From assembly GCA_000091205.1 (NCBI GenBank), contig AP006498.2: 64,000 bases of DNA; one strand, written 5' to 3'. The notes beneath the pieces were generated by a model. That model saw only the letters and a list, made by a program, of their open reading frames with translations. It was not told the origin of the DNA and ran no database searches. Shown here one piece after another: positions 1-64,000 of the stretch (positions are counted from its first letter, which is position 1; each line of letters opens with the position of its first letter). The position numbers and the translations under genes are program-made. This DNA is from Cyanidioschyzon merolae. Taxonomy: Eukaryota.

Positions 1-159
1 CCCCCCATTCCTCGGATCACATTGATTAGGTGATCTCAGTGCGGGAGCATCTATGACATCGGCGTCTTTTATTTCAATGGCGATAGGGTATTCTCCTCTG
101 ACGGTTTGATCTGGGCTCATACGCGTCTGGTATAGCGTCGTTTACTACATACCAAAGCT

Positions 160-3100
160 AATTGGAAATTACCACGGGCGCTTTGCTTTTTCTGGTTTAC
201 TGAACTTTTGCACTGACCAGACGGATTAAATCGCTTCTTTGATATTGGTTTCGAAAAAATCCTCTCTCATTCCGAACGATCCCTGTGCATTGCATTTCTT
301 TTTCTTACTCTCGGCCTTATTGGTCGTTTCACACTCTTATCCTACGCCGGATGCCTGCCGTATGCACCAGCCGTAATCTAGTTATCGCTGGTGCTGGTGC
401 ACTTAGGAAATACAGCAGCCTTGACAATCTACTGAGCGTGGCGGTGGAGGCTTGTTTCATGCAACGCGGAAGCATGGCTATTTATATTTCTTGGAGCCTC
501 CAAGCTGTACTATCAGCCTTCCTGCCTGGTAGTCGCGGTGCTTTGTATTGGAAGACCGCCACGCCAAAATTTATATTCAGATGCAGCATACTTGGTCATG
601 ATCCAACAATCAAATGCGTTCGACTGAGATGCTCAGGTGCGGTTCATCCCTCGCCACTGAAAAGTCACACGGAGGACAGGCCGGTTCGTTCTCGCGGCTC
701 GCACACCTCCCGCCTAATCTAACAGTGTGACCATACGCAAAAACTTCTCTCTTCAACGTTTCCGGTTGGTGGCGATAGTACTTGCTATTCCGTTTGTGTA
801 TATTGTTGTACTAGTTGGCATCTTCTATGTCGTGCGCCCTGGTGACGCATCGCGAAATCTGGCCGTCACCTCACACTACGTGCGTCTTGCCGATCAAAAG
901 AAACGTGTTAATGACCTCTTGTGGAGCGACTGCTGTATCGGGGCCACTTGTTTTTGCGATCGAATCGTATCAAATTGTAGTTTTGGCTTCAATAGCGTTT
1001 CAATCTTCAAGTAAATTTATTCAACTGATTTTCGCCTTTCAAAGCAGAAGCGTCCAATGAGTTTTTCTCCCAAATAAAATTGACTCATGTAAATCAAGGG
1101 GGTGGGGGGTACGGGGTGGCAGATGTGCCCGGATGTCAGAACGAAACGAGACATGCTGCCCAGCGAAGAGGGCCAGGAAAAAAGAAGAAGCAACATTTGG
1201 AGGCCTTAGATCGAAGGCTGCCATGGTGACGTCTGTACGACGAGATGGTGGTGGAATCCTATCTTCTCCAACATATCAATGATCCGTACGACTGATTGTT
1301 GCGAGACGCTATCAGAAAGCGTGTCGGTTCGTACGCCAGGTATGTTTGTACCTTCTCTTTAGGACGTTGGCATTTGGAGAGCGAGCTGCATCCGGAGGTA
1401 ACGCACATCGCAGAAGTGATGTTTCCGGAAGAAATTTTCCAAAAGACTTTCATCAACCACCTGATTGTTTTTAATGGGAAAACATCGAGGATAAATGAGC
1501 GAGTGCATGCCTTTCTCAAAAATTACGCCAAGTACCTCGTCATCGGTGCTGTACACAGGGGTGACGTAGATATTTACGAATACAGGGCAAAGAGGTGCCT
1601 CAGGAATGTGAGGAACCGTAGCATCGCAACCCTCGATTGTTTCATGATACGCGTCGTCTTTGCGCTGTACCCGGGCCTATTTCGCGAAGCGATGCTTGCA
1701 ATCATCGATGGTATGAAGAACGATCGCCAGCATGAACAGGAGATCAGATTCGTCGACAAGAGGACATCACGCCCGAGAAGGAATATTGCTTTTGTTATCC
1801 GCGCGACTATTCTAAAACATCGTTCACGCTTGGGGCTTGTCGACCCTAGAGAAAAACTGTCAGATATGATCAAAAAAGACGAAGAAAGATTTTAGTCCCT
1901 CATCCTGCCCTACTTCATTTTTCCGACCGAAAACTCGAACGCAAGGCTGACATGGAGCTGAGTTTGGAAAAATGACCGACGGGAGAACGGACGTTGAAGA
2001 GCTTCTCCAGATGCGCTTCGTTGTCGTCCGGTTACGCGAGTTCAAGTCACATGTTGTGAATATCGACTCTAGAGTCCTTTACGCCTTCATGAAAGAGTTC
2101 TATCCAGTGCTCGATATAAGCAACAAAGGGGCCACCGGCGAAGACCGGGACACCTACTGGAAGAAGCATTTCGATTCCAAGTGTCCCAAACCGGCCAAAA
2201 AAGGTATTCACGGGGACCATCGATAACGATGATGGATACATATGGGTACATTAGTAGCGGTTGTAAGTACTTCGTCCTATCTCGTCTTCGTTGTCGCCGT
2301 TGCCGATGCACGAACAGAAGAAGATGGGCGATGGAACGTATAATCGCCACGAAAACGACTTTGTCGTCGACCTTAACCCTAGGAACACGAATATCATAAC
2401 AATCGCAATACCCGAGTGTGCGGAAGATGGTACTGAATGTAACGTACGTCAGAGAGACATGCATCTTTTGAGGCTCTCGAGAGCGAGATACTATCGAGAA
2501 TCCTGTATAATGAATGCAAAAAAGAAAATTGCAGCATGGAATGAAGGAATGAAAGAGCATATGGAAGCTATGGGCGAGGTGACTAGCCGCGGAGCGGACT
2601 ATAAAGCTTTTCGGAAATTCATGGAAGTTCGCGTCGCTCATTGGGATGCGCTGTGGAAGGAGTATACAAAGCCCCGGTGGGCTCGTCTGCGAATAAATTT
2701 GTATTGCGGGAACCAGCGGGCGTTCGCCAACTTTTTCAATCAATTGGGTGCCTTGAAATAGGATGACAGTCAGAGGCTCGCAGTAGCGTATGGATCAGGG
2801 CGATGGAAGACCCAAAAGGGACTACTCCAGCTCTGTCGACAAGAACATACAATGTGTGTTAACGGCGTTTCGTCACGATACCTGTCGATGAGTTTCGAAC
2901 GTCCTATACACACCATGAACTGGGTTATACACTTCAGAGAGTGGAGGTAGAAAAGGGCCAGCGGAGCCCTGAGGATATAGAAAAGTACGGACCGCTGATG
3001 GAGGAGCAAATGGAAAGGCGAACGAAAGTCCGAGGGCTACTCGCATTGGTGAGTGCAACTTCCAATGGCAAGTTACGTATGGGGTTTGTGAACAGAGACT

Positions 3101-3317
3101 TTAATGCCGCTATCAAGATACGGAGGTGTGCGATGCTGGAGAACAGACCTCCAGAATAGACAAGAATGATCTTTGTTGGACAATATCCCAAAGTCGGATT
3201 ATATGAGAAAAAGTTTGAGCCAGTAGTAGGTGGCCGGTACAAAAAGACGGGGAGGCGTCTGCACGTTAGTTGGAGACGTCTTGTCTAGTGCGGGTTTCTC
3301 GCCACTACTGTACACTG
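160..3317 (+). mobile_element. Copy A of a TnpB/Fanzor-like element. The left boundary is uncertain and may reach the window start; the right end is at the conserved ...GCCACTACTGTACACTG.
   Basis: Nucleotide and peptide homology to copy B (21440..24635), traced by eye from about 160 to 3317 (about 60-75% identity). It contains a decayed Fanzor-like reading frame. Homology to copy B stops exactly after CACTG at 3317. Confidence 0.55.
1296..3288 (+). pseudogene. Decayed TnpB/Fanzor-like nuclease gene, copy A. Frameshifts and stops split it into ORFs 1296..1895, 1972..2226, 2291..2761 and 2941..3159.
   Basis: RuvC-I-like ENDFVVDLNPRNTNIITIAIPE. RuvC-III signature FVNRDFNAAIKI (D-x-N-A-A-x-N-I). 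A shared tail PVVGGRYKKTGRRLHVSW is followed by TAG at 3286..3288. The pieces lie in different frames, so the gene is not intact. Confidence 0.6.
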
Positions 3318-4034
3318 TTGTCGTTTGACTTAGAACGGCGTTGTTGGTGTCAGGGCTTCGATGCATAATATGTTTACGCTTTCGTGTCTTGTAATCTTCC
3401 GTTTTCGTGCTTTCCACTGCAGGAGTGGTAAAATTGTGCAACTGTAATCCACTTCTGCTTCACAGCCGTCTGGTGCCATTCTATATGATGTATCAGTGTC
3501 ACTTTCTTTTCGGTTTTTTTGAGACAATGTATTCCATCACTGATTCTGATATTTTTTCCTCGTATAAATTCCTGAATGCCTTACACCACCGCTTCGAGAG
3601 TCAAGCAACAGAGCAGACCGTTAACATCCACAAATGTGAAAACAGTCTGACGGAACGCCTCGCAGCTTGACAGCCTCCACGACATCTCCAAGCTTCGATG
3701 CATGTGTATCGCGGATCGACCTGTCTCAAGTGACCAACAGGACCTGCTATTTTCAGCCACGGCTCGATGATGCATCACATCTCGTTTCCATTCTATTGTC
3801 AATCCACAAATTTTGCGATCGCGTGGATCCATGGATGCAACCTCACCCATACATCTACAGGGCTCAGGTTCCATTCATGACCAACGTACCTTACAATATG
3901 CTGTTTGAAGCCTTCTTTGTTATAAATAACATGTTTTCATCACCGCTCGTTCATACATTTCAGACAGTAGGCGTAGCAGCTCATGATGGGGCTCACGTCC
4001 TGGTCGACCGTGGACTCTGCATCAGCTTCGCTGC

Positions 4035-6323
4035 TCAGCAGGCAGCAGCCACAACACTCACACGAGCCTCCTTCAAAATGCGCGCTGCTATCGTCCACAT
4101 GCGATACAACCCTTCTGCGTACGGCATGATACCGACCGTACTGTCTGTGCCGAGCATTGAACCCCATATGGTACGCAGCGCACCTACACGTGCAGGCCAT
4201 AGAACAGCATGCGCGACAACATGAGACGGATACGTTCCGTAGCAGCTCACGAGAATGCCGTCGACAACAAGACGCCCTGAGCGCGTCAGCGGTGCATAGA
4301 GGCCATCACGCGTAACAAGAGTGTCGATCGCGACTACCGGATCCGGGAGATCCGAGGCAACGTCCAGCAGAGCGTCGCCAATGCGGATATCTTCTGCGAA
4401 CGCTGCCTCAATGGCAGAGGTCTCAAGCTCAAGGCTCTTATGTATGCGCTGCTGCTGGTTCCGTAAATGACCTGTCGCAATAGTTATTATACTGCCATCC
4501 AGGACTCTTGAGTGTTCGTGCATCCGATACACCAGATGCTGCCTCGTCAAGCGTAGCTGCTTCCCAGAAAGCGTCTTGATCGCAAGGATCTCCACTACAG
4601 CACCAGGCTCGTTATGCAACCATCCCAGTACAGTATCCTCGACGAGCTGCCCACGTCCATTGACGCCAATCACCACCATACCCGGGCGCAACTCGCTCAT
4701 CAGCACCGTATTGCCTAGACGATCAACCATTACAGAGGCCTCCGCAGGGAAGCATACCGCGGAGCCTGTGCCTACTGGGACCTCTGTTACGTTCGTTGTT
4801 GCTGACATTGTCGCAGAGTACGACGCCGACACCGACACTGCCGGACTTGCTGTAGGCGTTATAGTTGGAGTTGGTGTAGGAGTAGGATACGGCGAAACGA
4901 ATACCTCCGATAGAGAAAAGACATCATTAAGTAACCCGGTGATAGGAACTGACCCATTTGCATAGCCAAAGCCGCCAAATAGAACTGGATCAAATGCCGC
5001 AAACGTCGCGTCATTTGATTGAGAGACCCATATAGTAGAGCCAAATCGACCACCCGGTTTGACTGAACTATTGGTCTCGTTAACGACTCCGTAGAAGCTC
5101 AAACTGTTCGGCATTGCACTACCGTTGATCCACGCCCATTGTCCAAGCTCCGGATCAAATACCCAGAGGTCATTCAAGCATCCGCTGAGGCTAGATGCAG
5201 CGGCCAGCCCGGCGCCACCAAATAGCTGAAGATTACCCAAAGAGTCCACAAAACTGACGCTACCTAACCGACTACCAGGCGTATTCATCGCAGAATACCC
5301 TCCAAAGACGTCGTAAACGCCGAAATTGTTTGAAGTCTTCCCTCCAGTGACATAGACCCAGATACCGGTGCTTATGTTGTACATCCATAGATCGTTGAGG
5401 TTGCCGTACTGCGTCGTGCTGTTCCCGTAGCCCCTACCACCAAACAGCCACAGATTACCATCAAGATCAACCCACGTGGACGCAGCGTGTCGTGCACCGG
5501 GAGCGTTTGAGGAGTTTCCAACACCAGGAGCGCTGTAATTACCGTACTCATTGCCAACTAGGCTACCTCCGACCCAACCCCATTCGGATGTAGTGGTGTT
5601 GAATACCCATAAGTCCGCACGATCACGAAATATGTGATCGGTACCACCAAAGAGCCACAGGTTATTATTCATATCAGTCCAAAAGGCAGCACCATCCCGA
5701 GCACTCGGACTAAAACTGCTGCTGAAGCTTCCTTTTTGTCCGCTAGCGCCAGGCGCGTCCACTGTGTCGTTCCCTGCGATCCAAGTCCAGTTTTCTGTAA
5801 ACGGATCGTACTGCCACAAGTCGTTCAAACGACCAATGTCTCCGTTCTTATCAAGACCGTATCCTCCAAAAAGGTAGAAGATGCCAGTAGATGTCTGCCA
5901 AAACGCGGCGTTTTCCCGAGCACCAGGCATATTAGACGAGTTCGCCTTCCCGAGCGTCCCATAGGTACCAGACTGGTCGGGAACCGATGACCCACCAATC
6001 CACGTCCACTCCAAGGATGATTTATTGAACACCCATAGGTCGTTCAGGTGTCCTATGCTTGCGTTTGCTTTCCCTTCACCACCGAATAAGTAGTGACCGT
6101 TCGGACCCGACCAACTAGCGGCGCCATGCCGCGCGCCTGGCGTGTTGCCCGTTGCTGGAAGACTCTTGTTGCCGTAGATTCCAGACCCGTCGGTACGCTG
6201 ATTGCCCCCTACCCAAGTCCAAGAAACCGTATTCACGGGAGTAGCTACGAGCGTGCGAACAGCAAAGCTCACAAACAGGTAAAGAAAGAAGCAAACAGTA
6301 GGTTTAACTCTGATTATAACCAT
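4035..6323 (-). CDS. Secreted Kelch-repeat beta-propeller protein with a C-terminal Hedgehog/intein-type Hint (Hog) autoprocessing domain.
   Basis: 762-aa ORF. N-terminal hydrophobic signal peptide (MVIIRVKPTVCFFLYLFVSFAV). About six repeats of the Kelch/galactose-oxidase pattern (LFGG...LNDLW...W.W..G). PT-rich linker (PTPTPTPTITPT). Then CFPAEASVMVDRLGNTVLMSELRPGMVVIG...TRQHLVY...LYAPLTRSGRLVVDGILVSCYG, which matches the Hedgehog Hint module (CFPG..V.L..G....DL.PGD.VLA...TAAHL...TxxGTxxVNxVLASCYA). Confidence 0.7.
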   Translation of the reverse strand: MVIIRVKPTVCFFLYLFVSFAVRTLVATPVNTVSWTWVGGNQRTDGSGIYGNKSLPATGNTPGARHGAASWSGPNGHYLFGGEGKANASIGHLNDLWVFNKSSLEWTWIGGSSVPDQSGTYGTLGKANSSNMPGARENAAFWQTSTGIFYLFGGYGLDKNGDIGRLNDLWQYDPFTENWTWIAGNDTVDAPGASGQKGSFSSSFSPSARDGAAFWTDMNNNLWLFGGTDHIFRDRADLWVFNTTTSEWGWVGGSLVGNEYGNYSAPGVGNSSNAPGARHAASTWVDLDGNLWLFGGRGYGNSTTQYGNLNDLWMYNISTGIWVYVTGGKTSNNFGVYDVFGGYSAMNTPGSRLGSVSFVDSLGNLQLFGGAGLAAASSLSGCLNDLWVFDPELGQWAWINGSAMPNSLSFYGVVNETNSSVKPGGRFGSTIWVSQSNDATFAAFDPVLFGGFGYANGSVPITGLLNDVFSLSEVFVSPYPTPTPTPTITPTASPAVSVSASYSATMSATTNVTEVPVGTGSAVCFPAEASVMVDRLGNTVLMSELRPGMVVIGVNGRGQLVEDTVLGWLHNEPGAVVEILAIKTLSGKQLRLTRQHLVYRMHEHSRVLDGSIITIATGHLRNQQQRIHKSLELETSAIEAAFAEDIRIGDALLDVASDLPDPVVAIDTLVTRDGLYAPLTRSGRLVVDGILVSCYGTYPSHVVAHAVLWPARVGALRTIWGSMLGTDSTVGIMPYAEGLYRMWTIAARILKEARVSVVAAAC

Positions 6324-8883
6324 AGGAGAGACTTAGTCGTGTTCCCTAAAACAGCACGCCGGGGAACAGGCTCTTCAAAAAGAGCGACAAAAACTTTAGT
6401 CACTTACCAGCAGCCTTTGTAAAAAACCTAGGCGGGACTCGCCTGAACGCGTATCTCCCGTGCGTAATCGTTGGGTTCCGCCATGTCGCCGCCGCGGCGA
6501 ACGCACACGTGGCAGAATGGTAGTTATGCCCATGTTTTCGTGACATAAAATTTGCCGTGACATCGATGCCCCATTGACGATTTCTAATAGCCCGGCCTCT
6601 CGAGGATATCCAAGGCACTTGCAGGTACTGCTCTTATTTCCGTGTCTTCTACGTACACGGATTTGTAGCGTTTAGGCATTAGCAAACGTTACGCAGCACA
6701 TGCCACCTCCGGCTTCGGAAACGAGACATATTTCTTCCGTCATTGCTGCTTTCTTTTGCTGATGCTGGAGACCTTATCAATGCGATTGCAAATAATTGGT
6801 TGTGTCCTCCGCGCAGGCCATATTAATTACGACCATTCCGGAGAGGAGACTGCGATTAAAGTCTATTCTGTGCCCTATGTTACCGATGGAGTCCGAACAT
6901 CACATTTGTATGATGTTAGATGGATGAATGCAGCAAAATCTTTCTGCGTACGTATGTTTCGACGAAGAACGTGAAAAAAAAACTTTGCCGTCAGGCACCT
7001 ACGCACTGGTGTAGTATGAGCCTCCAAAGTATTCATTTGTATAGAGATAAAAGACAGATCCAACAATCATCCCGCTATCAAGCAGCCTCAAAAGCTTGCT
7101 GCGACTCCGGATGCGCGAATGTCGCTGATACCCTACAGTGAACCAACTACTTCGCCATACAGCTGAGGCCGTTGGCCCGGAGCGTAGCACCCGCTGCGGG
7201 CTTGGGACTCTTCTTCTTTCTAGGACCCAGCAGGGCGCTGATACAGCCTTATTGCCGGCTCTGCGAAACAGTACGCTGGGAAACCACAGCGACCAGGGCG
7301 CCTATGAGACGCATGCCGCCGGTGGTAGTACCAGAAAAGCTGAACTAAAGTATTTTACTCTCAGCTCCCTTGTACGATCAAACCGGCACCGAATATGTGG
7401 GGTTCACGCTGACGCCTATGGCTGGTGGCGACTCGACCCGCTGCTTCTCGGACCACGCACCCCGACCTTCCTCTGGCAAGGACTACGCCTGTGACTGCTG
7501 TCGCCATGTGGCATCGAACTCGAATCCGTGGGCCGGGTCGACGCCCCGTGTTCCCGGTGAAGCGAGCAAGGGTAGAATTCGAAAGCTCACCAAGTGCGAA
7601 CGGGTTCGCCAACACTCGCTCATACAATATTTGAGCAAGAGTGCTGCTTTAGCCAACCTGTTACGCGCAATCGGTCATGTCCAGAATATTTTTTGCCCGT
7701 TGCGCTGCCCAGCCCGGGGCGAGCGCCGTGAATATATATTGCCTCGTGCACGAAAAAATAAACAATGCATACGGATAGGCACATTCTATGGGGCATATTC
7801 CTAGTAGGTGATTATGGGGAAGGTCAGTGAGACGACGGCAAATCCCGTTTGAATCGAGTAGCCAGAGAACGTGAACTTGCGCTTATACCAGACAATCTGC
7901 AGGGGACGGGCCGTCTTGCCCAGCGCATTGTGCGATACTTTCCAGTAATCTGACACCTCAGAAATAGCTCTAGTACAGCTGGGAATTTGATTCAGGGCAG
8001 GACCGTTGACCCTGAGCTCCATACAAGTGCGCCGAATCCAGAATCCAGCCCAAGCGCCACTCGCACACAAGATAGATCCCAATTGTTCAGAATTTTTACG
8101 CATACGTCCTGGTGGTACTCGGGTGTGCGCAGCCTCTGGATTCGTTGTCCATCCCGTAGTTGCCGTTACCTTTCTCTCTAGAATTTGATAGTGTGCGCGT
8201 CATGAGACCTCGCCCGCCGCTCTGTGTACTAACCTTCAAGCCCACGTCTTGGGCGTTACCGCTGCCAAGGAAATGAACAAAATACACGGAGAAGCATGTA
8301 CCATAAGCTTGTGTGAATTCTAGTTTCGTCCCTGGTACACCAGACTTCTAGTCGGGCCTTTTTCATTTTCGATGGTAAACGCAGTCGCCTAACACCTCGA
8401 TGGGCCGTTTATGGAGTAAAATATTTCGCAAGGCACCTCATACGTCACATCTGCTGCTGATGTGTGACCAAGAACGGGGAAACAATAGCTGAACACCCTT
8501 CCAAGTTGGTGCTGCGTCCAACTGCCCGCGTTTCCAACTACCTGCGCTTCAGTAGCCCAAGACTACTGCATCGCATGCAGACAGTAAGATTCCCGCTGAA
8601 TTTGCGGAGCACGGCATCACCTCGCGCTCAAGAACCCAAAGCCGCGAATGACGCCCCCGGTAGACAGCCGAGCCAGCGGGATGCGCAAGCACCGCCACGA
8701 AAAACCAGGGCACAACCACCATACGAGCAATGCTCTCCGGGTGCATGCCGATCCCGAGTCGATTTCGAAAACGTTTCTAACGCTGTACAGAAAAACGTTA
8801 TGCACGGACGTATGCGTATGACGGAAACAGACAGTACCGCTGTAACTCCCAGAACGAAGCATTGAGGATCACGCAAAGCTGCG

Positions 8884-10425
8884 CTACGCTTTGTTCGAGG
8901 CATGTAATCGACGCCAGCGCTCATGGGATTCGTTGACGGCAAAATCAGCGTCCGTAAATCGAGCTCGGAATCGTTCATCATCTTTCTCTCGTCGGCGACT
9001 CGAGGTGCGGTTCTTCTGCGAATCCACAGCTCTGATGCGCTGCTGCTGCTGTTGGGCGATTCGCTCTTGAATGCGCAAACGACGCCATTCCTCATACTCG
9101 GCGGGATTTATGGCCGATCGAGTCTTCCGATACAAGGAAAGTTCAATCAAAAACCCGTGCAGATGAGGAATTAAAGCATCAGATCCGAGGAGCGATTCCA
9201 GTCCCAGAGCGGAGAGTTCGTCTCGAGTCACAAACCGATAGTGGTCATAGATCGCCACGACCGAATCCTGCTGCGAAACCGTCGATTCCGCGAGTTCCTC
9301 TGTCAAATGTTCCAGATAGGCACACCATTTCGGAGCCGGGCCAAGTGCTGGTATAAAATAGCAATGAACAGGTCGATCTGAACAAGCTGCCATGACGAGT
9401 CCGGCGCCGCCGAATGAGGTCTCCAGCTGCTCGATATCAGCAGGAGTCTCGAAACTCAGAAAGGGTGCGTCCTCTAATCGGAGGTCACCGAAAATTTTCA
9501 CGCATTTTCTGTCCGCTGCAACTAGCCAGGAACGATTCGGCTCGTGTGCGCCAACGTGGATGCTGACCGACTGCACGGGGAGGCCAAAGCCGAGCGACCG
9601 TACCCCAAGTGGTCGTTCTGATCGAATATCATACAGCAGTAGTGTCCCGTCATCCAGCCCAACACCAAGATGTAGACCCTGAAACACGGAACAGGTCACA
9701 GTGCTGTTCCCGAGTTCTGTTGCATGCTTGGCAGGATTGAAGCAGCCCGCTCGCCGATGCGGTTCTTCGCGCGGATCGAACACTTCATAAAACCCCGAGT
9801 CACCGCCAGCTCCGAGCAAGTTAAATTCTTTGTTGAGCTGCAGAGTCTCGTTACTCGCGGAAAATGTTTCTAGGGGCGGCAAGAACCGACCCTCGTCAAG
9901 GTTCAAGCGATACACGCGAGACCCAGCCGCGGCAACGTACAAGTCACAGTTGCTCGGGTGATAGGCCAAGGCTCGCCCAGCATGCGGAATACGCACCTTC
10001 TCGTGCAAGCCGCCCTGCGAGTGCAACTCAATAAATCGATCGTTTCGTAGAATAGCCAGCTTTCGCCAGTCGTCTTCAAGAACGAGAAGATCCACAGGTG
10101 CAGCGTCAAAGTGGCGCACAAACTTGAGACCCAGCTCTGCAAACTCGAAAACTCGCAGCTGCGGTGGGTATGTCCCAACTGCAACCAAGTGCGTACCGGA
10201 AGGTGTCGAGCGAACTCGCACACACGATCCAGGAAACTCAAGGTCCTGCAGCAGTTGGATCTGTGCAGCGTGCGCGCCTGTCCTTGCACGAACGTCTCGA
10301 ACGTTTCGGCGCGACGCTTGCTTCGAGCCTTTGGTGACTTGCTCAAGCGGCGTTTCTGCAGGCGGAGAGGTAATGTGGTACACCGCAGCACCAGGAACCG
10401 CTTGGCGCTCAAAGGTGCGCACCAT
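8884..10425 (-). CDS. NOL10: Nucleolar protein 10 (NOL10/Enp2) homolog: WD40 plus a NUC153-like domain.
   Basis: 513-aa ORF that can be aligned along its length to remembered human NOL10, for example: RIPHAGRALAYHPSNCDLYVAAAGSRVYRLNLDEGRFLPPL; LLLYDIRSERPLGV; YFIPALGPAPKWCAYLEHLTEEL; YRFVTRDELSALGLESLLGS; HGFLIELSLYRK; NPAEYEEWR. Confidence 0.8.
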   Translation of the reverse strand: MVRTFERQAVPGAAVYHITSPPAETPLEQVTKGSKQASRRNVRDVRARTGAHAAQIQLLQDLEFPGSCVRVRSTPSGTHLVAVGTYPPQLRVFEFAELGLKFVRHFDAAPVDLLVLEDDWRKLAILRNDRFIELHSQGGLHEKVRIPHAGRALAYHPSNCDLYVAAAGSRVYRLNLDEGRFLPPLETFSASNETLQLNKEFNLLGAGGDSGFYEVFDPREEPHRRAGCFNPAKHATELGNSTVTCSVFQGLHLGVGLDDGTLLLYDIRSERPLGVRSLGFGLPVQSVSIHVGAHEPNRSWLVAADRKCVKIFGDLRLEDAPFLSFETPADIEQLETSFGGAGLVMAACSDRPVHCYFIPALGPAPKWCAYLEHLTEELAESTVSQQDSVVAIYDHYRFVTRDELSALGLESLLGSDALIPHLHGFLIELSLYRKTRSAINPAEYEEWRRLRIQERIAQQQQQRIRAVDSQKNRTSSRRREKDDERFRARFTDADFAVNESHERWRRLHASNKA

Positions 10426-10550
10426 TCCCCCCAGAACAGTACCAAAACGTCTCAGAAAAGAACAAGACAGCGGTGGACGTTGTTTTAGCGCATACTCTGG
10501 TACCTCGGTACGAGCGCCGCAACCAGTCCCCGTAGCACGAGCGCAGCAGG

Positions 10551-10560
10551 TCTATATATA
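10551..10560 (+). promoter_or_regulatory. TATA-like box (TCTATATATA) about 35-45 bp upstream of the permuted tRNA gene.
   Basis: tctatatata at 10551..10560, the only AT-pure decamer in an otherwise GC-rich intergenic stretch. Its position relative to 10595 fits an upstream Pol III TATA element as described for permuted tRNA genes. Confidence 0.4.
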
Positions 10561-10594
10561 TCAATTTTCAACCGAATTTATACGTCGCGCAGCG

Positions 10595-10690
10595 ATGAGA
10601 AGGTCATGGGTTCAATTCCCATCGAAGGCTCAGGACGCACAAAACGTGCTCCAGGCCTTCGTAGCTTAGTGGTAGAGCATCTCACTAGTA
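10595..10690 (+). tRNA. Circularly permuted tRNA-Thr (anticodon AGU). The 3' half (positions 38-73) is at 10595..10630, a 24-nt intervening sequence is at 10631..10654, and the 5' half (positions 1-37) is at 10655..10690.
   Basis: 3' half: A38, TGAGA (39-43), AGGTC (variable loop), ATGGG-TTCAATT-CCCAT (T arm), CGAAGGC (66-72), U73. 5' half: GCCTTCG (1-7), TA, GCTT-AGTGGTA-GAGC (D arm), A26, TCTCA (27-31), C-T-AGT-A (32-37). The acceptor stem pairs 7/7 and the anticodon stem 5/5 across the two halves. The T stem pairs 5/5. The anticodon loop CUAGUAA is identical to yeast tRNA-Thr(AGU). The gene is followed directly by TTTTTTT at 10694. Confidence 0.8.
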
Positions 10691-10693
10691 CCT

Positions 10694-10712
10694 ATTTTTT
10701 TCTCGGTTTTTT
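10694..10712 (+). terminator. Pol III-type oligo-T terminator (TTTTTTT then TTTTTT) immediately after the 5' half of the permuted tRNA.
   Basis: cc-ta-ttttttt-ctcgg-tttttt directly 3' of position 37 of the tRNA. Confidence 0.6.
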
Positions 10713-10727
10713 GGTCATCTCGACAAA

Positions 10728-11576
10728 ATGGTGTCAGAGTATACTACAAACGTTTTAGACTTAGTGTCTAGAACAAAAACACTCCAGGAGGCTGTGGAAG
10801 AGCTCGTTTCACACATCCACGGTGCGGCGCTCGCGCAAGCGCTGCACAGCTGGAGTCTGGACTTGGGAGCAGCGTCTCAAAACGCTACCGCAACACGAGA
10901 GCGAGCAATAGCCGCACTATGTAGCTGGCAAGTGCTCGACGCCCTCGACGCGGGAACCGCTCCAGCCGGCTGTGTGATATTTCGCGACATCACCGAAGCC
11001 GAGGCGCACCAGCTCCGGGAGCGATTCCTTAGCATAGGCTGGGCAGCGGAAGAGCCAGAACCAACAGTGAACGGCGCCCGGGTTCCTGAATCGCAAGATA
11101 CAGGCTCCAGCGAGCCGTCTGGGTTCTCTCTGCGCGCACTGAAGCCCAGTGACTCCGCTCACTTCGGAAAAGTCTTTCAGTTGCAGGATGCGACCGTCGC
11201 GACGGAGTACATCGACGACGAAGAGCTTATATCAAGCACCGAGCTTTCCGGGGCACAGAACTCCGAGCAAGCGAACGGAAAGACTTCTGGCTGTGGGACA
11301 TCCGGAGTGGCTTTGGCCAATCGCCAGCCATGTGCAAACTGCACATGTGGACGGCGAGACCAGCAAGATGCCGCAGTGAACGGTGGTTCTTTTTCAGAGA
11401 ATACCGCAAAGAGTGACCCAGCAGGGAAGACGCCAACTATGGAGACTGGCTCCTGTAACAGTTGTCATCTCGGAGATGCCTTTCGCTGCGCGAGCTGCCC
11501 CTACCTCGGCTTGCCGCCCTTCAAGCCTGGTGCCCCGCTCAAAATCGACGCCAAGCTTCTCGAAGGAGACCTCTGA
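10728..11576 (+). CDS. DRE2: Anamorsin/Dre2 (CIAPIN1) Fe-S cluster assembly protein.
   Basis: The C-terminal CIAPIN1 twin-cysteine motifs CANCTCG ... [28 protein letters not shown] are almost identical to the family consensus [28 protein letters not shown]. Confidence 0.8.
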
Positions 11577-12140
11577 AGCACCGTGTTCTGGATCACGCAG
11601 TAACAAGCCGTGTCCGTTTTTCGGTAAAGCACCAAAAGATATGTAAATCGGTGAGATTGGTGCCGCATAGCGTTTACGCGCGTGACGCTGCCTTTGAGGA
11701 GCATTCGGCCATGCCGCGCGTGGCGTAGGAATAGATCGCCACGAGTGAAAGCTGCCCGCAAGCCTCCCGAAACCTCACGCATAGGCAAATGAGGATACAA
11801 CGTGTTCGAGAATGCGTAGACGTAGCGCAGCAGGTCGCGCAAAGAAACCAGCATTCGCATCGCCTTGCAGCGTGATGCGCAACGTTCCCCCGTCGTTGCA
11901 CGCTGCCTCGTGCATTGGAAGCAGAGGAATCCCAGTGGCTGCATATCACTTGGTTGCTGTGTGAAGCGTTCTACAAAGCATGCGTTGCGCCTGCGTTGCT
12001 AAACATAATCCATAGTCGAGGCGCTTCGCTGTACACAGCAGAGAGTGATAAGAAAACACGACTCTGCGCCTTAGTTGAATCAAACATGGTACAGACAGAC
12101 TGGAGTGCCACGCGCGCGCAGTTTCCATGTGCAATGGATT

Positions 12141-13658
12141 CTAGGCCCGTAGACGGTACAGCGTTGCCTCCGAACTGGCGTCGCCCTCGTCATAAATGTC
12201 TGGAATACCATAAATCACGTCGAAAAGATCACGAACATGCATTTCTATGCTATGGACAAGGAGCGCGACGGCTTCATCACGGATGCCGGTAACAGCGTTG
12301 CGTGATGCGGACCGCGGCATCCCGTTAAACCCGAGTGGTACGCACTCGTACCCAAGCCAGACTTCGTTTCCCGTATTTGTGCTAGACATCTGCTCCACAG
12401 CTTCGAGCAGCTGCACGAGACGTCGCTTAAGTTTCAGGAAAATCTCAATATCCAAGCTGAGGCCTGGTGGAAGCGGCGAGAATGGTAGCGAAGGATACCC
12501 CACGCTACCGGGGTCTCCGCTTCCGTTCCCGCTGCTCCCGAGGCGGGCAGCTCGTCGCAACGGCATGCCCCGTTGCTTCGCCATTGCCACCGTCATTGCG
12601 TTCGCCACGGCCGGTGCGTCGAGGCGCTCCGATCGGCGCAAAAGCTCCCGTTGCCGAAGATCTGCTGTTGCCTGTTGGAATATGGCCTCATCACGATAGG
12701 ACGCGGTGCTCACAGTCCCAGTGGCATTAGATTCGCCTTGCAGACCCTTGCCAAGCGCGCCTCCTGCTTGGCGCTCAGCAACATGAAGGCGGGATCGCCG
12801 GTCCGTAGTAGCGGCATTTGCAGCGGCGCGAGTTCGAACGCGAGGACGAGTGCCCTTTTTGCGTACGGTAGCGACCAGTTCGGTATGGTGCGATGACACC
12901 TCAGCTGTTTCGGCGTCTCCGGCAGCATCAAGGTTTGCCACAGGTGTGGAGCCCTCACTGCGTCGTCGCTTCGCAGGTCGCCGCGCCGTACTTCGGCCGC
13001 GATGCTCCGCTCGGGCGAGTTGCTCGGCCTCTAAACTGCTGAAGGGTTTCAGCTGCAATAGATACTGCTGTCGCTGCCGCGATGATCGGTTGTGCTCCCA
13101 TACATTCGGCAGCGGCGGCACATTTGTATGTGCTCCGTGTAGGGCGCGGCTCTGCAGGTCACGCAGGAACATGTTATGCTCACGCAGTTCACTTGTCGAG
13201 AAGATTCCCTGAAGCGCATCTTGCAACTCCATCTTCGTAAGCTGCGCTTTGAAGAAGCCTCGAAGAAGCTGAAAATACTTCATTTCTTGGTCTGGTGCGA
13301 GTTCGAATCCGACGACCTTGAGGCGCTGCCGAAAACTCCCCATCGAGGACGCCCCTTGCATTCTGTTTCCCAGTGATGCATTTGGACTGCTGTCAGCGCG
13401 TGCACCGCCAGGCTCCGCTTCATGACCAGTGCTGGACATGCGCTGCTGGGAGTGCATGCCAATCCAGTGCGCATCAGTGGATACAGGGCCCTGCTCGGCT
13501 GGCGCATCGACGGTATCCATTGCTGGTGCGATACCCTGAGCAGCATGAGAAGCTTTTCCATGTCGTCCCGGGGGTGTCCCGTTCTGCTTCGAAACCATAT
13601 ATGCGATAGGTGGCCCTGCAACTCCATCGGTATCGGTAGCCGTTTCGAGTTTGGGCAT
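12141..13658 (-). CDS. Hypothetical nuclear protein, possibly a transcriptional adaptor 1 (SAGA-Tad1 domain) homolog.
   Basis: 505-aa ORF. The segment MKYFQLLRGFFKAQLTKMELQDALQGIFSTSELREHNMFLRDL resembles the Tad1 motif (KYW.L...F..GKLSR.ELD......L.....LHN.LI..IL). The rest is low-complexity. Confidence 0.4.
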   Translation of the reverse strand: MPKLETATDTDGVAGPPIAYMVSKQNGTPPGRHGKASHAAQGIAPAMDTVDAPAEQGPVSTDAHWIGMHSQQRMSSTGHEAEPGGARADSSPNASLGNRMQGASSMGSFRQRLKVVGFELAPDQEMKYFQLLRGFFKAQLTKMELQDALQGIFSTSELREHNMFLRDLQSRALHGAHTNVPPLPNVWEHNRSSRQRQQYLLQLKPFSSLEAEQLARAEHRGRSTARRPAKRRRSEGSTPVANLDAAGDAETAEVSSHHTELVATVRKKGTRPRVRTRAAANAATTDRRSRLHVAERQAGGALGKGLQGESNATGTVSTASYRDEAIFQQATADLRQRELLRRSERLDAPAVANAMTVAMAKQRGMPLRRAARLGSSGNGSGDPGSVGYPSLPFSPLPPGLSLDIEIFLKLKRRLVQLLEAVEQMSSTNTGNEVWLGYECVPLGFNGMPRSASRNAVTGIRDEAVALLVHSIEMHVRDLFDVIYGIPDIYDEGDASSEATLYRLRA

Positions 13659-14282
13659 CTCACACGGGAGCGTGTGCCGCGCGGAACGCCAGCCCTCACC
13701 GCCCCTGACCCGCCAGCGGGTTCCGTAACCTTCACCTGCTGTGAACGCTTCTCGAAACCGTCTTTACGACGAGCGCTCAGGGCAAAACGCAACAACTGGC
13801 CTGCTGCGAGCCCAGGTGCTCCCGCGCGACGGACCGGCGCAAGTCCGAGAAACGAACCTTGCCAGACAACCCGTCTGCCTCCTTCAACTGGGGCTTCGGG
13901 AGCCCACAACCCACCCGCCGACCTCAGAAACACTCCGGTCAGCAGCCCCCGAGGAGAGAGCGCTCTTTCGGCACGCAACGCGCTAGTCCTTTAGAGCACC
14001 TGTACTGGCGGGTTTGGCGGAGTACCCACCTCCGCCCTCGGTCACGTGACACGAGCCGCCGCGTCCACCGCCGCGGTATGCGCCTCCGGGCGCGCACGCG
14101 ACGCTGCGCGATGGCGCATCGCAGGCTGAAGAACGGTACACGCTTCGGATTGACGGCTTCGTAGCGTGCAGCGACTCCTGGCCAGCTTTGGCGTGTGCTT
14201 GGTGCTGCTGGTACAGCTGAGACGCCCTGTGGTAACAGAATTTTGTGCTGTATTGGTGATCATATAGGCAGGCTGTGGTAGC

Positions 14283-14921
14283 ATGCGTCACAACAACGCG
14301 ATACCGGCCAATCGGTTCCGGAAACACTGGCAGGAGCGCATCCGCACGTGGTTCGATCAGCCGGGGCGGAAGAAGCGACGAAGGCTGGCGCGGGCGCGCA
14401 AAGCGGAGAAACTAGGCAAGCGGCCGCTCGCTGGTCCGCTGCGTCCGGTGGTGCACTGCCCAACGCAACGGTACAACTGGCGCGTGCGTTGTGGTCGGGG
14501 GTTTACATTAGAAGAGCTACGCGCGGCGGGTATATCACCCAAGTTAGCACCGACGATAGGTATAGCCGTTGATCATCGACGGCGCAACAGGAGTGATGAG
14601 TCGCTTCAGTGTAATGTGGCTCGATTGAAGGAGTACATGTCCCGGTTGGTCGTCTTCCCCCGGAAGAAGAACCGCCCACGCAAGGGTGATGAGACGGATC
14701 CAACAATATTAGCCCAGGCGACAACGCTCAAGGATAAGGAAATTATCCCCATTCAAAAGAAACAAGGCGTGTTGTTGGGTACTCGAGCTATTACGGACGA
14801 GGAAAGACAATTCCAAGCGTACCGAGAGCTCCGCAAGTTACGAACACTGCAACGCTACGATGGTATTCGGAAGAAGCGCGCAATGGAAAAAGCTGCGCAA
14901 GAAGAGGAGAAGAAGAAGTAA
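14283..14921 (+). CDS. RPL13: 60S ribosomal protein eL13 (L13e).
   Basis: HWQERIRTWFDQPGRKKRRR ... GPLRPVVHCPTQRYNWRVRCGRGFTLEELRAAGI ... IGIAVDHRRRN ... LKEY ... LVVFPRK matches eL13 (KDWQRRVATWFNQPARK...[29 protein letters not shown]...IGISVDPRRRN). Confidence 0.9.
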   Translation: MRHNNAIPANRFRKHWQERIRTWFDQPGRKKRRRLARARKAEKLGKRPLAGPLRPVVHCPTQRYNWRVRCGRGFTLEELRAAGISPKLAPTIGIAVDHRRRNRSDESLQCNVARLKEYMSRLVVFPRKKNRPRKGDETDPTILAQATTLKDKEIIPIQKKQGVLLGTRAITDEERQFQAYRELRKLRTLQRYDGIRKKRAMEKAAQEEEKKK

Positions 14922-15422
14922 CGTTTTACAGGCGCATTACGTCTACGCTCGAATCCCATTATCAGAAAACTTGAACACCAAACTTTATGGCCATCAACGT
15001 GTATGCGCCAACCTTGTCGTGCACGCGTGCCTCTTGATCGTGCCCTGAGCGTTCGCCAGACCAAAGATATCGAACGGCTGGACGCCCCTTCGAGGCGTTC
15101 AAGGCAGTAAATCCTCTAAAATATCGCCTGTCGTATGTCGTTCGGCTGCTGAGTTTCCCTGTTACCATCGTAAATGGCAAAATCGCACAGCATGTAGTGC
15201 CGAGTCGCAGTCTGCAGTGCACTCTTGATTCTGGATTCCCGTCAGCGGCTATTACGGTTTGCTGGTCTTCTCGTTCATTCTCACAAGTATCAACCTGGCG
15301 CGGTCCAGTCGAAATCGAGTCGTAGACATAGCAAGTGGCGCAGTGGGCAACCTCGTGGCGAACCAGGGCGCACCAAGAGTGCACACCACAACAGATGCGC
15401 GTCTCCAACAAAATCGCTCGCC

Positions 15423-15848
15423 TCACCGATACGACTTCTGGAAGCGAGCACGAGCACCACGACCGCCAAACTTTTTCGGCTCGCAGCGCCGCGGATCTGC
15501 AACAAGCAGAGAGCGGTCGTAGCTGACAAGAATGTCTTTGATGGTTCGCTTGCTCGCCTCGTCAACGTACTTTTGGTAGTACGCAACGATTGCCTTCGAA
15601 ATAGCCTGTCGAATAGCATAGATCTGAGAGGTGACTCCTCCGCCCCGCACTCGAACTCGAACGTCCACGTTTGCAAAGGTTTCCTCACCGAGCAAAAGCA
15701 GCGGCTCGAAAACCTTTACACGGAGCAACTCGGGCTCCAGGAGATCCAGTGGAACGCCGTTCACTTTCATAATACCTCGACCTTCTTTGCAGTGAGCAAC
15801 TGCAACCGCGGTCTTTTTCCTGCCAAAAGTCTGGACAGCGTTCACCAT
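15423..15848 (-). CDS. RPS16: 40S ribosomal protein uS9 (S16). The ORF is open upstream to 16001, but homology begins at the internal ATG at 15848.
   Basis: [141 protein letters not shown] is near-identical to eukaryotic RPS16 over its whole length. Confidence 0.88.
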
Positions 15849-16150
15849 GGTGGCAAGTCGTATGTCTGTGCTCGTGGTACCCAAAGAGCCGCGTCTATAG
15901 TACGCAAGTCGTAAGTTGGACGCCTCGCCATCGCGGACTGCGCCGCCGATTGCATCAACCAAATGAGAAACTTTTTTAACTTTACGATCATAATGTGACA
16001 AATTTGAAGGTTGCGCCTAGCGTCCGCCCTGTGCCAAAGCTGGACGCAGCGCGCGGAAGCGGTCAGATGCTATCTGGTTACTGGGGCGCACGCGAGCACC
16101 GGATGGCACCCCTGTAAATGCACGTTCCACACAGAAGCAATCACCAGCGA

Positions 16151-16172
16151 CAGACAGACAGACAGACAGACA
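16151..16172. repeat. (CAGA)n / (GACA)n tetranucleotide microsatellite, about 5.5 units.
   Basis: cagacagacagacagacagaca. Confidence 0.9.
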
Positions 16173-16856
16173 AGTCATCTTCTGTATTAGTGTGCGTGAT
16201 CTTCGGCGCCTGAGACAATCACGCAACGGACCGAGCAAGACGAGCTTCGCGCGTCCCAGTCGCGACAGATGATATCCGACGCACGCGGTTGCGTGATTCT
16301 ATTCGCAGACGTCGCCTTGGACCACTTGGCATCCAATTGCGCTTTCCGGAATCGATAGCCGTCACGAATGATACATGCCTTCTATGACAAGCAGTCTGGA
16401 TTCCTATGTGCAACTGCCTTGCCGGGAGCGCGAGAGAACGCAATCCGCGAATCGCTCGAAATCTAGGGGATGTATTCGTTCTCGATTGCCTTTCGTCGAC
16501 GCCTCTTATATCCACCTGTAGGTTGTATGAGCATTGCCAGAAGTTTTCGGGCTCATGCTCGGTTCGAGTACCGCCCAGGATGCAGACGCAGAAAGCCAAC
16601 CTCGATGCTGAAAATCGGACGTCCGTCCAGGCAAGCCCCTTGCTGTGCGTACAGCCTTGACTCGCATTGTCCCTGATTCTCTGCTGCTGCAACAGCGGCT
16701 CCTCTACCAACTATCGAGTCATAAGCAAAGTGTCCAATTGCTGAGTTTGCTCATGGAAACGCCTCATAGGAAAGCGCCACCGCTGGATATCCCGCAGATG
16801 CGTGTCCAGCACGTATCGATTGCATGCGTGTCGCCGCGTTCTGACACAGCTGCGCG

Positions 16857-17285
16857 TTGGAAACGTTGCTTCTCTTTGGAGCAATGGCTGACGATAACTT
16901 GCCTGATCGTTTCGAGTCCATCGTCTTGCCGGAGGGTGTGAAGAAGCTACGATATGTTCCTGATACGAGGTTACCAAACTGTGCAAGCTTCGTGATTGAG
17001 CGCGAGGACCACACACTTGCGAACGCACTGCGGGCGCAGCTGTTGCGAGACCGGAACGTTCTCTTTGCTGCCTACCGCGTTCCTCATCCGCTTGAACACC
17101 ACGTGATCCTAAAAGTTCAGACTCGAAGATCAGAGTACACGCCGTTGGAAGCCCTGTGTGCGGCGCTTGTTGCGCTCAAGAACGAGATCCACGTCCTCGA
17201 GGACGAGTTCGCCAACGAGCTTCAGAACTGGGCAGCCGTGCGGAAGGCCGGCATAGACGCAGGAAACGCTGCCTGGCGGACATGA
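16857..17285 (+). CDS. RPB11: DNA-directed RNA polymerase II subunit RPB11. The start may be the internal Met at codon 9 (MADDNL).
   Basis: NCASFVIEREDHTLANALRAQLLRDRNVLFAAYRVPHPLEHHVILKVQT matches RPB11 ([49 protein letters not shown]). The HPLEH motif favours RPB11 over AC19 (HPSE). Confidence 0.75.
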   Translation: METLLLFGAMADDNLPDRFESIVLPEGVKKLRYVPDTRLPNCASFVIEREDHTLANALRAQLLRDRNVLFAAYRVPHPLEHHVILKVQTRRSEYTPLEALCAALVALKNEIHVLEDEFANELQNWAAVRKAGIDAGNAAWRT

Positions 17286-17448
17286 AGAGATTTCGGACCT
17301 GTGTCTTTTTGGAGGGTTTCTCTGCTGCCTTTTGAGATAGGTTTCTGTACGGGAAAGCTGGCCACGTTGGCCAAGTGGCGGGCGTGATACGCGCCTACGG
17401 TGGTGAGACGCACTCGCAGCCGCGTCCGATTACAGCAGTGAAGGTCCG

Positions 17449-18030
17449 TCACACCTTTTCGCTTTCGAGGACCTTGTCCAGTAAACGAGCAGCTTCGTTC
17501 TTTGTGAGCAACAGAGCGAGAGCGAAAGCATCAGAGAGAACAAACGACGAATGTCGATGCTGGGTGCCTGAAACGATGACTCTGGCTCCGTGCTCGAGTC
17601 GGTAGTGGCGCATGCAGTGGCATCTTGCGTGTCGGCGATTGTTGTAGCAGTTAACGCCACCGAGAGCACATTCTTCGAAAACCGCTATTGTTCGGCGGGA
17701 TTGGCAGTGAGCCGCTTGGGGACCGACACACAGCCGTTTCGGTGGAGTCTCACGTAAGGAGAGACGGTGTTTGCGACCAGTTTTTGGCAGTCCATGTCTC
17801 TGATAAAACTGAATGACTCCAAGGACGACCAGCTTTCGGTGCTTTGGTCTCAGGCTGGAAACGTCGCCGACTAGCGCTGGCTGTGCGAGGCACTCCGAGC
17901 TGGGGCAGAAAATTAGCCATGCGTCAACATGCGCTCGCAACCATGCACGCCTCAATACCTGATTCGGTTTACAACAACTATAGAGCGCTGGATTCTTCGG
18001 AGCTTGAATTTCCGCTCGAATCGCTCGCAT
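17449..18030 (-). CDS. Hypothetical Cys/His-rich protein. Its 5' end overlaps the stop of the next gene by 53 bp, so the true start may differ.
   Basis: 193-aa ORF with several CxxC-like and C/H clusters (CCKPNQ, FCPSSEC, CHCMRHYRLEH). I do not recognise a family. Confidence 0.35.
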   Translation of the reverse strand: MRAIRAEIQAPKNPALYSCCKPNQVLRRAWLRAHVDAWLIFCPSSECLAQPALVGDVSSLRPKHRKLVVLGVIQFYQRHGLPKTGRKHRLSLRETPPKRLCVGPQAAHCQSRRTIAVFEECALGGVNCYNNRRHARCHCMRHYRLEHGARVIVSGTQHRHSSFVLSDAFALALLLTKNEAARLLDKVLESEKV

Positions 18031-21000
18031 CCGGTGAAGATGAGCTCGTTGTGGACGTACTGGAGGTCGTGTCGGCCACGGAGGCTACCTCTTCATCTGC
18101 TGTCTGCGCCTGTACGTGAACTGGTCGCTCCCGAATGATCCTTCGCAACTTGGAGACTGGTTGCTGCGGCTGCGGCTGCCCAGAGAATGATACCGACTGC
18201 GCAAATGCCATGATAAGCTCGAGGCGGCCTTCGAGGCGGACGAGTGCCTCCCGCAGGCGACGCTGCTCCTCAATGGCGTAATACAGCGCGACCATCGCCT
18301 CGCGAACAGATTGCAAATTCGCACCGTGCTGCGGCAAGCGAGCATCACGCTGACTGAGCAAAAAAGGAGCGTGACATCGAATAACTGCTCGAATCCACAA
18401 TGATAATGCCGGTGCACGAACAGAATGTGAACAAAAACGCGCCACCAACGCTCCAAGTAACGAGAGGATCGCGCGCGCGGGCAGTTTCCGCACAGTGCGA
18501 GATGCGCCAGCTGCGGTCTGGACTGCAGCGAGTGCCCTGTCCAACAACTGGTTATCGTTTGCATCCAACGCTTGAACAATCAAGGTTGCGACGGTGTCCA
18601 CTGCCAGCGGGCGCTCTCCGGAACTCTTGTTGAACAGCTCGGGTGCCGATGCAACACTCGCCTGCTGCTGCACATACGAAAGTTGCTCGGCTAGCGATAA
18701 GAGCTCGTTCCCAGCCATAATGTTCGCAGAAGACGCTGCTGGATCTACGGGCTCTGGCAAGAGCGCGGTTTTCTGGTGCGATGCCGCCTCAACAGCGTTC
18801 AGCTTCATGCCAACATTCGCTGCCGCTCCGTGCTCGTCATTCCCAGGAATCCGCTGTATACTGGTGCATACGCCATCCGCACCATCTGCGACGACGCTGG
18901 AAGTCAGCGACAGGCTCGGCGGCATGGTTTGCGTATCCAGCGCGTGTTTCTTTCGCTCTGAATCCGAAGGTGCCGATGCTTCAACGGGCAGCTGCGCGTA
19001 CCCCAGGATGCCACCCGAGTGATTCGCTCGAGCCCCGTTCAAGACCGGAGTATTTTCGTTGGTATGCACACTGTCGGATGAGATCGGGTTGCTGTTCGCA
19101 CGTGCGACGTTCGACGATCGCTGGTGCTCGACTTTTGATAGCGCATCGTTTTGGAGACTGATGACGGGCGCCGCACCGCTCTCGCTACCGTTCATTGTCG
19201 GCGCGTCCTGCGACCACAGCTTCCGCGGCACAAACACAATTTTTGGTTGCTGAAGGCTTCCGTAAAACAAGGCAAAGCCAAGCTGCTGCTCGCCGGCATT
19301 GTTCACCCAGCGCATAACTGAAGCACCACTAAAGCAAGGCTCCTGTGGCTGCAATATCAACAGCGGATGGAGCACAGTCGAGCGCTTCTCGCCAGCTTTC
19401 ATCGCCGACACCTGGCCAGGTGTTGATAGGCGCTCTTTCACCCCGAATAGCTGTGCACTGCCGTCCCCGAGCACGGCCAGCAGAAACGTTTCGGGGCTGG
19501 CATCCATCGCAATGCGAGCAGAGTCCGCATCGGCGGCGTTTGACGCTCTAGGAGATACCGCATCTCGACCAACTGGGTGCTCATCCAGGGCGTGGTCCGT
19601 CGCTGTACCCGACGAGCAGATACCGTTCGTCGTGCGGGAAGTGTCGGCAGCACGCTTCATCGATGGCAAGCGCGCCTCTGGCGAGTGCTCCGCAGCCACC
19701 AGCTGGACGACTGATGCAGGCGCACTGTTCACCGCATGGCAGAGCACAGAACGCCAGGGCGGGCTCTCGATAAAATTGGCATTTTCTGAGTGAAGAGCCG
19801 AACTATTCTCTTGATCCAGTCTCCAGAGTGAAATCAGAGTATCGCCGAGCGCTGCACTCGCCAGCAGCACAGGTCCTGCGAATGCAAGACAGCATATGGT
19901 ACTCGAGTGCCCCGTGAAGCGCCATATTCGCTCAACTTCTACGTCCCGGGACGCACCGGGCTCCCGTGCGTCCGCACACCATCGCGGAAGCTCGTAAGCG
20001 CTAAGGCACTCACCCGCAGCGACAGCAAGGTAGCGATCTGTGGGGGAAATCGCCAAGGCCTGCAATGAAGTTCCGCGTGTGTGCATGATGCGCAACCTTC
20101 GATGGTGCTGTGTATCACTCCAGCAATAGACGGCATTGCACTGGCCATCCACAGTTCTGTCTGAGGAGCGTCGCACTTGCAATGCCCAAACAATCGGGTC
20201 GCTGTCGCGACATACCGCGTATACATGCTGGAGGCAACCGCCTCGCAAATATTCCTCCTGTCGCGGGGAATGTGCCGATACCACCAAGGATTCGATCCGG
20301 CCTGGCAAGCGGCAGACGTCACAAAGTTCAAGTGTTAGCGCCAAGTCGATCTCGCTTCCTGTCTTCGTTTGACGACGCTGGGAAGCGTTCAAATCTACGC
20401 ATCGACTGATATCAACAGTGAAGAGACGCAGGGCACCGCTCTCGTAGCCGACGACGATCAAGAGCCTCGTACGCGCTTGCGGGTATCCTTGCTCCGGGGC
20501 GGCGGGAAAGCGATTCAGCTGCTCCGCGTTGGCTGCAGGACTTGGGTCTACGACATGACTGCGCTGCCGTTTCGCGGGCTCAAACTCGTTCGACTCGTCA
20601 AAAGAACACTGCAGCGCCGTGATCCTTCCTAAAAACGGCCCCGCACCAAGCTGATTCATTGCCGCTAGCGAGAGATCCGGCGACAGCGACGGATCGTCTC
20701 GCCACTTTCCCACTAAGATGCATCCAGGGCTTTCGGACAGGCTAGCCCCATCCCCGTTGCCTTCAACAGAAGGCACACGATCATGTGCATAGACAATAAG
20801 CCTTCCGTCCGACCAGGCCATGCAGGTGCACGCAGCTGGCCAGTGGGGTATAGACGCTTCCGAGGTCGCTTCGCTCTCGCGTCTTCGCTTCGAGTTCCTC
20901 AAACTCAGGTTTCTCGCGGGCTCCTCAACTGCAGGAGTACGAAGCGCAATAACTTGGACGTACTGACCCTGACGCAGGTTGTTCAAAGTACCGCAAGGCC

Positions 21001-21196
21001 CGACGCGGTGTGGAAGCGGTGCGGCGGACACAAACGCTCCTTTGCCACTGCGAGATTCCAACCTAGCCTTCGATCGTGCATGCTGATATACACTGGAATC
21101 GTTTCTCAAATCTTTCGCCTGAACGCGTTCGAGCATTGTGGACGCTCGACACGCTCTTCCGGAAACGAATGGCGCCTGACGCCACCGCCAGTTCAC
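17978..21196 (-). CDS. WD40-repeat protein with a C-terminal Utp12-like helical domain (small-subunit processome component, UTP5/WDR43-like).
   Basis: 1072-aa ORF. WD-like blades (LAISPTDRYLAVAAGECLSAYEL; HSSTICCLAFAGPVLLASAALGDTLISLWRL). The C-terminal segment LVIQALDANDNQLLDRALAAVQ...RKLPARAILSLLGALVARF...ALSLWIRAVIRCHAPFLLS...LQSVREAMVALYYAIEEQRRL...LEGRLELI has the spacing of the Utp12 domain. The N-terminal 150 aa are S/A/T-rich low complexity. Confidence 0.55.
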   Translation of the reverse strand: MNWRWRQAPFVSGRACRASTMLERVQAKDLRNDSSVYQHARSKARLESRSGKGAFVSAAPLPHRVGPCGTLNNLRQGQYVQVIALRTPAVEEPARNLSLRNSKRRRESEATSEASIPHWPAACTCMAWSDGRLIVYAHDRVPSVEGNGDGASLSESPGCILVGKWRDDPSLSPDLSLAAMNQLGAGPFLGRITALQCSFDESNEFEPAKRQRSHVVDPSPAANAEQLNRFPAAPEQGYPQARTRLLIVVGYESGALRLFTVDISRCVDLNASQRRQTKTGSEIDLALTLELCDVCRLPGRIESLVVSAHSPRQEEYLRGGCLQHVYAVCRDSDPIVWALQVRRSSDRTVDGQCNAVYCWSDTQHHRRLRIMHTRGTSLQALAISPTDRYLAVAAGECLSAYELPRWCADAREPGASRDVEVERIWRFTGHSSTICCLAFAGPVLLASAALGDTLISLWRLDQENSSALHSENANFIESPPWRSVLCHAVNSAPASVVQLVAAEHSPEARLPSMKRAADTSRTTNGICSSGTATDHALDEHPVGRDAVSPRASNAADADSARIAMDASPETFLLAVLGDGSAQLFGVKERLSTPGQVSAMKAGEKRSTVLHPLLILQPQEPCFSGASVMRWVNNAGEQQLGFALFYGSLQQPKIVFVPRKLWSQDAPTMNGSESGAAPVISLQNDALSKVEHQRSSNVARANSNPISSDSVHTNENTPVLNGARANHSGGILGYAQLPVEASAPSDSERKKHALDTQTMPPSLSLTSSVVADGADGVCTSIQRIPGNDEHGAAANVGMKLNAVEAASHQKTALLPEPVDPAASSANIMAGNELLSLAEQLSYVQQQASVASAPELFNKSSGERPLAVDTVATLIVQALDANDNQLLDRALAAVQTAAGASRTVRKLPARAILSLLGALVARFCSHSVRAPALSLWIRAVIRCHAPFLLSQRDARLPQHGANLQSVREAMVALYYAIEEQRRLREALVRLEGRLELIMAFAQSVSFSGQPQPQQPVSKLRRIIRERPVHVQAQTADEEVASVADTTSSTSTTSSSSPDASDSSGNSSSEESSAL

Positions 21197-21439
21197 GAGT
21201 AGATCAGATGGCTCCCAAGAGCAGGAGTCCTTCCTAGAATCGACTCACGTTGTTTCAGGTTCTAAAAGAGAAAAAGGACACAACACACACTAGAGCGCTT
21301 CACCACGAGAGCTCGTTCTACAGATCCCTCTGTTAGCGCAAGCAGTAGCACGGCGATACCGTAGTCCGTAGCAGGCACGCTGGCAGGGCCGACGTCGTGC
21401 CCTCCGGCACGCACCACGACTCCGGGTGTCCGTCGATCG

Positions 21440-24400
21440 CCGGCGGCGGCGGCAGCGGGTGCAATTCGTTTTGTTTTCGATGACAGAAGGCGTTTCCATG
21501 GATCAGGGGATCCCAGATTGCCGGATGGACGGGTATTGGCATTCGGGAATGCGTCCAGGATGCTGCAGCCTATCTCCAAGTTCCATTGCTTGTACTTTCT
21601 CTCGGAAATACTGGTTGTTCTGTGGGTTCTATCGTGAACAGAGTGCCTGCGTCGCTGCTCCCGCCGTAGCGTCTATATCGCTGGAGTGGATGCAGCACGG
21701 AGATAGAGCTGTGCTTTGTCGTACCACTGAGGGTATCTGTTCGAGGAACGCTTCACCTGAAACGGTGTCGGGATACATAGTGAGTTTGGGAGCCAGAAAT
21801 CTGTCCAGACAAGCCTAGTGCCTGCGACAGCTCGAATTGATATTCTGGGCGTCCACTGCGACCCGGGCGACGCCCAGATGCAGCGGAACTGCCCCGAGTC
21901 TCAGAGTCAACTGCGTTGCGTACGAGTTGCTCAGATCTCGCTAGAGCACCGGGCACGGAGGAGAGCATGGAGCACGAGCCTGGCAGACTCGCGCGGCTTG
22001 CAGGATCTGCCACCTATACGGTAAACTGTCGACAATATGGAGACATTTTCCCGCTTTTAACGTTTATCTCAGAGGACGAAAGAAATCGTTGTATCGTTGC
22101 TAGTTGGTGAATCGTTTTTGCTCTTTGTTTGCATAGCGCGGTCGATACGCGCACCTCCATATCTGGTAGTCACGAGATGCGCCTTGCATGTGGCAGTTGA
22201 AGGGAAACGCGAGACTGACCATTTTTTGACGTTTTGTTTTACTGTACAAGTCGCATTTGCGTTGAGCGCATAGCAAATTATAGTGTTTCATCTCAGTTGT
22301 GTTTTTACCTCCAAGCAAGTCTATTCAAGTGATTTTTTTGCGGTTTATAACTCAAGCGTTCAATGAGCGTTTTTTTTCAAAAATTAAAAAAAAAAAAGCA
22401 AGTATGGAGAAGGATGGTGAGGATCCTGGAGGCCTGGTATCACCGCTTGGCAGAAAAAAAAGCGAAAAACAGCGCCAAACAAAGAGGAACAGGAGAAGAC
22501 GAAAGAGCAGACGGTGGAGGCGTGACGTCATAAGCTGCGAGAAAGATGACAGTGCGACGAGATGGTAGTGAAAGCCTGCCTCCTTGGTCATATCAAGGAA
22601 CCGTACAGGCAAAAGTTGCTAGAGCCCATCAGAAATCATGTCAATTCGTAGTCCGCGAGCATTACAAAAGCCTTCTTCACGACTGAGGTACTTGGAAAAA
22701 TAGATGCATCGCGACGTTACATACATCGAAGCAGTCGAGGATACGGAAAAAGCTTTGAGCAAGGCCTTCATCCACCACTTCACGATTGGCACGGAGACAA
22801 TGTCGGGGAGCAATGAGCGAGTTCACGTCCTCCGGGAAAATTACGCCAAATATCGCTTCAACGGTACTCGATACAGGTGTGATGCGGATATTTGCACCTA
22901 CGGGGCGATCAAGTACCTCACGAGCCTGAAGAACCAAAGGACCATCAACCTCGAACATTTCATGGTGCGCTCCATCTTTACACTCCACCAGGGGCCTGTC
23001 TGGAAAAGAGAGCTAGGCTATTATAGATGGCATCACGAACGATCCCCATCATGAAGATGAGATCGAATTTGTCGACATGAAGACATCACGCATGAGAAAG
23101 AGTGAGGCTTCTGCGATCCGTACGGCAGCACCGGAGCACTGTTCGGTTCTGGGGCTGGCGAATCCAGCAGAAAACTGATCAAATGTTAAAAAAGATGTAG
23201 AAAGATGTTATCCCCGTATCAAGCGGTATTTCGTGTTCCTAAATCGAGAACTCGACCGTAAGGCCGAAAACAGCTGAATATGGAAAAAATGAAGAGTCGG
23301 AGAGACGCAAGGCTGTCCTGATGGGGAAGCGCTTCAATATCGTCACGTTGTGCAATATCAAGTCACATCTTGTGACAATCGACTCCAGAATCCTTTACGG
23401 CATCATGAAGGAGATCAGTCCATAGTTCGATGTAAGGAAGATATGGTTCACCTGCGAAAACCGAGAGACGCACCGGAAGAGTATCTTCGACTTCAAACGT
23501 CTCAAACGAGGAAGGAAAAGCCATCCATGGGGACGATCGAAAGCGATGGGGTAGCCATGTATGTACACTATCGGCGGTTGGAGGCGGATCGTTCTGTTCT
23601 GTCCTCGGGTTCGCCCTCTGCGAAATATGAACATTAGAAGGAGGTGGATCCCGCGACGCAGAAAGTGCATGAGAACGACTTTGTCTTTGGTGCGAACCCC
23701 GGGGGTACGAATATCATAACGATCGCAGTACCCAAGCGTGCGGAAGATGGTGTTGACGGCGATTTACGTCAGAGAGACATGCGTGTTTCGAGGTTCTCGA
23801 GAGCAATATACTATCGAGAATCCGGTAAAATGAATGCGAGGAAGAAAATTGAGACACGGAATGCAGGAGTGAAAGAGCACCTGGATGCTTTGAGCGAGGT
23901 GACGAGCCGCGGAGCGGACTGGCAAGCTTTTCGGGAGTTCATGGAAGTTCGCGTTGCTCGCTGGGAGGCGCTGTGGGAGGAGTGTACAAAGCCCCGATGG
24001 GCTCGTTTGCGTATGAATTTGTAGTATGGGACACAGCGCGCGTTCGCGAACTTTTTGAATGAGTTGAGAGCCCTGAAGGAGGATGAAAATCAGAGGCTCG
24101 TATTAGCGTACGGAGCAGAGCGATGGACATCGAGAAAAGGATGTATGCCAGCTCCAACGACAACAACGTACAAGGAGTGTGCGCGGCGTTTCATTACGAT
24201 ACATGTAGATGAGTTCCGAACGTCCTATACACACCATGAACTGGGGTGTACACTTCAGAGGGTCGAGATGGAAAAGTGCCAGCGGAGCCCTGAGGATATC
24301 AAAGAGTACGGAGTGCTGACGGAAGAGCAAATGGAAATGAAGGCGAAAGTTCGAGGGTTACTTGCACTAGTGAGTACAACTACCAACGGCAAGAAACGGA

Positions 24401-24635
24401 TGGAGTTTGTGAATCGTGAATTTAATGCTGCTATCAATAAAAGATGTGCGGTGATCGAGAAAAGACCTCCAGAGTTGACACGAAGGAATTTTGTTGGACA
24501 ACCTCTTGAGGTGGGATTATATGAGAAAAAGTTGAAACCAGTAGTAGGTGGCCGGTCCAAAAAGACTGAGAGGCATCTGTACATCAGTTCGAGACGTTTT
24601 ATCTAGTGCGGGCCGTTCGCCTCCCCTGTGCACTG
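21440..24635 (+). mobile_element. Copy B of the TnpB/Fanzor-like element, about 3.2 kb and the most complete copy. The right end is at CACTG, 24631..24635.
   Basis: Collinear homology to copy A across the whole length: a non-coding left part (21440..22400), a basic NLS-like ORF, then N-terminal, middle and RuvC regions. The 29 nt after the stop codon are conserved with copies A, C and D. Confidence 0.6.
22400..24606 (+). pseudogene. Decayed TnpB/Fanzor-like RuvC nuclease gene, copy B. The RuvC half (23644..24606) is in one frame broken by a single in-frame TAG at 24022; there are upstream frameshifts near 22568/22704 and 23054.
   Basis: Basic N-terminus MEKDGEDPGG...GRKKSEKQRQTKRNRRRRKSRRWRR. 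RuvC-I-like [23 protein letters not shown], in which the catalytic Asp is replaced. ...HVDEFRTSYTHHELGC... and the RuvC-III signature EFVNREFNAAINK. The tail KLKPVVGGRSKKTERHLYISSRRFI is followed by TAG at 24604..24606. Confidence 0.65.
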
Positions 24636-24953
24636 CCGGCGGCAGCGTGTCCATCTCACCAGTGTTCCTTCACCGCGCACTGAAAAACAAACAAAAAAGA
24701 GAAAAAAAAGCGCACAGATGGAGAACGCTGGCCTATGGAAACGATTTGTCCATTAATTACCAGACCGCATTCGTTTATTCTGTATGAATTCATACATAAA
24801 TGTACTAAAAGGACAGTGCGCGGCGTGACTGCCGTCGCGCACGCAGCTCTACGTGCAGCGCATTGGCACACAACTGCAGTTCCCCTAGTTGTACGATACG
24901 GCCTGTTGCCGCTGGACCCCGCAGCTTGCACAGCACACTGGTGACACGTCGAA

Positions 24954-25385
24954 ATGCCTGATACCAGGATCACGCTCCGAAAGAGAAGACCATACGCGAC
25001 GAAATCGAATAAGATTCGGAAAGTGAAGACTCCAGGTGGGATCCTCAGAGTGCACTACCTGAAGAAGCGAACCAAAGCACCGCGTTGCGGCGATACCGGA
25101 ACAAAGCTGAACGGAGTTCCCGTGCGGAGGCCGCGTGAACTTGCACGCCTCTCAAAACCGAAGAAAAGCGTATCTCGCGCATATGGAGGAGTACTCTGCG
25201 GTAATGCTGTGCGGGATAGGATTCATCGAGCGTTTTTAATCGAAGAGTCGAGAGCCGTGAAGCAAAGGCTTCGGCAACAGGAAGCGATCGCCCGGCAAAC
25301 CAAAACAGCGGCTGAACGGGAAGAATCCCGGAAGAAAAAGTCGAAGAAGAGCGGAGCAAGTGCAAGCACTGTCAAAAAGGCATAG
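24954..25385 (+). CDS. RPL34: 60S ribosomal protein eL34 (L34e).
   Basis: RITLRKRRPYATKSNKIRKVKTPGG ... KAPRCGDTG ... LNGVP...RPREL.RLSKPKKSVSRAYGGVLCGNAVRDRIHRAFLIEE matches eL34 ([26 protein letters not shown]...KAPKSACG...[40 protein letters not shown]). Confidence 0.9.
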   Translation: MPDTRITLRKRRPYATKSNKIRKVKTPGGILRVHYLKKRTKAPRCGDTGTKLNGVPVRRPRELARLSKPKKSVSRAYGGVLCGNAVRDRIHRAFLIEESRAVKQRLRQQEAIARQTKTAAEREESRKKKSKKSGASASTVKKA

Positions 25386-25390
25386 GGCCC

Positions 25391-26431
25391 TCAAGCAGCT
25401 GACGAAGAGGACGCGCTTGACTCGCGTTGGAGCCGTCGAGCCTCGCGTCGGGCCGCGACTCGCTCTTTGAGCTGGTCACCGCCGAATACCATGACCGAGG
25501 TCAAGTACACGCTGAGACCGATCCGTGGCGTCACACCCCGATAGAAACCACGGATCCCGTTCCGTTGATAAATCCACCGTGCAACGCTCCACATATTTAC
25601 CGGGCGATTCTGTGGCCAGTCTTCCCTTTTCATGGCAGATTGCATCTCCACGCGAATCACCTCGATTGGTTGATTCCAGCAGGCCAGCGCTCCACCTATG
25701 ACACTGCTTGCCAGACGTTCTGAGGTAGTCAGCGCTCGCTCTGGATCGTTGCGGCGAAAAATCCACTCGGTGGCCCTGCTGAGGCCGAAGCGACTGCCCC
25801 AGTTCGTGAGTTGACGAAGCGCTACGGCATTCACCCCTCGGTACATGCCCGCGATGCCGTCACGTTTGAGAATGTCAAAAGCGACTTGCCAGGTGCTCAT
25901 GTCCTTGCCAGGCCCTGAGCGCGATCGCGTTACTTCCACGGTCTTCATGAAGGTACAAAATCCCATGGTCGTGTAGGCCTGGCAAACACCTCCGGCCATA
26001 CCGCCAACAGCAGCTGACCAGCCCGGCGACAGGCCCATAACATGTTGCGCGTAAAACGTTGTCTCGGTCTGGGTCAAGAGCAGAACAGCACCTTTTGTTG
26101 CTGCCTCGATCCAGGCCCACGGAACGAGTCCCGTCCAAAAAGCAGCAAGTCCGCCTCTAGCGTACAGTTTCCGAACCGCCTCTAACAACGTGTCGTTCCG
26201 ATTTGCAGCGAGGTGGGTTTTAATGACTTCAAACGGTTGCCCCAGAGTCGTCACCTCGAAAAGCTGCAGCGCGGCGCCCAGACCGAGGTTTGTCCAGTCG
26301 ATGGGCTTTCGGCTGGGCTTCCTTGATTCCAGCCTCGATTCCTCGGCTGCCTTGGTGCCAACAACCTGCAGAGAACTGAGATCAGGCATCACGTTGCCCG
26401 CGGGGCGCACCGCCTCTGCTGCTCCGAGCAC
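25391..26431 (-). CDS. Mitochondrial carrier family (SLC25-like) protein.
   Basis: Three tandem carrier repeats with PFEVIKTHL (Px[DE]xx[KR]) and basic-G motifs (GMYRGVNAVALRQ; GFYRGVTPRIGLSV). 346 aa. Its stop codon lies 5 bp from the RPL34 stop on the opposite strand. Confidence 0.75.
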   Translation of the reverse strand: MLGAAEAVRPAGNVMPDLSSLQVVGTKAAEESRLESRKPSRKPIDWTNLGLGAALQLFEVTTLGQPFEVIKTHLAANRNDTLLEAVRKLYARGGLAAFWTGLVPWAWIEAATKGAVLLLTQTETTFYAQHVMGLSPGWSAAVGGMAGGVCQAYTTMGFCTFMKTVEVTRSRSGPGKDMSTWQVAFDILKRDGIAGMYRGVNAVALRQLTNWGSRFGLSRATEWIFRRNDPERALTTSERLASSVIGGALACWNQPIEVIRVEMQSAMKREDWPQNRPVNMWSVARWIYQRNGIRGFYRGVTPRIGLSVYLTSVMVFGGDQLKERVAARREARRLQRESSASSSSAA

Positions 26432-27904
26432 GATCGCAACGCCTACTGGTTACCGACCCCAGTGCGCACGAACGAAAAGCGGGTCCGTTCAACTCGGCGA
26501 AACACGTTGCTGACCCCGAGGCTCTGTTACTCCAGCTAACTGCTAACGACAGCAGCGGTTACCTACGCTGTCCCCAGGTGCCGAAAACACGACTCTTCTT
26601 GCAGCCTGCCGCTGTATAGCCAGCGTTTGGCATTCCATCTATGCTCTCATCGATGGCAATCGACGGTGGCTGGTGCAGCGTCGGGAACGCGCCTGGTAGT
26701 GCCCGCGCTGCGCTTTCCTCCTGAACGTGTGCGGTTTCGACGCACGACTATCCCGAGACTCGTTTGGTCGTGCGGCAAGTCTCTGCAACCAGAGCGCCTA
26801 GCCATGTGAAGCTTTAAGGATCGCTTTTTGCTATAACCTGGTAGATGTTGCGCGCCGTAGGATGGCCTTCATCGGGAGACTGCTGCCCGGCACAGACAGG
26901 AAGCGCAAATTCATGAACAGCTGCATGAGCCGAATTCCGAGCTCCATTCACCTCGTTTGTACGCTGTACAGTTGGTATATTCAATCGGCACCCGCCTGCT
27001 CCAGATTCACAAAAGTTATCGCGTAGTATACAAGAGACCTCAGTCACTCTGGATACGATTCTGCGTTTTTGTGGTCTCCAGAGCACTCTGTCTTTGTGGA
27101 AACCATTCTACAGTCATTTTAAAACACAATGGAACTCGCTTTTTTTGCGACTATTTGATTATCCTCTCATACCTCCGACGCTTACAACGGCGGTCGTTTC
27201 TTTCCATCTGCTTCCATTGCCAACCTTCAACGGGTGTTGATTGCAGCGGTCAACTCCCAAATGCGCTGCTTTCGCTTGGTTTCAACGCATTTCATGCATA
27301 TGTGAAAGCCAGAATCTACGCTCTTTTTGCAATTTTCATATTCTTTATATACATATTCAGTGCGTCTTCCGCAACGCTGACACATAGCACGGGTCAAGTG
27401 TTTCTATACGATCATCACATTTGCTCTACCGAGGGCTGCTCTGTGCCGCGTCGAGGCTTGCTCCACTGCCGCGCCCTCGAATGGCCATGAAACAGGACAA
27501 TAGAAAAATTGGAGCATGTGTGATTTGAGTGTGCCAAATCCAAGGAAAGGCGAAGGGCGGAGGTTTCCACTTATGAAGCTCATAATGATATCGGTCATTT
27601 TACGAAACCCCCTTCGCGGGCATTGCGACTCATCCTAATTTCGGGAATGTAACGAATTCTAGAGGCAAGGCGTCGAACGGGCCCTTTTGAAACGACAACA
27701 CGGAATCCTATACTCAGGCATGAATCCGTAAGCCGTTATTGCTGCATGTTGAATATCGACGCTGTACATCTCAGTAAACGCTCGGAAAATATCGCAAGAC
27801 AGGAACAGCGCTTACAGTTCAGTGTTTCATTTTAACCTGACGCGAGTGTTGGTCCAGCGGTGTTTTCGGCGCTGAGCCAATGCTGGGCATTTACTGCCAC
27901 TCTG

Positions 27905-27958
27905 GATACATTGCTTTTGTTATTGTTATTGTTATTGTTATTGTTGTTGCTGCTGCTG
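27905..27958. repeat. (TTG/TTA)n then (TGC)n trinucleotide microsatellite.
   Basis: tttgttattgttattgttattgttattgttgttgctgctgctgc. Confidence 0.85.
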
Positions 27959-28577
27959 CAGATGTCACAGACACGCAGAACGGTATGGCATCGCTTTGAT
28001 GGGCATCGGCCCTGGGAACACATCTCTAATGAATATGCAGCCTGCAACAGAGGTTCTCCTGCGCAAACAGACGCACCTTTACCGAGGCCGCTCTCGCTAT
28101 CTCCCGGCGCTGAAGCCGTGTGACAATCACCGATCGCAACTACAGACCAGTGAGAGTCACACCAGCGATGCTGACGCCAAGCGTGCTTTACCTAGACATG
28201 ATGCGCTTTGAGCGGCAAAACTCTATGCAGTGAAGTTGCCGCTTTTGGTCGTCTGTCCAGTCGTGTAGGCACATTCGCCAGCGAAAGGCTGCACAGGTCG
28301 ATGCACGTTCTAGCGCTGCCCGTGCAATTCACGGTGCCCTGACCCAGCAGCGTACTTAGCGCCATGCCCACAGTGTTCATGTACGGAGGTGTGCAAGCTC
28401 TTGTCCCAAAGTGTCATGTGAGCGACCCGGGCATTCGAATCAAATGCGGAACACATGGTGCCAGCACCTGTCCAAGGCTAAAGAAGATGGCGTCGAGTAC
28501 ATTCCGGGCCCAGTTCCAGGGAACAGCAGTGCCCAAAAGGAAGAGTTTGCGTGTGACGCGCATTCCGGCTTTTTTAT

Positions 28578-29627
28578 TCACACATCCACTTCATCTGAGG
28601 ATGTGTCCAATTCGACGCTGATGGGGATGATCTCTCCGTCTTCCTCGGCATCGGTGCGCTCCTCGGAGTGAAAGTCTTCACTGAAAAGCGATGCCTCAGC
28701 GCCGGGCTCTAGGTCCCATTCACTATCATCCGGAAAGACGGATGCATCATTTTCGCCTTCCCTTGTTGCTCCTGTTGGAAGCGGTTTTGATGTCCCTGGC
28801 GACGTTCTCGCATCCAGCTGCTGTGCGCCAAGTACTCGGTCCACGTCGACAGCCTCGCCACGGCCCCAGAGGGTATCCATGTCGTAGTAGGAACGCGCCT
28901 CTGGCGACATAATATTCACAATAACCTCACCGTAATCTATGGTGACCCAACCGCTCTGACCGGGGGGTGAAGCGTTCACTCCCCGGAACGATGCAGAAAG
29001 TGGCTTGCGAGAGAGGACCTCCGCGACCCGCTCCTCAATGCGACGGGCTATGGCCGAGATCTGGGTGCGACTCAGACCAGTCGCAAACACAAAGAAACTC
29101 GTGACATACGTGAGATGGCTCACACGTATCGCAGTGAGCTCCTGTGCTTTGCGCTCATCCGCTGCCTCCAGACATACCCTTACGAGCGGCATACTGGGGT
29201 CCTCGTACACCGACGTTCGGTTACGTTCTGGAACAGTCCGCGACACAGCGTGCGAAGCGAGGCGCCGCCGCATCCTGCGGCCGCTCGCTGGACGCTCCTC
29301 ACTAGAGTTTGACAGTAACGTCGCCAGGGCTGGTGCCTCATTCCGGGGCCGCCTTCGGACAGAGACCCGGCCGACTGGAAGCCTCGTCGTGTGCACAAAG
29401 CCTCCGACGCTGACCTGGGGCGGCCACCAACTCTGCCCGCTCGCAGTGGCTTTCGCCTGCTCTCCCAAAGCCGGACTCGTTGCCGTTCGGGAACCTCGCG
29501 AAGTGTTGAACACCCCGAACCCACCGAATGTAACGTGATGCTCCGACCCACAAACGCCCTCGTTGATGATCCTTCTCCGTGCGTCACGGTTTGTCGCACT
29601 CCAGCACGACGCTTTAACAAAGGCCAT
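28578..29627 (-). CDS. Iojap/RsfS (DUF143) ribosomal silencing factor homolog with an N-terminal presequence and an acidic C-terminal tail. It is probably targeted to an organelle.
   Basis: VCLEAADERKAQELTAIRVSHLTYVTSFFVFATGLSRTQISAIARRIEERV ... GWVTIDYGEVIVNIMSPEARSYYDMDTLWG matches the RsfS core (LEAAD.KKA.DI..LDV......DYFVIATG.S.RQV.AIAD.IEE......EG...WVLLDYGDVVVHVF..E.RE.YDLE.LW). Confidence 0.78.
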   Translation of the reverse strand: MAFVKASCWSATNRDARRRIINEGVCGSEHHVTFGGFGVFNTSRGSRTATSPALGEQAKATASGQSWWPPQVSVGGFVHTTRLPVGRVSVRRRPRNEAPALATLLSNSSEERPASGRRMRRRLASHAVSRTVPERNRTSVYEDPSMPLVRVCLEAADERKAQELTAIRVSHLTYVTSFFVFATGLSRTQISAIARRIEERVAEVLSRKPLSASFRGVNASPPGQSGWVTIDYGEVIVNIMSPEARSYYDMDTLWGRGEAVDVDRVLGAQQLDARTSPGTSKPLPTGATREGENDASVFPDDSEWDLEPGAEASLFSEDFHSEERTDAEEDGEIIPISVELDTSSDEVDV

Positions 29628-29659
29628 TTTCAGTACAGCCGCATGAAACTACAGCCTGC

Positions 29660-29930
29660 AAGTCAGCGAGAGGTGCCAGCAACAACGACCGTGCACGCAC
29701 GCGCTCTCACGCGGTAGCAAGTGAGGGTACGTGTTCACACAGATTCCAACGGATCCACAGGTACGCTTTATGGGGGAAAACGGCAGCGGGAGGCAAGTCG
29801 CTGCTGCTCCAAAAGAGTCACTTCGATGCCCTTAAGCAGAAATGACAATTAGATGCAAGTCGCCACTACTGTAACTGATTCACTGCGACGTCCTACGCGG
29901 AAACGACAGTTAGTAGCAAGTCGATACTGC
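29660..29930. repeat. Degenerate direct repeats of roughly 55-75 bp, each containing (A/T)GCAAGT(C/G), five times, in the promoter region of the Iojap gene. One unit carries an 18-mer matching the transposon right end.
   Basis: ctgcaagtcagcg (29666), tagcaagtgaggg (29727), ggcaagtcgctgctgctcc (29803), tgcaagtcgccactactgtaactg (29857), agcaagtcgatactgctac (29913). Confidence 0.5.
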
Positions 29931-30789
29931 TACAACACCGTCACTATACTGTTCTATGCAGTACCGATGAACGCAGATAGATTCCCGCGGCGAGTATAGG
30001 CGCCGCCAAGCGCCTGCGACGCAAGCGGCGCTCCCTCGCCGCCGCCCTCTGAATGGAAGCAGCAGGCGCGCGTCGGCGTCTGTCATGCTGGATGCGGCAG
30101 TCGTGCGATATAAAAAGTTACTCAACGCGATCGAGTGTATCCAGTGGCGCAAGGGGCGTCGTCGAATCGTGTCGAACACAACTGCAGCTCTGCCAGAGAG
30201 ACCGATGCACTATCGTGGTGATTCGTCGCACAAAGGATCGAAAAGCGCTTTGTCTGAGCAACAAACCTTCATTCCCATAGAGTACACGAGCCGCTCAGCC
30301 GTCGCCGCGCGAGGATTCCGCCACAATCATCCATCGTATTAAACTGAGACAATACGCACAATTATAGACTTCCGCTGGCGTCTCGGCTACGGCCCTGCGC
30401 ACCGTTTCGTGTGGCGCCTTCGCTGAGCGACCGCCAATGCTGCAGACCCAGACTAGCGTGTTTGCTGAAGGACTAGCGTATCCTGTTCGCACAGGAAAGC
30501 AGGCTGCTTCGGGTGCAGAAGCGACCGGGACAAGCATCGCTTCAACGGGTGTTCATGTAGCTGGCAGTAACGTGTCGCTTAGATTGAATGCTTGCGAGGA
30601 CGCAGGGATGCGGCATTCAACAGCCTCATGGAGTACGCTGTTGTCGTGCAGGCCAAACGCGTCGCACCGTGCAACGAGCATAATGGAACTGGGCTCGGAT
30701 TTCGATCGCTGCTGCATCGGTTCGGCTGCGCTCGGGGAGTTGTTAACGGACTTAGGGAGGCGGGCACGCCTTCGTATGCCACACATCCA

Positions 30790-31195
30790 ATATCGTTATG
30801 ACTTTGAAACCAGGTATCGGTACACCTATGAATTCAGAGCACAAGCTCAATGCAGTTCAGACAGGCGTGCTTCCGATATCATTCATACTTTCGACGCAAG
30901 TATCAGTACACCAGTGGCTTCAATGCACATGCTCAATGCAGTTCAGACAGGCGTGCTTCCGATATCATTCATACTTTCGACGCAAGTATCAGTACACCAG
31001 TGGCTTCAATGCACATGCTCAATGCAGCTCAGACAGGCGTGCTTCCGATATCATTCATACTTTCGACGCAAGTATCGGTACACCAGTGGCTTCAATGCAC
31101 AAGCTCAATGCAGCTCAGACAGGCGTGCTTCCGATATCATTCATACTTTCGACGCAAGTATCGGTACACCAGTGGCTTCAATGCACATGCTGAAC
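30790..31195. repeat. 86-bp tandem minisatellite: about 4 full units plus degenerate partial units at each end.
   Basis: The unit gctcaatgcagttcagacaggcgtgcttccgatatcattcatactttcgacgcaagtatcagtacaccagtggcttcaatgcacat starts at 30845, 30931, 31017 and 31103, an exact 86-bp period. The period is not a multiple of 3. The same peptide appears in three ORF frames (30437..31327, 30798..31193, 30850..31623), so these ORFs are artefacts of the repeat. Confidence 0.9.
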
Positions 31196-31777
31196 GCATC
31201 TCGGGTATGCCAGGGATCCAGGGGGAATCCAGAGTCTTCACTGTTGCTTGCGAACAATGCTTTTATCCGGCTTTTCAGACGATGCCAGCACCCAAGTTCA
31301 GAGCCCAGTGTCAACTACCGCAACTGAAGACTCCGCAAGCACAAGTCCTGCATCCTCCGACGGGTTGCGTTTCTTGTAACGCCCTTGAAGCCTCCGGAGG
31401 TGAGACGTCAGCAGACCTGGCGTCGACGGCGCACAGACCTGCGGATACTCGACAGCGATACGCTCGGCTGCTCAGCAGTTCGGATTTGAGGCGAGCGCCA
31501 ACTGGACTGGATCGTTCTACGCTTCTAGCTTGCGACGAGTCAACGGACATTGTCTACTTAGTCGACACTATACCAAAACGTGAGCTGAACGGCTTTTCGC
31601 TGCCCGCAGAGCTTTGGCGCTGAGGGCACTGACGGTGCGTCGCGTGCAGCGAGCCTACAGCTTGAACGCGGAGGTACTGCAGCTGGCGAACAGAGTCGCC
31701 GGGCCAAGGAAGCTCGCTGGTCGAAACACAGGCCTCAGCTCACGGATTTACTGCTTAGTAGTGGTCTCGTTGGCGCC

Positions 31778-34700
31778 ATGAACTTGTCGGACGAGTCGAC
31801 CTGCAGAGAGAGCAGCGGAGTCTCGGACTCAAAAACGCCGGTTACTGCGGATGAGCGGCTGTCCTCCAAGAGTACGGTTTACTCTATCTTCGGTTTGCGC
31901 CCGCAGTCGCTAGAGGAACCAAACGAGCAACGCTTTTCTTCAGACGTACTGGTTCAGAGTCAGGAACGTGGAAAGAACGACCAGGAAGCGAGTCTGCCGG
32001 TTACTAGGCAAGCGGCTGCCGCTGGTTGTGGCGCGCAGTCCTGCGATTCCATCGCTACCGTACCGCAGTTAACTGGAACGTCTCTCCAATCGCGAAACAG
32101 CGAACCCGGGTTGAGCAATCCGAAAGAGGCTGCCAATAGCTTCGAACCTGCTTCGTCGTCGTCGTCTTTGTCGTCGTCATCTGCTCCTTACGCGAAACCC
32201 TTGGATACAAGTTGTGCTCCAGCGCCCACGGGTATATTCCAAACGCGACATGCGCAGCTGAAACTAGATCGTGGTGAGCTCTGGAAGCTGCGAAGCGTCT
32301 TTGAAGCTCATGACCCACAACATCGGGGTCTGGAACTGCCAGACTTTTACGAGCTGGTGCACGAGTACTTCCCCCAAGCAAGCCTGAATGATGTCGCTTT
32401 CATCTTTCGGTTGTTCGATGTCGAACAGAACGGTCGTTTGTCTCTGCGTGACTTCATGTGTGGCTACGCAATCATATGTCATGCGACGGCCGAGGAACGC
32501 CTTCGCCTCTGCTTTGCCATGGTGGACCGCGACGCCTGCGGCCACCTGGACGAGCGACAGGTTGCACAAGCGCTGCACCTGCTCAGCAGTTATGCTGACC
32601 TGCTCGTACAGTTTAGTTCTGTAGGTGACCACGAAAATACCGGGGATCATGATGTAGACGCAGATGCTTTGCTAGAGATGGCGCGACTTATGGTAGAAAC
32701 GGCGACAAAGGAGCGCCTCAAGGGCACCCTAGGTAGCGCTCGGCAGAGTCGCTCAGTGTGTCCCATCGCAACAGAGCATGCTGAGTCTGAAGTGAACACA
32801 CACAAAATTGCGTTCGACGAGTTTCTTGAAATCGCCTTGAGGAATCCGCACATCCAGCACTGGTTGGCGGACATCGGTAGCGCTGTGGGCGCTGTGCATC
32901 CATCGCTACGAGATCAGAAGGAGGTCGAAATGATTGTTCTCGAGATTGAGCGACTGGGTTTCATTCGGACAGAGGCTTGTGCGAACGCTGCAGCACTCCC
33001 GCTCGAGAGTCGTCCGTCGACCAGTGAAGCGAGCATGGCGAGTTCCGCTCCAGTAGCGCGTTCGCTGTCGAGTTCGCTGGAAGAGACGGCACCGTCCAGC
33101 CAAGAGTACCTGCAACTGATACATCGTGGACGCTCACGTGAATCCAGCCAGCGTGGAGGATCTCTTTACTTGTCACAGTCGTTTTCCACAGTTCACCTTG
33201 CCGAGCAGGGCGGACAGCGACAGCTGTCGTTGCCTCAAACACCGGAGCTTCATCAAAATGAAGCGCGTGCTTCCATCCCACGCCTTCACGAGTTTAGCGA
33301 TGCGGAATTGCGCTTCGGATCCAGCCCAATGCGGATGGAGCGCAGATATGGATCGTTTCTGAGGGCCAGTCGCAGTGTTCTGTCGCATGAGCGTGCCTCG
33401 GCGCCGGACTCGCCGCCTGTTACCCGAAATGCCGGGGAAGGCCGGGCGCTTGCCACCGTAGCAGACATGAATGAGGAGGACCAGGCCAACCTGGACAATG
33501 ACGGTGAGCAGTCCCTTCAAGAGCATCCGTCAAAGCGACTCGAGGAGCACCCCGAGCTATTGTCGAATGAACCCGCTGCGCCGACGATGATGACGACGAC
33601 GACGAGTGCAGAAAACTTGCGCTCCAGTGACCAGGCAGCCATTGCCAAGATGACTTCGTTCCTGCTGCACTCGCCTTTTGTCATCGAGTACACGGCGCTT
33701 CGGTTTGAGCGCAAAATCGGTGAAGGCAGCTTCTCTGAGGTCTGGTCCGGCGAGTGGCTCCATCTGCCGGTCGCCATCAAGGTATTTAAGCGCTTTGATC
33801 CGAGCATGACCGGCACCTGGCCAATGCTGCGCGACGCAGGAGCCTCGCTAACCGGGACTTGCGAGCCACCCGGTATCGACGATCAAACAGTTGGCACCGC
33901 AGCTGCTTCCGCGAAAACCGCAACCCGCCCGGAATGCAGCACTGCAGCAACAATCGATCATGGGTTGGCTTCTTCGAGCTCCTCGGACTCGGAATCCTCC
34001 GTCGAAGCGATGACCTTCGAGACGGACGTCCAAGGGCACAGCGCCGGTGCCAGGCTTGATGAGGCGCTCTTCGCAGCGGACGCGGCAGCGGGGCTCAGCA
34101 TGTACGGTATCGACAAATCGCAAACGCATTACAATGGCCAGCAGCAGCAGCAGCAGCGAAAACATCCACGTCCTGGAATGCACCTCCTCGATGAGACACC
34201 GCGACGTCTCGATGAATTCAACCTCGTCTCTTTCGTTCGAGAGGTGGAGCTTCTGTCGCAGCTGCGTCATCCGAACGTGCTTCTCTATATGGGCGCCACT
34301 GCAGACCCCCGAAAACCGCTCTGTATCGTGAGCGAACTCTTTCCGGGTGGCTCGGTCCACGATTTGCTCTTCAAGCGACGGAAGCGCTTGAGCAAGCATC
34401 AAAAGCTGCGCATCGCTATTGCCGTGGCTCGTGGGATGCTCTACCTGCACTCCTGCAAACCGCAGATCCTCCATCGAGACCTCAAGTCGAGCAACGTGCT
34501 CGTCGACGAGTCACTGAACCGCATCGCGATCTGTGACTTTGGTTTATCCGCCCTGCGGCGTGCCGGTGCAGGTGAGTCGAGCAACTACGGGAGCGCCTGC
34601 GATGCCGATACCATGGGCACTCCCTACACCCTAGCACCCGAGGTCATGGGCGGAGAACCCTACACCGACAAGGCCGACGTCTACTCCTATAGCATTGTGC

Positions 34701-35803
34701 TGTGGGAGCTGCTGACGCGCAAAAAACCCTTCGAGAACCTCATGCCCGTCCAGCTGATGTACAAGGTGTACGCCCAGAACGCACGGCCGCCGCTGGGCGA
34801 GGTATATGCCGAATTCCAGGCGCTGCTCTCCCGGTGCTGGGAGCGAGATCCGCAATCTCGCCCCGACTTTGGGACGATACTAGATATTCTGGAAGACATC
34901 AGCCTCGAACTTGCGACGAACGCAGAGGATGCCTCTAGGTCATCCTCTGACGACGATACCGATAACACTGGCGTTGGTGGCGGCAGCGGCAGCAGCGGTG
35001 GCGGTAACGTTGGTGCAGACGCCCACGAGCGCGCAGCAGCACCCAGCCAGACCAAGCAGTTGCAGCTCATGAACGCAGTGGTGCAGAATGATCTTGCGCG
35101 GGTGAAGCGCCTCCTCGAACGTGGTGTCTCGCCTTGTTTCTGTGACTATGATCGGCGTACGCCGTTGCACGTTGCCGCTGCCGAAGGTTTTGTGGATATC
35201 GCGGTGTGCCTGCTGGAGCATGGTGCAGAGGTGAATGCACGCGATCGCTGGGGCTCGACACCCCTGAGCGAAGCGATACGCTTCCGTCATGAGCACTGTG
35301 CACAGGTGTTACGTGACCAGTACGGGGGCAGGATTTTCGATCAGAAGAGTCATTTCGAGCTTATCGATGCAGTTGCACGCGGTGATATTGCGGCGGTTCG
35401 CTCATTCATTGGCGAGGGCGTCGATGTGCGCCAGGCGGACTATGATCGACGTACCGCTTTACACTTGGCGGCTGCCGAGGGATACACTGAGGTGGCGAAA
35501 CTGCTCGTAGAGGCCGGTGCCGATGTCATGGCGACGGATCGTTGGGGCAGCACACCACTGCAGGAGGCGATTCGCTTCAAACATCCGGAAACTGCTGTCT
35601 ATATCGAATCGGTGATGGGTGCCCAGTTACGACAGCGTGCTCGCGGTTTAAGGCGGGATATCGGCGGGTCATCATCGAACGGTGCTGCCTCGCCACAGCG
35701 TTCGTTGCTGCGAACGAACACACCAGAGTCGGATCAGTTCGGACGGGGTCGATCGTCGCCGGCACCGCAGTCTCCGGGTAATGTCGATTACTATGGTGAC
35801 TAG
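31778..35803 (+). CDS. Multidomain signalling protein: N-terminal EF-hand pair, TKL-type Ser/Thr protein kinase domain with a roughly 500-aa low-complexity insert, and C-terminal ankyrin repeats.
   Basis: EF-hand loop DVEQNGRLSLRDF. Kinase motifs GEGSFSEVW, VAIKVF (VAIK), a long insert, then LRHPNVLLYMGA, HRDLKSSNVLVD, ICDFGLS, GTPYTLAPEV, DVYSYSIVLWELLT. Ankyrin repeats (RRTPLHVAAAEGFVDIAVCLLEHGAEVNARDRWGSTPLSEA, x3-4). Confidence 0.8.
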   Translation: MNLSDESTCRESSGVSDSKTPVTADERLSSKSTVYSIFGLRPQSLEEPNEQRFSSDVLVQSQERGKNDQEASLPVTRQAAAAGCGAQSCDSIATVPQLTGTSLQSRNSEPGLSNPKEAANSFEPASSSSSLSSSSAPYAKPLDTSCAPAPTGIFQTRHAQLKLDRGELWKLRSVFEAHDPQHRGLELPDFYELVHEYFPQASLNDVAFIFRLFDVEQNGRLSLRDFMCGYAIICHATAEERLRLCFAMVDRDACGHLDERQVAQALHLLSSYADLLVQFSSVGDHENTGDHDVDADALLEMARLMVETATKERLKGTLGSARQSRSVCPIATEHAESEVNTHKIAFDEFLEIALRNPHIQHWLADIGSAVGAVHPSLRDQKEVEMIVLEIERLGFIRTEACANAAALPLESRPSTSEASMASSAPVARSLSSSLEETAPSSQEYLQLIHRGRSRESSQRGGSLYLSQSFSTVHLAEQGGQRQLSLPQTPELHQNEARASIPRLHEFSDAELRFGSSPMRMERRYGSFLRASRSVLSHERASAPDSPPVTRNAGEGRALATVADMNEEDQANLDNDGEQSLQEHPSKRLEEHPELLSNEPAAPTMMTTTTSAENLRSSDQAAIAKMTSFLLHSPFVIEYTALRFERKIGEGSFSEVWSGEWLHLPVAIKVFKRFDPSMTGTWPMLRDAGASLTGTCEPPGIDDQTVGTAAASAKTATRPECSTAATIDHGLASSSSSDSESSVEAMTFETDVQGHSAGARLDEALFAADAAAGLSMYGIDKSQTHYNGQQQQQQRKHPRPGMHLLDETPRRLDEFNLVSFVREVELLSQLRHPNVLLYMGATADPRKPLCIVSELFPGGSVHDLLFKRRKRLSKHQKLRIAIAVARGMLYLHSCKPQILHRDLKSSNVLVDESLNRIAICDFGLSALRRAGAGESSNYGSACDADTMGTPYTLAPEVMGGEPYTDKADVYSYSIVLWELLTRKKPFENLMPVQLMYKVYAQNARPPLGEVYAEFQALLSRCWERDPQSRPDFGTILDILEDISLELATNAEDASRSSSDDDTDNTGVGGGSGSSGGGNVGADAHERAAAPSQTKQLQLMNAVVQNDLARVKRLLERGVSPCFCDYDRRTPLHVAAAEGFVDIAVCLLEHGAEVNARDRWGSTPLSEAIRFRHEHCAQVLRDQYGGRIFDQKSHFELIDAVARGDIAAVRSFIGEGVDVRQADYDRRTALHLAAAEGYTEVAKLLVEAGADVMATDRWGSTPLQEAIRFKHPETAVYIESVMGAQLRQRARGLRRDIGGSSSNGAASPQRSLLRTNTPESDQFGRGRSSPAPQSPGNVDYYGD

Positions 35804-35999
35804 TGTCGACGGGAGCACTGCGAATAAACGAGTTCGGGTTTACTTGAAGCAAAGTTTGTTCGGGCGACGAAGACGAGTGCGGCTTCATGCGCTGCAAATG
35901 AAAGCATTCGGGTTCACCAGAAACGCTGGTTTATCCTGTTTCCAGCACCGCCGGCTGCGTGTGCAGGCGCCCCGGCAGCGCCAGCACATGAACGCAGGC

Positions 36000-36155
36000 C
36001 ATGCACGAACCCGTACGGTAGAGAATGAACTGCTTCGGAGACCTCAGCTTCTTGAGTTGTACTGTTCGCCATGGGATACAGGCCGTGCACGAACCCGTAC
36101 GGCAGAGAATGAACTGCTTCGGAGACCTCAGCGTCTTGAGTTGTACTGTTCGCCA
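36000..36155. repeat. Two tandem copies of a 77-78-bp unit, about 200 bp downstream of the kinase gene stop.
   Basis: catgcacgaacccgtacggtagagaatgaactgcttcggagacctcagcttcttgagttgtactgttcgccatgggat is repeated with 3 substitutions. Confidence 0.85.
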
Positions 36156-36733
36156 TGGGATGCGTTGTTTCGTGCAGCTCTCAAGCTTCCAGGGAGCGCG
36201 AACGAGCTGGGTAGCCCCAGCGGCACCTAAGGCACCAGAATATCCAGGTGATTTCGAACGCTTTGGCCAAGTGCCAACCTATACCGAACGTGAAGCCTTG
36301 GGTTGCGTGGGAAATTCTTTGGGTTCCGCTCCAGAGATCGACGATGCGTACCAGGAAGACGCTATGCGCTGAAACGCATTCATATGCACAGCAGGATGGC
36401 ATTCGATTCGCACGGAAACCCGAGGCCGTCGTATCTGGCACCGGGCGATAGATAAAGACCGTAAAGCAACGTTCAAGGAGAGCGTCGATGCACCAGACGA
36501 GTGATAAACGGGATCAACATCAGCAGAGGTGTATGCGCTCCGCCCCAGCAACCTAGCTGGAAGCGAGTACGCTCGGTACGACTCGTCGCAAGAGCGAGGT
36601 ACCCGACGCGGCACCAGAAAGCAGGGAAACGCGCTCTGTCGTCGTAACGCTCCGTCGACATGCACCGACACGCGGGGCACACATCCGATACTGCGACAAT
36701 ACCCTACTGCTCGGAGGTGAGACGGGAATTCGT

Positions 36734-38950
36734 TCAGGTGAATGCACGCCGCCGCAACACCAGCACGAGCACCACCATGCTTGCGAGCGTGAGCGTGTCT
36801 ACAGTCACAAGTTTTCGCAGCCATCGCCACCACTGTGCAGACAGCGTACCCACAGGTCGCCAAGCGCTTCCCGAGGTCAATGCTCGGAGAAAACGCCGAA
36901 CGACATCGATACAGAGCACCAGATGCAGACCAATGATCATTCTGGGCGTGTTGGGCGAGCGCCTAGCACAAAATAAGTTCCGCCACCAGTACCAGGAGGT
37001 TCGCAAGTGCCAGCAACTCTCGAGTGCGGGCTGGCGTTCCAGACTGGACGTCGCGGCGGTTTCGCGCGGAGTACACCTTTCCGGAGTGCCAGCAAAACCA
37101 GTGCACGGGAACTGCGGAAGCGAAGCGCGCTCCGATGCTGGAGTGAATGCAGCATCCGCACACACGTTTTCTGGCGCTGCTGCTGGTGCTGCACTCGTCG
37201 ATGTTGCAGTCGATGTCGTTGGACTATCTCTCCTGCCGCCGATGATACCGTACAGAGAGCAATTAAGCAGCAGAAACTGACAGAGACTCGTGCTGAGCGA
37301 CCACCAAACAGAGCAGCAAAAAGTTCGTGAGCAACCGGCTTCAGCTAGTCTGATTCCGAGAAGCAAGAGCCGTGCGCTATCGTACCAGTCCCAAGCACGG
37401 AAGAGCGCGCTTTGCCGAACGCACGAAACCAGCAGCCGACAGGAACTTGTCGCGAAAGGTCCTCGAACTTGTGCAGCTTCTATTGAGTGCTGGGAAAGCG
37501 TCCGTTGAGACGATGCGATGGCGTGACGTGGTTGCGGTGTAGCTGGCATAAACGTACCAGCACACTTAGATGATGATGATGATGATATGGCGCCTCGTCT
37601 CTGACGAGGTGGGCACGTAGAGTGCGACTCCGGCGTGGGCGGAGCAGACGGCGCCATAGCGCTCTTCGCCTTGCCTCCAGATGACAGATGTAGTCGCTGC
37701 GAAAGCGCGACTGCTAGCTGCCCGTCGAATGTTTCAGGAGCATGGACTTTTTGCGCTGCAACAGACGCCCTGAAGAGCTGCTTGCACTTGCACAACAGCC
37801 AGCGTGACATTACGCAAGCCAGGAGCACACTGATCGTCCATGCTATGATGCAGAGATCGCCCCGTCGCCAGACAAGTGCCATGTTGCATGGCATGAGGCG
37901 CCGCCCGCTTTGGATCAGGGGTTCACAAAAACGCCATGCGACACGTGAAAAACAGATCCCAGCTATTGCCTTGGATTGTGCAGCAGATGTCGCAAGCAAC
38001 AGCTTCTCGCCAAAGGGCCAGAAGCAACCGAAACGGCGCCCTCGAGCAGCGAAGACACTTGCCAGGGTAAGGCCTGACATGAACGCAATGATCCATTTCA
38101 CGAAACGCTTCGGAAGCAGCTTGACTGGTACAAACCGCGGATATGCGGTTATCATGGTAGAAGGTGAATTCGCTCGCAACTGAACTGTGGCAGGTTCATC
38201 TTGCGTACGGCTTGGTTGCGGTCCCAAAAGTGCTCTCTGGGACGGTCTTTCGCGCTTGCCTAGCACGCCGTCAAGACGTTCTCGTAGTGATGCCTCTAGA
38301 CGCCTGGCGATGTACCATTTCCGCACGGCTGCCTCTACCTGCTCGAGCTGCCGCTCAACAGCCTCCTTGCAGCGTGGACAGAGTGCATACGCAGCATCGA
38401 TAGCCTGGAGCTCTCGATCGTACTGCTCGAAATGGGGAGTTCCCACGCCCCGCAGCGCTGCCTTTCCGCGCTGACGCGTTGCAGGCAGAGGCTGGCCCGG
38501 TTCCAGGAGCGCCGCCCTCGCTAGTCTCCAGCGTTCCAGTGTATCCAGGCAGGTTGCGCAGAACACGTGCATCGGACAAGGCACGTCAAGCGGATCCGTG
38601 GCCTTCAATGAGCCTCCGAGGGGCCGGCTATCGGGAGAGGCAACCTCCTGTGCGCTCAGTGTCAAAGTGTGGCGGGTCGATGCCGGCAAAGGAGTGAGCG
38701 CTGGACTCGGACGCCCACATCGAGCCGCGTAGAACGCAGGCCAGTGCTCGTCGTATCCAGACTCGCTTTGGGGGTCAAAACCATTGTAGGCGTCGCAGTG
38801 AGCGCAGATCAGGTGCGATATCGGTGCAGAGCCTTGCCCAGACTGTGAGCTGAAGAACGCGTGTCGTATCCAGCGCCGTAAACGCTGCACAAGTGTTGTC
38901 CCTGGGAGAAGCGCACCGCAAAAGTGACAGTGGTGCGTCCAAACCTGCAT
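36734..38950 (-). CDS. Ima1/Samp1 (TMEM201/NET5)-like inner nuclear membrane protein.
   Basis: The N-terminal Ima1_N zinc-finger pattern CHFCG...TLVQRLRR...CAHCDAYNGFD matches TMEM201 (CWFCNQ...CPHCEQYNGF). The downstream CPRCKEAVERQLEQVEAAVRKW resembles the CRPCQAAVEYYIKHQNRQLR motif of TMEM201. Several hydrophobic TM segments follow (LTLASVFAA; ISVLLACVMSRWLLC). Confidence 0.55.
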   Translation of the reverse strand: MQVWTHHCHFCGALLPGTTLVQRLRRWIRHAFFSSQSGQGSAPISHLICAHCDAYNGFDPQSESGYDEHWPAFYAARCGRPSPALTPLPASTRHTLTLSAQEVASPDSRPLGGSLKATDPLDVPCPMHVFCATCLDTLERWRLARAALLEPGQPLPATRQRGKAALRGVGTPHFEQYDRELQAIDAAYALCPRCKEAVERQLEQVEAAVRKWYIARRLEASLRERLDGVLGKRERPSQRALLGPQPSRTQDEPATVQLRANSPSTMITAYPRFVPVKLLPKRFVKWIIAFMSGLTLASVFAARGRRFGCFWPFGEKLLLATSAAQSKAIAGICFSRVAWRFCEPLIQSGRRLMPCNMALVWRRGDLCIIAWTISVLLACVMSRWLLCKCKQLFRASVAAQKVHAPETFDGQLAVALSQRLHLSSGGKAKSAMAPSAPPTPESHSTCPPRQRRGAISSSSSSKCAGTFMPATPQPRHAIASSQRTLSQHSIEAAQVRGPFATSSCRLLVSCVRQSALFRAWDWYDSARLLLLGIRLAEAGCSRTFCCSVWWSLSTSLCQFLLLNCSLYGIIGGRRDSPTTSTATSTSAAPAAAPENVCADAAFTPASERASLPQFPCTGFAGTPERCTPRETAATSSLERQPALESCWHLRTSWYWWRNLFCARRSPNTPRMIIGLHLVLCIDVVRRFLRALTSGSAWRPVGTLSAQWWRWLRKLVTVDTLTLASMVVLVLVLRRRAFT

Positions 38951-40589
38951 CTAGTTTCAGGGACAACTGGAGGAAGCGCTACTTCCCAGCGAACGCGAAA
39001 CCTGGCCCGGGGTTTGCTAAAAGATGATATTTGGCTTCGAGCTCGATATCCAAAAGCGCTTGCCGGGTGTTAGGTTGCCGTCTCGACGAGAGCAGGGGCC
39101 CGTCGTCCAAACTATGATCAAACCGCGAGTGATAAGCAGAAGATAAAGGTATCAGTGAGCTAGATGCTAGTTAAGAGAAGCAGCTCTTTTCTAGCGTTCA
39201 ATACAACTCGTTGTGATCACTATACGGTAAAGCTATTTTGCGGGCTACCGACAGAACACCAGAGACAGCTTCTTCAAAGCGTCCAGCACGCCATGTCGGG
39301 TGGAGTACGAGACACACCTACTGGTGAACTAGATGACGTATATCTGAGGCAGCTGTTCCCTTGCGTTTGTGCTGTGGTTACTGGTCATCTACCGACGGGC
39401 TCTCTAGTGACAACACCCAGTCGCATAGCAATTCGCCACGGCGCTACGCTCAAGGTAATCGTCGATGGATTCAGGTTTGTTGCTCCCCCTGCAGAGGGTA
39501 ATTCGATGCTACTTTGCGGCGGATAGCAGGAGATCGACATCAACAAGTAATTTTCCATATAGATCACAGGCGAACTACCAGTAGGATAGATGCTTCATTG
39601 TGCAGTGCAGTGAAGACTGCAATCCTTCTTCAGGTAAGTAATACTATAGTACTCAGATGCATGAGGGACACTGAAAGAAAGATGTGTACGAGCACTGCGC
39701 CAAAAACCGGTATTCTTAAAGACTGCTTGCTCTCAACGTTATGAAAACGACCCGATGATCATCCGACGAAAAGCAAAAGCGACGATCGTAGCCGCCAAGG
39801 CCTCTCTGTTTCTTAATAGCTTGTTCGCGTTGTCTTGAAAACACTGGTGTACAATCGCAAAAAAAGTCCTAGTTCAAGAAAGGACCTCTTCTACCGAAAT
39901 CGCATCTGCTATAGCTTTTCTGGGACTCAGCAATCGTTATTCAGTACAAGAAGGTCGGCTTGTTTTTCAGTCGACGAGACGTCCTTTGCACGAAACGGTC
40001 TGAACTTGGATGGGTATTCCGAGAGGGGCAGCCCGCTGCATGTGCGATTGAACTCGAGGAGAACGGCTGAATCACCTATTCTAGATGGAGTGGATTCATT
40101 TAGCGGCCTCACATTTGCTCGTAGAGAAGGTCCGGACAGCAGCACCAACCCTTTGTCGAATCACTGAATACTTTTCCCCTGACGTCTGGCGACGGTCTTC
40201 CATTCGAAAACGCGGTATTTCATCGTTCCCCATGCGTTCACGCTTCTGCGGATCCTCTCGGATAGAGCTACTTTTCGATCCTCCGTACGCTGTGTGGTTC
40301 AGTCGCATCGAAGGATTATTTTCTACTGTGAAACCTAATGATCGCTCCACTGGGCGAGTCGCTAGATCCTTCAGCACATGATGACACACCGGTGCACGTG
40401 TCGTGTTTCGTCCGCAAGTCCTTCTCGCTCCATGAAGGCGCTCGCCTATGGGCACAAAGAAGCTCTTTTGCTTCTAAAAATAAAAAATCTACGGGAAATG
40501 TTTGAACATGCGAGTTTAGGATCCAAAAAAGCCATCACCGCCGGGTTCGACAAAAAACCAGAGAGCAAATCCTCTTCTCGCCGACCACG

Positions 40590-40930
40590 CAGCGAAGAAG
40601 AGCAAATGACGAAGAAGAGGAGAGATAGGCGAGGAAACTGTTTGCCTGATGTGGTGATGACGAGTCTGTAATGGAGCATCGGGCACGAGTTCTAGAAATC
40701 CTTGCACTGCTGAGTTCAACCAGCGGCAACATAAGTATGGATTTTGTCAGCCGAGAGTTCAACACCGACATGCATATCACACGGTATGCGGTGCTGAAGA
40801 AGAGACCCAAGTAGCTTACGCAATCAAACTTCGTGGACCAGCCTCTGATGCTTGACATGTGATTCGATAAACTGAGACCGATACCAGGCGGCCGGTCCAA
40901 AGAGGCAGGGAGGCGACTGCGCGAAAGTAG
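40590..40930 (+). pseudogene. Short 3'-terminal fragment (copy E) of the TnpB/Fanzor-like element (RuvC-III region only).
   Basis: It translates to ...EEEQMTKKRR...RVLEILALLSSTSGNISMDFVSREFNTDMHITRYAVLKKRPK.LTQSNFVDQPL...PIPGGRSKEAGRRLRE, collinear with the RGLLALVSTTTNGKKRMEFVNREFNAAINIRRCAVLE...NFVGQPL...PVVGGRSKKTERHL tail of copies A-D. Nucleotide similarity ends at 40925. Confidence 0.55.
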
Positions 40931-42120
40931 ATATATATACCATCCATCGACGTGCAACGTTATTCGTTTTAGAGAGTATACATTCGATACTGGACGCTCG
41001 CGACTGATGATTCGTTCACAAGGTCATGCCGAAAGCTCACAGAACTTGCCGCGTCAAATATTCGATTCCGTTAGAAAGACAACTGATATGCATTTTGTGA
41101 CGATTGACGAAATCGAGCACGCCAGCAGGATATTACCGCTCACGGGATATGCCCACAGAACCTGTGTCTCTTCCGTTTCCGCGGAAAAGAGTCTTGGACT
41201 CCGACATCAGTCATCTCAGCGATCGCTTCCAGCAGGGCATGCGACAGCGCAGCATGCGAAAGGGGGAATCGACGGACTGGAATTTCATGACTTGGCCTCC
41301 AGTCTGGAATTTCCCTCCAGTGCGTGCATTATCATGGACAATATTGCGTCCAACAAATCCTCTGTCAAATGGAACATCGTGCTCTTGCGTGTGCAGCGGA
41401 CAGCGTACTCGCCGAGGGCACCGCCCAGAAGAAGCCCGTGATTATCGGGTAGGCAACGAGCGGGGAAACGGAGGTCGACCTCGAGTGGCGCCCTCTCTAC
41501 CCGTAGACGACAGGTACCGAGCGATGAACCAGGCTTTAACGCGACACAGGGCGCCCTCTTGGTGAAGAGCGTGCGTTGGATATACGGGAACACCTGACTG
41601 CATACAAGTGTCAGCGCTGCGAAGGCCGCTCCGAGGCTTCACAGAAGAAGAAGCTGAAAATTGCAAGCAAAGCGTAGAAGTAACGTTCGCATATGCATGA
41701 AATGCTTCGAGACCAAGCGGAAGCGGGAAAAGCGGTACTTTATCGCTGCCACCAACATCCTTCGACTGCCTGCATCGGAGCTAGATAGACAGGGCAGACC
41801 GGGGTCCATCAACCAGGAGCTACGGGAGTCCCGACAAAAGCCTTCACAGACCAAAGCCGCATATGCCACTGCTGACGACACCGAGAAGGAACCGAAACTT
41901 TAGTTTGTACGCCCGAGTTAGAGGAGTCGCTCCATTTGATTCTGACGCGGCTGTAAAGCCACCTGAGAGAATCAACGAAGAGCAGCACCGTTCCCAAAGA
42001 TTGATCCGATTGGCAACCCGGACGCGAAGTACATACCCCATTCCGCATGAGCTGGGGTTTTGGCTGTCGTTGCAGGCGCTTTTGCGCAGAGCCAGAGGCT
42101 CCATATGCTACGAAGCGGTC

Positions 42121-43218
42121 ATGCGGTATTCGCGAAGAGAAGCACAACACGCAGGCTCGTGGTACCAGAGTGACACCGAAAGGCTTAGCCAGGCGCTGGA
42201 ACAGTGGCTGAGACGTGTTCCATCGCAGCTGACGCCTCTAAGGCCAGCCGATGACGCGATACTGTTTCGGAACCTGTGGGGTAAACGGGACCACTTTCTG
42301 GATGACAGCAATGTCGAAGCATCGCTCTCCTCTGAGCAAAATCCGCAACAAGTTCAGACCCAGACACAAGTTCAAGGCCGCGGAACCCTCGAGATCCTGG
42401 TGGTGCCGCACGCTGGTTACGCTTACTCGGGTGAAACCGCTGCATTCGCCTACGCTCAAGTGGATCCAGCGCGCTTTGATCGTGTGGTGATTATCGGGCC
42501 CTCACACCACGTGTACATGCAGAAGTGCGGCTTATCGGGAGCGGAGCGGTTGGCGACTCCCCTGGGCGACTTGCTGGTAGACACCGCACTGGTCCAATCT
42601 TGGAGTCAGCTCTATCCGGAGCTTTTCGAGATACTGTCCAAGAGTACTGACGAGGACGAGCACTCAATTGAAATGCAGCTACCCTTCTTGGCGAAGGTGT
42701 TTCAGGGACGCTTACAACAGGTTCGCTTTGTGCCGATCATGTGTGGAGCGTTGTCGCCATCCAAGGAGAAGGCATGCGGGCGTTTCTGCGCAGAGCAGGT
42801 GTTGCAGCCCCGGACACTGCTCGTGGTATCTACCGACTTTTGTCACTGGGGTCAACGTTTTGGTTATACACCCGGCTGCAAGGACAAACTTGCTCAAGAA
42901 CGCCAACGCCTTGGTGTAGGCCTCTCCGACTATATTCGTGCGCTCGACTCGATGGGCATGTACTTGATTTCCCTGAAAGATGCCGAGGGCTTCCGCGCTT
43001 ACCTCCAGAAGACTGGCAATACGATCTGCGGCAGACATCCTCTGGCGGTGATGCTCTGGGCAGTGCATTTCGCGGAACCTTCTGCCTGGCGACTTGTGTT
43101 CCTGCGATATGCGCAGTCCTCAGCTTGTGTGGATGCGCACGATAGCTCCGTGAGCTATGTGGCTGGCGCTGGCTACAGGGTTTACGAAGAACCCAGAGAG
43201 ACGAAATCCCTGAGGTAG
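42121..43218 (+). CDS. MEMO1: MEMO1 (mediator of cell motility 1 / AmmeMemoRadiSam system protein B family). The start is at the internal ATG at 42121; the ORF is open upstream to 41863.
   Basis: EAQHAGSWYQSD...LVVPHAGYAYSGETAAFAYAQVDPARFDRVVIIGPSHHVYMQKCGLSG...TPLGDLLVD...TDEDEHSIEMQLPFLAKVF...VRFVPIMCGALSPSKEKACGRF...LLVVSTDFCHWGQRFGYTP...NTICGRHPL...YAQSS is collinear with human MEMO1 (ASHAGSWY...[37 protein letters not shown]...TDEDEHSIEMHLPY...SSDFCHWGQRF...NTICGRHPI...YAQSS). Confidence 0.88.
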   Translation: MRYSRREAQHAGSWYQSDTERLSQALEQWLRRVPSQLTPLRPADDAILFRNLWGKRDHFLDDSNVEASLSSEQNPQQVQTQTQVQGRGTLEILVVPHAGYAYSGETAAFAYAQVDPARFDRVVIIGPSHHVYMQKCGLSGAERLATPLGDLLVDTALVQSWSQLYPELFEILSKSTDEDEHSIEMQLPFLAKVFQGRLQQVRFVPIMCGALSPSKEKACGRFCAEQVLQPRTLLVVSTDFCHWGQRFGYTPGCKDKLAQERQRLGVGLSDYIRALDSMGMYLISLKDAEGFRAYLQKTGNTICGRHPLAVMLWAVHFAEPSAWRLVFLRYAQSSACVDAHDSSVSYVAGAGYRVYEEPRETKSLR

Positions 43219-43806
43219 GGTTACAACGAAAAGCCAAGATGAGCGTCGATGGAAACTGCTTGTTTGGAGCGGCGCAATGAAGGCATGATGCGGATTTTCT
43301 CGTGGCTCGCTTCGTTACCGCCGTTTGAGGTGCCCGGTTTCACTGCATCACTGGTATTTTGTCAGGACGCGCACGCTTACTTTGCTTGCAGTGCTTCGAT
43401 GCGACGAGAGCATGTGTATCCTGCTCACACCGTTGGCATTTATAGTGCCGATCATCCCACAACGAACGAAGTGCTCTACTTGTTGCGGTGTTTGCCCCGC
43501 GGCACTGAGCGTGCCTCGTATTCTTTCTCCGAAGCGCGCATCACGAAACGCTTCCTCTTTGCGTCAGTCTAGAAGCAGATACCTCGATGTAGACGCACGG
43601 AACGCAAAGAAGAGATGCTAGCTCGTAAAAGTAGCAATGCTGTTTACCGAGCTCTAGCGCTCGTTCCAAGCCTCACAGCGCGTACACCTCGCTACTGGCA
43701 GTGAATTCCAGGGCAGGCGGCCACCAAGAGCGAGCCAGTGACCCTATGCCAATTCGGATTCAAGAAAAAGGCGCGCAGACCTCAAACGGCGTACTGCCTG
43801 CGTTGT

Positions 43807-44949
43807 TTAGCGAGAACACAAACGCGTTCGAAAGCGATAGTGCGCAACGAACCATTCGTCACCTCCTTGATAGGACCAGAGTTCTGCACATGCCATGAAG
43901 AAGGTTCGCCAGTAGGCCTCCCATCGGATCGCCTCCCTTTCGCTTCCATAGACTTGCCGAAAGAGTTTTCTAACCGCTTCACGATTGCGGTCCATGTTGC
44001 TCAACCAGTGCTCCGCGGTGTTCGCGTAGTGCATGCCGTTGACACTCCATTTGCGCTCCAGTAACAAGTGCTCTTGGAAACGATACAGCAATCTATCGCT
44101 TGGCATGGTACCGCCTGTAAAGAAATACCGAGCCATCCAGTCCGCTTCACTGGTCGCCTCGAAGTGGTACGGCACAGCACGGTGAACAAAGATATGGATG
44201 AAGAGCTTGCCCTGTCCGTCCGGCTTTAACCAACCCGCGATCTTTGCCAACAGTCTATCGTACTGCTTCATATGCTCAAACATTTCGACGCTCACGATGC
44301 GATCGAAAGCGGCACCCGCCGACACATTGCTGGGGCCGTCCCAGTCGTTGATGTCCGCAGTAAGCACCTGGATTCGCGGGTTCGATTCACCTTTGGTAGT
44401 CCAACCGGCGCTCTCAAGGCGGTTCTCAATAAAAGCCCGTTGTGACTTGGAGTTGCTCACTGCAACGATGCGCATATTCGGATAGCGCTCGGCGAGGTAG
44501 AGACTGAGCGAGCCCCATCCACACCCCAGGTCCATAACATACTGACCATCAGCGAGCTCAGCGCGTTCACATGTGAGCGCCAACATAGCCTCCTCTGCTT
44601 CAGCCAGAGATCCGGTGCCGCGGCACGCAAAGTACCCGCAGGAGTACTTGAGGCGTGGTCCGAGCACGAGTTCAAAGAACGCACTGGGTACCTCGTAGTG
44701 CTGCTCGTTCGCAGCAGTCGTGTGCTCTGCGATGGAACTGCGTCTATGCAAGTCCTCAAGAAACAACTCTTCTTTGTCGGCGATAATCGTTACGAGAGAA
44801 GTTTCAGGCTCCGATCCAGGACGAACGCCTGGGAGTGGACTGTACAGCTCCGCGAGCCGTTCACGGAGGAGTTTGCGTATGCCTGCTCGAATCACCCAGT
44901 CGGGCAGGAGGTTGCGCTCCAGCAACCTTTGCGCCACGCTCAAGAGCAT
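43807..44949 (-). CDS. Cyclopropane-fatty-acyl-phospholipid synthase (CFA synthase)-like SAM-dependent methyltransferase.
   Basis: 380 aa. YVMDLGCGWGSLSLYLAERYPNMRIVAVSNSKSQ (SAM motif I), FDRIVSVEMFEHM, LKPDGQGKLFIHIF and the length all match the Cfa/mycolic-acid cyclopropane synthase family. Confidence 0.78.
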   Translation of the reverse strand: MLLSVAQRLLERNLLPDWVIRAGIRKLLRERLAELYSPLPGVRPGSEPETSLVTIIADKEELFLEDLHRRSSIAEHTTAANEQHYEVPSAFFELVLGPRLKYSCGYFACRGTGSLAEAEEAMLALTCERAELADGQYVMDLGCGWGSLSLYLAERYPNMRIVAVSNSKSQRAFIENRLESAGWTTKGESNPRIQVLTADINDWDGPSNVSAGAAFDRIVSVEMFEHMKQYDRLLAKIAGWLKPDGQGKLFIHIFVHRAVPYHFEATSEADWMARYFFTGGTMPSDRLLYRFQEHLLLERKWSVNGMHYANTAEHWLSNMDRNREAVRKLFRQVYGSEREAIRWEAYWRTFFMACAELWSYQGGDEWFVAHYRFRTRLCSR

Positions 44950-45129
44950 TGTTGGAGTCAGTCCAGCTCTTGATACGAACGTGAAACAAAGTGAACGACT
45001 TGCAAGGAGTGCCTCCTGTTTGAACGCGGATAACAGCGTAACAAATAGTTATGAAGCGCTTTGGATCGTCGCACGGGGTATTGACGCGCAGCCTTTTGTG
45101 ATTTATTGTGCTGGATAGAAAACGTACAT

Positions 45130-45748
45130 TGACCATTCATCGTTGATTCCGTGATTAGATATTGGCATTCGGTGAACGCATCCATCATGGTGCACGCTAC
45201 CTTCAAGTTCCATGACTTGTACTTTTTATCGGATGTACTGGTTATTTCGTACGTTCTATTGTGCACCGAGGCTGCCTTGATGGTCAGCAAAAGTGCCTGT
45301 ACCGATGATTCGAATGCTGCGCAGAGACTGCGAGGCATTGCCATATGACTGAGGACGTCAGCTGGAGGTATCGTTCACCCGACACGGCATCGGGATTCAT
45401 GATCATTCTGGAAGCTGGAAAGCCGTGCAGAAAGGCCTGCTGCCTACTGCCTGCGGCAGCGCGAAGCGGTATGCTCGGAGACGATCGGGTCTCGGGCGAT
45501 GTCTAGATGCATCCTGTTCGCTGCTCTTCTCAGCGTAATCTTCGTTGCAGACGTTCTGCTCAGATCTCTCTTCAGCACCCGACACTATAGATGCCTACAA
45601 AGTACAATCACCGTTGACTCGTCCGTCTCTAGGGCGCTTCCGCTTTGGCGATAAACTTTCGTAAATACGGAGAACGTTTCCCTGTTAAAATGGCTACCGT
45701 AGATTGCCAGAGGGATTCTCTTATCTGGTTGCTCGTTGGTGGTTCGAT
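45130..45748. repeat. Left arm of a near-identical (>99%) inverted repeat of about 616-620 bp.
   Basis: Reverse complement of 46624..47258. Compared windows (45130..45200 vs 47190..47258; 45700..45748 vs 46624..46700) differ by a single base. The ORF pairs 45585..45878(-)/46612..46803(+), 45403..45585(-)/46803..46985(+) and 44958..45344(-)/47044..(+) encode identical peptides. Confidence 0.9.
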
Positions 45749-46623
45749 TCCGTTCTCTTTTGAATTTATTATGTAAGGAAAACGCCCGCTCATCTCCGAG
45801 TTCTACCGCTCTCCATGATAGAATGCTCTGCAGCTGAGACGCTTCTATATGTTGTCGAAAACACGTGGTGTCTCGCATTCATTTACGACAATGCAAGACG
45901 GCAGCAACCGTTGCAGAAATCGCCAAACAAGCATATCTCTCTGCTGGAAGGAATGAGTCCGATTCCTCGTTCGCTGCACGAGTTCAGGCTCAGATCGCAT
46001 CTCACTTGAAAGACAGCACGGGACTGTGACAGCCACTCGTGAAATGCCTGCACAGCAGTGCAGTGTTGTGCCATGATTTTTCTGATAGGCCAGGATGTCC
46101 ATAGGTACTCGTCACAGCGTGGATGTTCTCTTCTGGTTTGCCTGATGCATGAGCCCGACACAAGGATGCACAGACGGAGCGCGCTCGGCCGAAGCAGCGA
46201 ACCTCTGATTGACCCGAAAAGAAGCTAGCAAGACATGCGATTACATGCACACAGTCGCATTTTTGTGCATGTTCTTCGAGGCGCTCAGCGCAAGTCGCGG
46301 GCAGGGAGATGTTCGCACTCTTGAAAGTCGGGCCCGTACATGGTGAGGTTTTTGGTCGTGCCCTGGCGGCCCGCACTTGAAAGGCATCTCTCGGATGGGC
46401 GATTAAGTCTCGCATGAGCGCCGGTGCCGAAACGATCAGGTTTTCGTCTGCGGGTCCCATCGCTAAAGCAAAAAGGAAACTCTCTGGAATTGTATCAATC
46501 TACAATATACTGTTCATTTAAGAATCTATCCAACTTCTGAACACGCCATTGCCGAAACAAATAGGTTCTTCAGCTGGCGAGTGCAGTGCGTAGAAGCGAA
46601 TCCGGTCAACAATGAATGCGGAA

Positions 46624-47258
46624 CGCATAGAAGAACGGAATCGAACCACCAACGAGCAACCAGATAAGAGAATCCCTCTGGCAATCTACGGTAGCCATTT
46701 TAACAGGGAAACGTTCTCCGTATTTACGAAAGTTTATCGCCAAAGCGGAAGCGCCCTAGAGACGGACGAGTCAACGGTGATTGTACTTCGTAGGCATCTA
46801 TAGTGCCGGGTGCTGAAGAGAGATCTGAGCAGAACGTCTGCAACGAAGATTACGCTGAGAAGAGCAGCGAACAGGATGCATCTAGACATCGCCCGAGACC
46901 CGATCGTCTCCGAGCATACCGCTTCGCGTTGCCGCAGGCAGTAGGCAGCAGGCCTTTCTGCACGGCTTTCCAGCTTCCAGAATGATCATGAATCCCGATG
47001 CCGTGTCGGGTGAACGATACCTCCAGCTGACGTCCTCAGTCATATGGCAATGCCTCGCAGTCTCTGCGCAGCATTCGAATCATCGGTACAGGCACTTTTG
47101 CTGACCATCAAGGCAGCCTCGGTGCACAATAGAACGTACGAAATAACCAGTACATCCGATAAAAAGTACAAGTCATGGAACTTGAAGGTAGCGTGCACCA
47201 TGATGGATGCGTTCACCGAATGCCAATATCTAATCACGGAATCAACGATGAATGGCCA
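46624..47258. repeat. Right arm of the same inverted repeat. The arms are separated by an ~870-bp unique spacer (45749..46623).
   Basis: See the left arm. Arm identity breaks at 45748/46624 on the inner side and 45130/47258 on the outer side. Confidence 0.9.
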
Positions 47259-47927
47259 ATCTATACGCTTTGTCAAACAAAAAACAATAGAAATGAATCC
47301 GCTTACAGCGAGGATCCAGCGCAGACGCGTCGCCCTACCGCCATCATATTCCACAATTGTGTATCATTGTCCAAGATACCGAGCAGCCGGAACAGAGGCC
47401 TCCTCCCGAGCCTTTCGCACCGCCTTGGCGCGACGGCTTTTTGAAGACCAGTATTCCAGCCGCAGCACCTGCTGCGTTTGCCCAGAGAGCAGCAGCCGTT
47501 CCGTGTGTGTGCCCTTTCTGGTTTCGAACGCTGTATTGAAGCACATTTTACGCACTCCACAGGGAAACAAGTGTCAAAAGCGCGTGTTGCACTATCAAGT
47601 ACGGTTCGTTGCCTGCGACGCAACGCTAGGTACAACGCTGCGCCTTTGCTCCGTGGCGCAGTGTGCAGCCTGCGAGCCTGTGCGCCTTGTGCACAGTCTG
47701 TGCACTCGTTTCGAGACTATCCAAGCGCGTGCTCAGCTGAGCGTAGAAGGAAGAATAAGTTTTCGTGGCATAGGTAGCGCATTTCAAAGGTTTGGCGCGG
47801 AACCGAAAGACGCACGGGGCAATCGCCGCCTCTGCTGGCCGGAAAACCGTCATGAAAAGCAGGTTGTGCTGCGGGAACGGCGAATCAGAAATAAGTTGGG
47901 TTCCACTTCGAGCTCCGTGGTGCGAAT

Positions 47928-49857
47928 ATGTCGCGTCCCAGATACCTCACGAGCGAGGAGCCAAGCCCGCATGCATCGCCAGTGCAGCCGGCTAGGGTAC
48001 GAAAGGCGCAGTTATCGTCGCCGCTTTGGGAGCACGCGTGCCCGCAGGCATTGCCCGAAGAGTCGATGCTGTCTCTTGGCCAAAAGCGAGCTCTTGGGGA
48101 TCGACACGCTTACCATCGAGCTTTTGACGATGCTTGGCAGCGTCCCGGTCCCCGAGAGCGATCGACTTCAGAGCCGCTGCTCATGGGAGTCGACGCCTTT
48201 GTCTCGGGCGACTTGAAATTCAGCACTGCTGCGGAGGTTCCGCTGGACAGGTCTGCCGCCCATTGGAACCCGGACTCGACACCACTCCCGGGTCGATCGT
48301 TTGATGGGGCGTGCCTCCAGCAGACGGACTTTTCCAACTGGTACGCTGATGAGCCGAACTCATCCCTGATGATTCACGATGAATGCTTTGACACATCCGC
48401 AATCGATGGAGAAACGTATTCGGACTCGACATCGGGCGGGGTAGACGTGCGTCCGGAGCGGCCACCTTTCGCTTCTCCGCTGAGCGAAACCGACGATACG
48501 ACGGAGGATAGGCCGCTGGTACACCCAATTAGGGAGTCGACGAGCGCTTGCCTGTGCCAGTATCGCATAGAATTCATGTGTGAGGCGTGCGTCTCTCGCG
48601 CTGGGAATGCGGACGGGGTAGTATCCGCCAGCCCGAGTGATTCCGAAAACGACCACTGCAGATTGCCAGAGCAATGCCCAATAGAACGGCCTGATGCCTG
48701 CTGTGGTCTCGGAACAACTGAAGCAGCAGGCAGCAGTAATGATCAAACACAGGTATCGACTGCGCAGCATGCGTCGGGCAATGCAGAGCGCTCCTCATCT
48801 GACACTCAACACGAGCGGCGATGTGAGGTATGCACATCATGCACCATGCAACGAGCGAGTCAGTGTGCGCACCATGCACAGTCAAGCGTCGTATGCCCTC
48901 TTTCCACTGGGGAACGTAGTTCACGGGATTCCGGGCTCAGTTCACTAAGGAATGTTCCCGCAGCGTCCGGCGATGCGCCTCCTCTTCGGAGCAGTGTCGC
49001 GGATGCAAGTGCGTACGACGCACGTCCGGAGGATCGAGATGCAGCTTGCATGGCGCTGCTTCCAGGTTATGGAGGCACGAACTCCGCGGCACAAGAACAA
49101 ACCCGAAACGGATTTCCACTAGATAGGCATCTGGACTGCACTGCAGCGGAGACGCTGGTTGGCTCTGGGCGGCGTCGTAGTCTTGCTGCGGCAAACGCGT
49201 TCCGATCCCTGCTTCAAGGTCGGCAGCTGCCCAGCCGAACAACGCAGCGATGCAGCGCGGCACATGAGCCGTCCGATCTCATGGACACCGAGTCGGGTTG
49301 TGATGACTCGACATCCAACGCATCGTCACCGCCATCGTCGTCGATAGTCGCGAGAGGCAGCATGTTCTCATCAGACGCGAGTACCTTTCCTGCGGATGAT
49401 GGTGCGAAACGCTCGCATCATTTGCCTTCAGCGAACTCGCCACCCGGCTCGTGTTCATCGAGTGACTCCATTGGGGCGCTACGCTCAGCGCCCATGCGAG
49501 ACGCTTCTGCTGAAAGAGCACAGCAGAGCGCCCGGCGACAACGGGAGCCGCGTGGACCTCCAGATGAGCAAGCAGCAGGTGCATTGGTGACTTGTGCACA
49601 CCTGTCGCAAATCGACACAACGCAGGCCTGGTCGGCGCCAATCGGCGAGTCCGGATGCGCCCTAGTCAAGTCAGCGACGCCGTTGTGTACGCACGACCTT
49701 GCGCCGGTAGACGGCGCTTGTGGTGTCGATGCTGCACACGAGAAACCAGCGCCTCTGCTGCACCTTGTTGACTCGAAGCAAACTGCAGCGTACTCGAGCG
49801 GTGCCTGGGATTCATCTGCTTCCTATGATGTGAGCAAAGACGACGACAACGACGACG

Positions 49858-49888
<31 letters not shown>

Positions 49889-52406
49889 AATGCGCTGGAC
49901 GCTGGAGCACCATCAGCGGATGCAGCAAACGGCGCTGTCGCCTTCTGCGGCCGTTCTGGACCACACCACGTCCATTGAGCTGCGTCTTGCGTTGGAGCAG
50001 GACGTTCCAGTCTCCGGACGGGCGCAGGTCAACAACGCAGATCGCGGTGATGCACCAGTATCCAGGTGTGGGCTACGCGGTGTCGGCGCTTGGCACGCTG
50101 TGGACACGACCGCCTGCAAAGCAACCTTTCCAAGTGTCCACGAACCTGCTTTTCCGCGTACAGATCAACCCTCAGACTCGGAGGATGCGTCGGGTCCACG
50201 TTCGCTCAAATGGTGCCGTACCACCACCATTGCGGATCCCGGTGATGGGAGTGGTTTGCGAGCGGACTCGCGCAGCGCCTCGAATGCGCCTACGCTACTA
50301 GTTGAAGGTGACACGAGCCACGTGACTGCCGGCTCGGGCAAAGTACCCTGTTCGGCTGCAGTCGCTCCAGGAATCGCGGACTGCTTGGCACCGACAAAGT
50401 CCTCGGAGACGCTCCCAGAGCATCGCCGAGATCGCAAGCATGCGCTACGAAAAGGCCAAAGCGTCTGGAGGCGGACCAGGTCTGCAGTAGCTCGTTCGTT
50501 CGAACACGCCGTTCAGAGTGTGCAAAGAGCAGCAAAACGCGCTTCGGGCCCCGGCGCTTGTACCCATCCGAGCGGAGCAAGACCCCAGGCCGCGGATCGG
50601 TGCCCAGAGAGCGTCTCCGTCGCCAGCAACACGGCCGTGAAACAGACTGCGCAGGGGTTTACGGATCTGTCGCTGGAACAGTCTTTGTATGATCGCTTGG
50701 CAGCGGACTTGGAGCGGACCATCGAACGGCTCAAGGCTCCTGTGGTGGCAAATGCGGTAGCTGCGGATCGACCGCTAGCCAAGGCCCCAAAACAGCATGC
50801 ACACCATTTTGGTTTGCACATGTTCGAGCAACTTCGCGGACACTCGTTCGCTTGCCGACGACGAAAAGCCGCGACACGTCCTGGTCCCAGCGAGACTGCT
50901 GCAGATGCTGGGGCTGCAAGCGCATGCCTGCCGGCCGCAGATGCCACGGACTTGTTTCGAGCAGCGGACTGGGACAACGACGCTGTGCCAGCAGCAGCAG
51001 CAGCAGCATCACAGACGGAAGCCTTATTCGCGGTAGCAACGTGTGCGGATGGATTCGCGGTATCCTTCAGGGCACTTGACAGGCGCCTGGAGCGCGAGGG
51101 CCTAGCCGCAGGCGCAACCTCGGATGCAGCGCGACTACCATGCAACTGGGTCAAGAATCGCTACGCTGATATTCTCCCTTTCGATCGGACGCGGGTTCGC
51201 TTGCTGGAGGTGCAGTCCGCGGCCGCTGGTGGGCCGCCCTGGCTCCCCGCCACCGACTACATCAACGCCAGCTGGATACGGGGAGCGATCCCCGAGAGTC
51301 GGCGCTTCGCCTACATCGCAACGCAGGCACCGCGTGCCAACCATGAAAGCGAACGAGACTTTTGGCACATGATCGCCGAACAACGAGTGCCCTGTATCGT
51401 GATGCTTACGCGCACCATGGAACAGGGGCGAGAGAAATGCGCTCCATACATGCGAACCGGGGTATTCGGGGCCTATCAGCTGCGAATCGTTCGGGAGTAC
51501 CACTGGCGTGTGGAGGGCGCGTGCTCAGCCTGGTGCCTGCAACCGCCGTGTGCTTCAGTGCAAAGCGATGCGAACGCTGCGGTATTGGCGGCTATACGCG
51601 ACGCGGAAACGACGACACCGTTGATTGTTCGCGTGATAGAGCTTCAACGCGTGCGACCGCTCAACCAGAAGCGGGATGCAGCTAGCACCCAGAGCACCGT
51701 CTCGCTGCCGCTGGAGCGCATCGGGGATCGATGGCGACTCGTCCAGCTGCAGTATACGGCGTGGCCGGATCACGGGGTCCCGCAGTCGGTGGTGCCGCTC
51801 CTGCAGCTCGTCGATCTCGTGAACGATGCCCGGACGCTCTACGGAGCTAGCCAGGCGGCCATGTTGGATCGACTCCGTGGCAACCTCGACGCCAGAGAGC
51901 GTTTGTTAACGGTTAGCTTGCAGGAGCGGGGCACAGCGATGGGGCCGTGTTCGCAAGCAGCAGCGGCAGCAGCTGGTGCTGGTGCTGGACCAGTCGGAGA
52001 CTCAGCGCCGCTGGTACGCTCGGCCAGCCGGACTCGATACGGCCCTGTCGTGGTACACTGCAGTGCAGGTATTGGCCGCACGGGTACATGGATCGCGCTC
52101 CATTTGCTTCTGGAGAAACTGAAACACGGTGATGGGCCGGCACCCGGCGAAACCTTCGCTGACTTTACAGCCCAGACGGTGCTGCAGTTGCGTGCACAGC
52201 GCATGGGTATGGTTCAGACCGCAGCCCAGTATCGTCTGCTGCACGAAGCGTGCTTGCTGGGCTTGCGGCGTGACTCGCAGCCGTTGATCAAACTGCCACC
52301 GGATGAGGACTTGTTTGCGGAGGCATCGACGAGGTCTCAGATGACTGCAGCAGATCGGGCGGGCGCGTTCCCTGCTCCGCAACATGACGACAGTGTCAGT
52401 CGCTGA
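47928..52406 (+). CDS. Large protein with a C-terminal classical protein tyrosine phosphatase (PTP) domain and an ~1100-aa low-complexity N-terminal region.
   Basis: PTP motifs in order: NRYADILPFDRTRVRL (NRYxDIxPxDxxRV), WPDHGVP (WPD loop), VVHCSAGIGRTGTWIAL (the HCx5R active site), and QTAAQYRLL (Q loop). The N-terminal 1100 aa are S/A-rich with poly-Ala. Confidence 0.8.
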
Positions 52407-52515
52407 ACGGATGCTTTGCGTATAAAACATGGAGCGTTCAGGTGAGGAAACATAGAGACTTGTACGTTTACGGGTTGCCAGCTGCAGATCACGGGTACAC
52501 GCTCTTCGAGCAAAC

Positions 52516-53073
52516 TCAACGACGCCGTGGGTCATACTCACCAACAAAATCATCCCCGTCATCCTGCTTCGAAGACCAGCTAATGAAGAGTACCAGCATC
52601 GTGATGAAGACACCGAGCAGCACGATGAGCAGACGTGAGTCGTCGATTCCAAGCGGCTCACCGGTGCCGTCGGTGGCCCAGGCGGCAGACCCCAGGGTCA
52701 TCCATGAGGTTAGCGTGGTCACAGCGCTAACGGGCACTGCCTGCCAGCCTGCCGGCAGCCGTGCGCGCTCTTGTTTCGTACTATGCAGCGCACACTGAAG
52801 ACGCGCGGGAACTCGCCTTGCCGCCACAGCAAGCTTAAGCGTTGTGCCGCTGGTGCTAGTGCCCGCTGAAACCGGTCCCCGAACGAGACCCAGCGGAGAA
52901 ACGAAAGCACAGTTGACCATGGATAGTATATAGCGAAAAACTCGAGAAGGGCTTGTTCTTGTAACTGGACTAGGTGTGCTTAGGCACGTTCCAAAGGCAA
53001 GCACACGAGCAACACGTGCTCCGTGTTGAAACTGTACCGATGCGTGCTCTCCGACGATCGCCGCCGAGCTCAC
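52516..53073 (-). CDS. Hypothetical protein with a single C-terminal transmembrane helix (tail-anchored topology).
   Basis: 185-aa ORF. The hydrophobic stretch LLIVLLGVFITMLVLFISW lies near the C-terminus, followed by acidic KQDDGDDFVGEYD. No family was recognised. Confidence 0.3.
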   Translation of the reverse strand: MSSAAIVGEHASVQFQHGARVARVLAFGTCLSTPSPVTRTSPSRVFRYILSMVNCAFVSPLGLVRGPVSAGTSTSGTTLKLAVAARRVPARLQCALHSTKQERARLPAGWQAVPVSAVTTLTSWMTLGSAAWATDGTGEPLGIDDSRLLIVLLGVFITMLVLFISWSSKQDDGDDFVGEYDPRRR

Positions 53074-53213
53074 GATCGAGGCGCAGGAGGCCGCACACTG
53101 GGATGCGTAAAACGCTCAATTACATGTGCCTGCGGATAGCGCGCCCGCTCCTGACGAGATCGCGTTCCGGCGGCGGGCGTCGTCGTCGCGCACCGTTGGA
53201 TGCCACACGCCGT

Positions 53214-54075
53214 GCTATCGGCATGATTATGGGTAATTTTATATACACAATTGGTCTATACGGTCGTGCGTAGCAGAAGACATCCAGGGTCGCATCCGAT
53301 GCACAGAAGCGCTATCGGCATGATTATGGGTAATTTTATATACACAATTGGTCTATACGGTCGTGCGTAGCAGAAGACATCCAGGGTCGCATCCGATGCA
53401 CAGAAGCGCTATCGACATGATTATGGGTAATTTTATATACACAATTGGTCTATACGGTCGTGCGTAGCAGAAGACATCCAGGGTCGCATCCGATGCACAG
53501 AAGCGCTATCGGCATGATTATGGGTAATTTTATATACACAATTGGTCTATACGGTCGTGCGTAGCAGAAGACATCCAGGGTCGCATCCGATGCACAGAAG
53601 CGCTATCGGCATGATTATGGGTAATTTTATATACATAATTGGTCTATACGGTCGTGCGTAGCAGAAGACATCCAGGGTCGCATCCGATGCACAGAAGCGC
53701 TATCGGCATGATTATGGGTAATTTTATATACATAATTGGTCTATACGGTCGTGCGTAGCAGAAGACATCCAGGGTCGCATCCGATGCACAGAAGCGCTAT
53801 CGGCATGATTATGGGTAATTTTATATACATAATTGGTCTATACGGTCGTGCGTAGCAGAAGACATCCAGGGTCGCATCCGATGCACAGAAGCGCTATCGA
53901 CATGATTATGGGTAATTTTATATACATAATTGGTCTATACGGTCGTGTGTAGCAGATGGCATCCAGGGTCGCATCCGATGCACAGAAGCGCTATCGACAT
54001 GATTATAGGTAATTTTATATACATAATTGGTCTATACGGTCGTGCGTAGCAGAAGACATCCAGGGTCGCAGCGTC
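53214..54075. repeat. 97-bp tandem minisatellite, about 8.9 units, directly upstream of the histidine-kinase ORF.
   Basis: Unit gctatcggcatgattatgggtaattttatatacacaattggtctatacggtcgtgcgtagcagaagacatccagggtcgcatccgatgcacagaagc. Unit starts are at 53214, 53311, 53408, 53505, 53602, 53699, 53796, 53893 and 53990, an exact 97-bp period. Units differ only by cac/cat and ggca/gaca variants. Each unit carries TTTTATATACA and the palindrome GCATCCGATGC. Confidence 0.92.
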
Positions 54076-54209
54076 CACCAGGTAGGAACGCCAGCCAGAC
54101 GCCACTCACATCGCTGCGACGCTAGAGCGCCCGTGGGATCTGCAAAGAAAAACCCTGTCGTGGCGCTTGGTATGCGTACTGGGATCAACGCCCACGTAGA
54201 TAAAGCCTG

Positions 54210-55847
54210 ATGGACGTTGCCTGCGCACCATACAGAACACAGTCGCTTGGATGGGGCATCCTAGCGACGCCTGCACTTGGCGAAAAACCTCGCTGTGTCA
54301 AACTGCGGCGCGAAACCACGCCTTGGCCGTCCCTGCGTAGACACTGGCCTGGCTGTCTGCGACACGGCACGAAGCCGCTGTCGAGGGACATCGGTCTGCT
54401 GGATGCGGTGCATTTGTACCTTAGATCGAATGTACAGCTGCGTGGAGGCGCTGCCGCTGGGGGTCCGTCCAGCTGTTGCATGAGCGCAGACTCGCCAGCA
54501 CAGCACCAGCGACGGTGGAAGCGCCCTGGGCAAACGTCCGGAAAGCGTCGCCCGCGCAAGTCTTTGACTTCACCAGACAGCGAGCGTGCTACAAACGAGG
54601 AGGAGCAGTCAACACCGAGGCAAGCGGACACAACGCGAAAATCGCCCTCTGGTAGTGCAGCACTAGCGGTAAAGTCGCAGCCACCGACAGCGACGACGGA
54701 GAGCACCATTCCGCAGTGCTCGCGCGAGTTCATCGAACTCTGTCGCGTACAGTTCGAAGTACTTGCGAGTGTCCTCGGCGTAACTCGTTGTGCACTGTGC
54801 GTACGGCGCGAAGCACCCGACGGTGCCCTAGAGTTTGTGCCGCTCTGTGTATATCCCGAGTCGCAGTGTGTCTGGGTGGTTGGCGCAGCGCCTGGCTCTC
54901 GTCCGCCGGTAGGCCCAGCGGCACTGCCGGGTGGCGTCGCCGCTGGACGACTGCTCCCCGAGTACCCTTTTATTGACCTGAACGCTGACACTGCAATGCC
55001 CTTGACTGACGGGGGATTATCGGCGCCACTCCTTGATGGGAATACCGTGCTCGGAATCTTGGTCGTTTGGCGCGATCACGGAACCGATTCAACGCCGAAG
55101 CCACGAATACTGCCCGAAGAACCCTCGCACTGGACCATGGACGAGCGTGTGCGACTCGTTTCAATTGCGAAGACGCTTGCACTAGCGCTCGTACTGGACC
55201 AGCGTCATCGGCACAAGGCGTCTGGTGCATCACAGGCGTCAACGCGAGCTGTGGTGTCATCATCACCGACGAATGACGGTGACATGCAAGAGGTAGGCTC
55301 CAGATGCGAGCCCCGTGCCTCAGCCGAAGCGCCACCGCATTCGCATGCCGACCCGTTGGCTCCAGCGTCAGCGCGAGAACCGAAGGCCCCGACAGGTGAG
55401 CGAACGTCGCTGAAGCGCAACCGCCGGAAGCGCACGGAGAACAGCGCCCAGCTGCCTGCGTCGGAAACGCTTGCGCACTGGGTTGACACGCGAGTACTGT
55501 CCAGTCATGAGCGCCAAACTTGGGGCTCTGCGCAGGCTCGGGAGAGCGCCATGATCGCACAAATTCGCGACGTACTCAGCAATATCCTGCACCAAGCGAA
55601 AAGCCCAATCACGGCTTTGCGCACCTTTGGAAAGTTACTTCTGCGTCGACTGCCCCCCGGTGATGTGAATCGAGACCTGGCCCGTGATATCATTGTACAG
55701 TGTGAGCGACTGAATGAACTCTTATCGCCGTTGGACACTGTGACCTTGCAGGTTGCCCAGTTGCCACCAGCGAAGGATATCGATCGTGTTTCGCCAGCTG
55801 CGGCCTCAAAGAACGCACGCCCGTGGCCAAGGTCGATGCCGCACCCG

Positions 55848-55883
<36 letters not shown>

Positions 55884-56945
55884 GCGGCAACGTATGCGCT
55901 ACCAGGCAGGATGTTGCCACCGCCGCCACGCTCCTTGCTGCTCCCGGCACCAGGAACAAATGCACAGGACGCAGTAGTGACACCAAGCAATACCAATGAT
56001 GATGATGATGATGAGCTACTCCATAGTAGGAGTAGCGCCCTCGAGAACGGCAGACTACACCTCTGTTGGATGAACGACATCGTGCGCCCGCTGCTCGGTA
56101 CTGCAACTGCGCTGGCCATGGAGCACGGCGTTGAGCTGCGCGCGCGCCTTGATCAGGTACCTGCGATTCTCGCCGATGCCTTTGCGCTTCGTGAGGCAAT
56201 CAGTAACGTGCTCGAGAACGCTATCAAGTATACGGGCACGGTACAACCTGGCGCTCGGGGTCGCCTTGTCCTCCTCTGGATCCAACTCGTATCCCTGAAT
56301 GCAGGCAGAGATCGCAGCGCGGGTGAAATCACGGAACTGCGCCCCCTGGAAGCAGTGCCTGGTGGTACCTTCGATGCAGAGGAGCCGCAGGCACACGACG
56401 ATCTTGCAGTGGCCCTGTTCGTCGGGGATACCGGTCCGGGTATCCCTCGTGGTGAACTGGAACGAATTTGGGAGCGCGGTTATCGAGGACGTCGCGCTCG
56501 GCAGGACAGCGCTGCAGAGCGCGCGAGTTTGGAAGCAGGCTCCGCTGGAGCAGAGAATCGCGAGAACTCGCCTATCTCGTTACCGTCAACATCGAGACGG
56601 ATGCAGTCGGGCGCATCCGACACTGACTCAGCGCAGCATGGATTAGGACTCTACTTGACGCGCCAGCTCGTAGAGCGTATGGGCGGTATGGTCATTCTAC
56701 AGAGTCCGTGGCCGCAATCAGAGCGAGCGCGTTCACCACCCGGTATCAGTGGGACCACAAACGATGCCCAGTGGGCGACACACATCCTTCCGCAGAACGC
56801 ACCGCCCCTTGAGGAGATGCACGTCTACGTCAACGCACCGGCAGCGGATTCAACGACTCGAACGGGGCAGCGAGCACATCGTCGAGGGACCCTCGTTGGT
56901 ATTGTGTTTCAGCGAGCAATATCGGCTGGAACGCCCGCTTCATAG
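54210..56945 (+). CDS. Nuclear-encoded sensor histidine kinase with an N-terminal GAF-like region, an H-box and a HATPase_c domain (cyanobacterial Hik2 / chloroplast sensor kinase-like).
   Basis: H box ILHQAKSPITALRTFGKLL (compare sHELRTPL). N box ISNVLENAIKYTG. G1 LFVGDTGPGIPRGELERIWERGYRG. G2 HGLGLYLTRQLVERMGGMVILQS. The GAF-like segment is ELCRVQFEVLASVLGVTRCALCVRREAPDGALEFVPLCVYPE. The ORF also has poly-Thr (T x13) and poly-Asp runs and a long basic N-terminal presequence. Confidence 0.72.
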
Positions 56946-57098
56946 TATATATTCCCGGGGCTATGAGCTCGCGCAAGCGATGTGCTGGTTCGCGAGCACC
57001 TGCGCTGGTGCCAGTCGTGCTGGTGCGCACGCGTCTCGACTGGTAGCGAGTCAGCGGTGCGGGTGCGGCTTCTGGGGAACCGCGGGCGCGCTCCAAAC

Positions 57099-57160
57099 GT
57101 ACACACACAAACACACACAGGCATACACAAACAGAGAGAGACAGACATACATACACACAG
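57099..57160. repeat. CA/GA-rich compound microsatellite.
   Basis: acacacacaaacacacacaggcatacacaaacagagagagacagacatacatacacacag. Confidence 0.8.
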
Positions 57161-57406
57161 GGCGTGTTTCGCGGCTGTCGTCCCAGAGAGGAATCCTGGC
57201 CCCGTGACGTATGCATCGTCGGCTGTTTGTTGGTGACACGGGGGTTTGGTGCTCCCCCGAATAAACAGCAGGCTGTTGTTTACGATACATGGCGAGTTCT
57301 CGAGTCTGCAGGTAACGAAAGGGGTTCCTGCGACGGGCACCCGGGTTGATCAAGCGCGAGCTTCGATACTGATAAACGGCCCGCTCGTTGTGTATGCGTC
57401 GTCTAT

Positions 57407-59743
57407 CTAGTGACCGGACGACGTCGGTGCACCATTACCCGCATGATGATCATCTTCTTCATCAAAATCATCATCATCATGAGTATCCGTTTGTCTGGTT
57501 TGCTGTGCTGCCTGGTAGAATGTAAACGTTTGGAGAACTTGCCGCTGAAAAACAGCCTTTGTCTGTAGTCCTGTCACCTTGTCATGCTTTTTCAAGATCT
57601 TTTCGAAGCCGGTTGCATTCAGTTCGATAAAATTCACCAGTTCCATGATTTCGACGTAGTGCTCTCGATACCGTTGACGGAGGAGCGCGAGTCGCTGCTG
57701 GTCTTGACGTCGCAGGGAGGCCTCGGCATCGACGGCGAGCGCTTGCGAGATGCGCTCGAGCTCTCGCTCCATGGCGCAAAAGAAAGCGTCTACCTTGACA
57801 GCTTCGATATGGAGGCGCTCGAAGAAGCGACGTTCCATTCGCCAAAAGGCCTCCCGATGCGATTGAGCCCATTGCTCGCTCGACATGAGCGGTGTGCTGG
57901 GTAGCGCACCGTTCCAAGGCTGCGCTCTCATCGTCGGGTTCCGAGACGCAAGTGTGGATCGTTGCGGCACTGCGACTACGGGCGCTGCGAGCGGGCTCGA
58001 GTATGCCAGTGTATGAGTCGTCTCGGCGGTTTGAAAACGAGACGGTGGCCTCTTATTGCAGCAAGCTCCCGGAGGCGTCTCGTTACGATCCTGTGCAGGA
58101 GGTGTTCTGGGTGGAATGATTTCCCCCAGGAGCGGGGTGCGCTCGTGCACGGGCTTGCTCCGTACAGCCGATGCTGGGTAGCACGCTGGCGACGCCCTGT
58201 CAGAGCCAACAGACGTTCGCGGACTCGTGCCTGGTGCATCGCGTCTAGCGGAAGCGTCTTCTCGCAGTGCGGCGCCCGGAAGCGGCCTCGCGAGTTGCAG
58301 CGGTGGCGGTGCTGCGGACGAGCAGGCATTGGCGGACCGCTCAGGCGCCGCCGCAAAATAGTCGCTGGGTGCATGACGCGGTGCACCGTGCTCTAGTTCG
58401 TAGAGCACATTCGCACTGGCCGTTTTCCGGAGCGCTGGAGCCAGTCGAGCGCTACGACTCTCGCGACGCTCGATCGCAGCAGCGCTGGTGTCCCCCGTGC
58501 TGGCCAATGGCGATGCTAACGGTCGTGGATAAGTATCCGTATGCATCGCTGGCGTTAGATTCAACGCAGTAACGTGTGCATCTGCTGCTCGTGCTGTTCC
58601 CGCTGCGTGAGCATCTTGATGAACACTCGGCGACGCAGCCTCGTCTTCCGCAGGTGCCGTCTGCGCACCATTCAGAGGTACGCGTGCGGCTGGGCACGGT
58701 GCGTCGCGGTGCCCTGCATTTTCTCCAGCGCTCGGGAAACCTCTCAGAGAATCAGGTACGCATCCCGTAACCGAGAAGCTGTGCTGTGAACGCAACGCGT
58801 TGCCACCCGGGTCACCAATGTGGTCGTCGTCGTCGTCGTCGTCGTCATCGCTTTCATCATCATCATCATCATGATCGTCATTATCGTTATCGTTCTTGGT
58901 AACGGTGTTGCGGTTGCGAGTCCTGCTGTCATTTGCGGCGCTAGCGCCCCCGGAGGATGCCATGTCCGCGACCCGCAAACGTTCCGCGTGATCCTCCACC
59001 CATCCAGGCGATTCTGAGACCTGCGATACCCCCGAGGGCATTCTGGTTGCTCCCCGTGCAGATTCGCTGCAATCGCCCGGTGAAGCAGACCGAGGTTCCA
59101 CTGCGGTGCTCGCTTGCGCAGATATCCCGCCCGACACCTGTTTCTCGTTTCCAATGGCGTGCATCCACACACTAGCCCGCGTGCGCTGCTCGATATCCTC
59201 CGAGCCAGCAGAGATAACCGACACGCGGGCCAGACGGGCTCGCTCCTGCTCTGTCGCGTGGTGTTCGAGTCCTGTGCTTGGCGCGCTGGCCGCGTCTGAA
59301 GGAAGACGCTCGAATTTAGCGTCCGTCTGAGCATGGGGTGCAGCACCAGCGCCATCAGCTGTTTCTGGTGCTAATGCTACTGCCTCCGCACCCCAGGAAC
59401 CGTGTTCCACAGGGGAACGGAGCGGGGCTATTCTTGCTGTCGCTCTCGCATGTAGCGTATCCACTTCAATTTCCTCCTCTGGGGGCGGACTCGACACCGA
59501 AGCAGTGGAAGACGAAGCACCCCGTCCACAGACCGCGTCTCCACGAATCCATATAGCTAGCGTAACTTCACGAAGCGGTGAACAGCTCATGGCGGGATCA
59601 CCGGCCCCGTACTTGCGGAGCTGCTGTCGCACACTGCCCAGTCGGGAGATATATTTTTTCAACTCGCTATAATCAAGATAGTGCTCCCGCCACTCTGCAA
59701 CTGCATTGTACATGAGCTGCTTTGAGAACTTCATGGTACTCAA
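57407..59743 (-). CDS. SPX-domain protein whose SPX domain is split by a ~550-aa low-complexity insert including a poly-Asp run.
   Basis: The N-terminus MKFSKQLMYNAVAEWREHYLDYSELKKYI is the canonical SPX start (MKFgk.L.......W...YidYk.LKk.I). The C-terminal SPX segments are ...FERLHIEAVKVDAFF...YREHYVEIMELVNFIELNATGFEKILKKHDK. The insert contains DDHDDDDDESDDDDDDDDD. Confidence 0.72.
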   Translation of the reverse strand: MSTMKFSKQLMYNAVAEWREHYLDYSELKKYISRLGSVRQQLRKYGAGDPAMSCSPLREVTLAIWIRGDAVCGRGASSSTASVSSPPPEEEIEVDTLHARATARIAPLRSPVEHGSWGAEAVALAPETADGAGAAPHAQTDAKFERLPSDAASAPSTGLEHHATEQERARLARVSVISAGSEDIEQRTRASVWMHAIGNEKQVSGGISAQASTAVEPRSASPGDCSESARGATRMPSGVSQVSESPGWVEDHAERLRVADMASSGGASAANDSRTRNRNTVTKNDNDNDDHDDDDDESDDDDDDDDDHIGDPGGNALRSQHSFSVTGCVPDSLRGFPSAGENAGHRDAPCPAARVPLNGAQTAPAEDEAASPSVHQDAHAAGTARAADAHVTALNLTPAMHTDTYPRPLASPLASTGDTSAAAIERRESRSARLAPALRKTASANVLYELEHGAPRHAPSDYFAAAPERSANACSSAAPPPLQLARPLPGAALREDASARRDAPGTSPRTSVGSDRASPACYPASAVRSKPVHERTPLLGEIIPPRTPPAQDRNETPPGACCNKRPPSRFQTAETTHTLAYSSPLAAPVVAVPQRSTLASRNPTMRAQPWNGALPSTPLMSSEQWAQSHREAFWRMERRFFERLHIEAVKVDAFFCAMERELERISQALAVDAEASLRRQDQQRLALLRQRYREHYVEIMELVNFIELNATGFEKILKKHDKVTGLQTKAVFQRQVLQTFTFYQAAQQTRQTDTHDDDDFDEEDDHHAGNGAPTSSGH

Positions 59744-59960
59744 ACGTAAATCGTCTGTTGCATACTATGCTCAAGATCAGCAAGAAAATAGTGGTTCAAC
59801 GCACAGCGCGTTCGTGCTCCTGCACGCTCTCCAAGTCGAGCGCTCTGAACGAGGCGGCACCTCCGGCTCGCTCGTGATGCGCGTTAACGTTCGAGCGGCG
59901 GTTTCGTGCACGCCCGACACCGCACCATCAACGCCGCTCTAAAGTCGAACGACTTCGGGC

Positions 59961-61100
59961 GTGTACAGTAGTGGCGGCAACCGTGCCCTAGACTTAAAGT
60001 CTCCAACTGAAGTGCAGACGCTTCCTAGGCTTTCTGGACCGGGCACTCACTACTGCTTCCAACTTGTTCTCATATAGTTCGAATTTGAGAGATTGTCCAA
60101 TAAAGTTCATTCTTGTCCGCTCTGGAGGTCTCGTCTCCAGCGCTGCACATCTGCTTATATTGATAGCGGCATTAAAGTCGCGATTCACGAATTCCATGCG
60201 TTTCGTGCCATCATTGGTTGTACTTACCAATGCAAGGAGTCCACGAACTTTCGCCCTCCTTTCCATTTGCTCCTCCGTCAGCGGTCCATACTTTTTTATA
60301 TCTTCAGGGCTCCGCTGTCACTTTTCCATCTCCACTCTCTGAAGTGTACACCCCAGTTCATGCTGTGTATAGGACGTTCGGAACACATCTATCGGTATCG
60401 TGACGAAACGCCGTGCACACTCTTTGTACGTTCTTGTCGTTGGAGCTGGTGTACACCCTTTTTGGGTCTTCCATCGCCCTGCTCCGTACGCGACTACGAG
60501 CGTCTGACTGTCATCCTCCTTCAAGGCGCTCAACTCATTGAAAAAGTTCGCGAACGCCCGCTGTTTCCCACAGTATAGATTCATGCGCAGACGAGCCGGC
60601 CGGGGCTTTGTATATTCTTCCCACAGCGCATCCCAATGCGCAAACCGATCTTCTATGAATTTCCGAAAAGCTGTAAAGCCCGCTCCTCGGCTCGTCACCT
60701 CGCTCATAGCTTCCAGGTGATCTTTCATTCCTGAATTCCACGTACAAATTTTCTTCCTCGCATTCATTATACCGGATCCTCGATAGCATCTTGCTCTCGA
60801 GAACCTCAAAAAGACGCATATCTTTCTGACGTAAGTTACCATCAGTCCCATCTTCCGCACACTTTGGTACAGCGATGGTTATGATATTCGTATTCCCAGG
60901 GTCCACGCCAACGACAAAGTCGTTATCCTGCACCTCCTGCATCGCAGGATCCCCATCATTCTCATCTACATCCTTCGCCGAGCCGTCTACAAGGTTGTAC
61001 TTTTCCACTTCCTGCGTCACAGAATCCGCGTCCTTCTCGTCTATATTCTTCGCCACGGGCGAAGCCGAAGACGGACCAGGAGACGGGCCCAACGGCGCTG
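59961..61100 (-). pseudogene. TnpB/Fanzor-like RuvC fragment, copy C. It is 5'-truncated just upstream of RuvC-I and lies head-to-head with copy D.
   Basis: Minus-strand ORFs 60535..61092, 60318..60860 and 59994..60266: ...[26 protein letters not shown] (RuvC-I with Asp) ... VDVFRTSYTQHELGCTLQRVEMEK ... RGLLALVSTTNDGTKRMEFVNRDFNAAINISRCAALE (RuvC-III). The stop at 59994 is followed 31 nt later by the conserved right end (+ strand gtgtacagtagtggc at 59961..59975). Confidence 0.65.
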
Positions 61101-62050
61101 GAGGCGCAGAAGAACGCGTTTGCCGTTGGCATGGATCCCGGGAACACCCACATCGTTACCATCGCAGCACCCAAGCGTGAGGAAGATGGCTCTGACGGCA
61201 ACTTACGTCAGAAAGACATAAGTCTGTTGAAGCTCTCATGAGCGAGATATTACCGAGAATCCGGTATAATGAATGCAAGGAATAAAAGTGAGACATCGAA
61301 TTCAGGAGTGAAGGGAATTTGGAAGCGATCAGCCGGGTGACGAGCCGCGGAGCCGACATGGAAGCGTTTCGAGAGGCCATGAGCATTCACGCAGCTCATG
61401 ACGAAAGCCTTTGGAAAGAATGCACAAAGTTCAGGTGGGCTCGTCTGCGTATGAACCTGTACTGTTGGAAACAGCGAGCATACGCCAGCTTTTTCAATCA
61501 GTTGAGCGCCCTCAAGGAGGACATGAGCCAAAGGCTCGTAGTAGCATACGGGGCAGGTCGATGGATGCCCCAAAAAGGGTGTACACCAGCTCCAACGACA
61601 AGAACGTACAAGGAGTGCGCACATGGTTATGTCGAAATACCTTTAGATGAGTTTCGAACATCTTCTACACACCACGAGCTGTGTTGTACACTTCAGAGGG
61701 TCGCGATGGAGAAAAGCCAGCGGCTCGCTGACGGAAATGCAAATGGCAAGGAGGGCGAAACTTCGAGGACTACTCGCATTGGTTACTACAACTACTGATG
61801 GCAAGAAACGAATAGAGTTCGTGAATTGAGACTTTAACGCCGCCATCAGTGTAAGGAGGTGTGCAGTACTGGAAAGAAGACCCCCGGAGTTGGCGAGAGC
61901 CAACTTTGCGAGGCAACCTCCCAAAATGGAGTGATACCAGAAGAAGTTGAAACCAGTAGTAGGTGGCCAGTTGCTGAACGCCAGCACAGTCGTCTGCACA
62001 TCGATGGGTAGACATTCGGTCTACGGCGGACGGTGTGAGAAGCGCCACTC
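61100..62050 (+). pseudogene. TnpB/Fanzor-like RuvC fragment, copy D, on the plus strand and heavily decayed. It abuts copy C head-to-head.
   Basis: NAFAVGMDPGNTHIVTIAAPKREEDGSDGNLRQKD..., then ORF 61319..61798 (RWARLRMNLYCWKQRAYASFFNQLSALKED...DEFRTSSTHHELCCTLQRV), then RGLLALVTTTTDGKKRIEFVN.DFNAAISV ... KLKPVVGG. It ends with gccactcttgtacactg at 62034..62050, which matches the family right end. Confidence 0.6.
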
Positions 62051-62330
62051 TTGTACACTGGCTTTCCAGCGTTTCTCTTTTGCAAGGCGTTTGGTGGTGT
62101 TTCCAGAGACGAATTGTTTATCAAAAACGTCTTCTGTCGATCTTCGAAACCAACGTGCTGCTTCCTCTGTGCGGCACGGGGCGTACGCTATGCGCTTTTC
62201 TGCTGATTGACAGCGGAAGCGACAAGTCCGGTTACTGCCTTGAAGACTTAGACGCTTTGGAGAGACCATCATATCGATGGTTTCAGTTTTCTGACCTCCT
62301 CCTAACCACCACGCTCGGATCTCTGTTGCA

Positions 62331-62738
62331 ATGGCACGCGCAGCAGCTCTCATGGCAGCCAAAGCTGAACCCGGGCATCGAGAGAGTGGAAAGCTGCATC
62401 AAAGGTGGCGCAAAGCCAAGGAAGCCGGTCATCTGAGCAAGCTTGCATCGCCTGCAGAGCTGCGAGCACTCGTCCATGCGAAACTGACACCCGAGGAGCA
62501 AGTGCTTTCTGGGATGCAGTGTGCAGGGCTGGCAGCCAAGGCACTTGAGGTACTCGACAAGTCGCGTACATCTTTAGAGCAAGACATAGAGTACGAGTCG
62601 TGTGACTGGGAAATAGAATCGGACGATGCCATGGACCGTGTTGCGAGACGATTCCTTGCCGATCTCGAACAGCTAAAGCAGACTGGCAGCACGCGTCGAC
62701 TCACCCAACTCAGTATTTGGCGTCGCATCAGTCGCTAG
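62331..62738 (+). CDS. Hypothetical protein. It may be the 5' part of a single gene that continues in 62791..63243 after a frame change.
   Basis: 135-aa ORF with ordinary, non-repetitive composition. No family was recognised. Confidence 0.25.
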   Translation: MARAAALMAAKAEPGHRESGKLHQRWRKAKEAGHLSKLASPAELRALVHAKLTPEEQVLSGMQCAGLAAKALEVLDKSRTSLEQDIEYESCDWEIESDDAMDRVARRFLADLEQLKQTGSTRRLTQLSIWRRISR

Positions 62739-62790
62739 GTCGTACTGGCGGAAAGGCGAGCATGAACTGCAGGCTGAAGGCAGTCCTTTT

Positions 62791-63243
62791 GTGAGGCAAG
62801 TCGCGAAGATCGCGGACCAGGCATCCAAGACTCCGGGATACCGCCAGGTCGTTGCCTGGGAGCATCTGGAAGAGCTCGCAGATGCGGCAACTGCAGATGG
62901 TGTATTCGGTTCGCAGTCGCGGTCGATGTCACGTATCTTACGTCGCCCAGAAAGTCGGTTTCGACTCTTGCTCACGAAACTAGAGCTTGGTGAGGAGCTC
63001 TGCACACGCGACGAGCGGCGTTTGATGCTGGCATTGGATACCTCTGATGCGAGATTTGAACCCGAACGCATGCGCTCGAGGAAGAGGGCACCTGGTGGAG
63101 CGCAGGATGGCGCCTCTGCAAAGCGCGACCACGGGAGGTCTGCATCCGTTTCGTCGTCGTCGTCGTCGTCGTCGTTAGAGCCAGAGCACGAGGACGACGT
63201 GCACCGAGCGGCCAAGAACGCGTCTTCTGCGAGAAAGAAATGA
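62791..63243 (+). CDS. Hypothetical Ser-rich protein.
   Basis: 150-aa ORF with a poly-Ser run (SSSSSSSS) and a basic C-terminus. No family was recognised. Confidence 0.25.
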   Translation: MRQVAKIADQASKTPGYRQVVAWEHLEELADAATADGVFGSQSRSMSRILRRPESRFRLLLTKLELGEELCTRDERRLMLALDTSDARFEPERMRSRKRAPGGAQDGASAKRDHGRSASVSSSSSSSSLEPEHEDDVHRAAKNASSARKK

Positions 63244-64000
63244 CCACATCATCGGCGACGATCATCCAACAAAAACGAAACCCTGGAGAATCCTCAGTGA
63301 GCCAGCATTTGAGCGAGATTGCCGCTGAATCATCGCCGTGCCCTGGCCCTGTGGATATCGCATGATGCATCGTTTACAGCGTTTCACCCATGATACTGGG
63401 TGGTGATTATCGCCGCCGGAATACCTCAGGACTAGATCGCGGATCGTTGGAAGCTACGCTCGCGTCCATCGCGTGTACCATGTGCTGCAAAAGTGGTGCT
63501 TGTCTGCAGCTCCACAAAGAGCACATGATCGCGTGCTGTGCTGCGAGCACCACGCCGCCGGCCTCTGTCGGCAAACGCGCTCAAAGGCGTACTCGCGACA
63601 AGCATGAATTCAGCAGGAGTATTGGCGCTGGTTGAGGCACTACGACTGACTATCGAGAGACCAATCTCAGCAACCGCAGCATGCGTCGATCACTGGGGCG
63701 CAGCTTAAACTCCAGCAGCGATGCGGCCGCGTCAGAGCCAGACCTGCAGACTAGTGGACAGAGCGCAGCATGCCTCATTCTGGATTTCGCACAAGTACCC
63801 GCCAGAGACGCTTCTCAGGGTAGCCAGTGGCGGATCGCGTCTATTTCGCTACCGGGAATTCGGACGGATTCCGCGTCCAGTCGACCGGGGACGGTTCACG
63901 CTCTCCACTCGGACGTCAACGCGTTTCACTTTGGCGATGAAGGTGCTGCATTCATCCACCGACCAGTCTGCATGACGATTCGACGAACATCGGGCGGAAC

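What the first reader, a model, noticed from the sequence alone, without database searches (positions are those of the whole stretch)
160..1296. Copies A and B share about 1 kb of extra collinear homology upstream of the nuclease ORF, so the element is about 3.2 kb rather than ORF-sized
Stepping leftwards from the ORF, A (160..1296) and B (21440..22620) remain alignable block by block. Examples: cacggagga...ctcgcgcggct; cagatgcagc; ccgta..t.tatcgctgg.g.tgg.tgca; ggagcc..aa.ctgt; attcaa.tgattttt...caatgag.

No convincing protein emerges. Short ORFs 285..722 and 21426..21818 show only weak peptide similarity (SFSYSRPYWSF vs TFSRKYWLF).

A 1-kb conserved non-coding left arm is unusually long for an IS200/605-type element. 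It suggests one of three things. The TnpB-like gene may ride inside a larger eukaryotic transposon, as Fanzor1 genes often do. There may be a second, now unrecognisable, gene such as a transposase. Or the region may be a long structured RNA. Copy A's left limit may be cut by the window start.
Basis: seen in the sequence. Interest (0 to 1): 0.55.

Follow-up and report, generated by a model that had tools for sequence, protein, structure and literature searches.

The report
Known red-alga Fanzor transposon left arm
The extra 1 kb shared upstream of the two nuclease genes is real, but it is the already published 5' part of the 3.2-kb Fanzor1 transposon CMe-1A of the red alga Cyanidioschyzon merolae, so the finding is a rediscovery.

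Summary
Window 194-1296 and 21478-22613 are collinear homologues (about 60% identity, E 3e-48), and each element is about 3.17 kb.

It is not new. The 3169-bp CMe-1A consensus published by Bao and Jurka (2013) aligns end to end with copy B (82%) and copy A (75%).

The arm has three parts:
- A roughly 635-bp module equal to the ORF-less repeat TE-N2_CMe. Two solo copies lie at 45.1 and 46.6 kb as a 99% identical inverted pair.
- A 270-bp leader.
- The first roughly 70 codons of the Fanzor1 ORF. The ORF really starts near 1087 and 22404, not 1296.

Tests on the arm found no hidden gene (no codon periodicity, stops in every frame). They found no conserved RNA structure, no Rfam match, no terminal inverted repeats and no target-site duplication. 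Copy A is not cut by the window edge: the window starts with a telomere repeat unit.

Both copies are dead pseudogenes. A conserved hairpin region that could be a guide RNA lies at the 3' end, not in the arm.

Related metagenome loci show that the Fanzor core is joined at one fixed point to at least four different 5' modules. How the family moves remains unknown.

The parts
1..9 (-). One telomere repeat unit (AATGGGGGG on the minus strand). The window begins at a chromosome end.
   Evidence: Exact match, the only one in the window. AATGGGGGG is the C. merolae telomere repeat, and the published assemblies hold at most 2.5 units at chromosome ends.
194..820 (+). Copy A: TE-N2-type 5' terminal module (CMe-1A consensus 1-635)
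   Evidence: Global mapping to the published consensus gives 64.8% identity. nhmmer with my own TE-N2 consensus matches 188-798, E 6e-44.
821..1086 (+). Copy A: non-coding leader (consensus 636-905). It begins with GC-rich palindromes and is A/T-rich just before the start codon.
   Evidence: 70.4% identity to the consensus. This leader is present in all family members regardless of their 5' module.
1087..3288 (+). Copy A: Fanzor1 pseudogene (consensus ORF 906-3110, 734 aa). The ATG is lost, there are 12 frameshifting indels, and the RuvC-I Asp is replaced by Asn.
   Evidence: The RuvC-II motif VDEFRTS and the RuvC-III motif NRDFNAAIKI can still be read.
3289..3350 (+). Copy A: 3' terminal non-coding region, about 60-75 nt after the stop codon. 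It holds the GGCG...CGCC stem, the conserved ACTACTGTAC stretch and the terminal hairpin. In copy A itself the terminal hairpin has largely decayed.
   Evidence: Consensus position 3169 maps to 3340. Sequence read. Family-wide hairpin statistics are; copy A's own terminal 44 nt fold no better than shuffles (z = +0.2).
21478..22125 (+). Copy B: TE-N2-type 5' terminal module (consensus 1-635)
   Evidence: 81.1% identity to the consensus. nhmmer matches 21471-22129, E 1e-130.
22126..22403 (+). Copy B: leader (consensus 636-905)
   Evidence: 80.3% identity.
22404..24606 (+). Copy B: Fanzor1 pseudogene. The ATG is kept, there are 6 frameshifting indels, RuvC-I is GANPG (Asp to Asn) and RuvC-III is NREFNAA (Asp to Glu).
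   Evidence: The orthologous copy in metagenome contigs is 99% identical.
24607..24652 (+). Copy B: 3' region, cut off inside the 5' arm of the terminal hairpin (homology ends at consensus position 3152-3156)
24664..24757 (-). Fragment of a divergent TE-N2-like element (its 5' end), inverted, abutting the truncated 3' end of copy B
   Evidence: nhmmer with the consensus of the 'inverted' 5' module, E 8e-11. Sequence read.
45118..45758 (+). Solo TE-N2 copy (aligns only to consensus 7-648), left arm of a 99% identical inverted pair
46631..47275 (-). Solo TE-N2 copy (consensus 4-636), right arm of the inverted pair. An 875-bp spacer lies between the arms.
59936..61081 (-). Copy C: 5'-truncated CMe-1 copy (consensus about 2093-3165), 88.7% identity
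61029..62088 (+). Copy D: 5'-truncated CMe-1 copy (consensus 2091-3168), 77% identity, head to head with copy C
40454..40930 (+). Internally deleted, decayed CMe-1 remnant (pieces of the leader and of the 3' ORF)
7120..7341 (+). TE-N2 fragment (consensus 194-418)

Best explanation
**What it is (shown).** Window 194-1296, and its counterpart 21478-22613, is the 5' third of a decayed copy of CMe-1A. CMe-1A is the roughly 3.17-kb Fanzor1-carrying transposable element of Cyanidioschyzon merolae described by Bao and Jurka in 2013.

The arm has three collinear parts:
1. A roughly 635-bp terminal module that also exists alone as the ORF-less repeat TE-N2_CMe.
2. A roughly 270-bp leader found in every member of the family.
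3. The first roughly 70 codons of the 734-aa Fanzor1 ORF, a lysine/arginine-rich N-terminus.

The arm is non-coding up to the true start codon and has no conserved RNA fold.

**How it most likely works (inferred).**
- The TE-N2 module is the cis-acting left end of the mobile unit. It is the only part shared with an ORF-less repeat that Bao and Jurka counted at about 70 copies. A deletion derivative (TE-N2 positions 1-510 fused to core position 440 onward) recurs at four or more different loci, which shows that module and core move as one unit.
- The module or the leader probably also supplies the promoter.
- The RNA-guided function of Fanzor, if it still operates in intact relatives, is served from the other end. 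[quoted passage not shown] This is where the omega RNA of other Fanzor1 elements lies.
- The enzyme that actually moves the element is not encoded in it and remains unknown.
For: **Identity of the element.**
- The published CMe-1A consensus (3169 bp, read from Additional file 2) aligns over 1-3152 with window 21478-24648 at 82% identity. It aligns over 6-3147 with window 199-3325 (nhmmer) at about 75% identity.
- The paper reports about 150 copies at about 80% identity to the consensus. It also reports a 5' 635 bp 95% identical to TE-N2_CMe (about 70 copies), no terminal inverted repeats and no determined target-site duplication.

**The TE-N2 module.**
- Solo copies at 45118-45758 and 46631-47275 match consensus positions 4-648 only.
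- A consensus I built independently from metagenome loci starts and ends at the same bases.

**ORF start.**
- The published protein starts MEKEVEDPGGPVSPAAGKKRK. Copy B reads MEKDGEDPGGLVSPLGRKK.
- An intact 772-codon frame exists in L009.

**Fanzor1 membership.**
- A profile of 46 distant relatives hits solved Fanzor1 structures: 9cf0 (E 1.5e-19), 8gkh (7e-11) and 9cer (1.6e-5).
- The DPG motif and the alternative-position glutamate are present.

**The composite moves as a unit.** The same TE-N2(1-510)/core(440-) junction occurs in L046, L059/L064/L080, L068 and L070.

**3' hairpin.**
- 24 of 43 unique copies have a terminal stem of at least 12 bp, against 10% of shuffles, with 2.65 G-U pairs per stem.
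- RNAalifold predicts a 10-bp stem in one subfamily.
Against: **Function is untested.** No transcription or transposition data exist for this element, so the roles proposed for the arm as cis-acting left end and as promoter are untested.

**TE-N2 and the core share no terminus.** Local scores for all end-against-end comparisons, on both strands, equal those of shuffles. It is therefore unclear how one machinery could mobilise both.

**Many relatives lack the TE-N2 module.** They carry other 5' modules joined at the same core position. The module is therefore not essential to the Fanzor core.

**Divergence within copy A is uneven.**
- Identity to the consensus rises from 65% in the module to 85% in the 3' half of the ORF.
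- This fits divergence of master copies before insertion.
- It would also fit a later juxtaposition of parts of different age.

**Species is inferred, not read from a record.**
- The telomere repeat and the CMe-1A match point to C. merolae.
- The 99% identity to hot-spring metagenome contigs shows only that the same organism occurs in those samples.
Confidence: 0.88

Rival explanations
1. **Juxtaposition of two independent elements.** The Fanzor 'core' (leader plus ORF plus 3' hairpins, about 2.5 kb, starting with a GC-rich palindrome) would be the real mobile unit. TE-N2 would be an unrelated repeat that repeatedly ends up next to it. This could happen because one element inserts site-specifically beside the end of the other, or because 5' modules are exchanged by recombination at a fixed breakpoint. 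On this reading the left arm of A and B is partly a neighbour rather than part of the element.
For: **A fixed junction with several 5' modules.** In 80 related loci the core starts at the same nucleotide (+/- 2) but is preceded by one of four things:
- TE-N2 in direct orientation.
- A TE-N2-like element in inverted, head-to-head orientation (about 6 loci).
- An unrelated roughly 550-bp module X (about 9 loci).
- An unrelated module Y longer than 1 kb (4 loci).

**Further points.**
- L053 has one TE-N2 flanked by a core on each side.
- An inverted TE-N2-like fragment also abuts the 3' end of copy B.
- A similar pattern of variable 5' and constant 3' regions was reported for MCi-2 in Mucor.
Against: - A deletion derivative spanning the TE-N2/core junction recurs at four or more loci. 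The composite has therefore been copied as one piece.
- Bao and Jurka could build one 3169-bp consensus from about 150 copies.
- A neighbour-joining tree of 14 TE-N2 modules is star-like and does not separate solo from linked copies either way.
- This rival overlaps with the best explanation: one old fusion followed by amplification satisfies both.
Confidence: 0.3
2. The arm holds a second gene, now unrecognisable, such as the missing transposase.
For: - Short ORFs exist at 285-722 and 21426-21818.
- The consensus has one 110-codon ATG ORF.
- The element encodes no transposase, so one is 'missing'.
Against: - The consensus 5' 905 bp has 7-13 stops in every frame.
- Variability by codon phase is flat in 14 copies (0.203/0.205/0.203), against 0.157/0.098/0.071 in the Fanzor ORF.
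- tblastx similarity is the same in all six frames and runs through stops.
- The authors of the family annotated a single protein.
Confidence: 0.03
3. The arm is a long structured RNA, for example a 5' guide RNA like the omega RNA of IscB.
For: - The region is a long, collinear, conserved non-coding stretch next to an RNA-guided nuclease gene.
- Small palindromes occur near the TE-N2 5' end and at the start of the leader.
- On the antisense strand RNAalifold gives z = -4.2 against column shuffles. The energy is only -13 kcal/mol over 713 columns.
Against: - RNAalifold on 14 copies gives -10.25 kcal/mol over 713 columns, and the covariation term does not favour the structure.
- The sense-strand z-score is -1.3.
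- Conservation is flat along the module, 0.73-0.85 per 20 columns.
- Rfam gives no match even at E <= 1.
- Characterised Fanzor omega RNAs lie at the 3' end. This family has its conserved hairpins there.
Confidence: 0.05
4. The shared 3.2 kb is a segmental duplication of host DNA that happens to include a nuclease gene.
For: Only two full copies lie in this window, and both are pseudogenes.
Against: - 352 confirmed matches in metagenome contigs lie in different flanking contexts.
- Homology stops sharply at the same bases in dozens of loci.
- Parts of the unit occur six more times in the window itself.
Confidence: 0.01

Closest known systems
CMe-1A (Fanzor1 element) and TE-N2_CMe of Cyanidioschyzon merolae, Repbase families described by Bao and Jurka, Mobile DNA 2013 (PMC3627910)
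   Same: - The 3169-bp consensus aligns end to end with both copies.
- The element has one ORF of 734 aa.
- The 5' 635 bp equals an ORF-less repeat.
- There are no terminal inverted repeats, and copies are old (75-89% identity to the consensus).
   Different: Nothing essential differs.
- Copies A and B are pseudogenes.
- Copy B has lost its terminal hairpin to a TE-N2-like fragment.
- The related metagenome loci add 5' module variants (inverted TE-N2-like, X, Y) that the paper does not mention for this species.
MCi-2 Fanzor1 family of Mucor circinelloides (same paper)
   Same: Subfamilies share the Fanzor-encoding 3' region and differ in 1-3 kb of 5' region. There are no terminal inverted repeats and the class is unknown. 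The relatives of CMe-1 show the same pattern.
   Different: MCi-2 copies are 99% identical in a 6-kb 3' region and have 11-12-bp target-site duplications. No duplication is visible here. The two families are not sequence relatives at the DNA level.
Spu-1 elements and 'ghost' loci of Spizellomyces punctatus (Saito et al., Nature 2023, PMC10432273)
   Same: A Fanzor1 element is accompanied by more numerous ORF-less partner repeats of about 550-650 bp. [quoted passage not shown] CMe-1 has conserved hairpins in the equivalent roughly 75 nt.
   Different: - Spu-1 is 2.1 kb with 30-nt inverted repeats at both ends.
- Its ghost loci keep both ends, including the omega-RNA-like right end.
- TE-N2 shares only the left 635 bp with CMe-1A and has no inverted repeats.
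Bacterial IS200/IS605 elements with TnpB, and their miniature derivatives
   Same: - The nuclease is a distant TnpB relative.
- The element has no terminal inverted repeats and no visible target-site duplication.
- Hairpins sit at the start of the core and at the right end.
   Different: - There is no TnpA gene.
- The left non-coding region is about 900 bp rather than tens of bases.
- The ORF-less partner shares one end only.
- Pfam TnpB models do not reach the protein.

Membership tests
CMe-1A transposable element (C. merolae) | Collinear alignment to the published 3169-bp consensus over its whole length | tested here: met
   Copy B: consensus 1-3152, 82% identity. Copy A: consensus 6-3147 by nhmmer, 75% identity.
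CMe-1A transposable element (C. merolae) | The 5' roughly 635 bp also exists alone as the ORF-less repeat TE-N2_CMe | tested here: met
   Solo copies at 45118-45758 and 46631-47275 align to consensus 4-648 only. Further solo copies occur in L048/L049, L045 and L051.
CMe-1A transposable element (C. merolae) | No terminal inverted repeats | tested here: met
   Local alignment scores of every end against every other end, on both strands, equal those of shuffles.
CMe-1A transposable element (C. merolae) | Single ORF encoding the 734-aa Fanzor1 protein | tested here: met
   The frame is recognisable throughout but broken by 12 (copy A) and 6 (copy B) frameshifting indels. An intact relative exists in L009.
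Fanzor1 (eukaryotic TnpB-like RNA-guided nuclease) | Sequence relationship to experimentally characterised Fanzor1 proteins | tested here: met
   - The family profile A2 finds 1401 relatives.
- A profile of 46 of them (A5) hits Parasitella (E 1.5e-19), Spizellomyces (7e-11) and Guillardia (1.6e-5) Fanzor1 chains.
- The link is indirect: a direct search with the narrow family profile found nothing.
Fanzor1 (eukaryotic TnpB-like RNA-guided nuclease) | RuvC-I DPG motif, RuvC-II glutamate six residues before the zinc-finger position, RuvC-III RD.NAA.NI (criteria from PMC10711439) | tested here: met
   - Family consensus: GADPGNTN, VDEFRTSYTHH and NRDFNAAINI.
- In the window copies, the RuvC-I Asp is Asn in both A and B, and the RuvC-III Asp is Glu in B. 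Both copies are therefore catalytically dead.
- The first zinc ligands appear to be HH rather than CxxC.
Fanzor1 (eukaryotic TnpB-like RNA-guided nuclease) | Omega RNA transcribed from the right end and bound by the protein | not testable with these tools
   Only indirect evidence: conserved terminal hairpins with G-U pairs in the roughly 75 nt after the stop codon. No RNA data are available.
Fanzor1 (eukaryotic TnpB-like RNA-guided nuclease) | RuvC fold | tested here: inconclusive
   The AlphaFold2 model built on the shallow family alignment had a mean pLDDT of 34, so no fold search was run.
IS200/IS605 insertion sequence | TnpA (Y1 HUH) transposase gene in the element | tested here: not met
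   No second reading frame in the 3169-bp unit and no codon periodicity in the 5' 905 bp.
Helitron | 5'-TC and 3'-CTRR termini, with a hairpin 10-12 nt before the 3' end | tested here: not met
   - The element ends ...GAAAGGCG(TTTGTTGTT) with no CTRR.
- The hairpin is terminal rather than subterminal.
- The authors, who identified Helitron-borne Fanzors in other species, left this family unclassified.
TIR DNA transposons (Mariner, MuDR and others carrying Fanzor1) | Terminal inverted repeats and a target-site duplication of fixed length | tested here: not met

The most novel reading that the evidence does not exclude
**The reading.** The Fanzor 'core' is a self-contained unit bounded by hairpins. 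In natural populations it is joined, at one and the same nucleotide, to at least four unrelated 5' modules. These include TE-N2 in both orientations.

**What that would imply.** The family would spread by a mechanism that needs only the 3' end. Candidates are one-ended or rolling-circle-like copying, or nuclease-triggered homing that uses dispersed repeats such as TE-N2 as landing pads. The left arm of A and B would then be a captured landing pad rather than a classical transposon end.

**Status.** Bao and Jurka did not describe this for C. merolae. My data neither establish it nor exclude it.
Probability: 0.15. Interest if true: 0.55.

Novelty: already known. Interest (0 to 1): 0.15.

Why it matters
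As a discovery it does not matter much. The 3.2-kb unit, its 635-bp ORF-less partner and the absence of terminal repeats were published in 2013.

The check is still useful in three ways.
- It corrects the start of the nuclease ORF by about 210 bp.
- It places copy A 185 bp from a telomere repeat.
- It rules out a hidden gene or a structured RNA in the arm.

The open question it touches is real. Nobody knows how Fanzor1 elements without terminal repeats or a transposase move, or why their ORF-less partner here shares only the left end. C. merolae has a complete genome and efficient homologous-recombination genetics, so it would be a good organism in which to test the native role of Fanzor.

Tried and rejected
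**Protein identification.**
- Pfam scans of the ORF fragments, of long family proteins and of ten distant relatives gave no TnpB or Fanzor family above threshold. One relative gave a sub-threshold hit to the Cas12f1-like TNB domain, E 0.0023.
- A PDB sequence search with the narrow family profile found nothing relevant. Only the wider profile worked.
- AlphaFold2 on the 15-sequence alignment gave pLDDT 34, so I did not run a fold search.

**RNA structure at the 3' end.** RNAalifold on all 3' ends together predicted nothing. The cause is that two hairpin variants are out of register in the MAFFT alignment. Folding each copy separately and folding one subfamily were informative.

**Termini and target-site duplications.**
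- I looked for empty sites in 99%-identical metagenome contigs. Copy B is present in all four contigs. Contigs next to the solo TE-N2 pair break inside the repeat. No target-site duplication could be derived.
- End-against-end alignments for terminal inverted repeats or shared termini between TE-N2 and the core were at background.

**Origin of the composite.** A neighbour-joining tree of 14 TE-N2 modules, meant to decide between one or many fusions with the core, was star-like and uninformative.

**Telomere association.** I searched the 80 related loci for telomere repeats. None had any, so a telomere-adjacent position is not a family trait.
Full report
**What the window is.** The window is eukaryotic and gene-dense, with long uninterrupted ORFs and 55% G+C. 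Host genes include a Utp12/WD40 protein, a mitochondrial carrier, ribosomal protein L34e, a kinase and a tyrosine phosphatase.

Its first nine bases are CCCCCCATT, the reverse complement of AATGGGGGG. Nozaki et al. 2007 report AATGGGGGG as the telomere repeat of all 40 chromosome ends of Cyanidioschyzon merolae. They also note that the assemblies hold at most 2.5 repeat units at each end.

Hot-spring metagenome contigs are 99.2% identical to the window over 16 kb. I conclude that the window is the left end of a chromosome of C. merolae or a very close relative. This is an inference, not a record lookup.

**Check of the observation.** A first blastn found only 1158-3317 against 22474-24635 (72%) plus a short block. 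With relaxed scoring, A 290-1289 aligns with B 21581-22606 at 59.5% identity over 1039 columns, E 3.4e-48.

For the part upstream of the obvious block, the Smith-Waterman score is 55. Dinucleotide shuffles give 12.6 +/- 1.2.

**What it is.** A literature search found that Bao and Jurka (Mobile DNA 2013) list one Fanzor1 family in C. merolae, CMe-1A. They describe it as follows:
- about 150 copies, each about 80% identical to a roughly 3-kb consensus;
- no terminal inverted repeats, and target-site duplications not determinable;

Their supplementary table gives a length of 3169 bp and a single 734-aa protein. I read the consensus from their Additional file 2 and aligned it to the window:

| Window feature | Consensus positions | Window coordinates | Identity |
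|---|---|---|---|
| Copy B | 1-3152 | 21478-24648 | 82% |
| Copy A | 6-3147 (nhmmer) | 199-3325 | about 75% |
| Copy C, 5'-truncated | 2119-3165 | 59936-60980, minus strand | 88.7% |
| Copy D, 5'-truncated | 2091-3168 | 61029-62088 | 77% |
| Solo TE-N2 (two copies) | 4-648 | 45118-45758; 46631-47275, minus strand | 73% |
| Remnants | partial | 40454-40930; 7120-7341 | not computed |

The finding is therefore a rediscovery of a published element.

**Anatomy of the arm.** Mapping through the consensus gives these boundaries:

| Part | Consensus | Copy A | Copy B |
|---|---|---|---|
| TE-N2 module | 1-635 | 194-820 | 21478-22125 |
| Leader | 636-905 | 821-1086 | 22126-22403 |
| Fanzor1 ORF | 906-3110 | 1087-3288 | 22404-24606 |

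The published protein starts MEKEVEDPGGPVSPAAGKKRKTVPSPEEQEKTKKQKRE. Copy B still reads MEKDGEDPGGLVSPLGRKKSEKQ, and L052 is open through this stretch into the nuclease domain. The last fifth of the 'non-coding arm' encodes a basic N-terminus.

Copy A has lost the ATG and carries 12 frameshifting indels. Copy B carries 6. Both have Asn in place of the RuvC-I aspartate, and B also has Glu in place of the RuvC-III aspartate. Both copies are dead.

**Is the ORF really a Fanzor?** Pfam and a narrow-profile PDB search found nothing. An exhaustive HMMER search found 1401 relatives, many of them 600-700 aa long. A profile of 46 of these hits three solved Fanzor1 proteins:
- Parasitella parasitica, 9cf0, E 1.5e-19;
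- Spizellomyces punctatus, 8gkh, E 7e-11;
- Guillardia theta, 9cer, E 1.6e-5.

The family consensus carries the features that Yoon et al. give as Fanzor hallmarks: the DPG form of RuvC-I, and the glutamate six residues before the zinc-finger position (VDEFRTSYTHH). A structure prediction failed for lack of alignment depth.

*A second gene.*
- The consensus 5' 905 bp has 7-13 stops in each frame.
- Column variability in 14 independent TE-N2 copies is flat across codon phases (0.203/0.205/0.203). The Fanzor ORF gives 0.157/0.098/0.071.
- tblastx similarity is equal in all frames.

*A structured RNA.*
- RNAalifold on the 14 copies gives -10.25 kcal/mol over 713 columns, and the covariation term does not favour the structure.
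- The sense-strand z-score against column shuffles is -1.3.
- The antisense strand gave z = -4.2 in the same call, at only -13 kcal/mol. I did not pursue it.
- Conservation along the module is flat.
- Rfam has no match in the window.

*A larger transposon.* This is true in the sense that the unit is 3.17 kb. But the ends of TE-N2 and of the core share nothing with each other on either strand, and I see no target-site duplication around A, B or the solo copies.

[quoted passage not shown] They contain a GGCG...CGCC stem, an invariant ACTACTGTAC stretch and a long terminal hairpin.

The hairpin comes in two variants whose arms differ by compensating changes...CGTTTTTC/GAAAGGCG... and ...CGTCGTTCG/CGAACGGCG.... 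Its outer part pairs with the last 8-12 nt of the element.

24 of 43 copies have a stem of at least 12 bp, against 10% of shuffles. There are 2.65 G-U pairs per stem, which would be mismatches on the other strand. RNAalifold recovers a 10-bp stem in one subfamily. Copy A's own terminal hairpin has largely decayed (z = +0.2).

[quoted passage not shown] By analogy the RNA component of CMe-1 lies at the 3' end, not in the arm. This is inference; no RNA data were available.

**What related loci add.** A metagenome scan returned 80 loci, out of 352 confirmed matches. Across them, conservation extends leftwards only to the start of the leader. Upstream of that point the family splits:
- TE-N2 in direct orientation, as in A and B (about 10 distinct loci);
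- a divergent TE-N2-like element inverted, with its 5' end abutting the leader (about 6 loci);
- an unrelated roughly 550-bp module X (about 9 loci);
- an unrelated module Y longer than 1 kb (4 loci, more than 90% identical to each other).

The junction is at the same core nucleotide, just before a GC-rich palindrome. That palindrome reads GCGCTCGGTGAGCGC in most classes and GCGCGGTCGATACGCGC in the CMe-1A class.

A deletion derivative that fuses TE-N2 position about 510 to core position about 440 recurs at four or more loci. The TE-N2 plus core composite has therefore been copied as a unit. Bao and Jurka describe the same pattern of variable 5' and constant 3' regions for MCi-2 in Mucor, but not for C. 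merolae.

A tree of 14 TE-N2 modules could not tell whether the fusion happened once or repeatedly.

**Mechanism.**

*Shown:*
- the identity of the element;
- the three-part composition of the arm;
- the absence of coding and RNA-structure signals in the arm;
- the pseudogene state of both copies.

*Inferred:*
- The TE-N2 module is the cis-acting left end of the CMe-1A subfamily and perhaps its promoter.
- The Fanzor protein of intact relatives works with an RNA from the right end.
- The mobilising enzyme is supplied in trans or is unknown.

The main rival, which partly overlaps, is that core and TE-N2 are separate elements brought together by site-specific insertion or module exchange.

**Verdict.** The feature is already known, so interest is low. 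The only part that goes beyond the 2013 description is the modular 5' end seen in related loci. It leaves the transposition mechanism of this family as open as it was.

Noticed in passing
window 1-194: The window starts with one telomere repeat unit (CCCCCCATT). Copy A begins only 185 bp further in, with its 5' end facing the telomere. None of the 80 related loci carries a telomere repeat, so this position is not a family trait.
   Followed up: partly
window 45118-47275; L085 and L086: - Two solo TE-N2 copies form a 99% identical, 632-bp inverted repeat around an 875-bp spacer that holds a 152-codon ORF with no Pfam match.
- Their first roughly 25 nt are only about 65-70% alike. This suggests gene conversion between two old insertions.
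- Two metagenome contigs carry the spacer in opposite orientations relative to the neighbouring methyltransferase gene. This is either flip-flop inversion or an assembler ambiguity at a repeat longer than the k-mer.
   Followed up: partly
window 59936-62088: Two 5'-truncated CMe-1 copies (C and D, 73% identical to each other) lie head to head. Both break in the acidic-repeat region of the ORF, and their matches overlap by about 50 bp. The arrangement is an old palindromic rearrangement.
   Followed up: partly
window 24650-24760: Copy B has lost its terminal hairpin. Homology ends inside the 5' arm of the hairpin, where an inverted fragment of a divergent TE-N2-like element begins. The same variant sits head to head against the 5' end of Fanzor cores in about six other loci.
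   Followed up: partly
L005-L084 (for example L006, L011, L027 for module X; L005, L014, L015 for module Y): Fanzor cores of this family carry at least four alternative 5' modules joined at one fixed nucleotide. Module Y copies are more than 90% identical over more than 1 kb and may be the youngest subfamily. Their outer boundary was not reached.
   Followed up: partly
family proteins P0002-P0037 (alignment A2, columns about 230-400); window about 2290-2340 and 23600-23640: The number of a roughly 25-residue acidic repeat just before the RuvC-I motif (VTKDEDEKEADPATQEVEDNDLVV) varies from one to about six among family members.
   Followed up: no
window 53214-54070: An 8.8-copy tandem array of a 97-bp unit (98% matches) in a region of low G+C (0.50), between two large ORFs. 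Its nature is unknown.
   Followed up: no
window 30814-31202 and 35995-36161: Tandem repeats of 86 bp (4.5 copies) and 84 bp (2 copies). They lie just before and at the end of the 1341-codon kinase/ankyrin ORF (31778-35803). Copy number at the first array appears to differ between the window and the metagenome contigs.
   Followed up: no
window 4035-6323 (minus strand): A 762-aa protein with Kelch beta-propeller repeats followed by a Hedgehog-type Hint module (Pfam E 4e-32), directly next to copy A.
   Followed up: no
proteins P0009, P0017-P0020 and others: The protein database lists a precomputed Pfam hit PF26935 for several family members. The local Pfam copy returned no family for P0009, and I could not find out what PF26935 is.
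   Followed up: no

What the first reader, a model, noticed from the sequence alone, without database searches (positions are those of the whole stretch)
3230..3330. Conserved 29-31-nt non-coding tail after the stop codon shared by four element copies: a candidate right-end / guide-RNA scaffold boundary
In copies A, B, C and D the nuclease ORF ends at the same position (...RRLV*, ...RRFI*, ...SWRL*). It is followed by a conserved block ending GCCACTACTGTACACTG (A 3300..3317), CCTCCCCTGTGCACTG (B ..24635), GCCACTACTGTACAC (C, minus strand, + coordinates 59961..59975) and GCCACTCTTGTACACTG (D ..62050). Sequence identity stops abruptly immediately afterwards, and each flank is unique.

In TnpB/Fanzor systems the omega/fRNA overlaps the 3' end of the ORF. 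It terminates at the transposon right end, and the adjacent host DNA supplies the guide. The sharp, shared boundary here is consistent with such a right end.

The last 100 nt of the ORF plus this tail are the most conserved DNA of the family. A/B/C share ggaggcgtctgcac..agttggagac.
Basis: seen in the sequence. Interest (0 to 1): 0.7.

Follow-up and report, generated by a model that had tools for sequence, protein, structure and literature searches.

The report
Decayed Fanzor right-end guide-RNA tail
The conserved tail after the stop codon is the start of the non-coding right end of a Fanzor (eukaryotic TnpB-like nuclease) element, but the end lies about 32 bases further on, after a hairpin, and all copies in this window are dead relics, so this is an ordinary new member of a known kind.

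Summary
The conserved motif is real: GCCACTACTGTACAC(TG) occurs at 3301-3317 (copy A), 59961-59975 (C, minus strand) and 62044-62060 (D), with a diverged version ending at 24635 (B). The claimed abrupt boundary at CACTG is wrong.

In A, C and D, and in about 55 non-redundant related copies from Yellowstone hot-spring metagenomes, conservation runs 32-41 nt further. It ends at ...GGTG (A 3349, C 59923, D about 62096-62099). CAC(T/C)G is the 5' foot of a terminal hairpin and GGTG is its 3' foot.

The hairpin persists with at least three different stem sequences. It is rich in G·U pairs and much more stable on the sense strand.

A structure model of an intact relative matches solved Fanzor1 structures. 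More distant intact relatives sit behind a Tc1/mariner-type transposase inside short inverted repeats.

A conserved tail of about 60-65 nt after the stop, ending in a stem-loop next to unique flank, matches published Fanzor1 guide-RNA layouts. Any guide would therefore start after GGTG (A 3350 onward), not at 3318.

All four window copies are pseudogenes with decayed hairpins. Expression is untested. This is a new member of a known kind.

The parts
829..3349 (+). Copy A, core Fanzor element, a pseudogene running from left end to right end.
   Evidence: A and B are homologous over 1158-3317. The left-end block matches the family left-end consensus in the alignment. Copy A was not itself detected by the left-end BLAST, so its start near 829 was placed by eye on that alignment. 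The reading frame is broken by stops and frameshifts, and RuvC-I is DLNPR instead of DPG. The right end was set by the covariance-model hit at 3269-3351.
3286..3288 (+). Stop codon TAG of copy A.
   Evidence: At the homologous position, 38 of 55 family copies have TAG or TAA.
3289..3303 (+). Stem-loop P2. The family consensus is GGCG-N7-CGCC; copy A reads TGCGGGTTTCTCGCC.
   Evidence: The four basal pairs are almost invariant, and apical pairs 5-6 change among GG/CT, AG/CT and CG/CG. Distant relatives have a different stem (AAGGG/CCCTT) at the same place, just before ACTGTA.
3304..3312 (+). Highly conserved single-stranded linker ACTACTGTA.
   Evidence: These columns are about 90% or more identical across the family. 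The ACTGTA motif is also present in the tails of relatives with about 35-40% protein identity.
3313..3349 (+). Terminal hairpin P3 of copy A, running from CACTG to GGTG. It is decayed.
   Evidence: The fold has a z-score of -0.35 in A, against -2.3 to -6.9 in well-preserved copies. Family conservation ends after GGTG.
3350..3369 (+). Unique right flank of copy A. This would be the guide if the tail is a guide-RNA scaffold.
   Evidence: Flanks diverge immediately after GGTG among independent copies. The guide role is inferred by analogy only.
22133..24666 (+). Copy B, core Fanzor element, a pseudogene. The stop is at 24604-24606, CACTG is at 24631-24635, and the distal tail is decayed.
   Evidence: The left-end BLAST hit is at 22137-22288. 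The covariance-model hit is at 24587-24666 with 30 bits. The protein carries D-to-N and D-to-E catalytic changes and an in-frame stop. No hairpin folds here (z +1.2).
59923..60982 (-). Copy C, 5'-truncated pseudogene. The motif is at 59961-59975 and hairpin P3 at 59923-59963.
   Evidence: The covariance-model hit at 59921-60007 scores 79.5 bits.
61075..62099 (+). Copy D, 5'-truncated pseudogene lying head-to-head with C. The motif is at 62044-62060 and a type-2-like decayed hairpin runs to about 62096-62099.
   Evidence: The covariance model did not detect it at E<=0.01.
39550..40919 (+). Copy E. A decayed Tc1/mariner-type (DDE_3) transposase remnant at 39550-40372 is followed by a Fanzor C-terminal fragment at 40662-40919.
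   Evidence: tblastn hits. The gene order is the same as in intact distant relatives.
21465..22127 (+). The ~690-bp 'module' repeat abutting the left end of copy B. It is not part of the core element.
   Evidence: The same repeat forms the arms of the 45086-45756 / 46632-47302 inverted repeat.

Best explanation
**What it is.** The block at 3289-3317 is the proximal half of the non-coding right end of a 2.5-kb Fanzor1-family element. That element is a eukaryotic TnpB-like, RuvC-type nuclease gene plus its right-end tail.

**Layout of the full tail in the family.**
1. Stop codon.
2. A short stem-loop, GGCG-N7-CGCC.
3. An almost invariant single-stranded ACUACUGUA.
4. A 37-45-nt terminal hairpin whose 5' foot is CAC(U/C)G and whose 3' foot is GGUG.
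5. Unique host DNA.

**Most likely function (inferred).** The tail, probably together with the last ~45-130 nt of the ORF, is transcribed in the sense direction as the scaffold of the Fanzor guide RNA (omega/reRNA). The terminal hairpin would be the guide-adjacent stem-loop. The 14-20 nt of flank after GGUG would supply the guide that directs DNA cleavage at sites matching that flank.

**Shown.** Fanzor fold of the protein family; position of the conservation boundary; persistence of the hairpin with different stem sequences; sense-strand bias.

**Inferred by analogy.** Transcription, protein binding and guide use.

**State of the window copies.** A to D are pseudogenes with mutated catalytic residues and decayed hairpins. 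Here the feature is a relic.
For: **Protein**
- 77 homologues were found.
- The model of an intact relative has pLDDT 79.
- The top solved-structure matches are SpuFz, PpFz and GtFz Fanzor1 at E 1e-17 to 7e-16 and TM 0.5-0.7. Cas12f comes next at 2e-4.
- The DPG, DEFRTS and NRDFNAAIN motifs are present in the family.

**Boundary**
- In 55 non-redundant right ends, conservation persists to ...GGTG and flanks then diverge.

**Structure**
- The hairpin occurs as three or more sequence variants at the same place:
  - CGTCGTTCGA-CTT-TCGAACGGCG
  - AACGTTTTTC-TTTT-GAAAGACGTT
  - CCGGCGAGCACGCGC-TCGT-GCGCGTGCTCGCCGG
- Fold z-scores reach -6.9 in well-preserved copies.
- On a model-fitted alignment of 60 distinct copies, 19 pairs show changes on both sides. 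Shuffles give 10.7+/-1.8 (0 of 500 reach 19). The covariation score is 0.158, against 0.047-0.078 for slid partners.
- The sense strand is far more stable than the antisense strand: mean -17.5 against -12.2 kcal/mol, 51 of 58 copies, Wilcoxon p = 3e-9, with about 3 G·U pairs per stem.
- The hairpin motif occurs only at right ends and only in the sense orientation.

**Other**
- Codon periodicity of conservation is lost in the last ~130 nt of the ORF.
- A solitary tail without an ORF starts 47 nt before the stop position.
- Published Fanzor1 layouts agree. SpuFz1 has a 75-nt scaffold between the stop and the right end plus a 14-15-nt guide (PMC10432273). Fanzor1 guide RNAs have a three-stem shape with a conserved stem-loop flanking the guide (10.1101/2023.08.09.552727).
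Against: - No expression or binding data exist.
- Within the commonest hairpin type there is no significant covariation: 16 sequences, 3 compensatory cells, and shuffles do as well.
- The wider covariation count comes from an alignment fitted to the structure.
- RNAalifold on a plain MAFFT alignment found almost nothing (-1.2 kcal/mol).
- The fold of the part upstream of the stop is not consistent between copies.
- No Rfam family matches.
- No TAM, target-site duplication or terminal inverted repeat could be defined for this subfamily.
- A sense-strand ssDNA hairpin would give the same strand bias.
- The window copies fold no better than shuffled sequence.
Confidence: 0.62

Rival explanations
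1. The terminal hairpin is a DNA-level transposon end signal. It would be a single-strand hairpin recognised by a transposase, as at Helitron 3' ends or IS200/IS605 ends, or a transposase-binding site. Its conservation would then have nothing to do with a guide RNA.
For: - The right end is precise and hairpin-bearing while the left flanks are heterogeneous.
- The left end also carries a small hairpin with a compensatory variant: GCGCT/AGCGC versus GCGCG/CGCGC.
- No terminal inverted repeats were found.
- Hairpins at ends are general for HUH/Rep transposons (bioRxiv 10.1101/2022.12.15.520654).
- Strand bias would also fit a top-strand ssDNA hairpin.
Against: - The termini are not TC...CTRR; the end is GGTG.
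- The ORFs listed near the copies examined (B and A flanks, L075 downstream) look like host genes or short unassigned frames, and no Rep/helicase or Y1 search was run.
- Intact distant relatives are carried by Tc1/mariner-type DDE elements, not HUH elements.
- The stems hold 3-5 G·T positions, which weaken a DNA hairpin more than an RNA one.
- The two roles are not mutually exclusive. In insect-virus Fanzor1 the inverted repeat is part of the guide-adjacent stem (10.1101/2023.08.09.552727).
Confidence: 0.15
2. The tail is a 3'-UTR element of the Fanzor mRNA, acting in stability, 3'-end formation or translation control, rather than a separate guide RNA.
For: - It lies directly after the stop codon.
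- The structure is specific to the sense strand.
- Stem-loop P2 with a U-rich loop followed by AC superficially recalls a histone-type 3' stem-loop. This rests on reading the sequence only.
Against: - No Rfam match, including the histone stem-loop, at gathering or E<=1 thresholds.
- Conservation stops exactly where independent genomic flanks begin. That marks the end of a mobile unit rather than an mRNA signal.
- A solitary tail exists without any ORF.
- Known Fanzor1 systems place the guide-RNA scaffold exactly here (PMC10432273).
Confidence: 0.1
3. The shared block is only the edge of segmental duplications or a coding C-terminal extension, not an element terminus or an RNA.
For:
- Two predicted proteins, P0013 and P0016, read through the stop into the tail.
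Against: - About 55 copies share the same boundary after GGTG, and the copies compared directly have unrelated right flanks.
- Core units have a uniform length, with 2.4-2.8 kb from left end to right end.
- 38 of 55 copies keep the stop.
- The tail shows no codon periodicity (0.71/0.73/0.74) and has indels that are not multiples of three.
Confidence: 0.04

Closest known systems
Fanzor1 with its omega/reRNA, for example Spizellomyces punctatus SpuFz1 (PDB 8GKH; Saito et al. 2023, PMC10432273).
   Same: - Single nuclease ORF of about 600-700 aa with an N-terminal basic stretch.
- The protein fold matches solved Fanzor1 structures.
- The element is about 2.1-2.5 kb and present in many full or partial copies.
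[quoted passage not shown]
   Different: - SpuFz1 elements have clear left and right inverted repeats and a CA/TAM motif. This subfamily shows no detectable inverted repeats, target duplication or TAM.
- Its left end often abuts unrelated ~600-700-bp repeats.
- The RNA has not been observed.
Insect-virus Fanzor1 guide RNAs (Yoon et al. 2023, bioRxiv 10.1101/2023.08.09.552727).
   Same: - Scaffold of about 120 nt made of several stem-loops.
- A conserved stem-loop directly flanks the ~20-nt guide.
- The element terminus forms part of that stem-loop.
   Different: - There the stem includes a short terminal inverted repeat and a fixed TTAN target duplication. Here the hairpin foot is CAC(C/T)G...GGTG, with no matching left-end repeat.
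- Only the terminal hairpin, and weakly P2, are supported here. The first stem is not.
Fanzor1 carried by Tc1/mariner-type DNA transposons. This association is recalled from Bao and Jurka 2013 and was not re-read here.
   Same: - Relatives with 35-40% protein identity (L083-L089) have a DDE_3 transposase just upstream of the Fanzor gene; about 30-bp inverted repeats were found in L084-L087.
- Window copy E keeps the order transposase remnant then Fanzor fragment.
   Different: - The abundant copies, A-D here and most metagenome loci examined, lack the transposase and the inverted repeats.
- They have a 60-65-nt tail instead of 183 nt.
TnpB omega RNA of IS200/IS605 and IS607.
   Same: - The guide-RNA scaffold overlaps the 3' end of the nuclease gene.
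- It stops at the element's right end, and the guide comes from the flank.
   Different: - The host here is a eukaryote.
- Sequence-level similarity is only marginal: PF07282 at E=0.019 in 2 of 16 proteins.
- No TnpA is present.
- No pseudoknot has been identified.

Membership tests
Fanzor1 (protein) | TnpB/Cas12-like fold with a RuvC nuclease domain that resembles solved Fanzor1 structures more than Cas12f or TnpB. | tested here: met
   The model of intact relative P0047 has pLDDT 79. Foldseek against the PDB puts SpuFz, PpFz and GtFz on top at E 1e-17 to 7e-16 and TM 0.5-0.7. Cas12f follows at 2e-4.
Fanzor1 (protein) | Catalytic RuvC motifs: DPG in RuvC-I, E in DEFRTS, D in NRDxNAA. | tested here: met
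   The motifs are present in the family alignment. In the window copies they are partly destroyed: A has DLNPR, B has ANPG and NREF, C has IDVF, and D has a stop in N*DF.
Fanzor1 (protein) | Detectable by sequence profiles for TnpB/OrfB. | tested here: inconclusive
   Pfam gave only PF07282 at E=0.019 in 2 of 16 members. The profile search against PDB sequences found nothing. The precomputed label is DUF8286, and weak.
Fanzor omega/reRNA | Conserved non-coding sequence from the 3' end of the ORF to the element's right end, followed by unrelated flank. | tested here: met
   In 55 non-redundant ends, conservation runs to ...GGTG and then falls to about 0.3.
Fanzor omega/reRNA | Conserved secondary structure with a stem-loop flanking the guide. 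| tested here: met
   The terminal hairpin is kept in three or more sequence variants. It shows sense-strand bias and compensatory changes above controls on a fitted alignment. Within one variant there is no significant covariation. The upstream stems are unsupported.
Fanzor omega/reRNA | Transcription extending 14-20 nt into the flank, and binding by the nuclease. | not testable with these tools
   No RNA data are available.
Fanzor omega/reRNA | A TAM next to the left end that matches the cleavage requirement. | tested here: inconclusive
   The left flanks of 20 distinct copies show no common motif, and many are other repeats.
Tc1/mariner-type element | DDE transposase, terminal inverted repeats and a TA target duplication. 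| tested here: not met
   This is met only in distant relatives and as a transposase remnant in copy E. Copies A-D and the abundant subfamily have no transposase and no significant left/right inverted similarity. Their right flanks do not begin with TA.
Helitron | 5'-TC and CTRR-3' termini, a hairpin 10-12 nt before the 3' end, and a Rep/helicase. | tested here: not met
   The right end is GGTG and the left end is G(C/A)ATCGCGC. The hairpin reaches the terminus. No dedicated Rep/helicase search was run; nothing of that kind was noticed among the ORFs listed near the copies.
IS200/IS605-like (HUH) element | Y1 transposase and subterminal hairpins at both ends with defined cleavage tetranucleotides. 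| tested here: inconclusive
   Hairpins exist at both ends. No Y1 transposase is evident, although no dedicated search was run, and the relatives use a DDE transposase. Cleavage sites cannot be tested.

The most novel reading that the evidence does not exclude
The abundant Fanzor-only units have no transposase, no inverted repeats and no target duplication. They have a precise hairpin-capped right end, unique right flanks, and left ends that repeatedly abut unrelated ~600-700-bp repeats in either orientation. They may have multiplied by a route other than the Tc1/mariner cut-and-paste of their relatives. One possibility is a hairpin-dependent single-strand or one-ended mechanism. Another is copying that depends on the Fanzor nuclease and its own guide RNA.
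Probability: 0.1. Interest if true: 0.75.

Novelty: new member of a known kind. Interest (0 to 1): 0.3.

Why it matters
Fanzor nucleases and their right-end guide RNAs have been known since 2023. This adds one more family, from a eukaryote found in Yellowstone hot-spring metagenomes, whose proteins public databases label only as a weak DUF8286 match.

Practical value:
- It corrects the right-end boundary, so a guide would start after GGTG.
- It gives a candidate scaffold that could be tested on intact relatives from a hot-spring, possibly thermotolerant, host.
- It links transposase-less copies to Tc1/mariner-borne relatives.

For this window the feature is a set of dead relics with no expected activity.

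Tried and rejected
- **Pfam and PDB sequence searches** with window fragments, intact relatives and a 16-sequence profile. Nothing useful came back. Fold comparison was needed.
- **Rfam** at gathering threshold on the window and at E<=1 on two good loci. No relevant family.
- **RNAalifold on a plain MAFFT alignment of 36 tails.** Nearly no structure (-1.2 kcal/mol), because the hairpin variants are misaligned.
- **Explicit structure on 16 type-1 tails.** No significant covariation. A three-stem model including a stem around the stop codon is therefore not claimed.
- **Whole-tail folds.** The part upstream of the stop folds differently in each copy.
- **Inverted-repeat hypothesis.** The left end of the upstream ~690-bp repeat was compared with the reverse complement of the right end. 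Scores fell within the shuffle range, so this was rejected.
- **Upstream repeat as a transposase remnant.** No tblastn hit, so this was rejected.
- **Large composite element bounded by two inverted copies of that repeat in L075.** The interval holds host genes, ATP synthase beta and a Nop10-like gene, so this was rejected.
- **Target-site duplication or TAM** in the flanks of 20 distinct copies. None seen.
- **Short left-end/right-end 'ghost' elements.** None in the sample.
- **Internal site GTGTACACTATCGGCGG** resembling the inverted right-end motif. It is coding sequence and contains a palindromic core, so it was judged to be chance.
- **Organism identity.** Not established. The look-up of a window host protein failed. 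Only the metagenome source could be traced.

Full report
**The observation**

GCCACTACTGTACACTG is at 3301-3317. With up to three mismatches it recurs at 59959-59975 (minus strand) and 62044-62060, against 0.09 matches expected by chance. A diverged version in copy B ends at 24635.

Self-comparison of the window defines the copies:
- Two long copies: A, homologous to B over 1158-3317, and B.
- Two 5'-truncated copies lying head-to-head: C at 59923-60982 (minus) and D at 61075-62099 (plus).
- A short fifth fragment, E, at 40662-40919.

All are pseudogenes. Six-frame translation shows stops and frameshifts in every copy, and several catalytic residues are mutated. A and B end at a homologous TAG. 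C has a premature TAA two codons earlier. D has TAC and a frameshift.

**The claimed boundary is wrong**

The A-C alignment continues to 3349/59923. A, C and D align through GTCGTT...GGCGTT...GGTG.

To judge the boundary with independent insertions I collected relatives. A protein search gave 77 homologues. A scan of public metagenome contigs reported 476 related stretches, of which 80 loci were fetched. Some of these are the window's own regions: L006 is the C/D region, and L072/L079 are B.

One project, Ga0078972, is a Yellowstone hot-spring metagenome according to PMC8986864. The host genes in the window are eukaryotic: a kinase with ankyrin repeats and a tyrosine phosphatase.

In 55 non-redundant right ends the consensus is:

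TAG-GGCG(N7)CGCC-ACTACTGTA-CACCGNNGGCGTCGTTCGACTTTCGAACGGCGTTGNTGGTG

Unrelated flank follows. Column identity stays high until GGTG and then falls to background.

The claim that the last 100 nt of the ORF plus the tail are the most conserved DNA also fails. Identity there is 0.72-0.81, against 0.80-0.86 for most of the ORF. What does change is the codon pattern. The excess conservation of codon positions 1 and 2 over position 3 disappears in the last ~130 nt.

**What the protein is**

Sequence profiles are almost blind to it, and the only precomputed label is a weak DUF8286. An AlphaFold model of an intact relative has pLDDT 79. It matches solved Fanzor1 structures (SpuFz, PpFz, GtFz) at E 1e-17 to 7e-16 with TM 0.5-0.7, far ahead of Cas12f at 2e-4.

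The family keeps the DPG, DEFRTS and NRDFNAAIN motifs.

More distant intact relatives, at about 35-40% identity, lie immediately downstream of a DDE_3 (Tc1/mariner-type) transposase, and four of them (L084-L087) sit inside about 30-bp inverted repeats. Window copy E keeps the same order: a transposase remnant at 39550-40372, then a Fanzor fragment.

**Structure of the tail**

CAC(T/C)G and GGTG are the two feet of a terminal hairpin. In well-preserved copies it is a 17-19-bp stem. For example, L029 folds at -28.7 kcal/mol with z = -6.9.

The hairpin occurs with at least three unrelated stem sequences at the same position, with z-scores from -2.3 to -6.9. The window's own copies have decayed: A z = -0.35, B +1.2, C -0.8, D +0.3.

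The hairpin contains about three G·U pairs on average. It is much more stable on the sense strand than on the antisense strand: mean -17.5 against -12.2 kcal/mol, 51 of 58 copies, p = 3e-9. It is found only at right ends and only in the sense orientation.

Covariation evidence is mixed:
- Within the commonest variant there is none.
- RNAalifold on a plain alignment fails.
- On a covariance-model alignment of 60 distinct copies, 19 pairs carry changes on both sides, against 10.7+/-1.8 in shuffles (0 of 500). The covariation score of 0.158 exceeds all slid controls at 0.047-0.078. That alignment was fitted to the structure, which favours it.

The short stem-loop after the stop, GGCG...CGCC, has an invariant base and a variable apex. 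In distant relatives it is replaced by a different stem (AAGGG/CCCTT) in the same position, just before a shared ACTGTA motif. A stem around the stop codon and folds further upstream are not supported.

The tail is non-coding:
- 38 of 55 copies keep the stop.
- There is no codon periodicity.
- There are indels that are not multiples of three.

**Interpretation**

The layout is a conserved non-coding tail of about 60-65 nt after the stop, ending in a stem-loop that abuts unique flank. The last part of the ORF appears to be under nucleotide-level constraint, and a solitary tail begins 47 nt before the stop position.

This is what published Fanzor1 systems show. [quoted passage not shown] Insect-virus Fanzor1 guide RNAs have several stems, and the stem-loop flanking the guide is conserved (bioRxiv 10.1101/2023.08.09.552727).

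I therefore favour the guide-RNA scaffold reading, with any guide starting after GGTG (A 3350 onward). Transcription, binding and guide use are inferred, not shown.

The main rival is a DNA-level end signal. It is supported by the absence of inverted repeats, a small hairpin at the left end with a compensatory variant, and heterogeneous left flanks. It is weakened by the G·T-rich stems, the non-Helitron termini and the DDE-type relatives. The two roles could coexist.

**Element anatomy beyond the finding**

The core unit runs from G(C/A)ATCGCGCTCGGTGAGCGC... to ...GGTG. The distance from left end to right end is uniform at 2.4-2.8 kb. This places A at about 829-3349 and B at 22133-24666.

No target duplication, TAM or inverted repeat was found.

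The left end often abuts a ~690-bp repeat in either orientation, or another ~580-bp repeat. The first of these also forms the 99%-identical inverted repeat at 45086-45756 / 46632-47302. Its nature is unknown.

**Verdict**

This is a new member of a known kind (Fanzor1 with a right-end guide-RNA region), present in this window only as decayed copies. Interest is modest.

Noticed in passing
window 45086-45756 and 46632-47302; also 21465-22127 and about 200-815: A 671-nt inverted repeat has 99% identical arms separated by 875 nt. Each arm is a ~690-bp repeat that also lies directly upstream of Fanzor copy B and, decayed, of copy A. In related loci it abuts the Fanzor left end in either orientation or stands alone. 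It is not transposase-like and has no inverted-repeat relation to the Fanzor right end. Its nature is unknown.
   Followed up: partly
window 39550-40919: A decayed DDE_3 (Tc1/mariner-type) transposase remnant at 39550-40372 is followed by a Fanzor C-terminal fragment at 40662-40919. The gene order is the same as in intact distant relatives (L083-L089).
   Followed up: partly
window 59923-62099: Copies C and D are truncated at nearly the same internal position and lie head-to-head about 90 nt apart, forming a palindromic arrangement. The same arrangement is seen in metagenome loci L006 and L058.
   Followed up: no
L041 about 1225-1340; L062 about 915-1031: A solitary right-end tail without a Fanzor ORF begins at GGAAGCGTCTGCAC, 47 nt before the stop position. 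It is preceded by an unrelated hairpin. The two loci are paralogous, so this is one old event.
   Followed up: partly
L085 4193-4376; L088 3616-3810: Distant relatives have a 183-nt tail ending in a ~30-bp inverted repeat. It shares with this family a stem-loop followed by ACTGTA and then GGCGTCGGTG. This suggests a deeper conserved core of the putative guide RNA.
   Followed up: partly
window 53117-54192; 30786-31215; 35995-36161: Tandem repeats with units of 97 nt (about 11 copies), 86 nt (about 5 copies) and 84 nt (2 copies).
   Followed up: no
window about 2229-2244, and the homologous site in most loci: An internal coding site, GTGTACACTATCGGCGG (encoding ..CVHYRRL..), resembles the reverse complement of the right-end motif CGCCACTACTGTACAC. 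It contains the palindrome GTGTACAC and was judged to be chance.
   Followed up: partly
window 27232-27383 and 41608-41760: A ~150-nt inverted repeat at 71% identity, unrelated to the Fanzor copies.
   Followed up: no
window 24682-24710: An A-rich tract (AAAAACAAACAAAAAAGAGAAAAAAAAG) lies shortly after the decayed tail of copy B. It is not seen at other copies.
   Followed up: no

What the first reader, a model, noticed from the sequence alone, without database searches (positions are those of the whole stretch)
4035..6323. Secreted Kelch beta-propeller fused to a Hedgehog/intein-type Hint autoprocessing domain
The ORF has a signal peptide, six Kelch-like blades, a PT-rich linker, and a complete Hint module. 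The Hint module begins with the nucleophilic Cys-Phe (CFPAEASVMVDRLGNTV...PGMVVIG...TRQHLVY...LYAPLTRSGRLVVDGILVSCYG). It aligns motif-for-motif with the Hedgehog C-terminal autoprocessing domain.

Hint domains outside metazoan Hedgehog are patchily distributed in protists, with diverse N-terminal cargo. A Kelch propeller as the released cargo is an uncommon architecture. The protein would be predicted to self-cleave at G|CF, releasing a roughly 480-aa propeller. The propeller may carry a lipid-like adduct. The tail after SCY is short, so a sterol-recognition region is doubtful.
Basis: partly seen in the sequence, partly recalled or inferred. Interest (0 to 1): 0.6.

Follow-up and report, generated by a model that had tools for sequence, protein, structure and literature searches.

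The report
Red-algal subtelomeric Kelch–Hog autoprocessing protein
This is an intact gene for a secreted six-bladed Kelch propeller joined by a Thr/Pro-rich stalk to a complete Hedgehog-type self-cleaving (Hog) domain, and it belongs to a published multi-copy chromosome-end gene family of hot-spring red algae, so it is a real but already-described kind of protein.

Summary
Window 4035-6323 (-) is one 762-aa ORF. It has an N-terminal signal-like segment, six Kelch blades, a T/P/S/A-rich linker and a Hedgehog-type Hint module (Pfam PF01079, E=3.9e-32). The predicted Hint fold matches Drosophila Hedgehog (TM 0.88).

Three details in the finding are wrong.
- The scissile bond is Val523|Cys524, not Gly|Cys.
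- The tail after SCY is 67 aa, not short. It carries both conserved helices of the sterol/adduct-recognition region (AH..P.R; GIMPY).
- The architecture is not novel.

The window is nuclear DNA of a cyanidiophycean red alga and begins at a telomere repeat. Kelch+Hint ("K+H") genes are a published subtelomeric family: 11 copies in Cyanidioschyzon merolae and 3 in Cyanidiococcus. They are reported as expressed mainly in wall-less haploid cells, and their function is unknown.

This copy is 60% identical to a Cyanidiococcus member and 50% to C. merolae members. Its modules have discordant affinities (Kelch nearer Cyanidiococcus, Hog nearer C. merolae). The general-base position (Asp46 in Hedgehog) is His570, which is the commoner state among the nearest homologues.

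Most likely mechanism: self-cleavage in the ER, possibly with sterol esterification, giving a lipid-tethered glycosylated propeller. Only the sequence and predicted-fold features are shown; cleavage and adduct are inferred. Verdict: new member of a known kind, low to moderate interest.

The parts
1..9 (.). One telomere repeat unit (CCCCCCATT, the reverse complement of AATGGGGGG). It marks the window start as a chromosome end and the gene as subtelomeric.
   Evidence: Searches show a single unit at position 1. Metagenome contig L001 is 98.2% identical to window 1-7205 and runs on into GGGGAATGGGGGGAATGGGGGGAATGGG. That this unit is the C. merolae-type telomere repeat rests on my own knowledge.
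4035..6323 (-). Complete single-exon ORF of 762 aa plus stop (stop codon 4035-4037): the Kelch-linker-Hog precursor. It is transcribed towards the telomere.
   Evidence: A 99%-identical protein, P0001, is found on two metagenome contigs.
6243..6323 (-). Residues 1-27: signal-peptide-like N-terminus (MVIIRVKPTVCFFLYLFVSFAVRTLVA|TP). Cleavage is predicted between about residues 21 and 27.
   Evidence: Hydropathy scan: 15-residue windows reach 2.09 and the top 19-residue windows of the whole protein lie at residues 1-12. All five named homologues (P0002, P0021, P0026, P0032, P0033) have a comparable hydrophobic N-terminus before the first blade. No dedicated signal-peptide predictor was available.
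4899..6236 (-). Residues 30-475: six-bladed Kelch beta-propeller (blades start at 35, 106, 179, 248, 322, 396). It carries 15 N-x-S/T sequons.
   Evidence: Pfam Kelch families. Blade motifs W-x-W..G and LNDLW. AF2 pLDDT mostly >90. Foldseek matches to six-bladed Kelch domains. Sequons: 15 observed against 6.9 expected, P about 0.002.
4755..4898 (-). Residues 476-523: disordered Thr/Pro/Ser/Ala-rich linker (YPTPTPTPTITPTASPAVSVSASYSATMSATTNVTEVPVGTGSAV), ending in Val523, the residue that would receive any adduct.
   Evidence: Composition. pLDDT <50. It corresponds to the T/P/A-rich linker described for the family.
4233..4754 (-). Residues 524-697: Hint module. Key residues: Cys524-Phe525 (nucleophile, nt 4749-4754); His570 at the Hedgehog Asp46 position (nt 4614-4616); Thr593..His596 TxxH (nt 4536-4547); Ser693-Cys694-Tyr695 (Hedgehog C143 equivalent; SCYG spans nt 4236-4247). 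A variable Gln-rich loop at about residues 604-635 is disordered.
   Evidence: AF2 Hog model with core pLDDT >90. Foldseek 6TYY and 1AT0 at TM 0.88.
4038..4232 (-). Residues 698-762: SRR/ARR-like helical tail. Helix-1 motif SHVVAHAVLWPARV (residues 700-713; His705, Pro710, Arg712). Helix-2 motif GIMPYAEGLY (residues 731-740; Tyr735). Clade-specific hydrophobic end ..VSVVAAAC, with a terminal Cys762.
   Evidence: The Pfam profile matches to residue 744. Invariant H191, P196, R198 and near-invariant G217, Y221, L225 in alignment A1. Column counts. Predicted helices. Comparison with the functional mapping in human SHH (PMC7242414).

Best explanation
The gene encodes a member of the cyanidiophycean 'K+Hog' (Kelch+Hint) subtelomeric family. 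It sits about 4 kb from a telomere in a red alga of the Cyanidioschyzon/Cyanidiococcus group.

Proposed mechanism:
1. The precursor enters the ER through its N-terminal signal sequence, and the propeller is N-glycosylated.
2. The C-terminal Hog domain folds like Hedgehog HhC.
3. Cys524, assisted by Thr593/His596, makes an N-to-S acyl shift at the Val523-Cys524 bond. Cys694, the Hedgehog C143 equivalent, may form a branched thioester.
4. A nucleophile resolves the thioester. It is bound by the helical adduct-recognition tail (residues 698-762) and activated by His570. The most likely nucleophile is the 3-beta-OH of a membrane sterol.
5. This releases a roughly 496-residue fragment (residues ~28-523: six-bladed Kelch propeller plus a mucin-like Thr/Pro stalk). 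If sterol is used, the fragment is esterified at Val523 and stays tethered to the outer face of the membrane.
6. The Hog fragment is a single-turnover enzyme and is discarded.

Shown here: the ORF, domain architecture, catalytic residues, predicted folds, subtelomeric position, family membership and conservation relative to the flanks.

Inferred: secretion, cleavage, the nature of the adduct, and surface tethering.

My probabilities: member of the K+Hog family about 0.95; self-cleavage about 0.85; adduct is a sterol about 0.4-0.45.
For: Architecture and fold:
- Pfam Hint at 112 bits, plus Kelch families.
- phmmer to human SHH 7E2I, E=1.5e-10, aligned over residues 515-714.
- AF2 and Foldseek: Hedgehog Hint TM 0.88; Kelch propeller.

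Catalytic set, counted over the aligned stretches that cover each column, out of 271 stretches in all:
- C1: Cys in 132 of 132.
- F2: Phe in 131 of 132.
- T of TxxH: Thr 112, Ser 43.
- H of TxxH: His in 155 of 156.
- SCY Cys: Cys in 150 of 163.
The query has the majority residue at each of these positions.

General-base position: His570. Among homologues this column holds His in 97 stretches and Asp in 55. An Asp46-to-His Hedgehog mutant still autoprocesses (PMC12054796), and 6TYY, the D46H mutant, is the top structural match.

SRR-like tail:
- His705, Pro710 and Arg712 correspond to human SHH H374, P379 and R381, and Tyr735 to Y435. H374, R381 and Y435 are required for cellular cholesterolysis; P379 is absolutely conserved, but its mutation lowered protein level rather than the processed fraction (PMC7242414).
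- Alignment support.

Family membership:
- 60% identity to Cyanidiococcus P0002 and 50% to C. merolae 'similar to hedgehog protein' P0026/P0032 over 97-100% of the length.
- Literature describes K+H genes with a T/P/A linker, signal peptides and subtelomeric location.
- A telomere repeat lies at window position 1 and at the end of the syntenic contig L001.

Selection: the gene is 99.7% identical to the L001 copy (7 differences in 2289 nt). The 7.2-kb alignment as a whole is 98.2% identical, which puts the flanks at about 97.6%. There are no amino-acid changes in the Hog domain.

Secretory route: N-glycosylation sequons are enriched in the propeller, 15 against 6.9 expected.

Sterol availability: C. 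merolae is predicted to make sterols via cycloartenol (PMC2817430).
Against: - No biochemical evidence exists for cleavage or for any adduct in this protein or, as far as the papers read here state, in any cyanidiophycean Hog. Their function is called unknown.
- The -1 residue is beta-branched Val, where 60 of the 119 homologue stretches that cover this column have Gly. This might slow thioester formation (inference).
- The second SRR helix reads M-P-Y instead of H-W-Y. In human SHH, alanine replacement of H433 or W434 drastically reduced cholesterolysis in cells. Sterol recognition is therefore not assured, and the region is better called an adduct-recognition region.
- The signal peptide was judged by hydropathy and homology only.
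- The SRR helices in the model have only moderate confidence (pLDDT 54-85).
- dN/dS against the near-identical copy is uninformative: 5 non-synonymous and 2 synonymous differences.
Confidence: 0.8

Rival explanations
1. Self-cleavage by plain hydrolysis. The Hog domain serves only as a single-use protease that releases a soluble, glycosylated Kelch propeller into the medium or cell surface layer, with no lipid adduct.
For: The Hint catalytic set alone suffices for thioester formation, and Hedgehog mutants lacking the SRR still undergo proteolysis (PMC7242414). The HWY motif of SRR helix 2 is changed to MPY. Burglin 2008 left the adduct open for non-Hedgehog Hog domains and therefore named the region ARR.
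Against: The 65-residue tail is strongly conserved, including residues needed for cholesterolysis in SHH (His705, Arg712, Tyr735). It showed no amino-acid change against the near-identical copy. A tail with no role in adduct choice would not be expected to keep these motifs from red algae to animals.
Confidence: 0.25
2. Self-cleavage with transfer to a non-sterol nucleophile, such as a glycolipid, another lipid alcohol or a matrix polymer. The propeller would be anchored covalently to something other than a sterol.
For: Helix 2 deviates from the Hedgehog HWY motif. The clade also has its own C-terminal extension ending ..AAC. His at the general-base position is reported, from my memory of the D46H study, to broaden substrate tolerance in Hedgehog; the mutant itself is documented.
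Against: No positive evidence for any particular alternative. MPY or HPY at helix 2 and His at position 46 are widespread among Hog homologues, including proteins named Hedgehog in tunicates, so they are not special to this clade.
Confidence: 0.12
3. The Hog domain is catalytically inert, or the gene is a decaying subtelomeric pseudogene, and the protein stays as an uncleaved fusion.
For: Subtelomeres are rich in decaying sequence: a degenerate repeat element lies between the gene and the telomere. Val at position -1 is unusual.
Against: The 762-codon ORF is intact. Every catalytic position is kept. The gene is about 8-fold less diverged than its flanks between two strains. Related Hog genes are reported as transcribed and detected in proteomes.
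Confidence: 0.05
4. An intein or bacterial-intein-like element that splices or cleaves at both ends.
For: The fold is shared with inteins and BIL domains (Foldseek TM about 0.7-0.8).
Against: The best matches, by sequence and by structure, are Hedgehog Hint. There is no C-extein: the protein ends 67 residues after SCY. Motif J is S-C-Y-G, as in Hedgehog, rather than a terminal His-Asn plus a +1 nucleophile.
Confidence: 0.01

Closest known systems
K+H / K+Hog subtelomeric proteins of Cyanidiales: C. merolae 10D 'similar to hedgehog protein' (P0026, P0032) and Cyanidiococcus yangmingshanensis Hint-domain proteins (P0002, P0021). Described by Cho et al. 2023 (PMC9812998) and in Plant Cell 2026 (PMC13353863).
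   Same: Same order of parts: signal sequence, six-blade Kelch, T/P/A-rich linker, Hog with ..AAC terminus. Same subtelomeric position. 50-60% identity over the full length.
   Different: It comes from a different, apparently unsequenced relative: its NOL10 is 75% identical to the Cyanidiococcus protein, and exact matches occur only in metagenomes. Its modules are mosaic. The Kelch is 68-69% identical to Cyanidiococcus P0002 but 40-42% to C. merolae. The Hog is 72-74% identical to C. merolae but 55% to Cyanidiococcus.
Metazoan Hedgehog C-terminal autoprocessing domain (HhC = Hint + SRR): Drosophila Hh (1AT0, 6TYY) and human SHH (7E2I)
   Same: Cys-Phe start, TxxH, the S-C-Y Cys143 equivalent, the Hint fold (TM 0.88), and the SRR helix-1 H/P/R and helix-2 Tyr.
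   Different: No HhN signalling domain; the cargo is a Kelch propeller. His replaces Asp46. Val replaces Gly at -1. MPY replaces HWY. The helix 1-helix 2 loop is short. There is a clade-specific C-terminal helix ending in Cys.
Other non-Hedgehog Hog proteins (Burglin 2008, PMC2362128): nematode warthog, groundhog and quahog; choanoflagellate Hoglet; fungal GIN1; red-algal and moss Hogs
   Same: The same logic: a secreted or otherwise unrelated N-terminal cargo fused to a Hog domain. Cargo diversity was also seen here: AIG1 GTPase-Hog, reprolysin-Hog, tandem Hog.
   Different: A Kelch cargo was not seen among the non-cyanidiophycean Hog proteins sampled. Unlike the multicellular red-algal and moss Hogs described by Burglin, where the motif-J Cys is Ser, Thr or Asp, this protein keeps the Cys.
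Bacterial secreted Kelch-repeat proteins (many Bacteroidota with a T9SS sorting domain, PF18962)
   Same: The propeller shares the same long blade consensus (WTW..G...G.YGT.G.....N.PG.R.....W.D..GNLWLFGG.G.......LNDLW). Identity is 35-46% over the propeller. These are the best non-cyanidiophycean hits.
   Different: The bacterial proteins usually carry two propellers and bacterial sorting or adhesin domains. They have no Hog domain.
K+TFF (Kelch + trefoil) sibling family of Cyanidiales
   Same: Same Kelch module, linker and subtelomeric duplication.
   Different: The C-terminal module is a trefoil domain instead of Hog. The family is reported to be expressed mainly in walled diploid cells, whereas Hog genes are mostly haploid-phase.

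Membership tests
Hog-domain proteins (Hint + SRR/ARR; Pfam PF01079) | Significant match to the Hint/Hog profile over its full length | tested here: met
   112 bits against a gathering score of 29.7, profile positions 11-209 of 213, residues 522-744.
Hog-domain proteins (Hint + SRR/ARR; Pfam PF01079) | Nucleophilic Cys followed by Phe at the start of the Hint module | tested here: met
   Cys524-Phe525. The column holds Cys in 132 of 132 and Phe in 131 of 132 of the homologue stretches that reach it.
Hog-domain proteins (Hint + SRR/ARR; Pfam PF01079) | TxxH motif (Hedgehog T69/H72) | tested here: met
   Thr593-Arg-Gln-His596. The His is invariant in alignment A1.
Hog-domain proteins (Hint + SRR/ARR; Pfam PF01079) | Motif J S-C-Y (Hedgehog C143) | tested here: met
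   Ser693-Cys694-Tyr695, invariant in A1.
Hog-domain proteins (Hint + SRR/ARR; Pfam PF01079) | Hint fold | tested here: met
   AF2 core pLDDT >90. Foldseek 6TYY and 1AT0 at TM 0.88, rmsd 2.5-2.6 A. This is a predicted model, not an experimental structure.
Hog-domain proteins (Hint + SRR/ARR; Pfam PF01079) | C-terminal adduct/sterol-recognition region with two conserved helices (Burglin motifs K and L) | tested here: met
   AH..(L)P.R at residues 704-712 and GIMPYAxxLY at residues 731-740. Helices are predicted. Assigning these two motifs to Burglin's K and L is my own reading.
Hog-domain proteins (Hint + SRR/ARR; Pfam PF01079) | Autocatalytic cleavage in front of Cys1 | not testable with these tools
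   Needs expression and a cleavage assay.
Bona fide Hedgehog (Hh) | N-terminal HhN/'Hedge' signalling domain (PF01085) | tested here: not met
   No HH_signal match; the N-terminal part is Kelch. A true Hedgehog among the hits does show PF01085 (P0175).
Bona fide Hedgehog (Hh) | Asp46 general base | tested here: not met
   His570 occupies the column. His is found in 97 and Asp in 55 homologue stretches. D46H Hedgehog remains active.
Bona fide Hedgehog (Hh) | SRR helix-2 H-W-Y motif needed for cholesterolysis in cells | tested here: inconclusive
   The motif reads M-P-Y, so only the Tyr is kept.
Bona fide Hedgehog (Hh) | Cholesterol esterified to the C-terminus of the released fragment | not testable with these tools
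   Needs mass spectrometry or sterol labelling.
Cyanidiales K+H (K+Hog) subtelomeric family | Kelch propeller + Thr/Pro/Ala-rich linker + Hint in one secreted protein | tested here: met
   Family description.
Cyanidiales K+H (K+Hog) subtelomeric family | Full-length homology to named members | tested here: met
   60% identity at 98% coverage to Cyanidiococcus P0002. 50% identity at 97% coverage to C. merolae P0026 and P0032.
Cyanidiales K+H (K+Hog) subtelomeric family | Subtelomeric location | tested here: met
   The gene ends 4,034 nt from a telomere unit at window position 1. The syntenic contig L001 ends in (AATGGGGGG)n.
Cyanidiales K+H (K+Hog) subtelomeric family | Host is a cyanidiophycean red alga | tested here: met
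   The neighbouring NOL10 is 75% identical to the Cyanidiococcus yangmingshanensis protein. The next named relatives are fungi at about 40%.
Kelch beta-propeller | Six or seven four-stranded blades with Kelch motifs | tested here: met
   Six blades. High-confidence propeller. Matches to six-bladed Kelch structures.
N-acetylneuraminate epimerase NanM / galactose oxidase (names attached to homologues by automatic annotation) | Profile match above the family threshold | tested here: not met
   PF24996 NANM scores 36.6 bits, below its cut-off of 45. The only Cys in the propeller (C382) is Tyr in the 99%-identical copy, so a conserved Tyr-Cys cofactor of the galactose-oxidase type is unlikely. That cofactor requirement is from my own knowledge.
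Inteins / bacterial intein-like domains | C-terminal splice junction (terminal Asn/Gln plus a +1 nucleophile on a C-extein) | tested here: not met
   No C-extein. The Hedgehog-type SCYG motif is followed by the ARR helices and then the stop codon.

The most novel reading that the evidence does not exclude
The K+Hog proteins are sterol-esterified at the residue before Cys1. This would be protein sterylation outside animals. They would form a lipid-tethered, heavily glycosylated propeller coat on the naked haploid (gamete-phase) cells of acidophilic red algae. Diversity in this coat would come from subtelomeric shuffling of Kelch and Hog modules across the low-complexity linker, in the manner of a variable surface-protein family. 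The Kelch module itself would have been acquired from bacteria.
Probability: 0.15. Interest if true: 0.75.

Novelty: new member of a known kind. Interest (0 to 1): 0.25.

Why it matters
The protein is one more copy of a described family, so its discovery value is small.

The family remains biochemically untested. Its Hog domain keeps almost every residue known to matter for Hedgehog cholesterolysis, including most of the sterol-recognition region. One host species, C. merolae, is described in the literature as genetically tractable. These proteins are therefore a practical place to ask two open questions:
- Does protein sterylation exist outside animals?
- What do ancestral Hog domains attach to their cargo?

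The analysis here adds three details for such a study:
- His is the natural general base.
- Val is the -1 residue.
- The terminal ..AAC is conserved within the clade.

The discordant Kelch and Hog affinities also illustrate module exchange or homogenisation at chromosome ends.

Tried and rejected
1. Exact look-up of the protein found nothing. Only a 99% copy exists, in two metagenome-derived contigs. The exact Memo-like neighbour is also not on record. The organism could therefore be placed only by NOL10 identity.

2. I first thought His at the Hedgehog Asp46 position was a special feature. I rejected this because His is the commoner state among the nearest Hog homologues (97 His, 55 Asp) and occurs in proteins named Hedgehog.

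3. I searched the window for further family members. tblastn finds only this copy.

4. The full-length AF2 run modelled the Hog part poorly (pLDDT <50 for much of residues 475-762) because that alignment was shallow there. The separate Hog-only run, with 30 diverse Hog sequences, gave a usable model.

5. An enzymatic assignment of the propeller (NanM or galactose oxidase, as in automatic annotations) was rejected, because the profile score is below threshold and the single Cys is not conserved.

6. dN/dS against the near-identical copy was tried. With 5 non-synonymous and 2 synonymous differences it says nothing. Only the gene-versus-flank contrast is informative.

7. The TnpB/Fanzor reading of the repeat next to the gene could not be confirmed. 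Pfam, NCBIfam and PDB sequence searches all returned nothing.

8. Active-site geometry in the model could not be measured, because model coordinates are not exposed to the scripting tool (one search lists the files available).


Full report
**Observation**

Window 4035-6323 on the minus strand is a single 762-codon ORF starting with ATG. Pfam gives a strong Hint/Hog match: PF01079, E=3.9e-32, 112 bits against a gathering score of 29.7, residues 522-744, profile positions 11-209 of 213. It also gives several significant Kelch families over residues ~54-450.

A sequence search of PDB chains finds human Sonic hedgehog (7E2I, E=1.5e-10, aligned over residues 515-714) and Drosophila Hedgehog.

By motif the N-terminal part has six blades, starting at residues 35, 106, 179, 248, 322 and 396. 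It is preceded by a basic-then-hydrophobic N-terminus. It is followed by a 45-residue stretch with 11 Thr, 7 Pro, 7 Ser and 6 Ala.

- An AlphaFold model of the whole protein gives a propeller for residues 30-475, mostly at pLDDT >90, and a disordered linker.
- Foldseek matches that model to six-bladed Kelch domains.
- A separate model of residues 515-762, built on 30 diverse Hog sequences, has mean pLDDT 80.8 with the core above 90.
- Its best structural matches are the two Drosophila Hedgehog Hint structures (TM 0.88, rmsd 2.5-2.6 A), ahead of BIL domains and inteins.

First, the residue before the nucleophilic Cys is Val (..GTGSAV|CFPAE), not Gly. Among homologue stretches that reach this position, Gly is the commonest residue (60 stretches). 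The 11 with Val match in number the cyanidiophycean sequences in the set.

Second, the tail after S-C-Y is not short. It is 67 residues long.
- The Pfam profile, which includes the start of the sterol-recognition region, matches almost to its end.
- In an alignment with diverse Hog domains, including clusters named Hedgehog, the invariant columns include His705, Pro710 and Arg712 of the motif SHVVAHAVLWPARV. Near-invariant columns include Gly731, Tyr735 and Leu739 of GIMPYAEGLY.
- The model places helices over protein residues 701-707, 709-723 and 733-761.
- In human SHH the corresponding H374, R381 and Y435 are required for cholesterolysis in cells, and P379 is absolutely conserved (PMC7242414).
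- The deviation is that the Hedgehog H-W-Y motif reads M-P-Y here. The neutral term 'adduct-recognition region' (Burglin 2008) is therefore the safer name.

Third, the architecture is not new (see the next section).

**What and where it is**

The other genes of the window are ordinary eukaryotic nuclear genes: NOL10, CIAPIN1, mitochondrial carrier, a kinase with ankyrin repeats, Memo and SPX.

The best full-length relatives of the protein are:
- a 99% copy from a metagenome;
- Cyanidiococcus yangmingshanensis proteins at 60% and 46% identity;
- Cyanidioschyzon merolae proteins annotated 'similar to hedgehog protein' at 50%.

The neighbouring NOL10 is 75% identical to the Cyanidiococcus protein, and exact matches occur only in metagenome assemblies. 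The host is therefore a cyanidiophycean red alga related to, but distinct from, the sequenced species.

The window begins with CCCCCCATT, the reverse complement of AATGGGGGG. A metagenome contig 98.2% identical to window 1-7205 continues into GGGGAATGGGGGGAATGGGGGGAATGGG. The gene therefore lies 4 kb from a chromosome end and is transcribed towards it.

Published work describes exactly this family.
- Cho et al. 2023 report that the most prevalent subtelomeric duplicated genes of Cyanidiales encode a Kelch domain fused to a trefoil or a Hint domain through a Thr/Pro/Ala-rich linker. They count 11 K+H genes in C. merolae and three in Cyanidiococcus.
- A 2026 Plant Cell paper classifies them as non-Hedgehog Hog proteins of unknown function. 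It reports that most Hog genes are expressed predominantly in the wall-less haploid phase.

**Active-site anatomy**

I aligned 271 stretches from the best representatives of a library-wide search. That search found 2,285 proteins at E<=0.001. In the alignment the query carries the majority residue at every catalytic column:
- Cys524 and Phe525;
- Thr593 and His596 (TxxH);
- Ser693, Cys694 and Tyr695 (the equivalent of Hedgehog C143).

Hedgehog C143 was recently shown to form a branched thioester intermediate (PMC12054796).

The column of the Hedgehog general base Asp46 holds His570. I first took this for a peculiarity. However, His occupies this column in 97 stretches against 55 with Asp, including stretches from proteins in clusters named Hedgehog. 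The Asp46-to-His Hedgehog mutant still autoprocesses, and it is the top structural match (6TYY). His570 is therefore compatible with a general-base role.

Unlike the multicellular red-algal and moss Hogs listed by Burglin, where the motif-J Cys is replaced, this protein keeps it.

**Evidence that the gene is functional**
- The ORF is intact.
- Against the near-identical metagenome copy it shows 7 differences in 2,289 nt (99.7% identity). The flanks differ by about 2.4%.
- All five amino-acid replacements are in the propeller and none in the Hog domain. The counts are too small for a dN/dS statement.
- N-glycosylation sequons are enriched in the propeller: 15 observed against 6.9 expected from shuffles, P about 0.002. 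They are absent from the Hog domain in this protein and in five homologues. This fits a secretory cargo.
- The one propeller Cys (C382) is Tyr in the sister copy, so the released fragment has no conserved Cys.

**Module history**

| Comparison | Kelch identity | Hog identity |
|---|---|---|
| Window vs Cyanidiococcus P0002 | 68-69% | 55% |
| Window vs C. merolae members | 40-42% | 72-74% |
| Cyanidiococcus P0002 vs P0021 (same species) | 49% | 88% |

The two modules thus have discordant histories, as expected if Hog modules are exchanged or homogenised among subtelomeres across the low-complexity linker. This is an inference from identity values, not a tested phylogeny.

Among ten longer non-cyanidiophycean Hog proteins sampled, the cargoes were AIG1 GTPase, reprolysin, HhN or none recognised, never Kelch. 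The best non-cyanidiophycean relatives of the propeller are bacterial secreted Kelch proteins at 35-46% identity, many with a type IX secretion sorting domain. This raises, but does not test, a bacterial origin for the Kelch module.

**Mechanism proposed**
1. The signal sequence takes the precursor into the ER, where the propeller is glycosylated.
2. The Hog domain performs an N-to-S acyl shift at Val523-Cys524.
3. The thioester is resolved by a nucleophile held by the helical tail and activated by His570.
4. This frees a fragment of about 496 residues: propeller plus stalk.

If the nucleophile is a sterol, the fragment stays tethered to the membrane by its C-terminus. C. merolae is predicted to make sterols via cycloartenol (PMC2817430). 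Together with the reported haploid-phase expression, tethering would suggest a surface-coat or recognition role on naked cells.

Shown here: architecture, residues, predicted folds, genomic position, family membership and relative conservation. Inferred: secretion, cleavage, adduct and location.

My estimates: family membership 0.95, self-cleavage 0.85, sterol adduct 0.4-0.45. Rivals are hydrolytic release (0.25), a non-sterol adduct (0.12), an inactive domain (0.05) and intein-type splicing (0.01).

**Verdict**

The finding is correct in substance. It describes a member of a published gene family, not a new architecture. Novelty: new member of a known kind. Interest is low to moderate. The residual value is that the family is still biochemically uncharacterised and retains nearly the full Hedgehog cholesterolysis apparatus.

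Noticed in passing
window 1158-3317 (+), 22474-24635 (+), 59923-60930 (-), 61113-61971 (+): A dispersed repeat family with four copies in the window, 71-82% nucleotide identity, coinciding with low-GC patches. One copy lies between the telomere and the K+Hog gene. The conceptual translation shows TnpB/Fanzor-like motifs (VVDLNPRNTNIITIAI ... VDEFRTSYTHHELG ... VNRDFNAAIKI). The two copies whose reading frames were examined (1158-3317 and 22474-24635) are broken by stops or frameshifts. Pfam, NCBIfam and PDB sequence searches give no hit. Bao & Jurka 2013 describe about 150 degenerate copies of a ~3-kb Fanzor1 element (CMe-1A) in C. merolae, which is a plausible relative.
   Followed up: partly
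window 1-9; locus L001 7195-7222: The window starts at a telomere junction. A single CCCCCCATT unit lies at position 1. The 98.2%-identical metagenome contig L001 runs on into (AATGGGGGG)n. The K+Hog gene is the intact gene closest to the chromosome end.
   Followed up: yes
window 4899-6236 (-) versus 4038-4754 (-): The two modules of the gene have discordant affinities. The Kelch is 68-69% identical to Cyanidiococcus P0002 and 40-42% to C. merolae. The Hog is 72-74% identical to C. merolae and 55% to Cyanidiococcus. Two Cyanidiococcus paralogues share 88% in Hog but only 49% in Kelch. This suggests module exchange or homogenisation at subtelomeres.
   Followed up: partly
window 4899-6236 (-): Outside Cyanidiophyceae, the nearest relatives of the propeller among the 120 best hits are bacterial secreted Kelch proteins (Bacteroidota with a T9SS tail, and some Pseudomonadota) at 35-46% identity. 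No other eukaryotic proteins appear among them. A possible horizontal origin of the Kelch module was not tested by phylogeny.
   Followed up: no
window 4038-4085 (-), residues 747-762: All twelve cyanidiophycean Hog sequences examined end in a hydrophobic stretch terminating in ..A-C (VVAAAC, MIAAAC, VISAAC, AIAVAC, VVGAAC). This C-terminal Cys is absent from the other Hog domains aligned, and I have no explanation for it.
   Followed up: no
window 4419-4514 (-), residues ~604-635: A variable, Gln-rich, disordered insertion sits in the Hint module (RNQQQRIHK here; longer poly-Q in the C. merolae and Cyanidiococcus copies). It is at the same place where human SHH has its Gly/Ser-rich insertion.
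   Followed up: no
window 8884-10425 (-) and loci L003-L005: The host organism appears only in metagenome or read-archive assemblies. NOL10 is found exactly on 17 contigs from JGI and Logan. The best named relative is Cyanidiococcus yangmingshanensis at 75% identity. The window may therefore come from a cyanidiophycean lineage without a reference genome in the collections searched.
   Followed up: partly

Follow-up and report, generated by a model that had tools for sequence, protein, structure and literature searches.

The window analyzed here is a 64,000-nucleotide stretch of contig AP006498.2 of the Cyanidioschyzon merolae assembly GCA_000091205.1, and its ORFs at 4035-6323, 8884-10425, 10728-11576, and 12141-13658 exactly match BAM81677-BAM81680 of C. 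merolae 10D, including CMP005C. The second and third of these ORFs encode NOL10/ENP2 (8884-10425, minus strand) and anamorsin/CIAPIN1 (10728-11576, plus strand), respectively, and in the 302-bp divergent intergenic region between them lies a tRNA-Thr(AGU) gene with its halves in swapped order. On the plus strand, the 3′ half (tRNA positions 38-73, 10595..10630) comes first, followed by a 24-nt intervening sequence, CAGGACGCACAAAACGTGCTCCAG (10631..10654), that joins U73 to G1, and then by the 5′ half (positions 1-37, 10655..10690). Both halves were delineated by direct reading, by ARAGORN, and by a covariance model, and the reading bears out every coordinate that an earlier note on this DNA had assigned to the halves and the spacer.

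The 3′ half consists of A38, the 3′ strand of the anticodon stem (TGAGA), the variable loop (AGGTC), the T arm (ATGGG-TTCAATT-CCCAT), the 3′ acceptor strand (CGAAGGC), and the discriminator U73. The 5′ half contains the 5′ acceptor strand (GCCTTCG), TA, the D arm (GCTT-AGTGGTA-GAGC), a single A, the 5′ strand of the anticodon stem (TCTCA), and CTAGTA, that is, C32, U33, the anticodon AGT (10687-10689), and A37; position 17 is absent. Rejoined, the two halves form the cloverleaf that the earlier note had proposed, with fully paired acceptor (7/7), anticodon (5/5), T (5/5), and D (4/4, one G.U) stems and the anticodon loop CUAGUAA. Given the C after A37 and the G before A38, 37/38 is the sole junction that yields this 7-nt loop. 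The rejoined 72-mer is called tRNA-Thr(agt) by ARAGORN, and its cloverleaf has a folding energy of -22.4 kcal/mol, compared to -23.8 kcal/mol for the minimum free energy structure.

The flanking signals reported in the earlier note are also in place. The TATA-like element TATATATAT, the presumed promoter, occupies 10553..10561 on the plus strand and starts 42 nt upstream of A38. The proximal leader TACGTCGCGCAGCG (putative extent 10581..10594, plus strand) ends in AGCG (10591-10594) and would be removed at G10594|A10595. The trailer region (10691..10712, plus strand) comprises CCTA, a T7 run (10695-10701) that begins 4 nt after A37, CTCGG, and a second run, T6 (10707-10712). T stretches are the terminators of RNA polymerase III. 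On the strength of this biology and of the published description of C. merolae tRNA genes, in which a TATA-like sequence is located no more than 50 bp upstream and a T-stretch downstream (PMC3978253), the T7 run is the putative terminator. The TATA-like box and the T-stretch flank the whole unit, with the function of both predicted from position, and the spacer itself (10631-10654) contains neither a TATA-like element nor a run of at least 4 T.

The C. merolae spacer can form a hairpin stacked on the acceptor stem (-9.0 kcal/mol, z=-3.7 versus shuffles), and in one strain variant (L010) two spacer substitutions re-register this hairpin without abolishing it. As a general feature of the gene, the hairpin was rejected: it is strong only in C. 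merolae and is not seen in Cyanidiococcus or Cyanidium.

The earlier note had also stated that no ordinary colinear tRNA gene could be found in the window, and this holds: ARAGORN, with introns off or on, finds 0 tRNA genes in the native 64-kb sequence, and Rfam yields no match at gathering thresholds. In the native order, the Rfam tRNA model (RF00005) recognizes the T arm alone, at 14.6 bits against a gathering score of 29. For a permutation-aware search, we built a covariance model (R1) from 40 ordinary class-I colinear tRNAs from unrelated metagenome loci, leaving out those that contained either of the two motifs used to fish their loci; the tRNAs were permuted in silico at 37/38 with random linkers of 8-40 nt and aligned, and the projected structure was checked. 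R1 matches 10595-10690 end to end with a score of 68.1 bits, with 21/21 standard pairs and no non-canonical ones (E=7e-18 filtered and 3.6e-18 unfiltered, both strands, 64 kb), by far the best match in the window, where the runner-up scores 10.2 bits (E=0.84). In a structural scan, the combination of a 7/7 acceptor hairpin with a T arm and a D arm was detected at this site only, and nowhere in five dinucleotide-matched shuffles. The R1 score and the structural scan together exclude a chance resemblance. When other permutation types (20/21, 50/51, and 59/60) and intron-containing tRNAs were scanned for in the window, candidates appeared at the chance level. ARAGORN with introns, run on circularized sliding windows, placed 25/25 matches on this locus, but the same method also produced matches in shuffled sequence, 29 of them in one of 20 shuffles, and was therefore discounted as a significance test. 

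This gene has been published. The C. merolae genome is reported to contain 11 permuted tRNA genes, in a review that credits Soma et al. 2007 (PMC3978253), and Table 1 of that review lists a Thr(AGT) gene of type II (37/38) with a 24-bp intervening sequence and no intron. The organism, anticodon, junction, spacer length, and lack of an intron all agree with this entry, and we therefore consider the two to be the same gene; a comparison with the catalogued locus (Soma et al. 2007 Science 318:450; PMC3978253), which extends to the TATA-like box and the T-stretch, shows no difference. Thus, the exact ORF matches and the catalogue alike support the identification made in the earlier note, namely a circularly permuted tRNA-Thr(AGU) with the gene organization known from C. 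merolae, and the gene itself offers nothing new, being a known, published permuted tRNA-Thr(AGU). Still, one of the 11 permuted genes published in C. merolae can be recognized from raw sequence, though both ARAGORN and Rfam miss it. The nuclear tRNA gene complement of C. merolae is 43 genes for 42 anticodons, with Gly(CCC) as the sole duplicate (PMC3978253), so that there is no back-up copy for Thr(AGU). We are highly confident that the locus is a single-copy, circularly permuted nuclear tRNA-Thr(AGU) gene of C. merolae 10D, of type II (37/38), that would be processed via a circle. Our literature search, the coverage of which was incomplete, found no paper that pairs tRNAThr(AGU) with merolae.

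We examined the conservation of the gene at two depths. Six strain-level contigs (from metagenome, ENA, and Logan data), 98% identical around the gene, carry no substitutions in the 72 exon bases, and all changes fall in the distal leader, the spacer, or the trailer; within the leader, 10581-10594 is invariant, compared to 5 substitutions in 10570-10580. The set is too shallow for covariation, and the invariance of the exons against the variable leader, spacer, and trailer is an apparent case of purifying selection. In three of the strain variants (L003, L013, and L014), the 5′ half is followed by T8 rather than T7, and gene callers lengthen the CIAPIN1 ORF to 323 aa (P0018) by shifting its start about 123 nt upstream through the tRNA gene (equivalent to window 10606-10727). 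The extended ORF starts in the T-stem region, by arithmetic near the ATG of ATGGGTTC, a putative start codon. This extension is an annotation artifact that hides the tRNA.

More divergent relatives were recovered by searching with NOL10, so that the identities given are those of the protein: 75% for Cyanidiococcus yangmingshanensis (L016), 76% for a second lineage (L017), and 52% for a third (L018), the proteins of which cluster with Cyanidium caldarium. Each of the three has CIAPIN1 and NOL10 as divergent neighbors with one permuted tRNA-Thr(AGU) between them, on the minus strand of the respective contig: L016:9738-9833 (R1 score 66.6 bits, spacer 24 nt), L017:9592-9687 (69.7 bits, 24 nt), and, in the Cyanidium caldarium-like L018, 9755-9882 (58.0 bits, 56 nt). 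ARAGORN found no tRNA between CIAPIN1 and NOL10 in any of these contigs. The spacers of the orthologs, 24-56 nt long, are unrelated in sequence. The exon changes across the lineages include one compensatory swap in the T stem (U50-A64 to A50-U64), two one-sided changes compatible with pairing, and one break (C27xA43). Standard pairs fill 99% of the pair cells, compared to 31-52% when the register is slid; covariation among the five sequences was not significant (97/500 shuffles). All four divergent permuted orthologs (4/4) have a TATA-like element between -40 and -44, and each has a run of at least 4 T in the interval +5 to +16 relative to A37. These results suggest that the permutation predates the split between the Cyanidium and Cyanidioschyzon lineages. 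In the literature, again with incomplete coverage, 'permuted tRNA' was found together with Cyanidiococcus, Cyanidium, or Galdieria only through citation of Soma 2007. In the Cyanidium-like contig, ARAGORN run with introns allowed also reports a tRNA-Asp(atc) at L018:16732-17022, with an intron of 198 nt; this call falls within a squalene-hopene cyclase ORF and is almost certainly a false positive that stems from allowing introns.

A colinear counterpart was detected in a contig of 69.6% GC from Logan SRR31152685 (L019), where ARAGORN with introns identifies a tRNA-Thr(AGU) gene with an 18-nt intron at 37/38, on the minus strand at 2491-2581 (5′ half 2545-2581, intron 2527-2544, 3′ half 2491-2526). 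This gene adjoins the upstream side of NOL10 and is encoded on the other strand, in the same relative place and orientation as the permuted orthologs, and a TATA-like element can be read by eye 42 to 31 nt upstream of G1. The other neighbor of this tRNA is an amino-acid kinase gene in place of CIAPIN1, so the synteny is partial. The NOL10 protein of L019 is 45-48% identical to those of Cyanidioschyzon, Cyanidiococcus, and Cyanidium, and 43% identical to that of Galdieria phlegrea; by protein distances alone, L019 would be placed as a more distant red-algal outgroup. The L019 colinear gene may represent the state before permutation. According to the current model of origin, permuted genes arise when an intron-containing tRNA gene is duplicated in tandem and the outer halves are then lost (PMC3728597), and the pair formed by the permuted gene and the L019 colinear gene appears to fit this origin. 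If this is the case, the 3′ end of the intron would be the ancestor of the leader. The L019 counterpart bears on how permuted genes arise and is, like the other comparative results, a side result of modest specialist value. Two more distant NOL10 loci, L020 and L021, have no adjoining tRNA or include no upstream DNA.

Eukaryotic tRNA introns at 37/38 are cut by the Sen endonuclease, which relies on the mature domain and an anticodon-intron (A-I) pair, and in the canonical arrangement C32 pairs with the base 3 nt upstream of the 3′ cut, with a 3-nt bulge. A strict bulge-helix-bulge (BHB) motif, hBHBh′, consists of a 3-nt bulge, a 4-bp central helix, and another 3-nt bulge between flanking helices. 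The earlier note had expected a BHB at the junction of leader and trailer; in the folding models, the strict motif cannot form at this locus, and only a relaxed, eukaryote-like version can be drawn. In the canonical register, with the bulge C10593-G10594|A38, positions 32-35 (CUAG) face 10592-10589 (GACG, read 3′ to 5′), and only 2/4 central-helix pairs form, C32:G10592 and U33:A10591, with A34 opposed to C and G35 to G; no h′ helix longer than 2 bp forms at the locus. RNAfold constrained to the cloverleaf gives a self-hairpin of the leader (10585-10595) that buries the 3′ cut site, and central-helix pairs are present in 0/73 suboptimal folds within 3 kcal/mol. Constrained and unconstrained folding of the precursor from several start and end points, together with a search for leader-trailer duplexes, revealed no BHB. 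The relaxed hBH motif that can be drawn includes the anticodon stem and the bulge C-G|A38, with C32 paired to G(-3) and U33 to A(-4); the best leader-trailer duplex has an energy of -1.4 kcal/mol, and adding these two pairs by hand is unfavorable, at +1.4 kcal/mol. A candidate helix between the far leader and the far trailer (AACCGA/TCGGTT), suggested by the alignment with the YrlA family discussed below, was rejected, being located past T7 and not kept among strains.

The leaders of the four divergent lineages are unalignable except for their ends, AGCG, GGTG, GGCG, and AGCG, all of the form R-G-Y-G. With such an end, C32 can pair with G(-3) and U33 with R(-4), leaving Y-G|A38 as a 3-nt bulge. 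The same conservation also fits G35:Y(-2) plus U36:G(-3), the choice of RNAfold in L016 and L018, and the C32/U33 pairing is therefore suggested, not proven. The intron of the L019 colinear gene ends in CGAGUC|A38, with AGUC at the 3′ end, and so keeps the G(-3)/R(-4) rule. The helix between leader and trailer comprises 8 bp in Cyanidiococcus, 3 in Cyanidium, and 2 elsewhere. Together, the junction results suggest that the processing signal is a minimal eukaryotic 3′-splice-site motif rather than a full BHB. Since the site offered to the endonuclease departs from a textbook BHB, we think that the mature domain and the anticodon-intron pair would be the main features by which the cut sites are recognized, as in ordinary eukaryotic 37/38 introns.

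The type II permuted genes of prasinophyte green algae (Ostreococcus and Micromonas) and of the Bigelowiella natans nucleomorph (Maruyama et al. 2010) have the same order of 3′ half, spacer, and 5′ half and the same 37/38 junction, and their junctions are described as relaxed hBH, typical of eukaryotic introns (review PMC3978253), resembling the one that can be drawn for C. merolae Thr(AGU). They differ in belonging to other lineages and other isoacceptors (mostly Ser, Leu, Cys, and iMet) and are presumably of independent origin. Canonical eukaryotic 37/38 introns share the cut positions, but there the intron is a loop, whereas in the permuted gene the role of the 'intron' falls to leader and trailer, the transcript's two free ends, so that ligation circularizes the RNA. 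The permuted tRNAs of the archaeon Thermofilum pendens and the split tRNAs of Nanoarchaeum equitans are likewise disrupted and repaired by splicing endonuclease and ligase. However, archaeal permuted genes break at 59/60 and archaeal split tRNAs come from separate loci; the C. merolae gene does neither. The two T. pendens junctions contain 'no H' or hBHBh′ motifs (review PMC3978253), whereas the strict hBHBh′ is the one predicted to be unable to form at the C. merolae Thr(AGU) locus.

Several other explanations of the locus have to be weighed. The halves could be a pseudogene relic of a tandem tRNA-Thr duplication, of which the inner halves survive and the outer ones have decayed, as the accepted model of origin indeed posits such a duplication (PMC3728597), with which the L019 colinear ortholog agrees; besides, junctions between adjacent colinear tRNA genes also score well with R1, up to 57.7 bits in the arrays of the marine contig L008. 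Yet in the C. merolae gene all 21 pairs are intact, including the 7/7 acceptor and 5/5 anticodon stem pairs that form across the halves; the exons are invariant or compensated and the spacer is scrambled, even as the identity of the flanking protein drops to 52%; the TATA-like box and the terminator bracket both halves as one unit; the window retains neither outer halves nor any colinear tRNA; and Thr(AGU) is without a back-up copy in the 43-gene set (PMC3978253). A decayed relic thus appears very unlikely. A split tRNA of the Nanoarchaeum kind, with a separate transcript for each half and joining in trans instead of a circle, would agree with the weakness of the leader-trailer pairing, owing to which structure alone does not prove a single folded precursor. 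However, both halves lie on one strand, separated by no more than a 24-nt spacer free of TATA-like elements and of runs of at least 4 T, the sole promoter-like and terminator-like signals flank the whole unit and are conserved in these positions, and both linear precursors and circular intermediates have been sequenced for algal permuted tRNAs (PMC3978253). We consider joining in trans to be highly improbable.

The remaining alternative is a chance likeness or some other RNA, for example one of the Y RNA-like type that carries a tRNA-like module. Indeed, the top Rfam match in the native order is the YrlA family (RF02553), which aligns to 10569-10712 with 33.9 bits (E=1e-5 in a 501-nt search), but this score is far below the gathering score of 69, the family is bacterial, and the match is explained by the tRNA-like module of YrlA having the same order of T arm, acceptor, and D arm. 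Furthermore, the R1 score of 68 bits, the complete anticodon arm with a Thr anticodon, and the lack of a comparable structure in shuffled sequences make this possibility practically negligible. The cross-match itself is an independent reflection of the permuted layout and could be put to use because sub-threshold YrlA matches in eukaryotic sequence could cheaply flag permuted tRNA genes.

For a permuted tRNA-Thr(AGU) gene, the following pathway can be proposed. A single transcript would start slightly downstream of the 10553-10561 box and end in the T7 run at 10695-10701, and would include, in this order, a short leader, the 3′ half, the 24-nt spacer, the 5′ half, and a short trailer. In the computed fold, the halves form a normal cloverleaf in which the spacer closes the acceptor stem and the anticodon stem is open-ended. 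The tRNA-splicing endonuclease would then cleave on the 3′ side of A37 and the 5′ side of A38, the positions used in a canonical 37/38 intron, and a ligase would join A37 to A38, producing a circle from which RNase P and tRNase Z would excise the spacer at G1 and U73, followed by addition of CCA. [quoted passage not shown] For algal permuted tRNAs in general, there is northern and aminoacylation evidence as well as RT-PCR of circular intermediates (PMC3978253), and the circle predicted for Thr(AGU) would give rise to a mature aminoacylated tRNA.

Taken together, these observations outline a scenario in which the permuted Thr(AGU) gene is old and syntenically fixed, L019 would carry its before-and-after counterpart, and the junction is constrained only at R-G-Y-G and is recognized in the eukaryotic manner, not as a true BHB; to this scenario as a whole we give roughly an even chance. 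The deep synteny, the R-G-Y-G rule, the lack of a strict BHB, and the colinear, intron-bearing counterpart may be new and are the only parts of this analysis that potentially are.

Three contigs from marine metagenomes, L002, L006, and L008, contain dense colinear arrays of 22, 18, and 48 tRNA genes in 4.0, 3.2, and 8.3 kb, respectively, including tRNA-SeC; these contigs were recovered only because the D arm of a tRNA-Thr(TGT) matched the search pattern. In the C. merolae window, the G+C content of the segments 1-4000 and 22001-24000 is 0.47-0.48, compared to the window average of about 0.55, and the segment 22001-24000 shows strong positive GC and AT skew.
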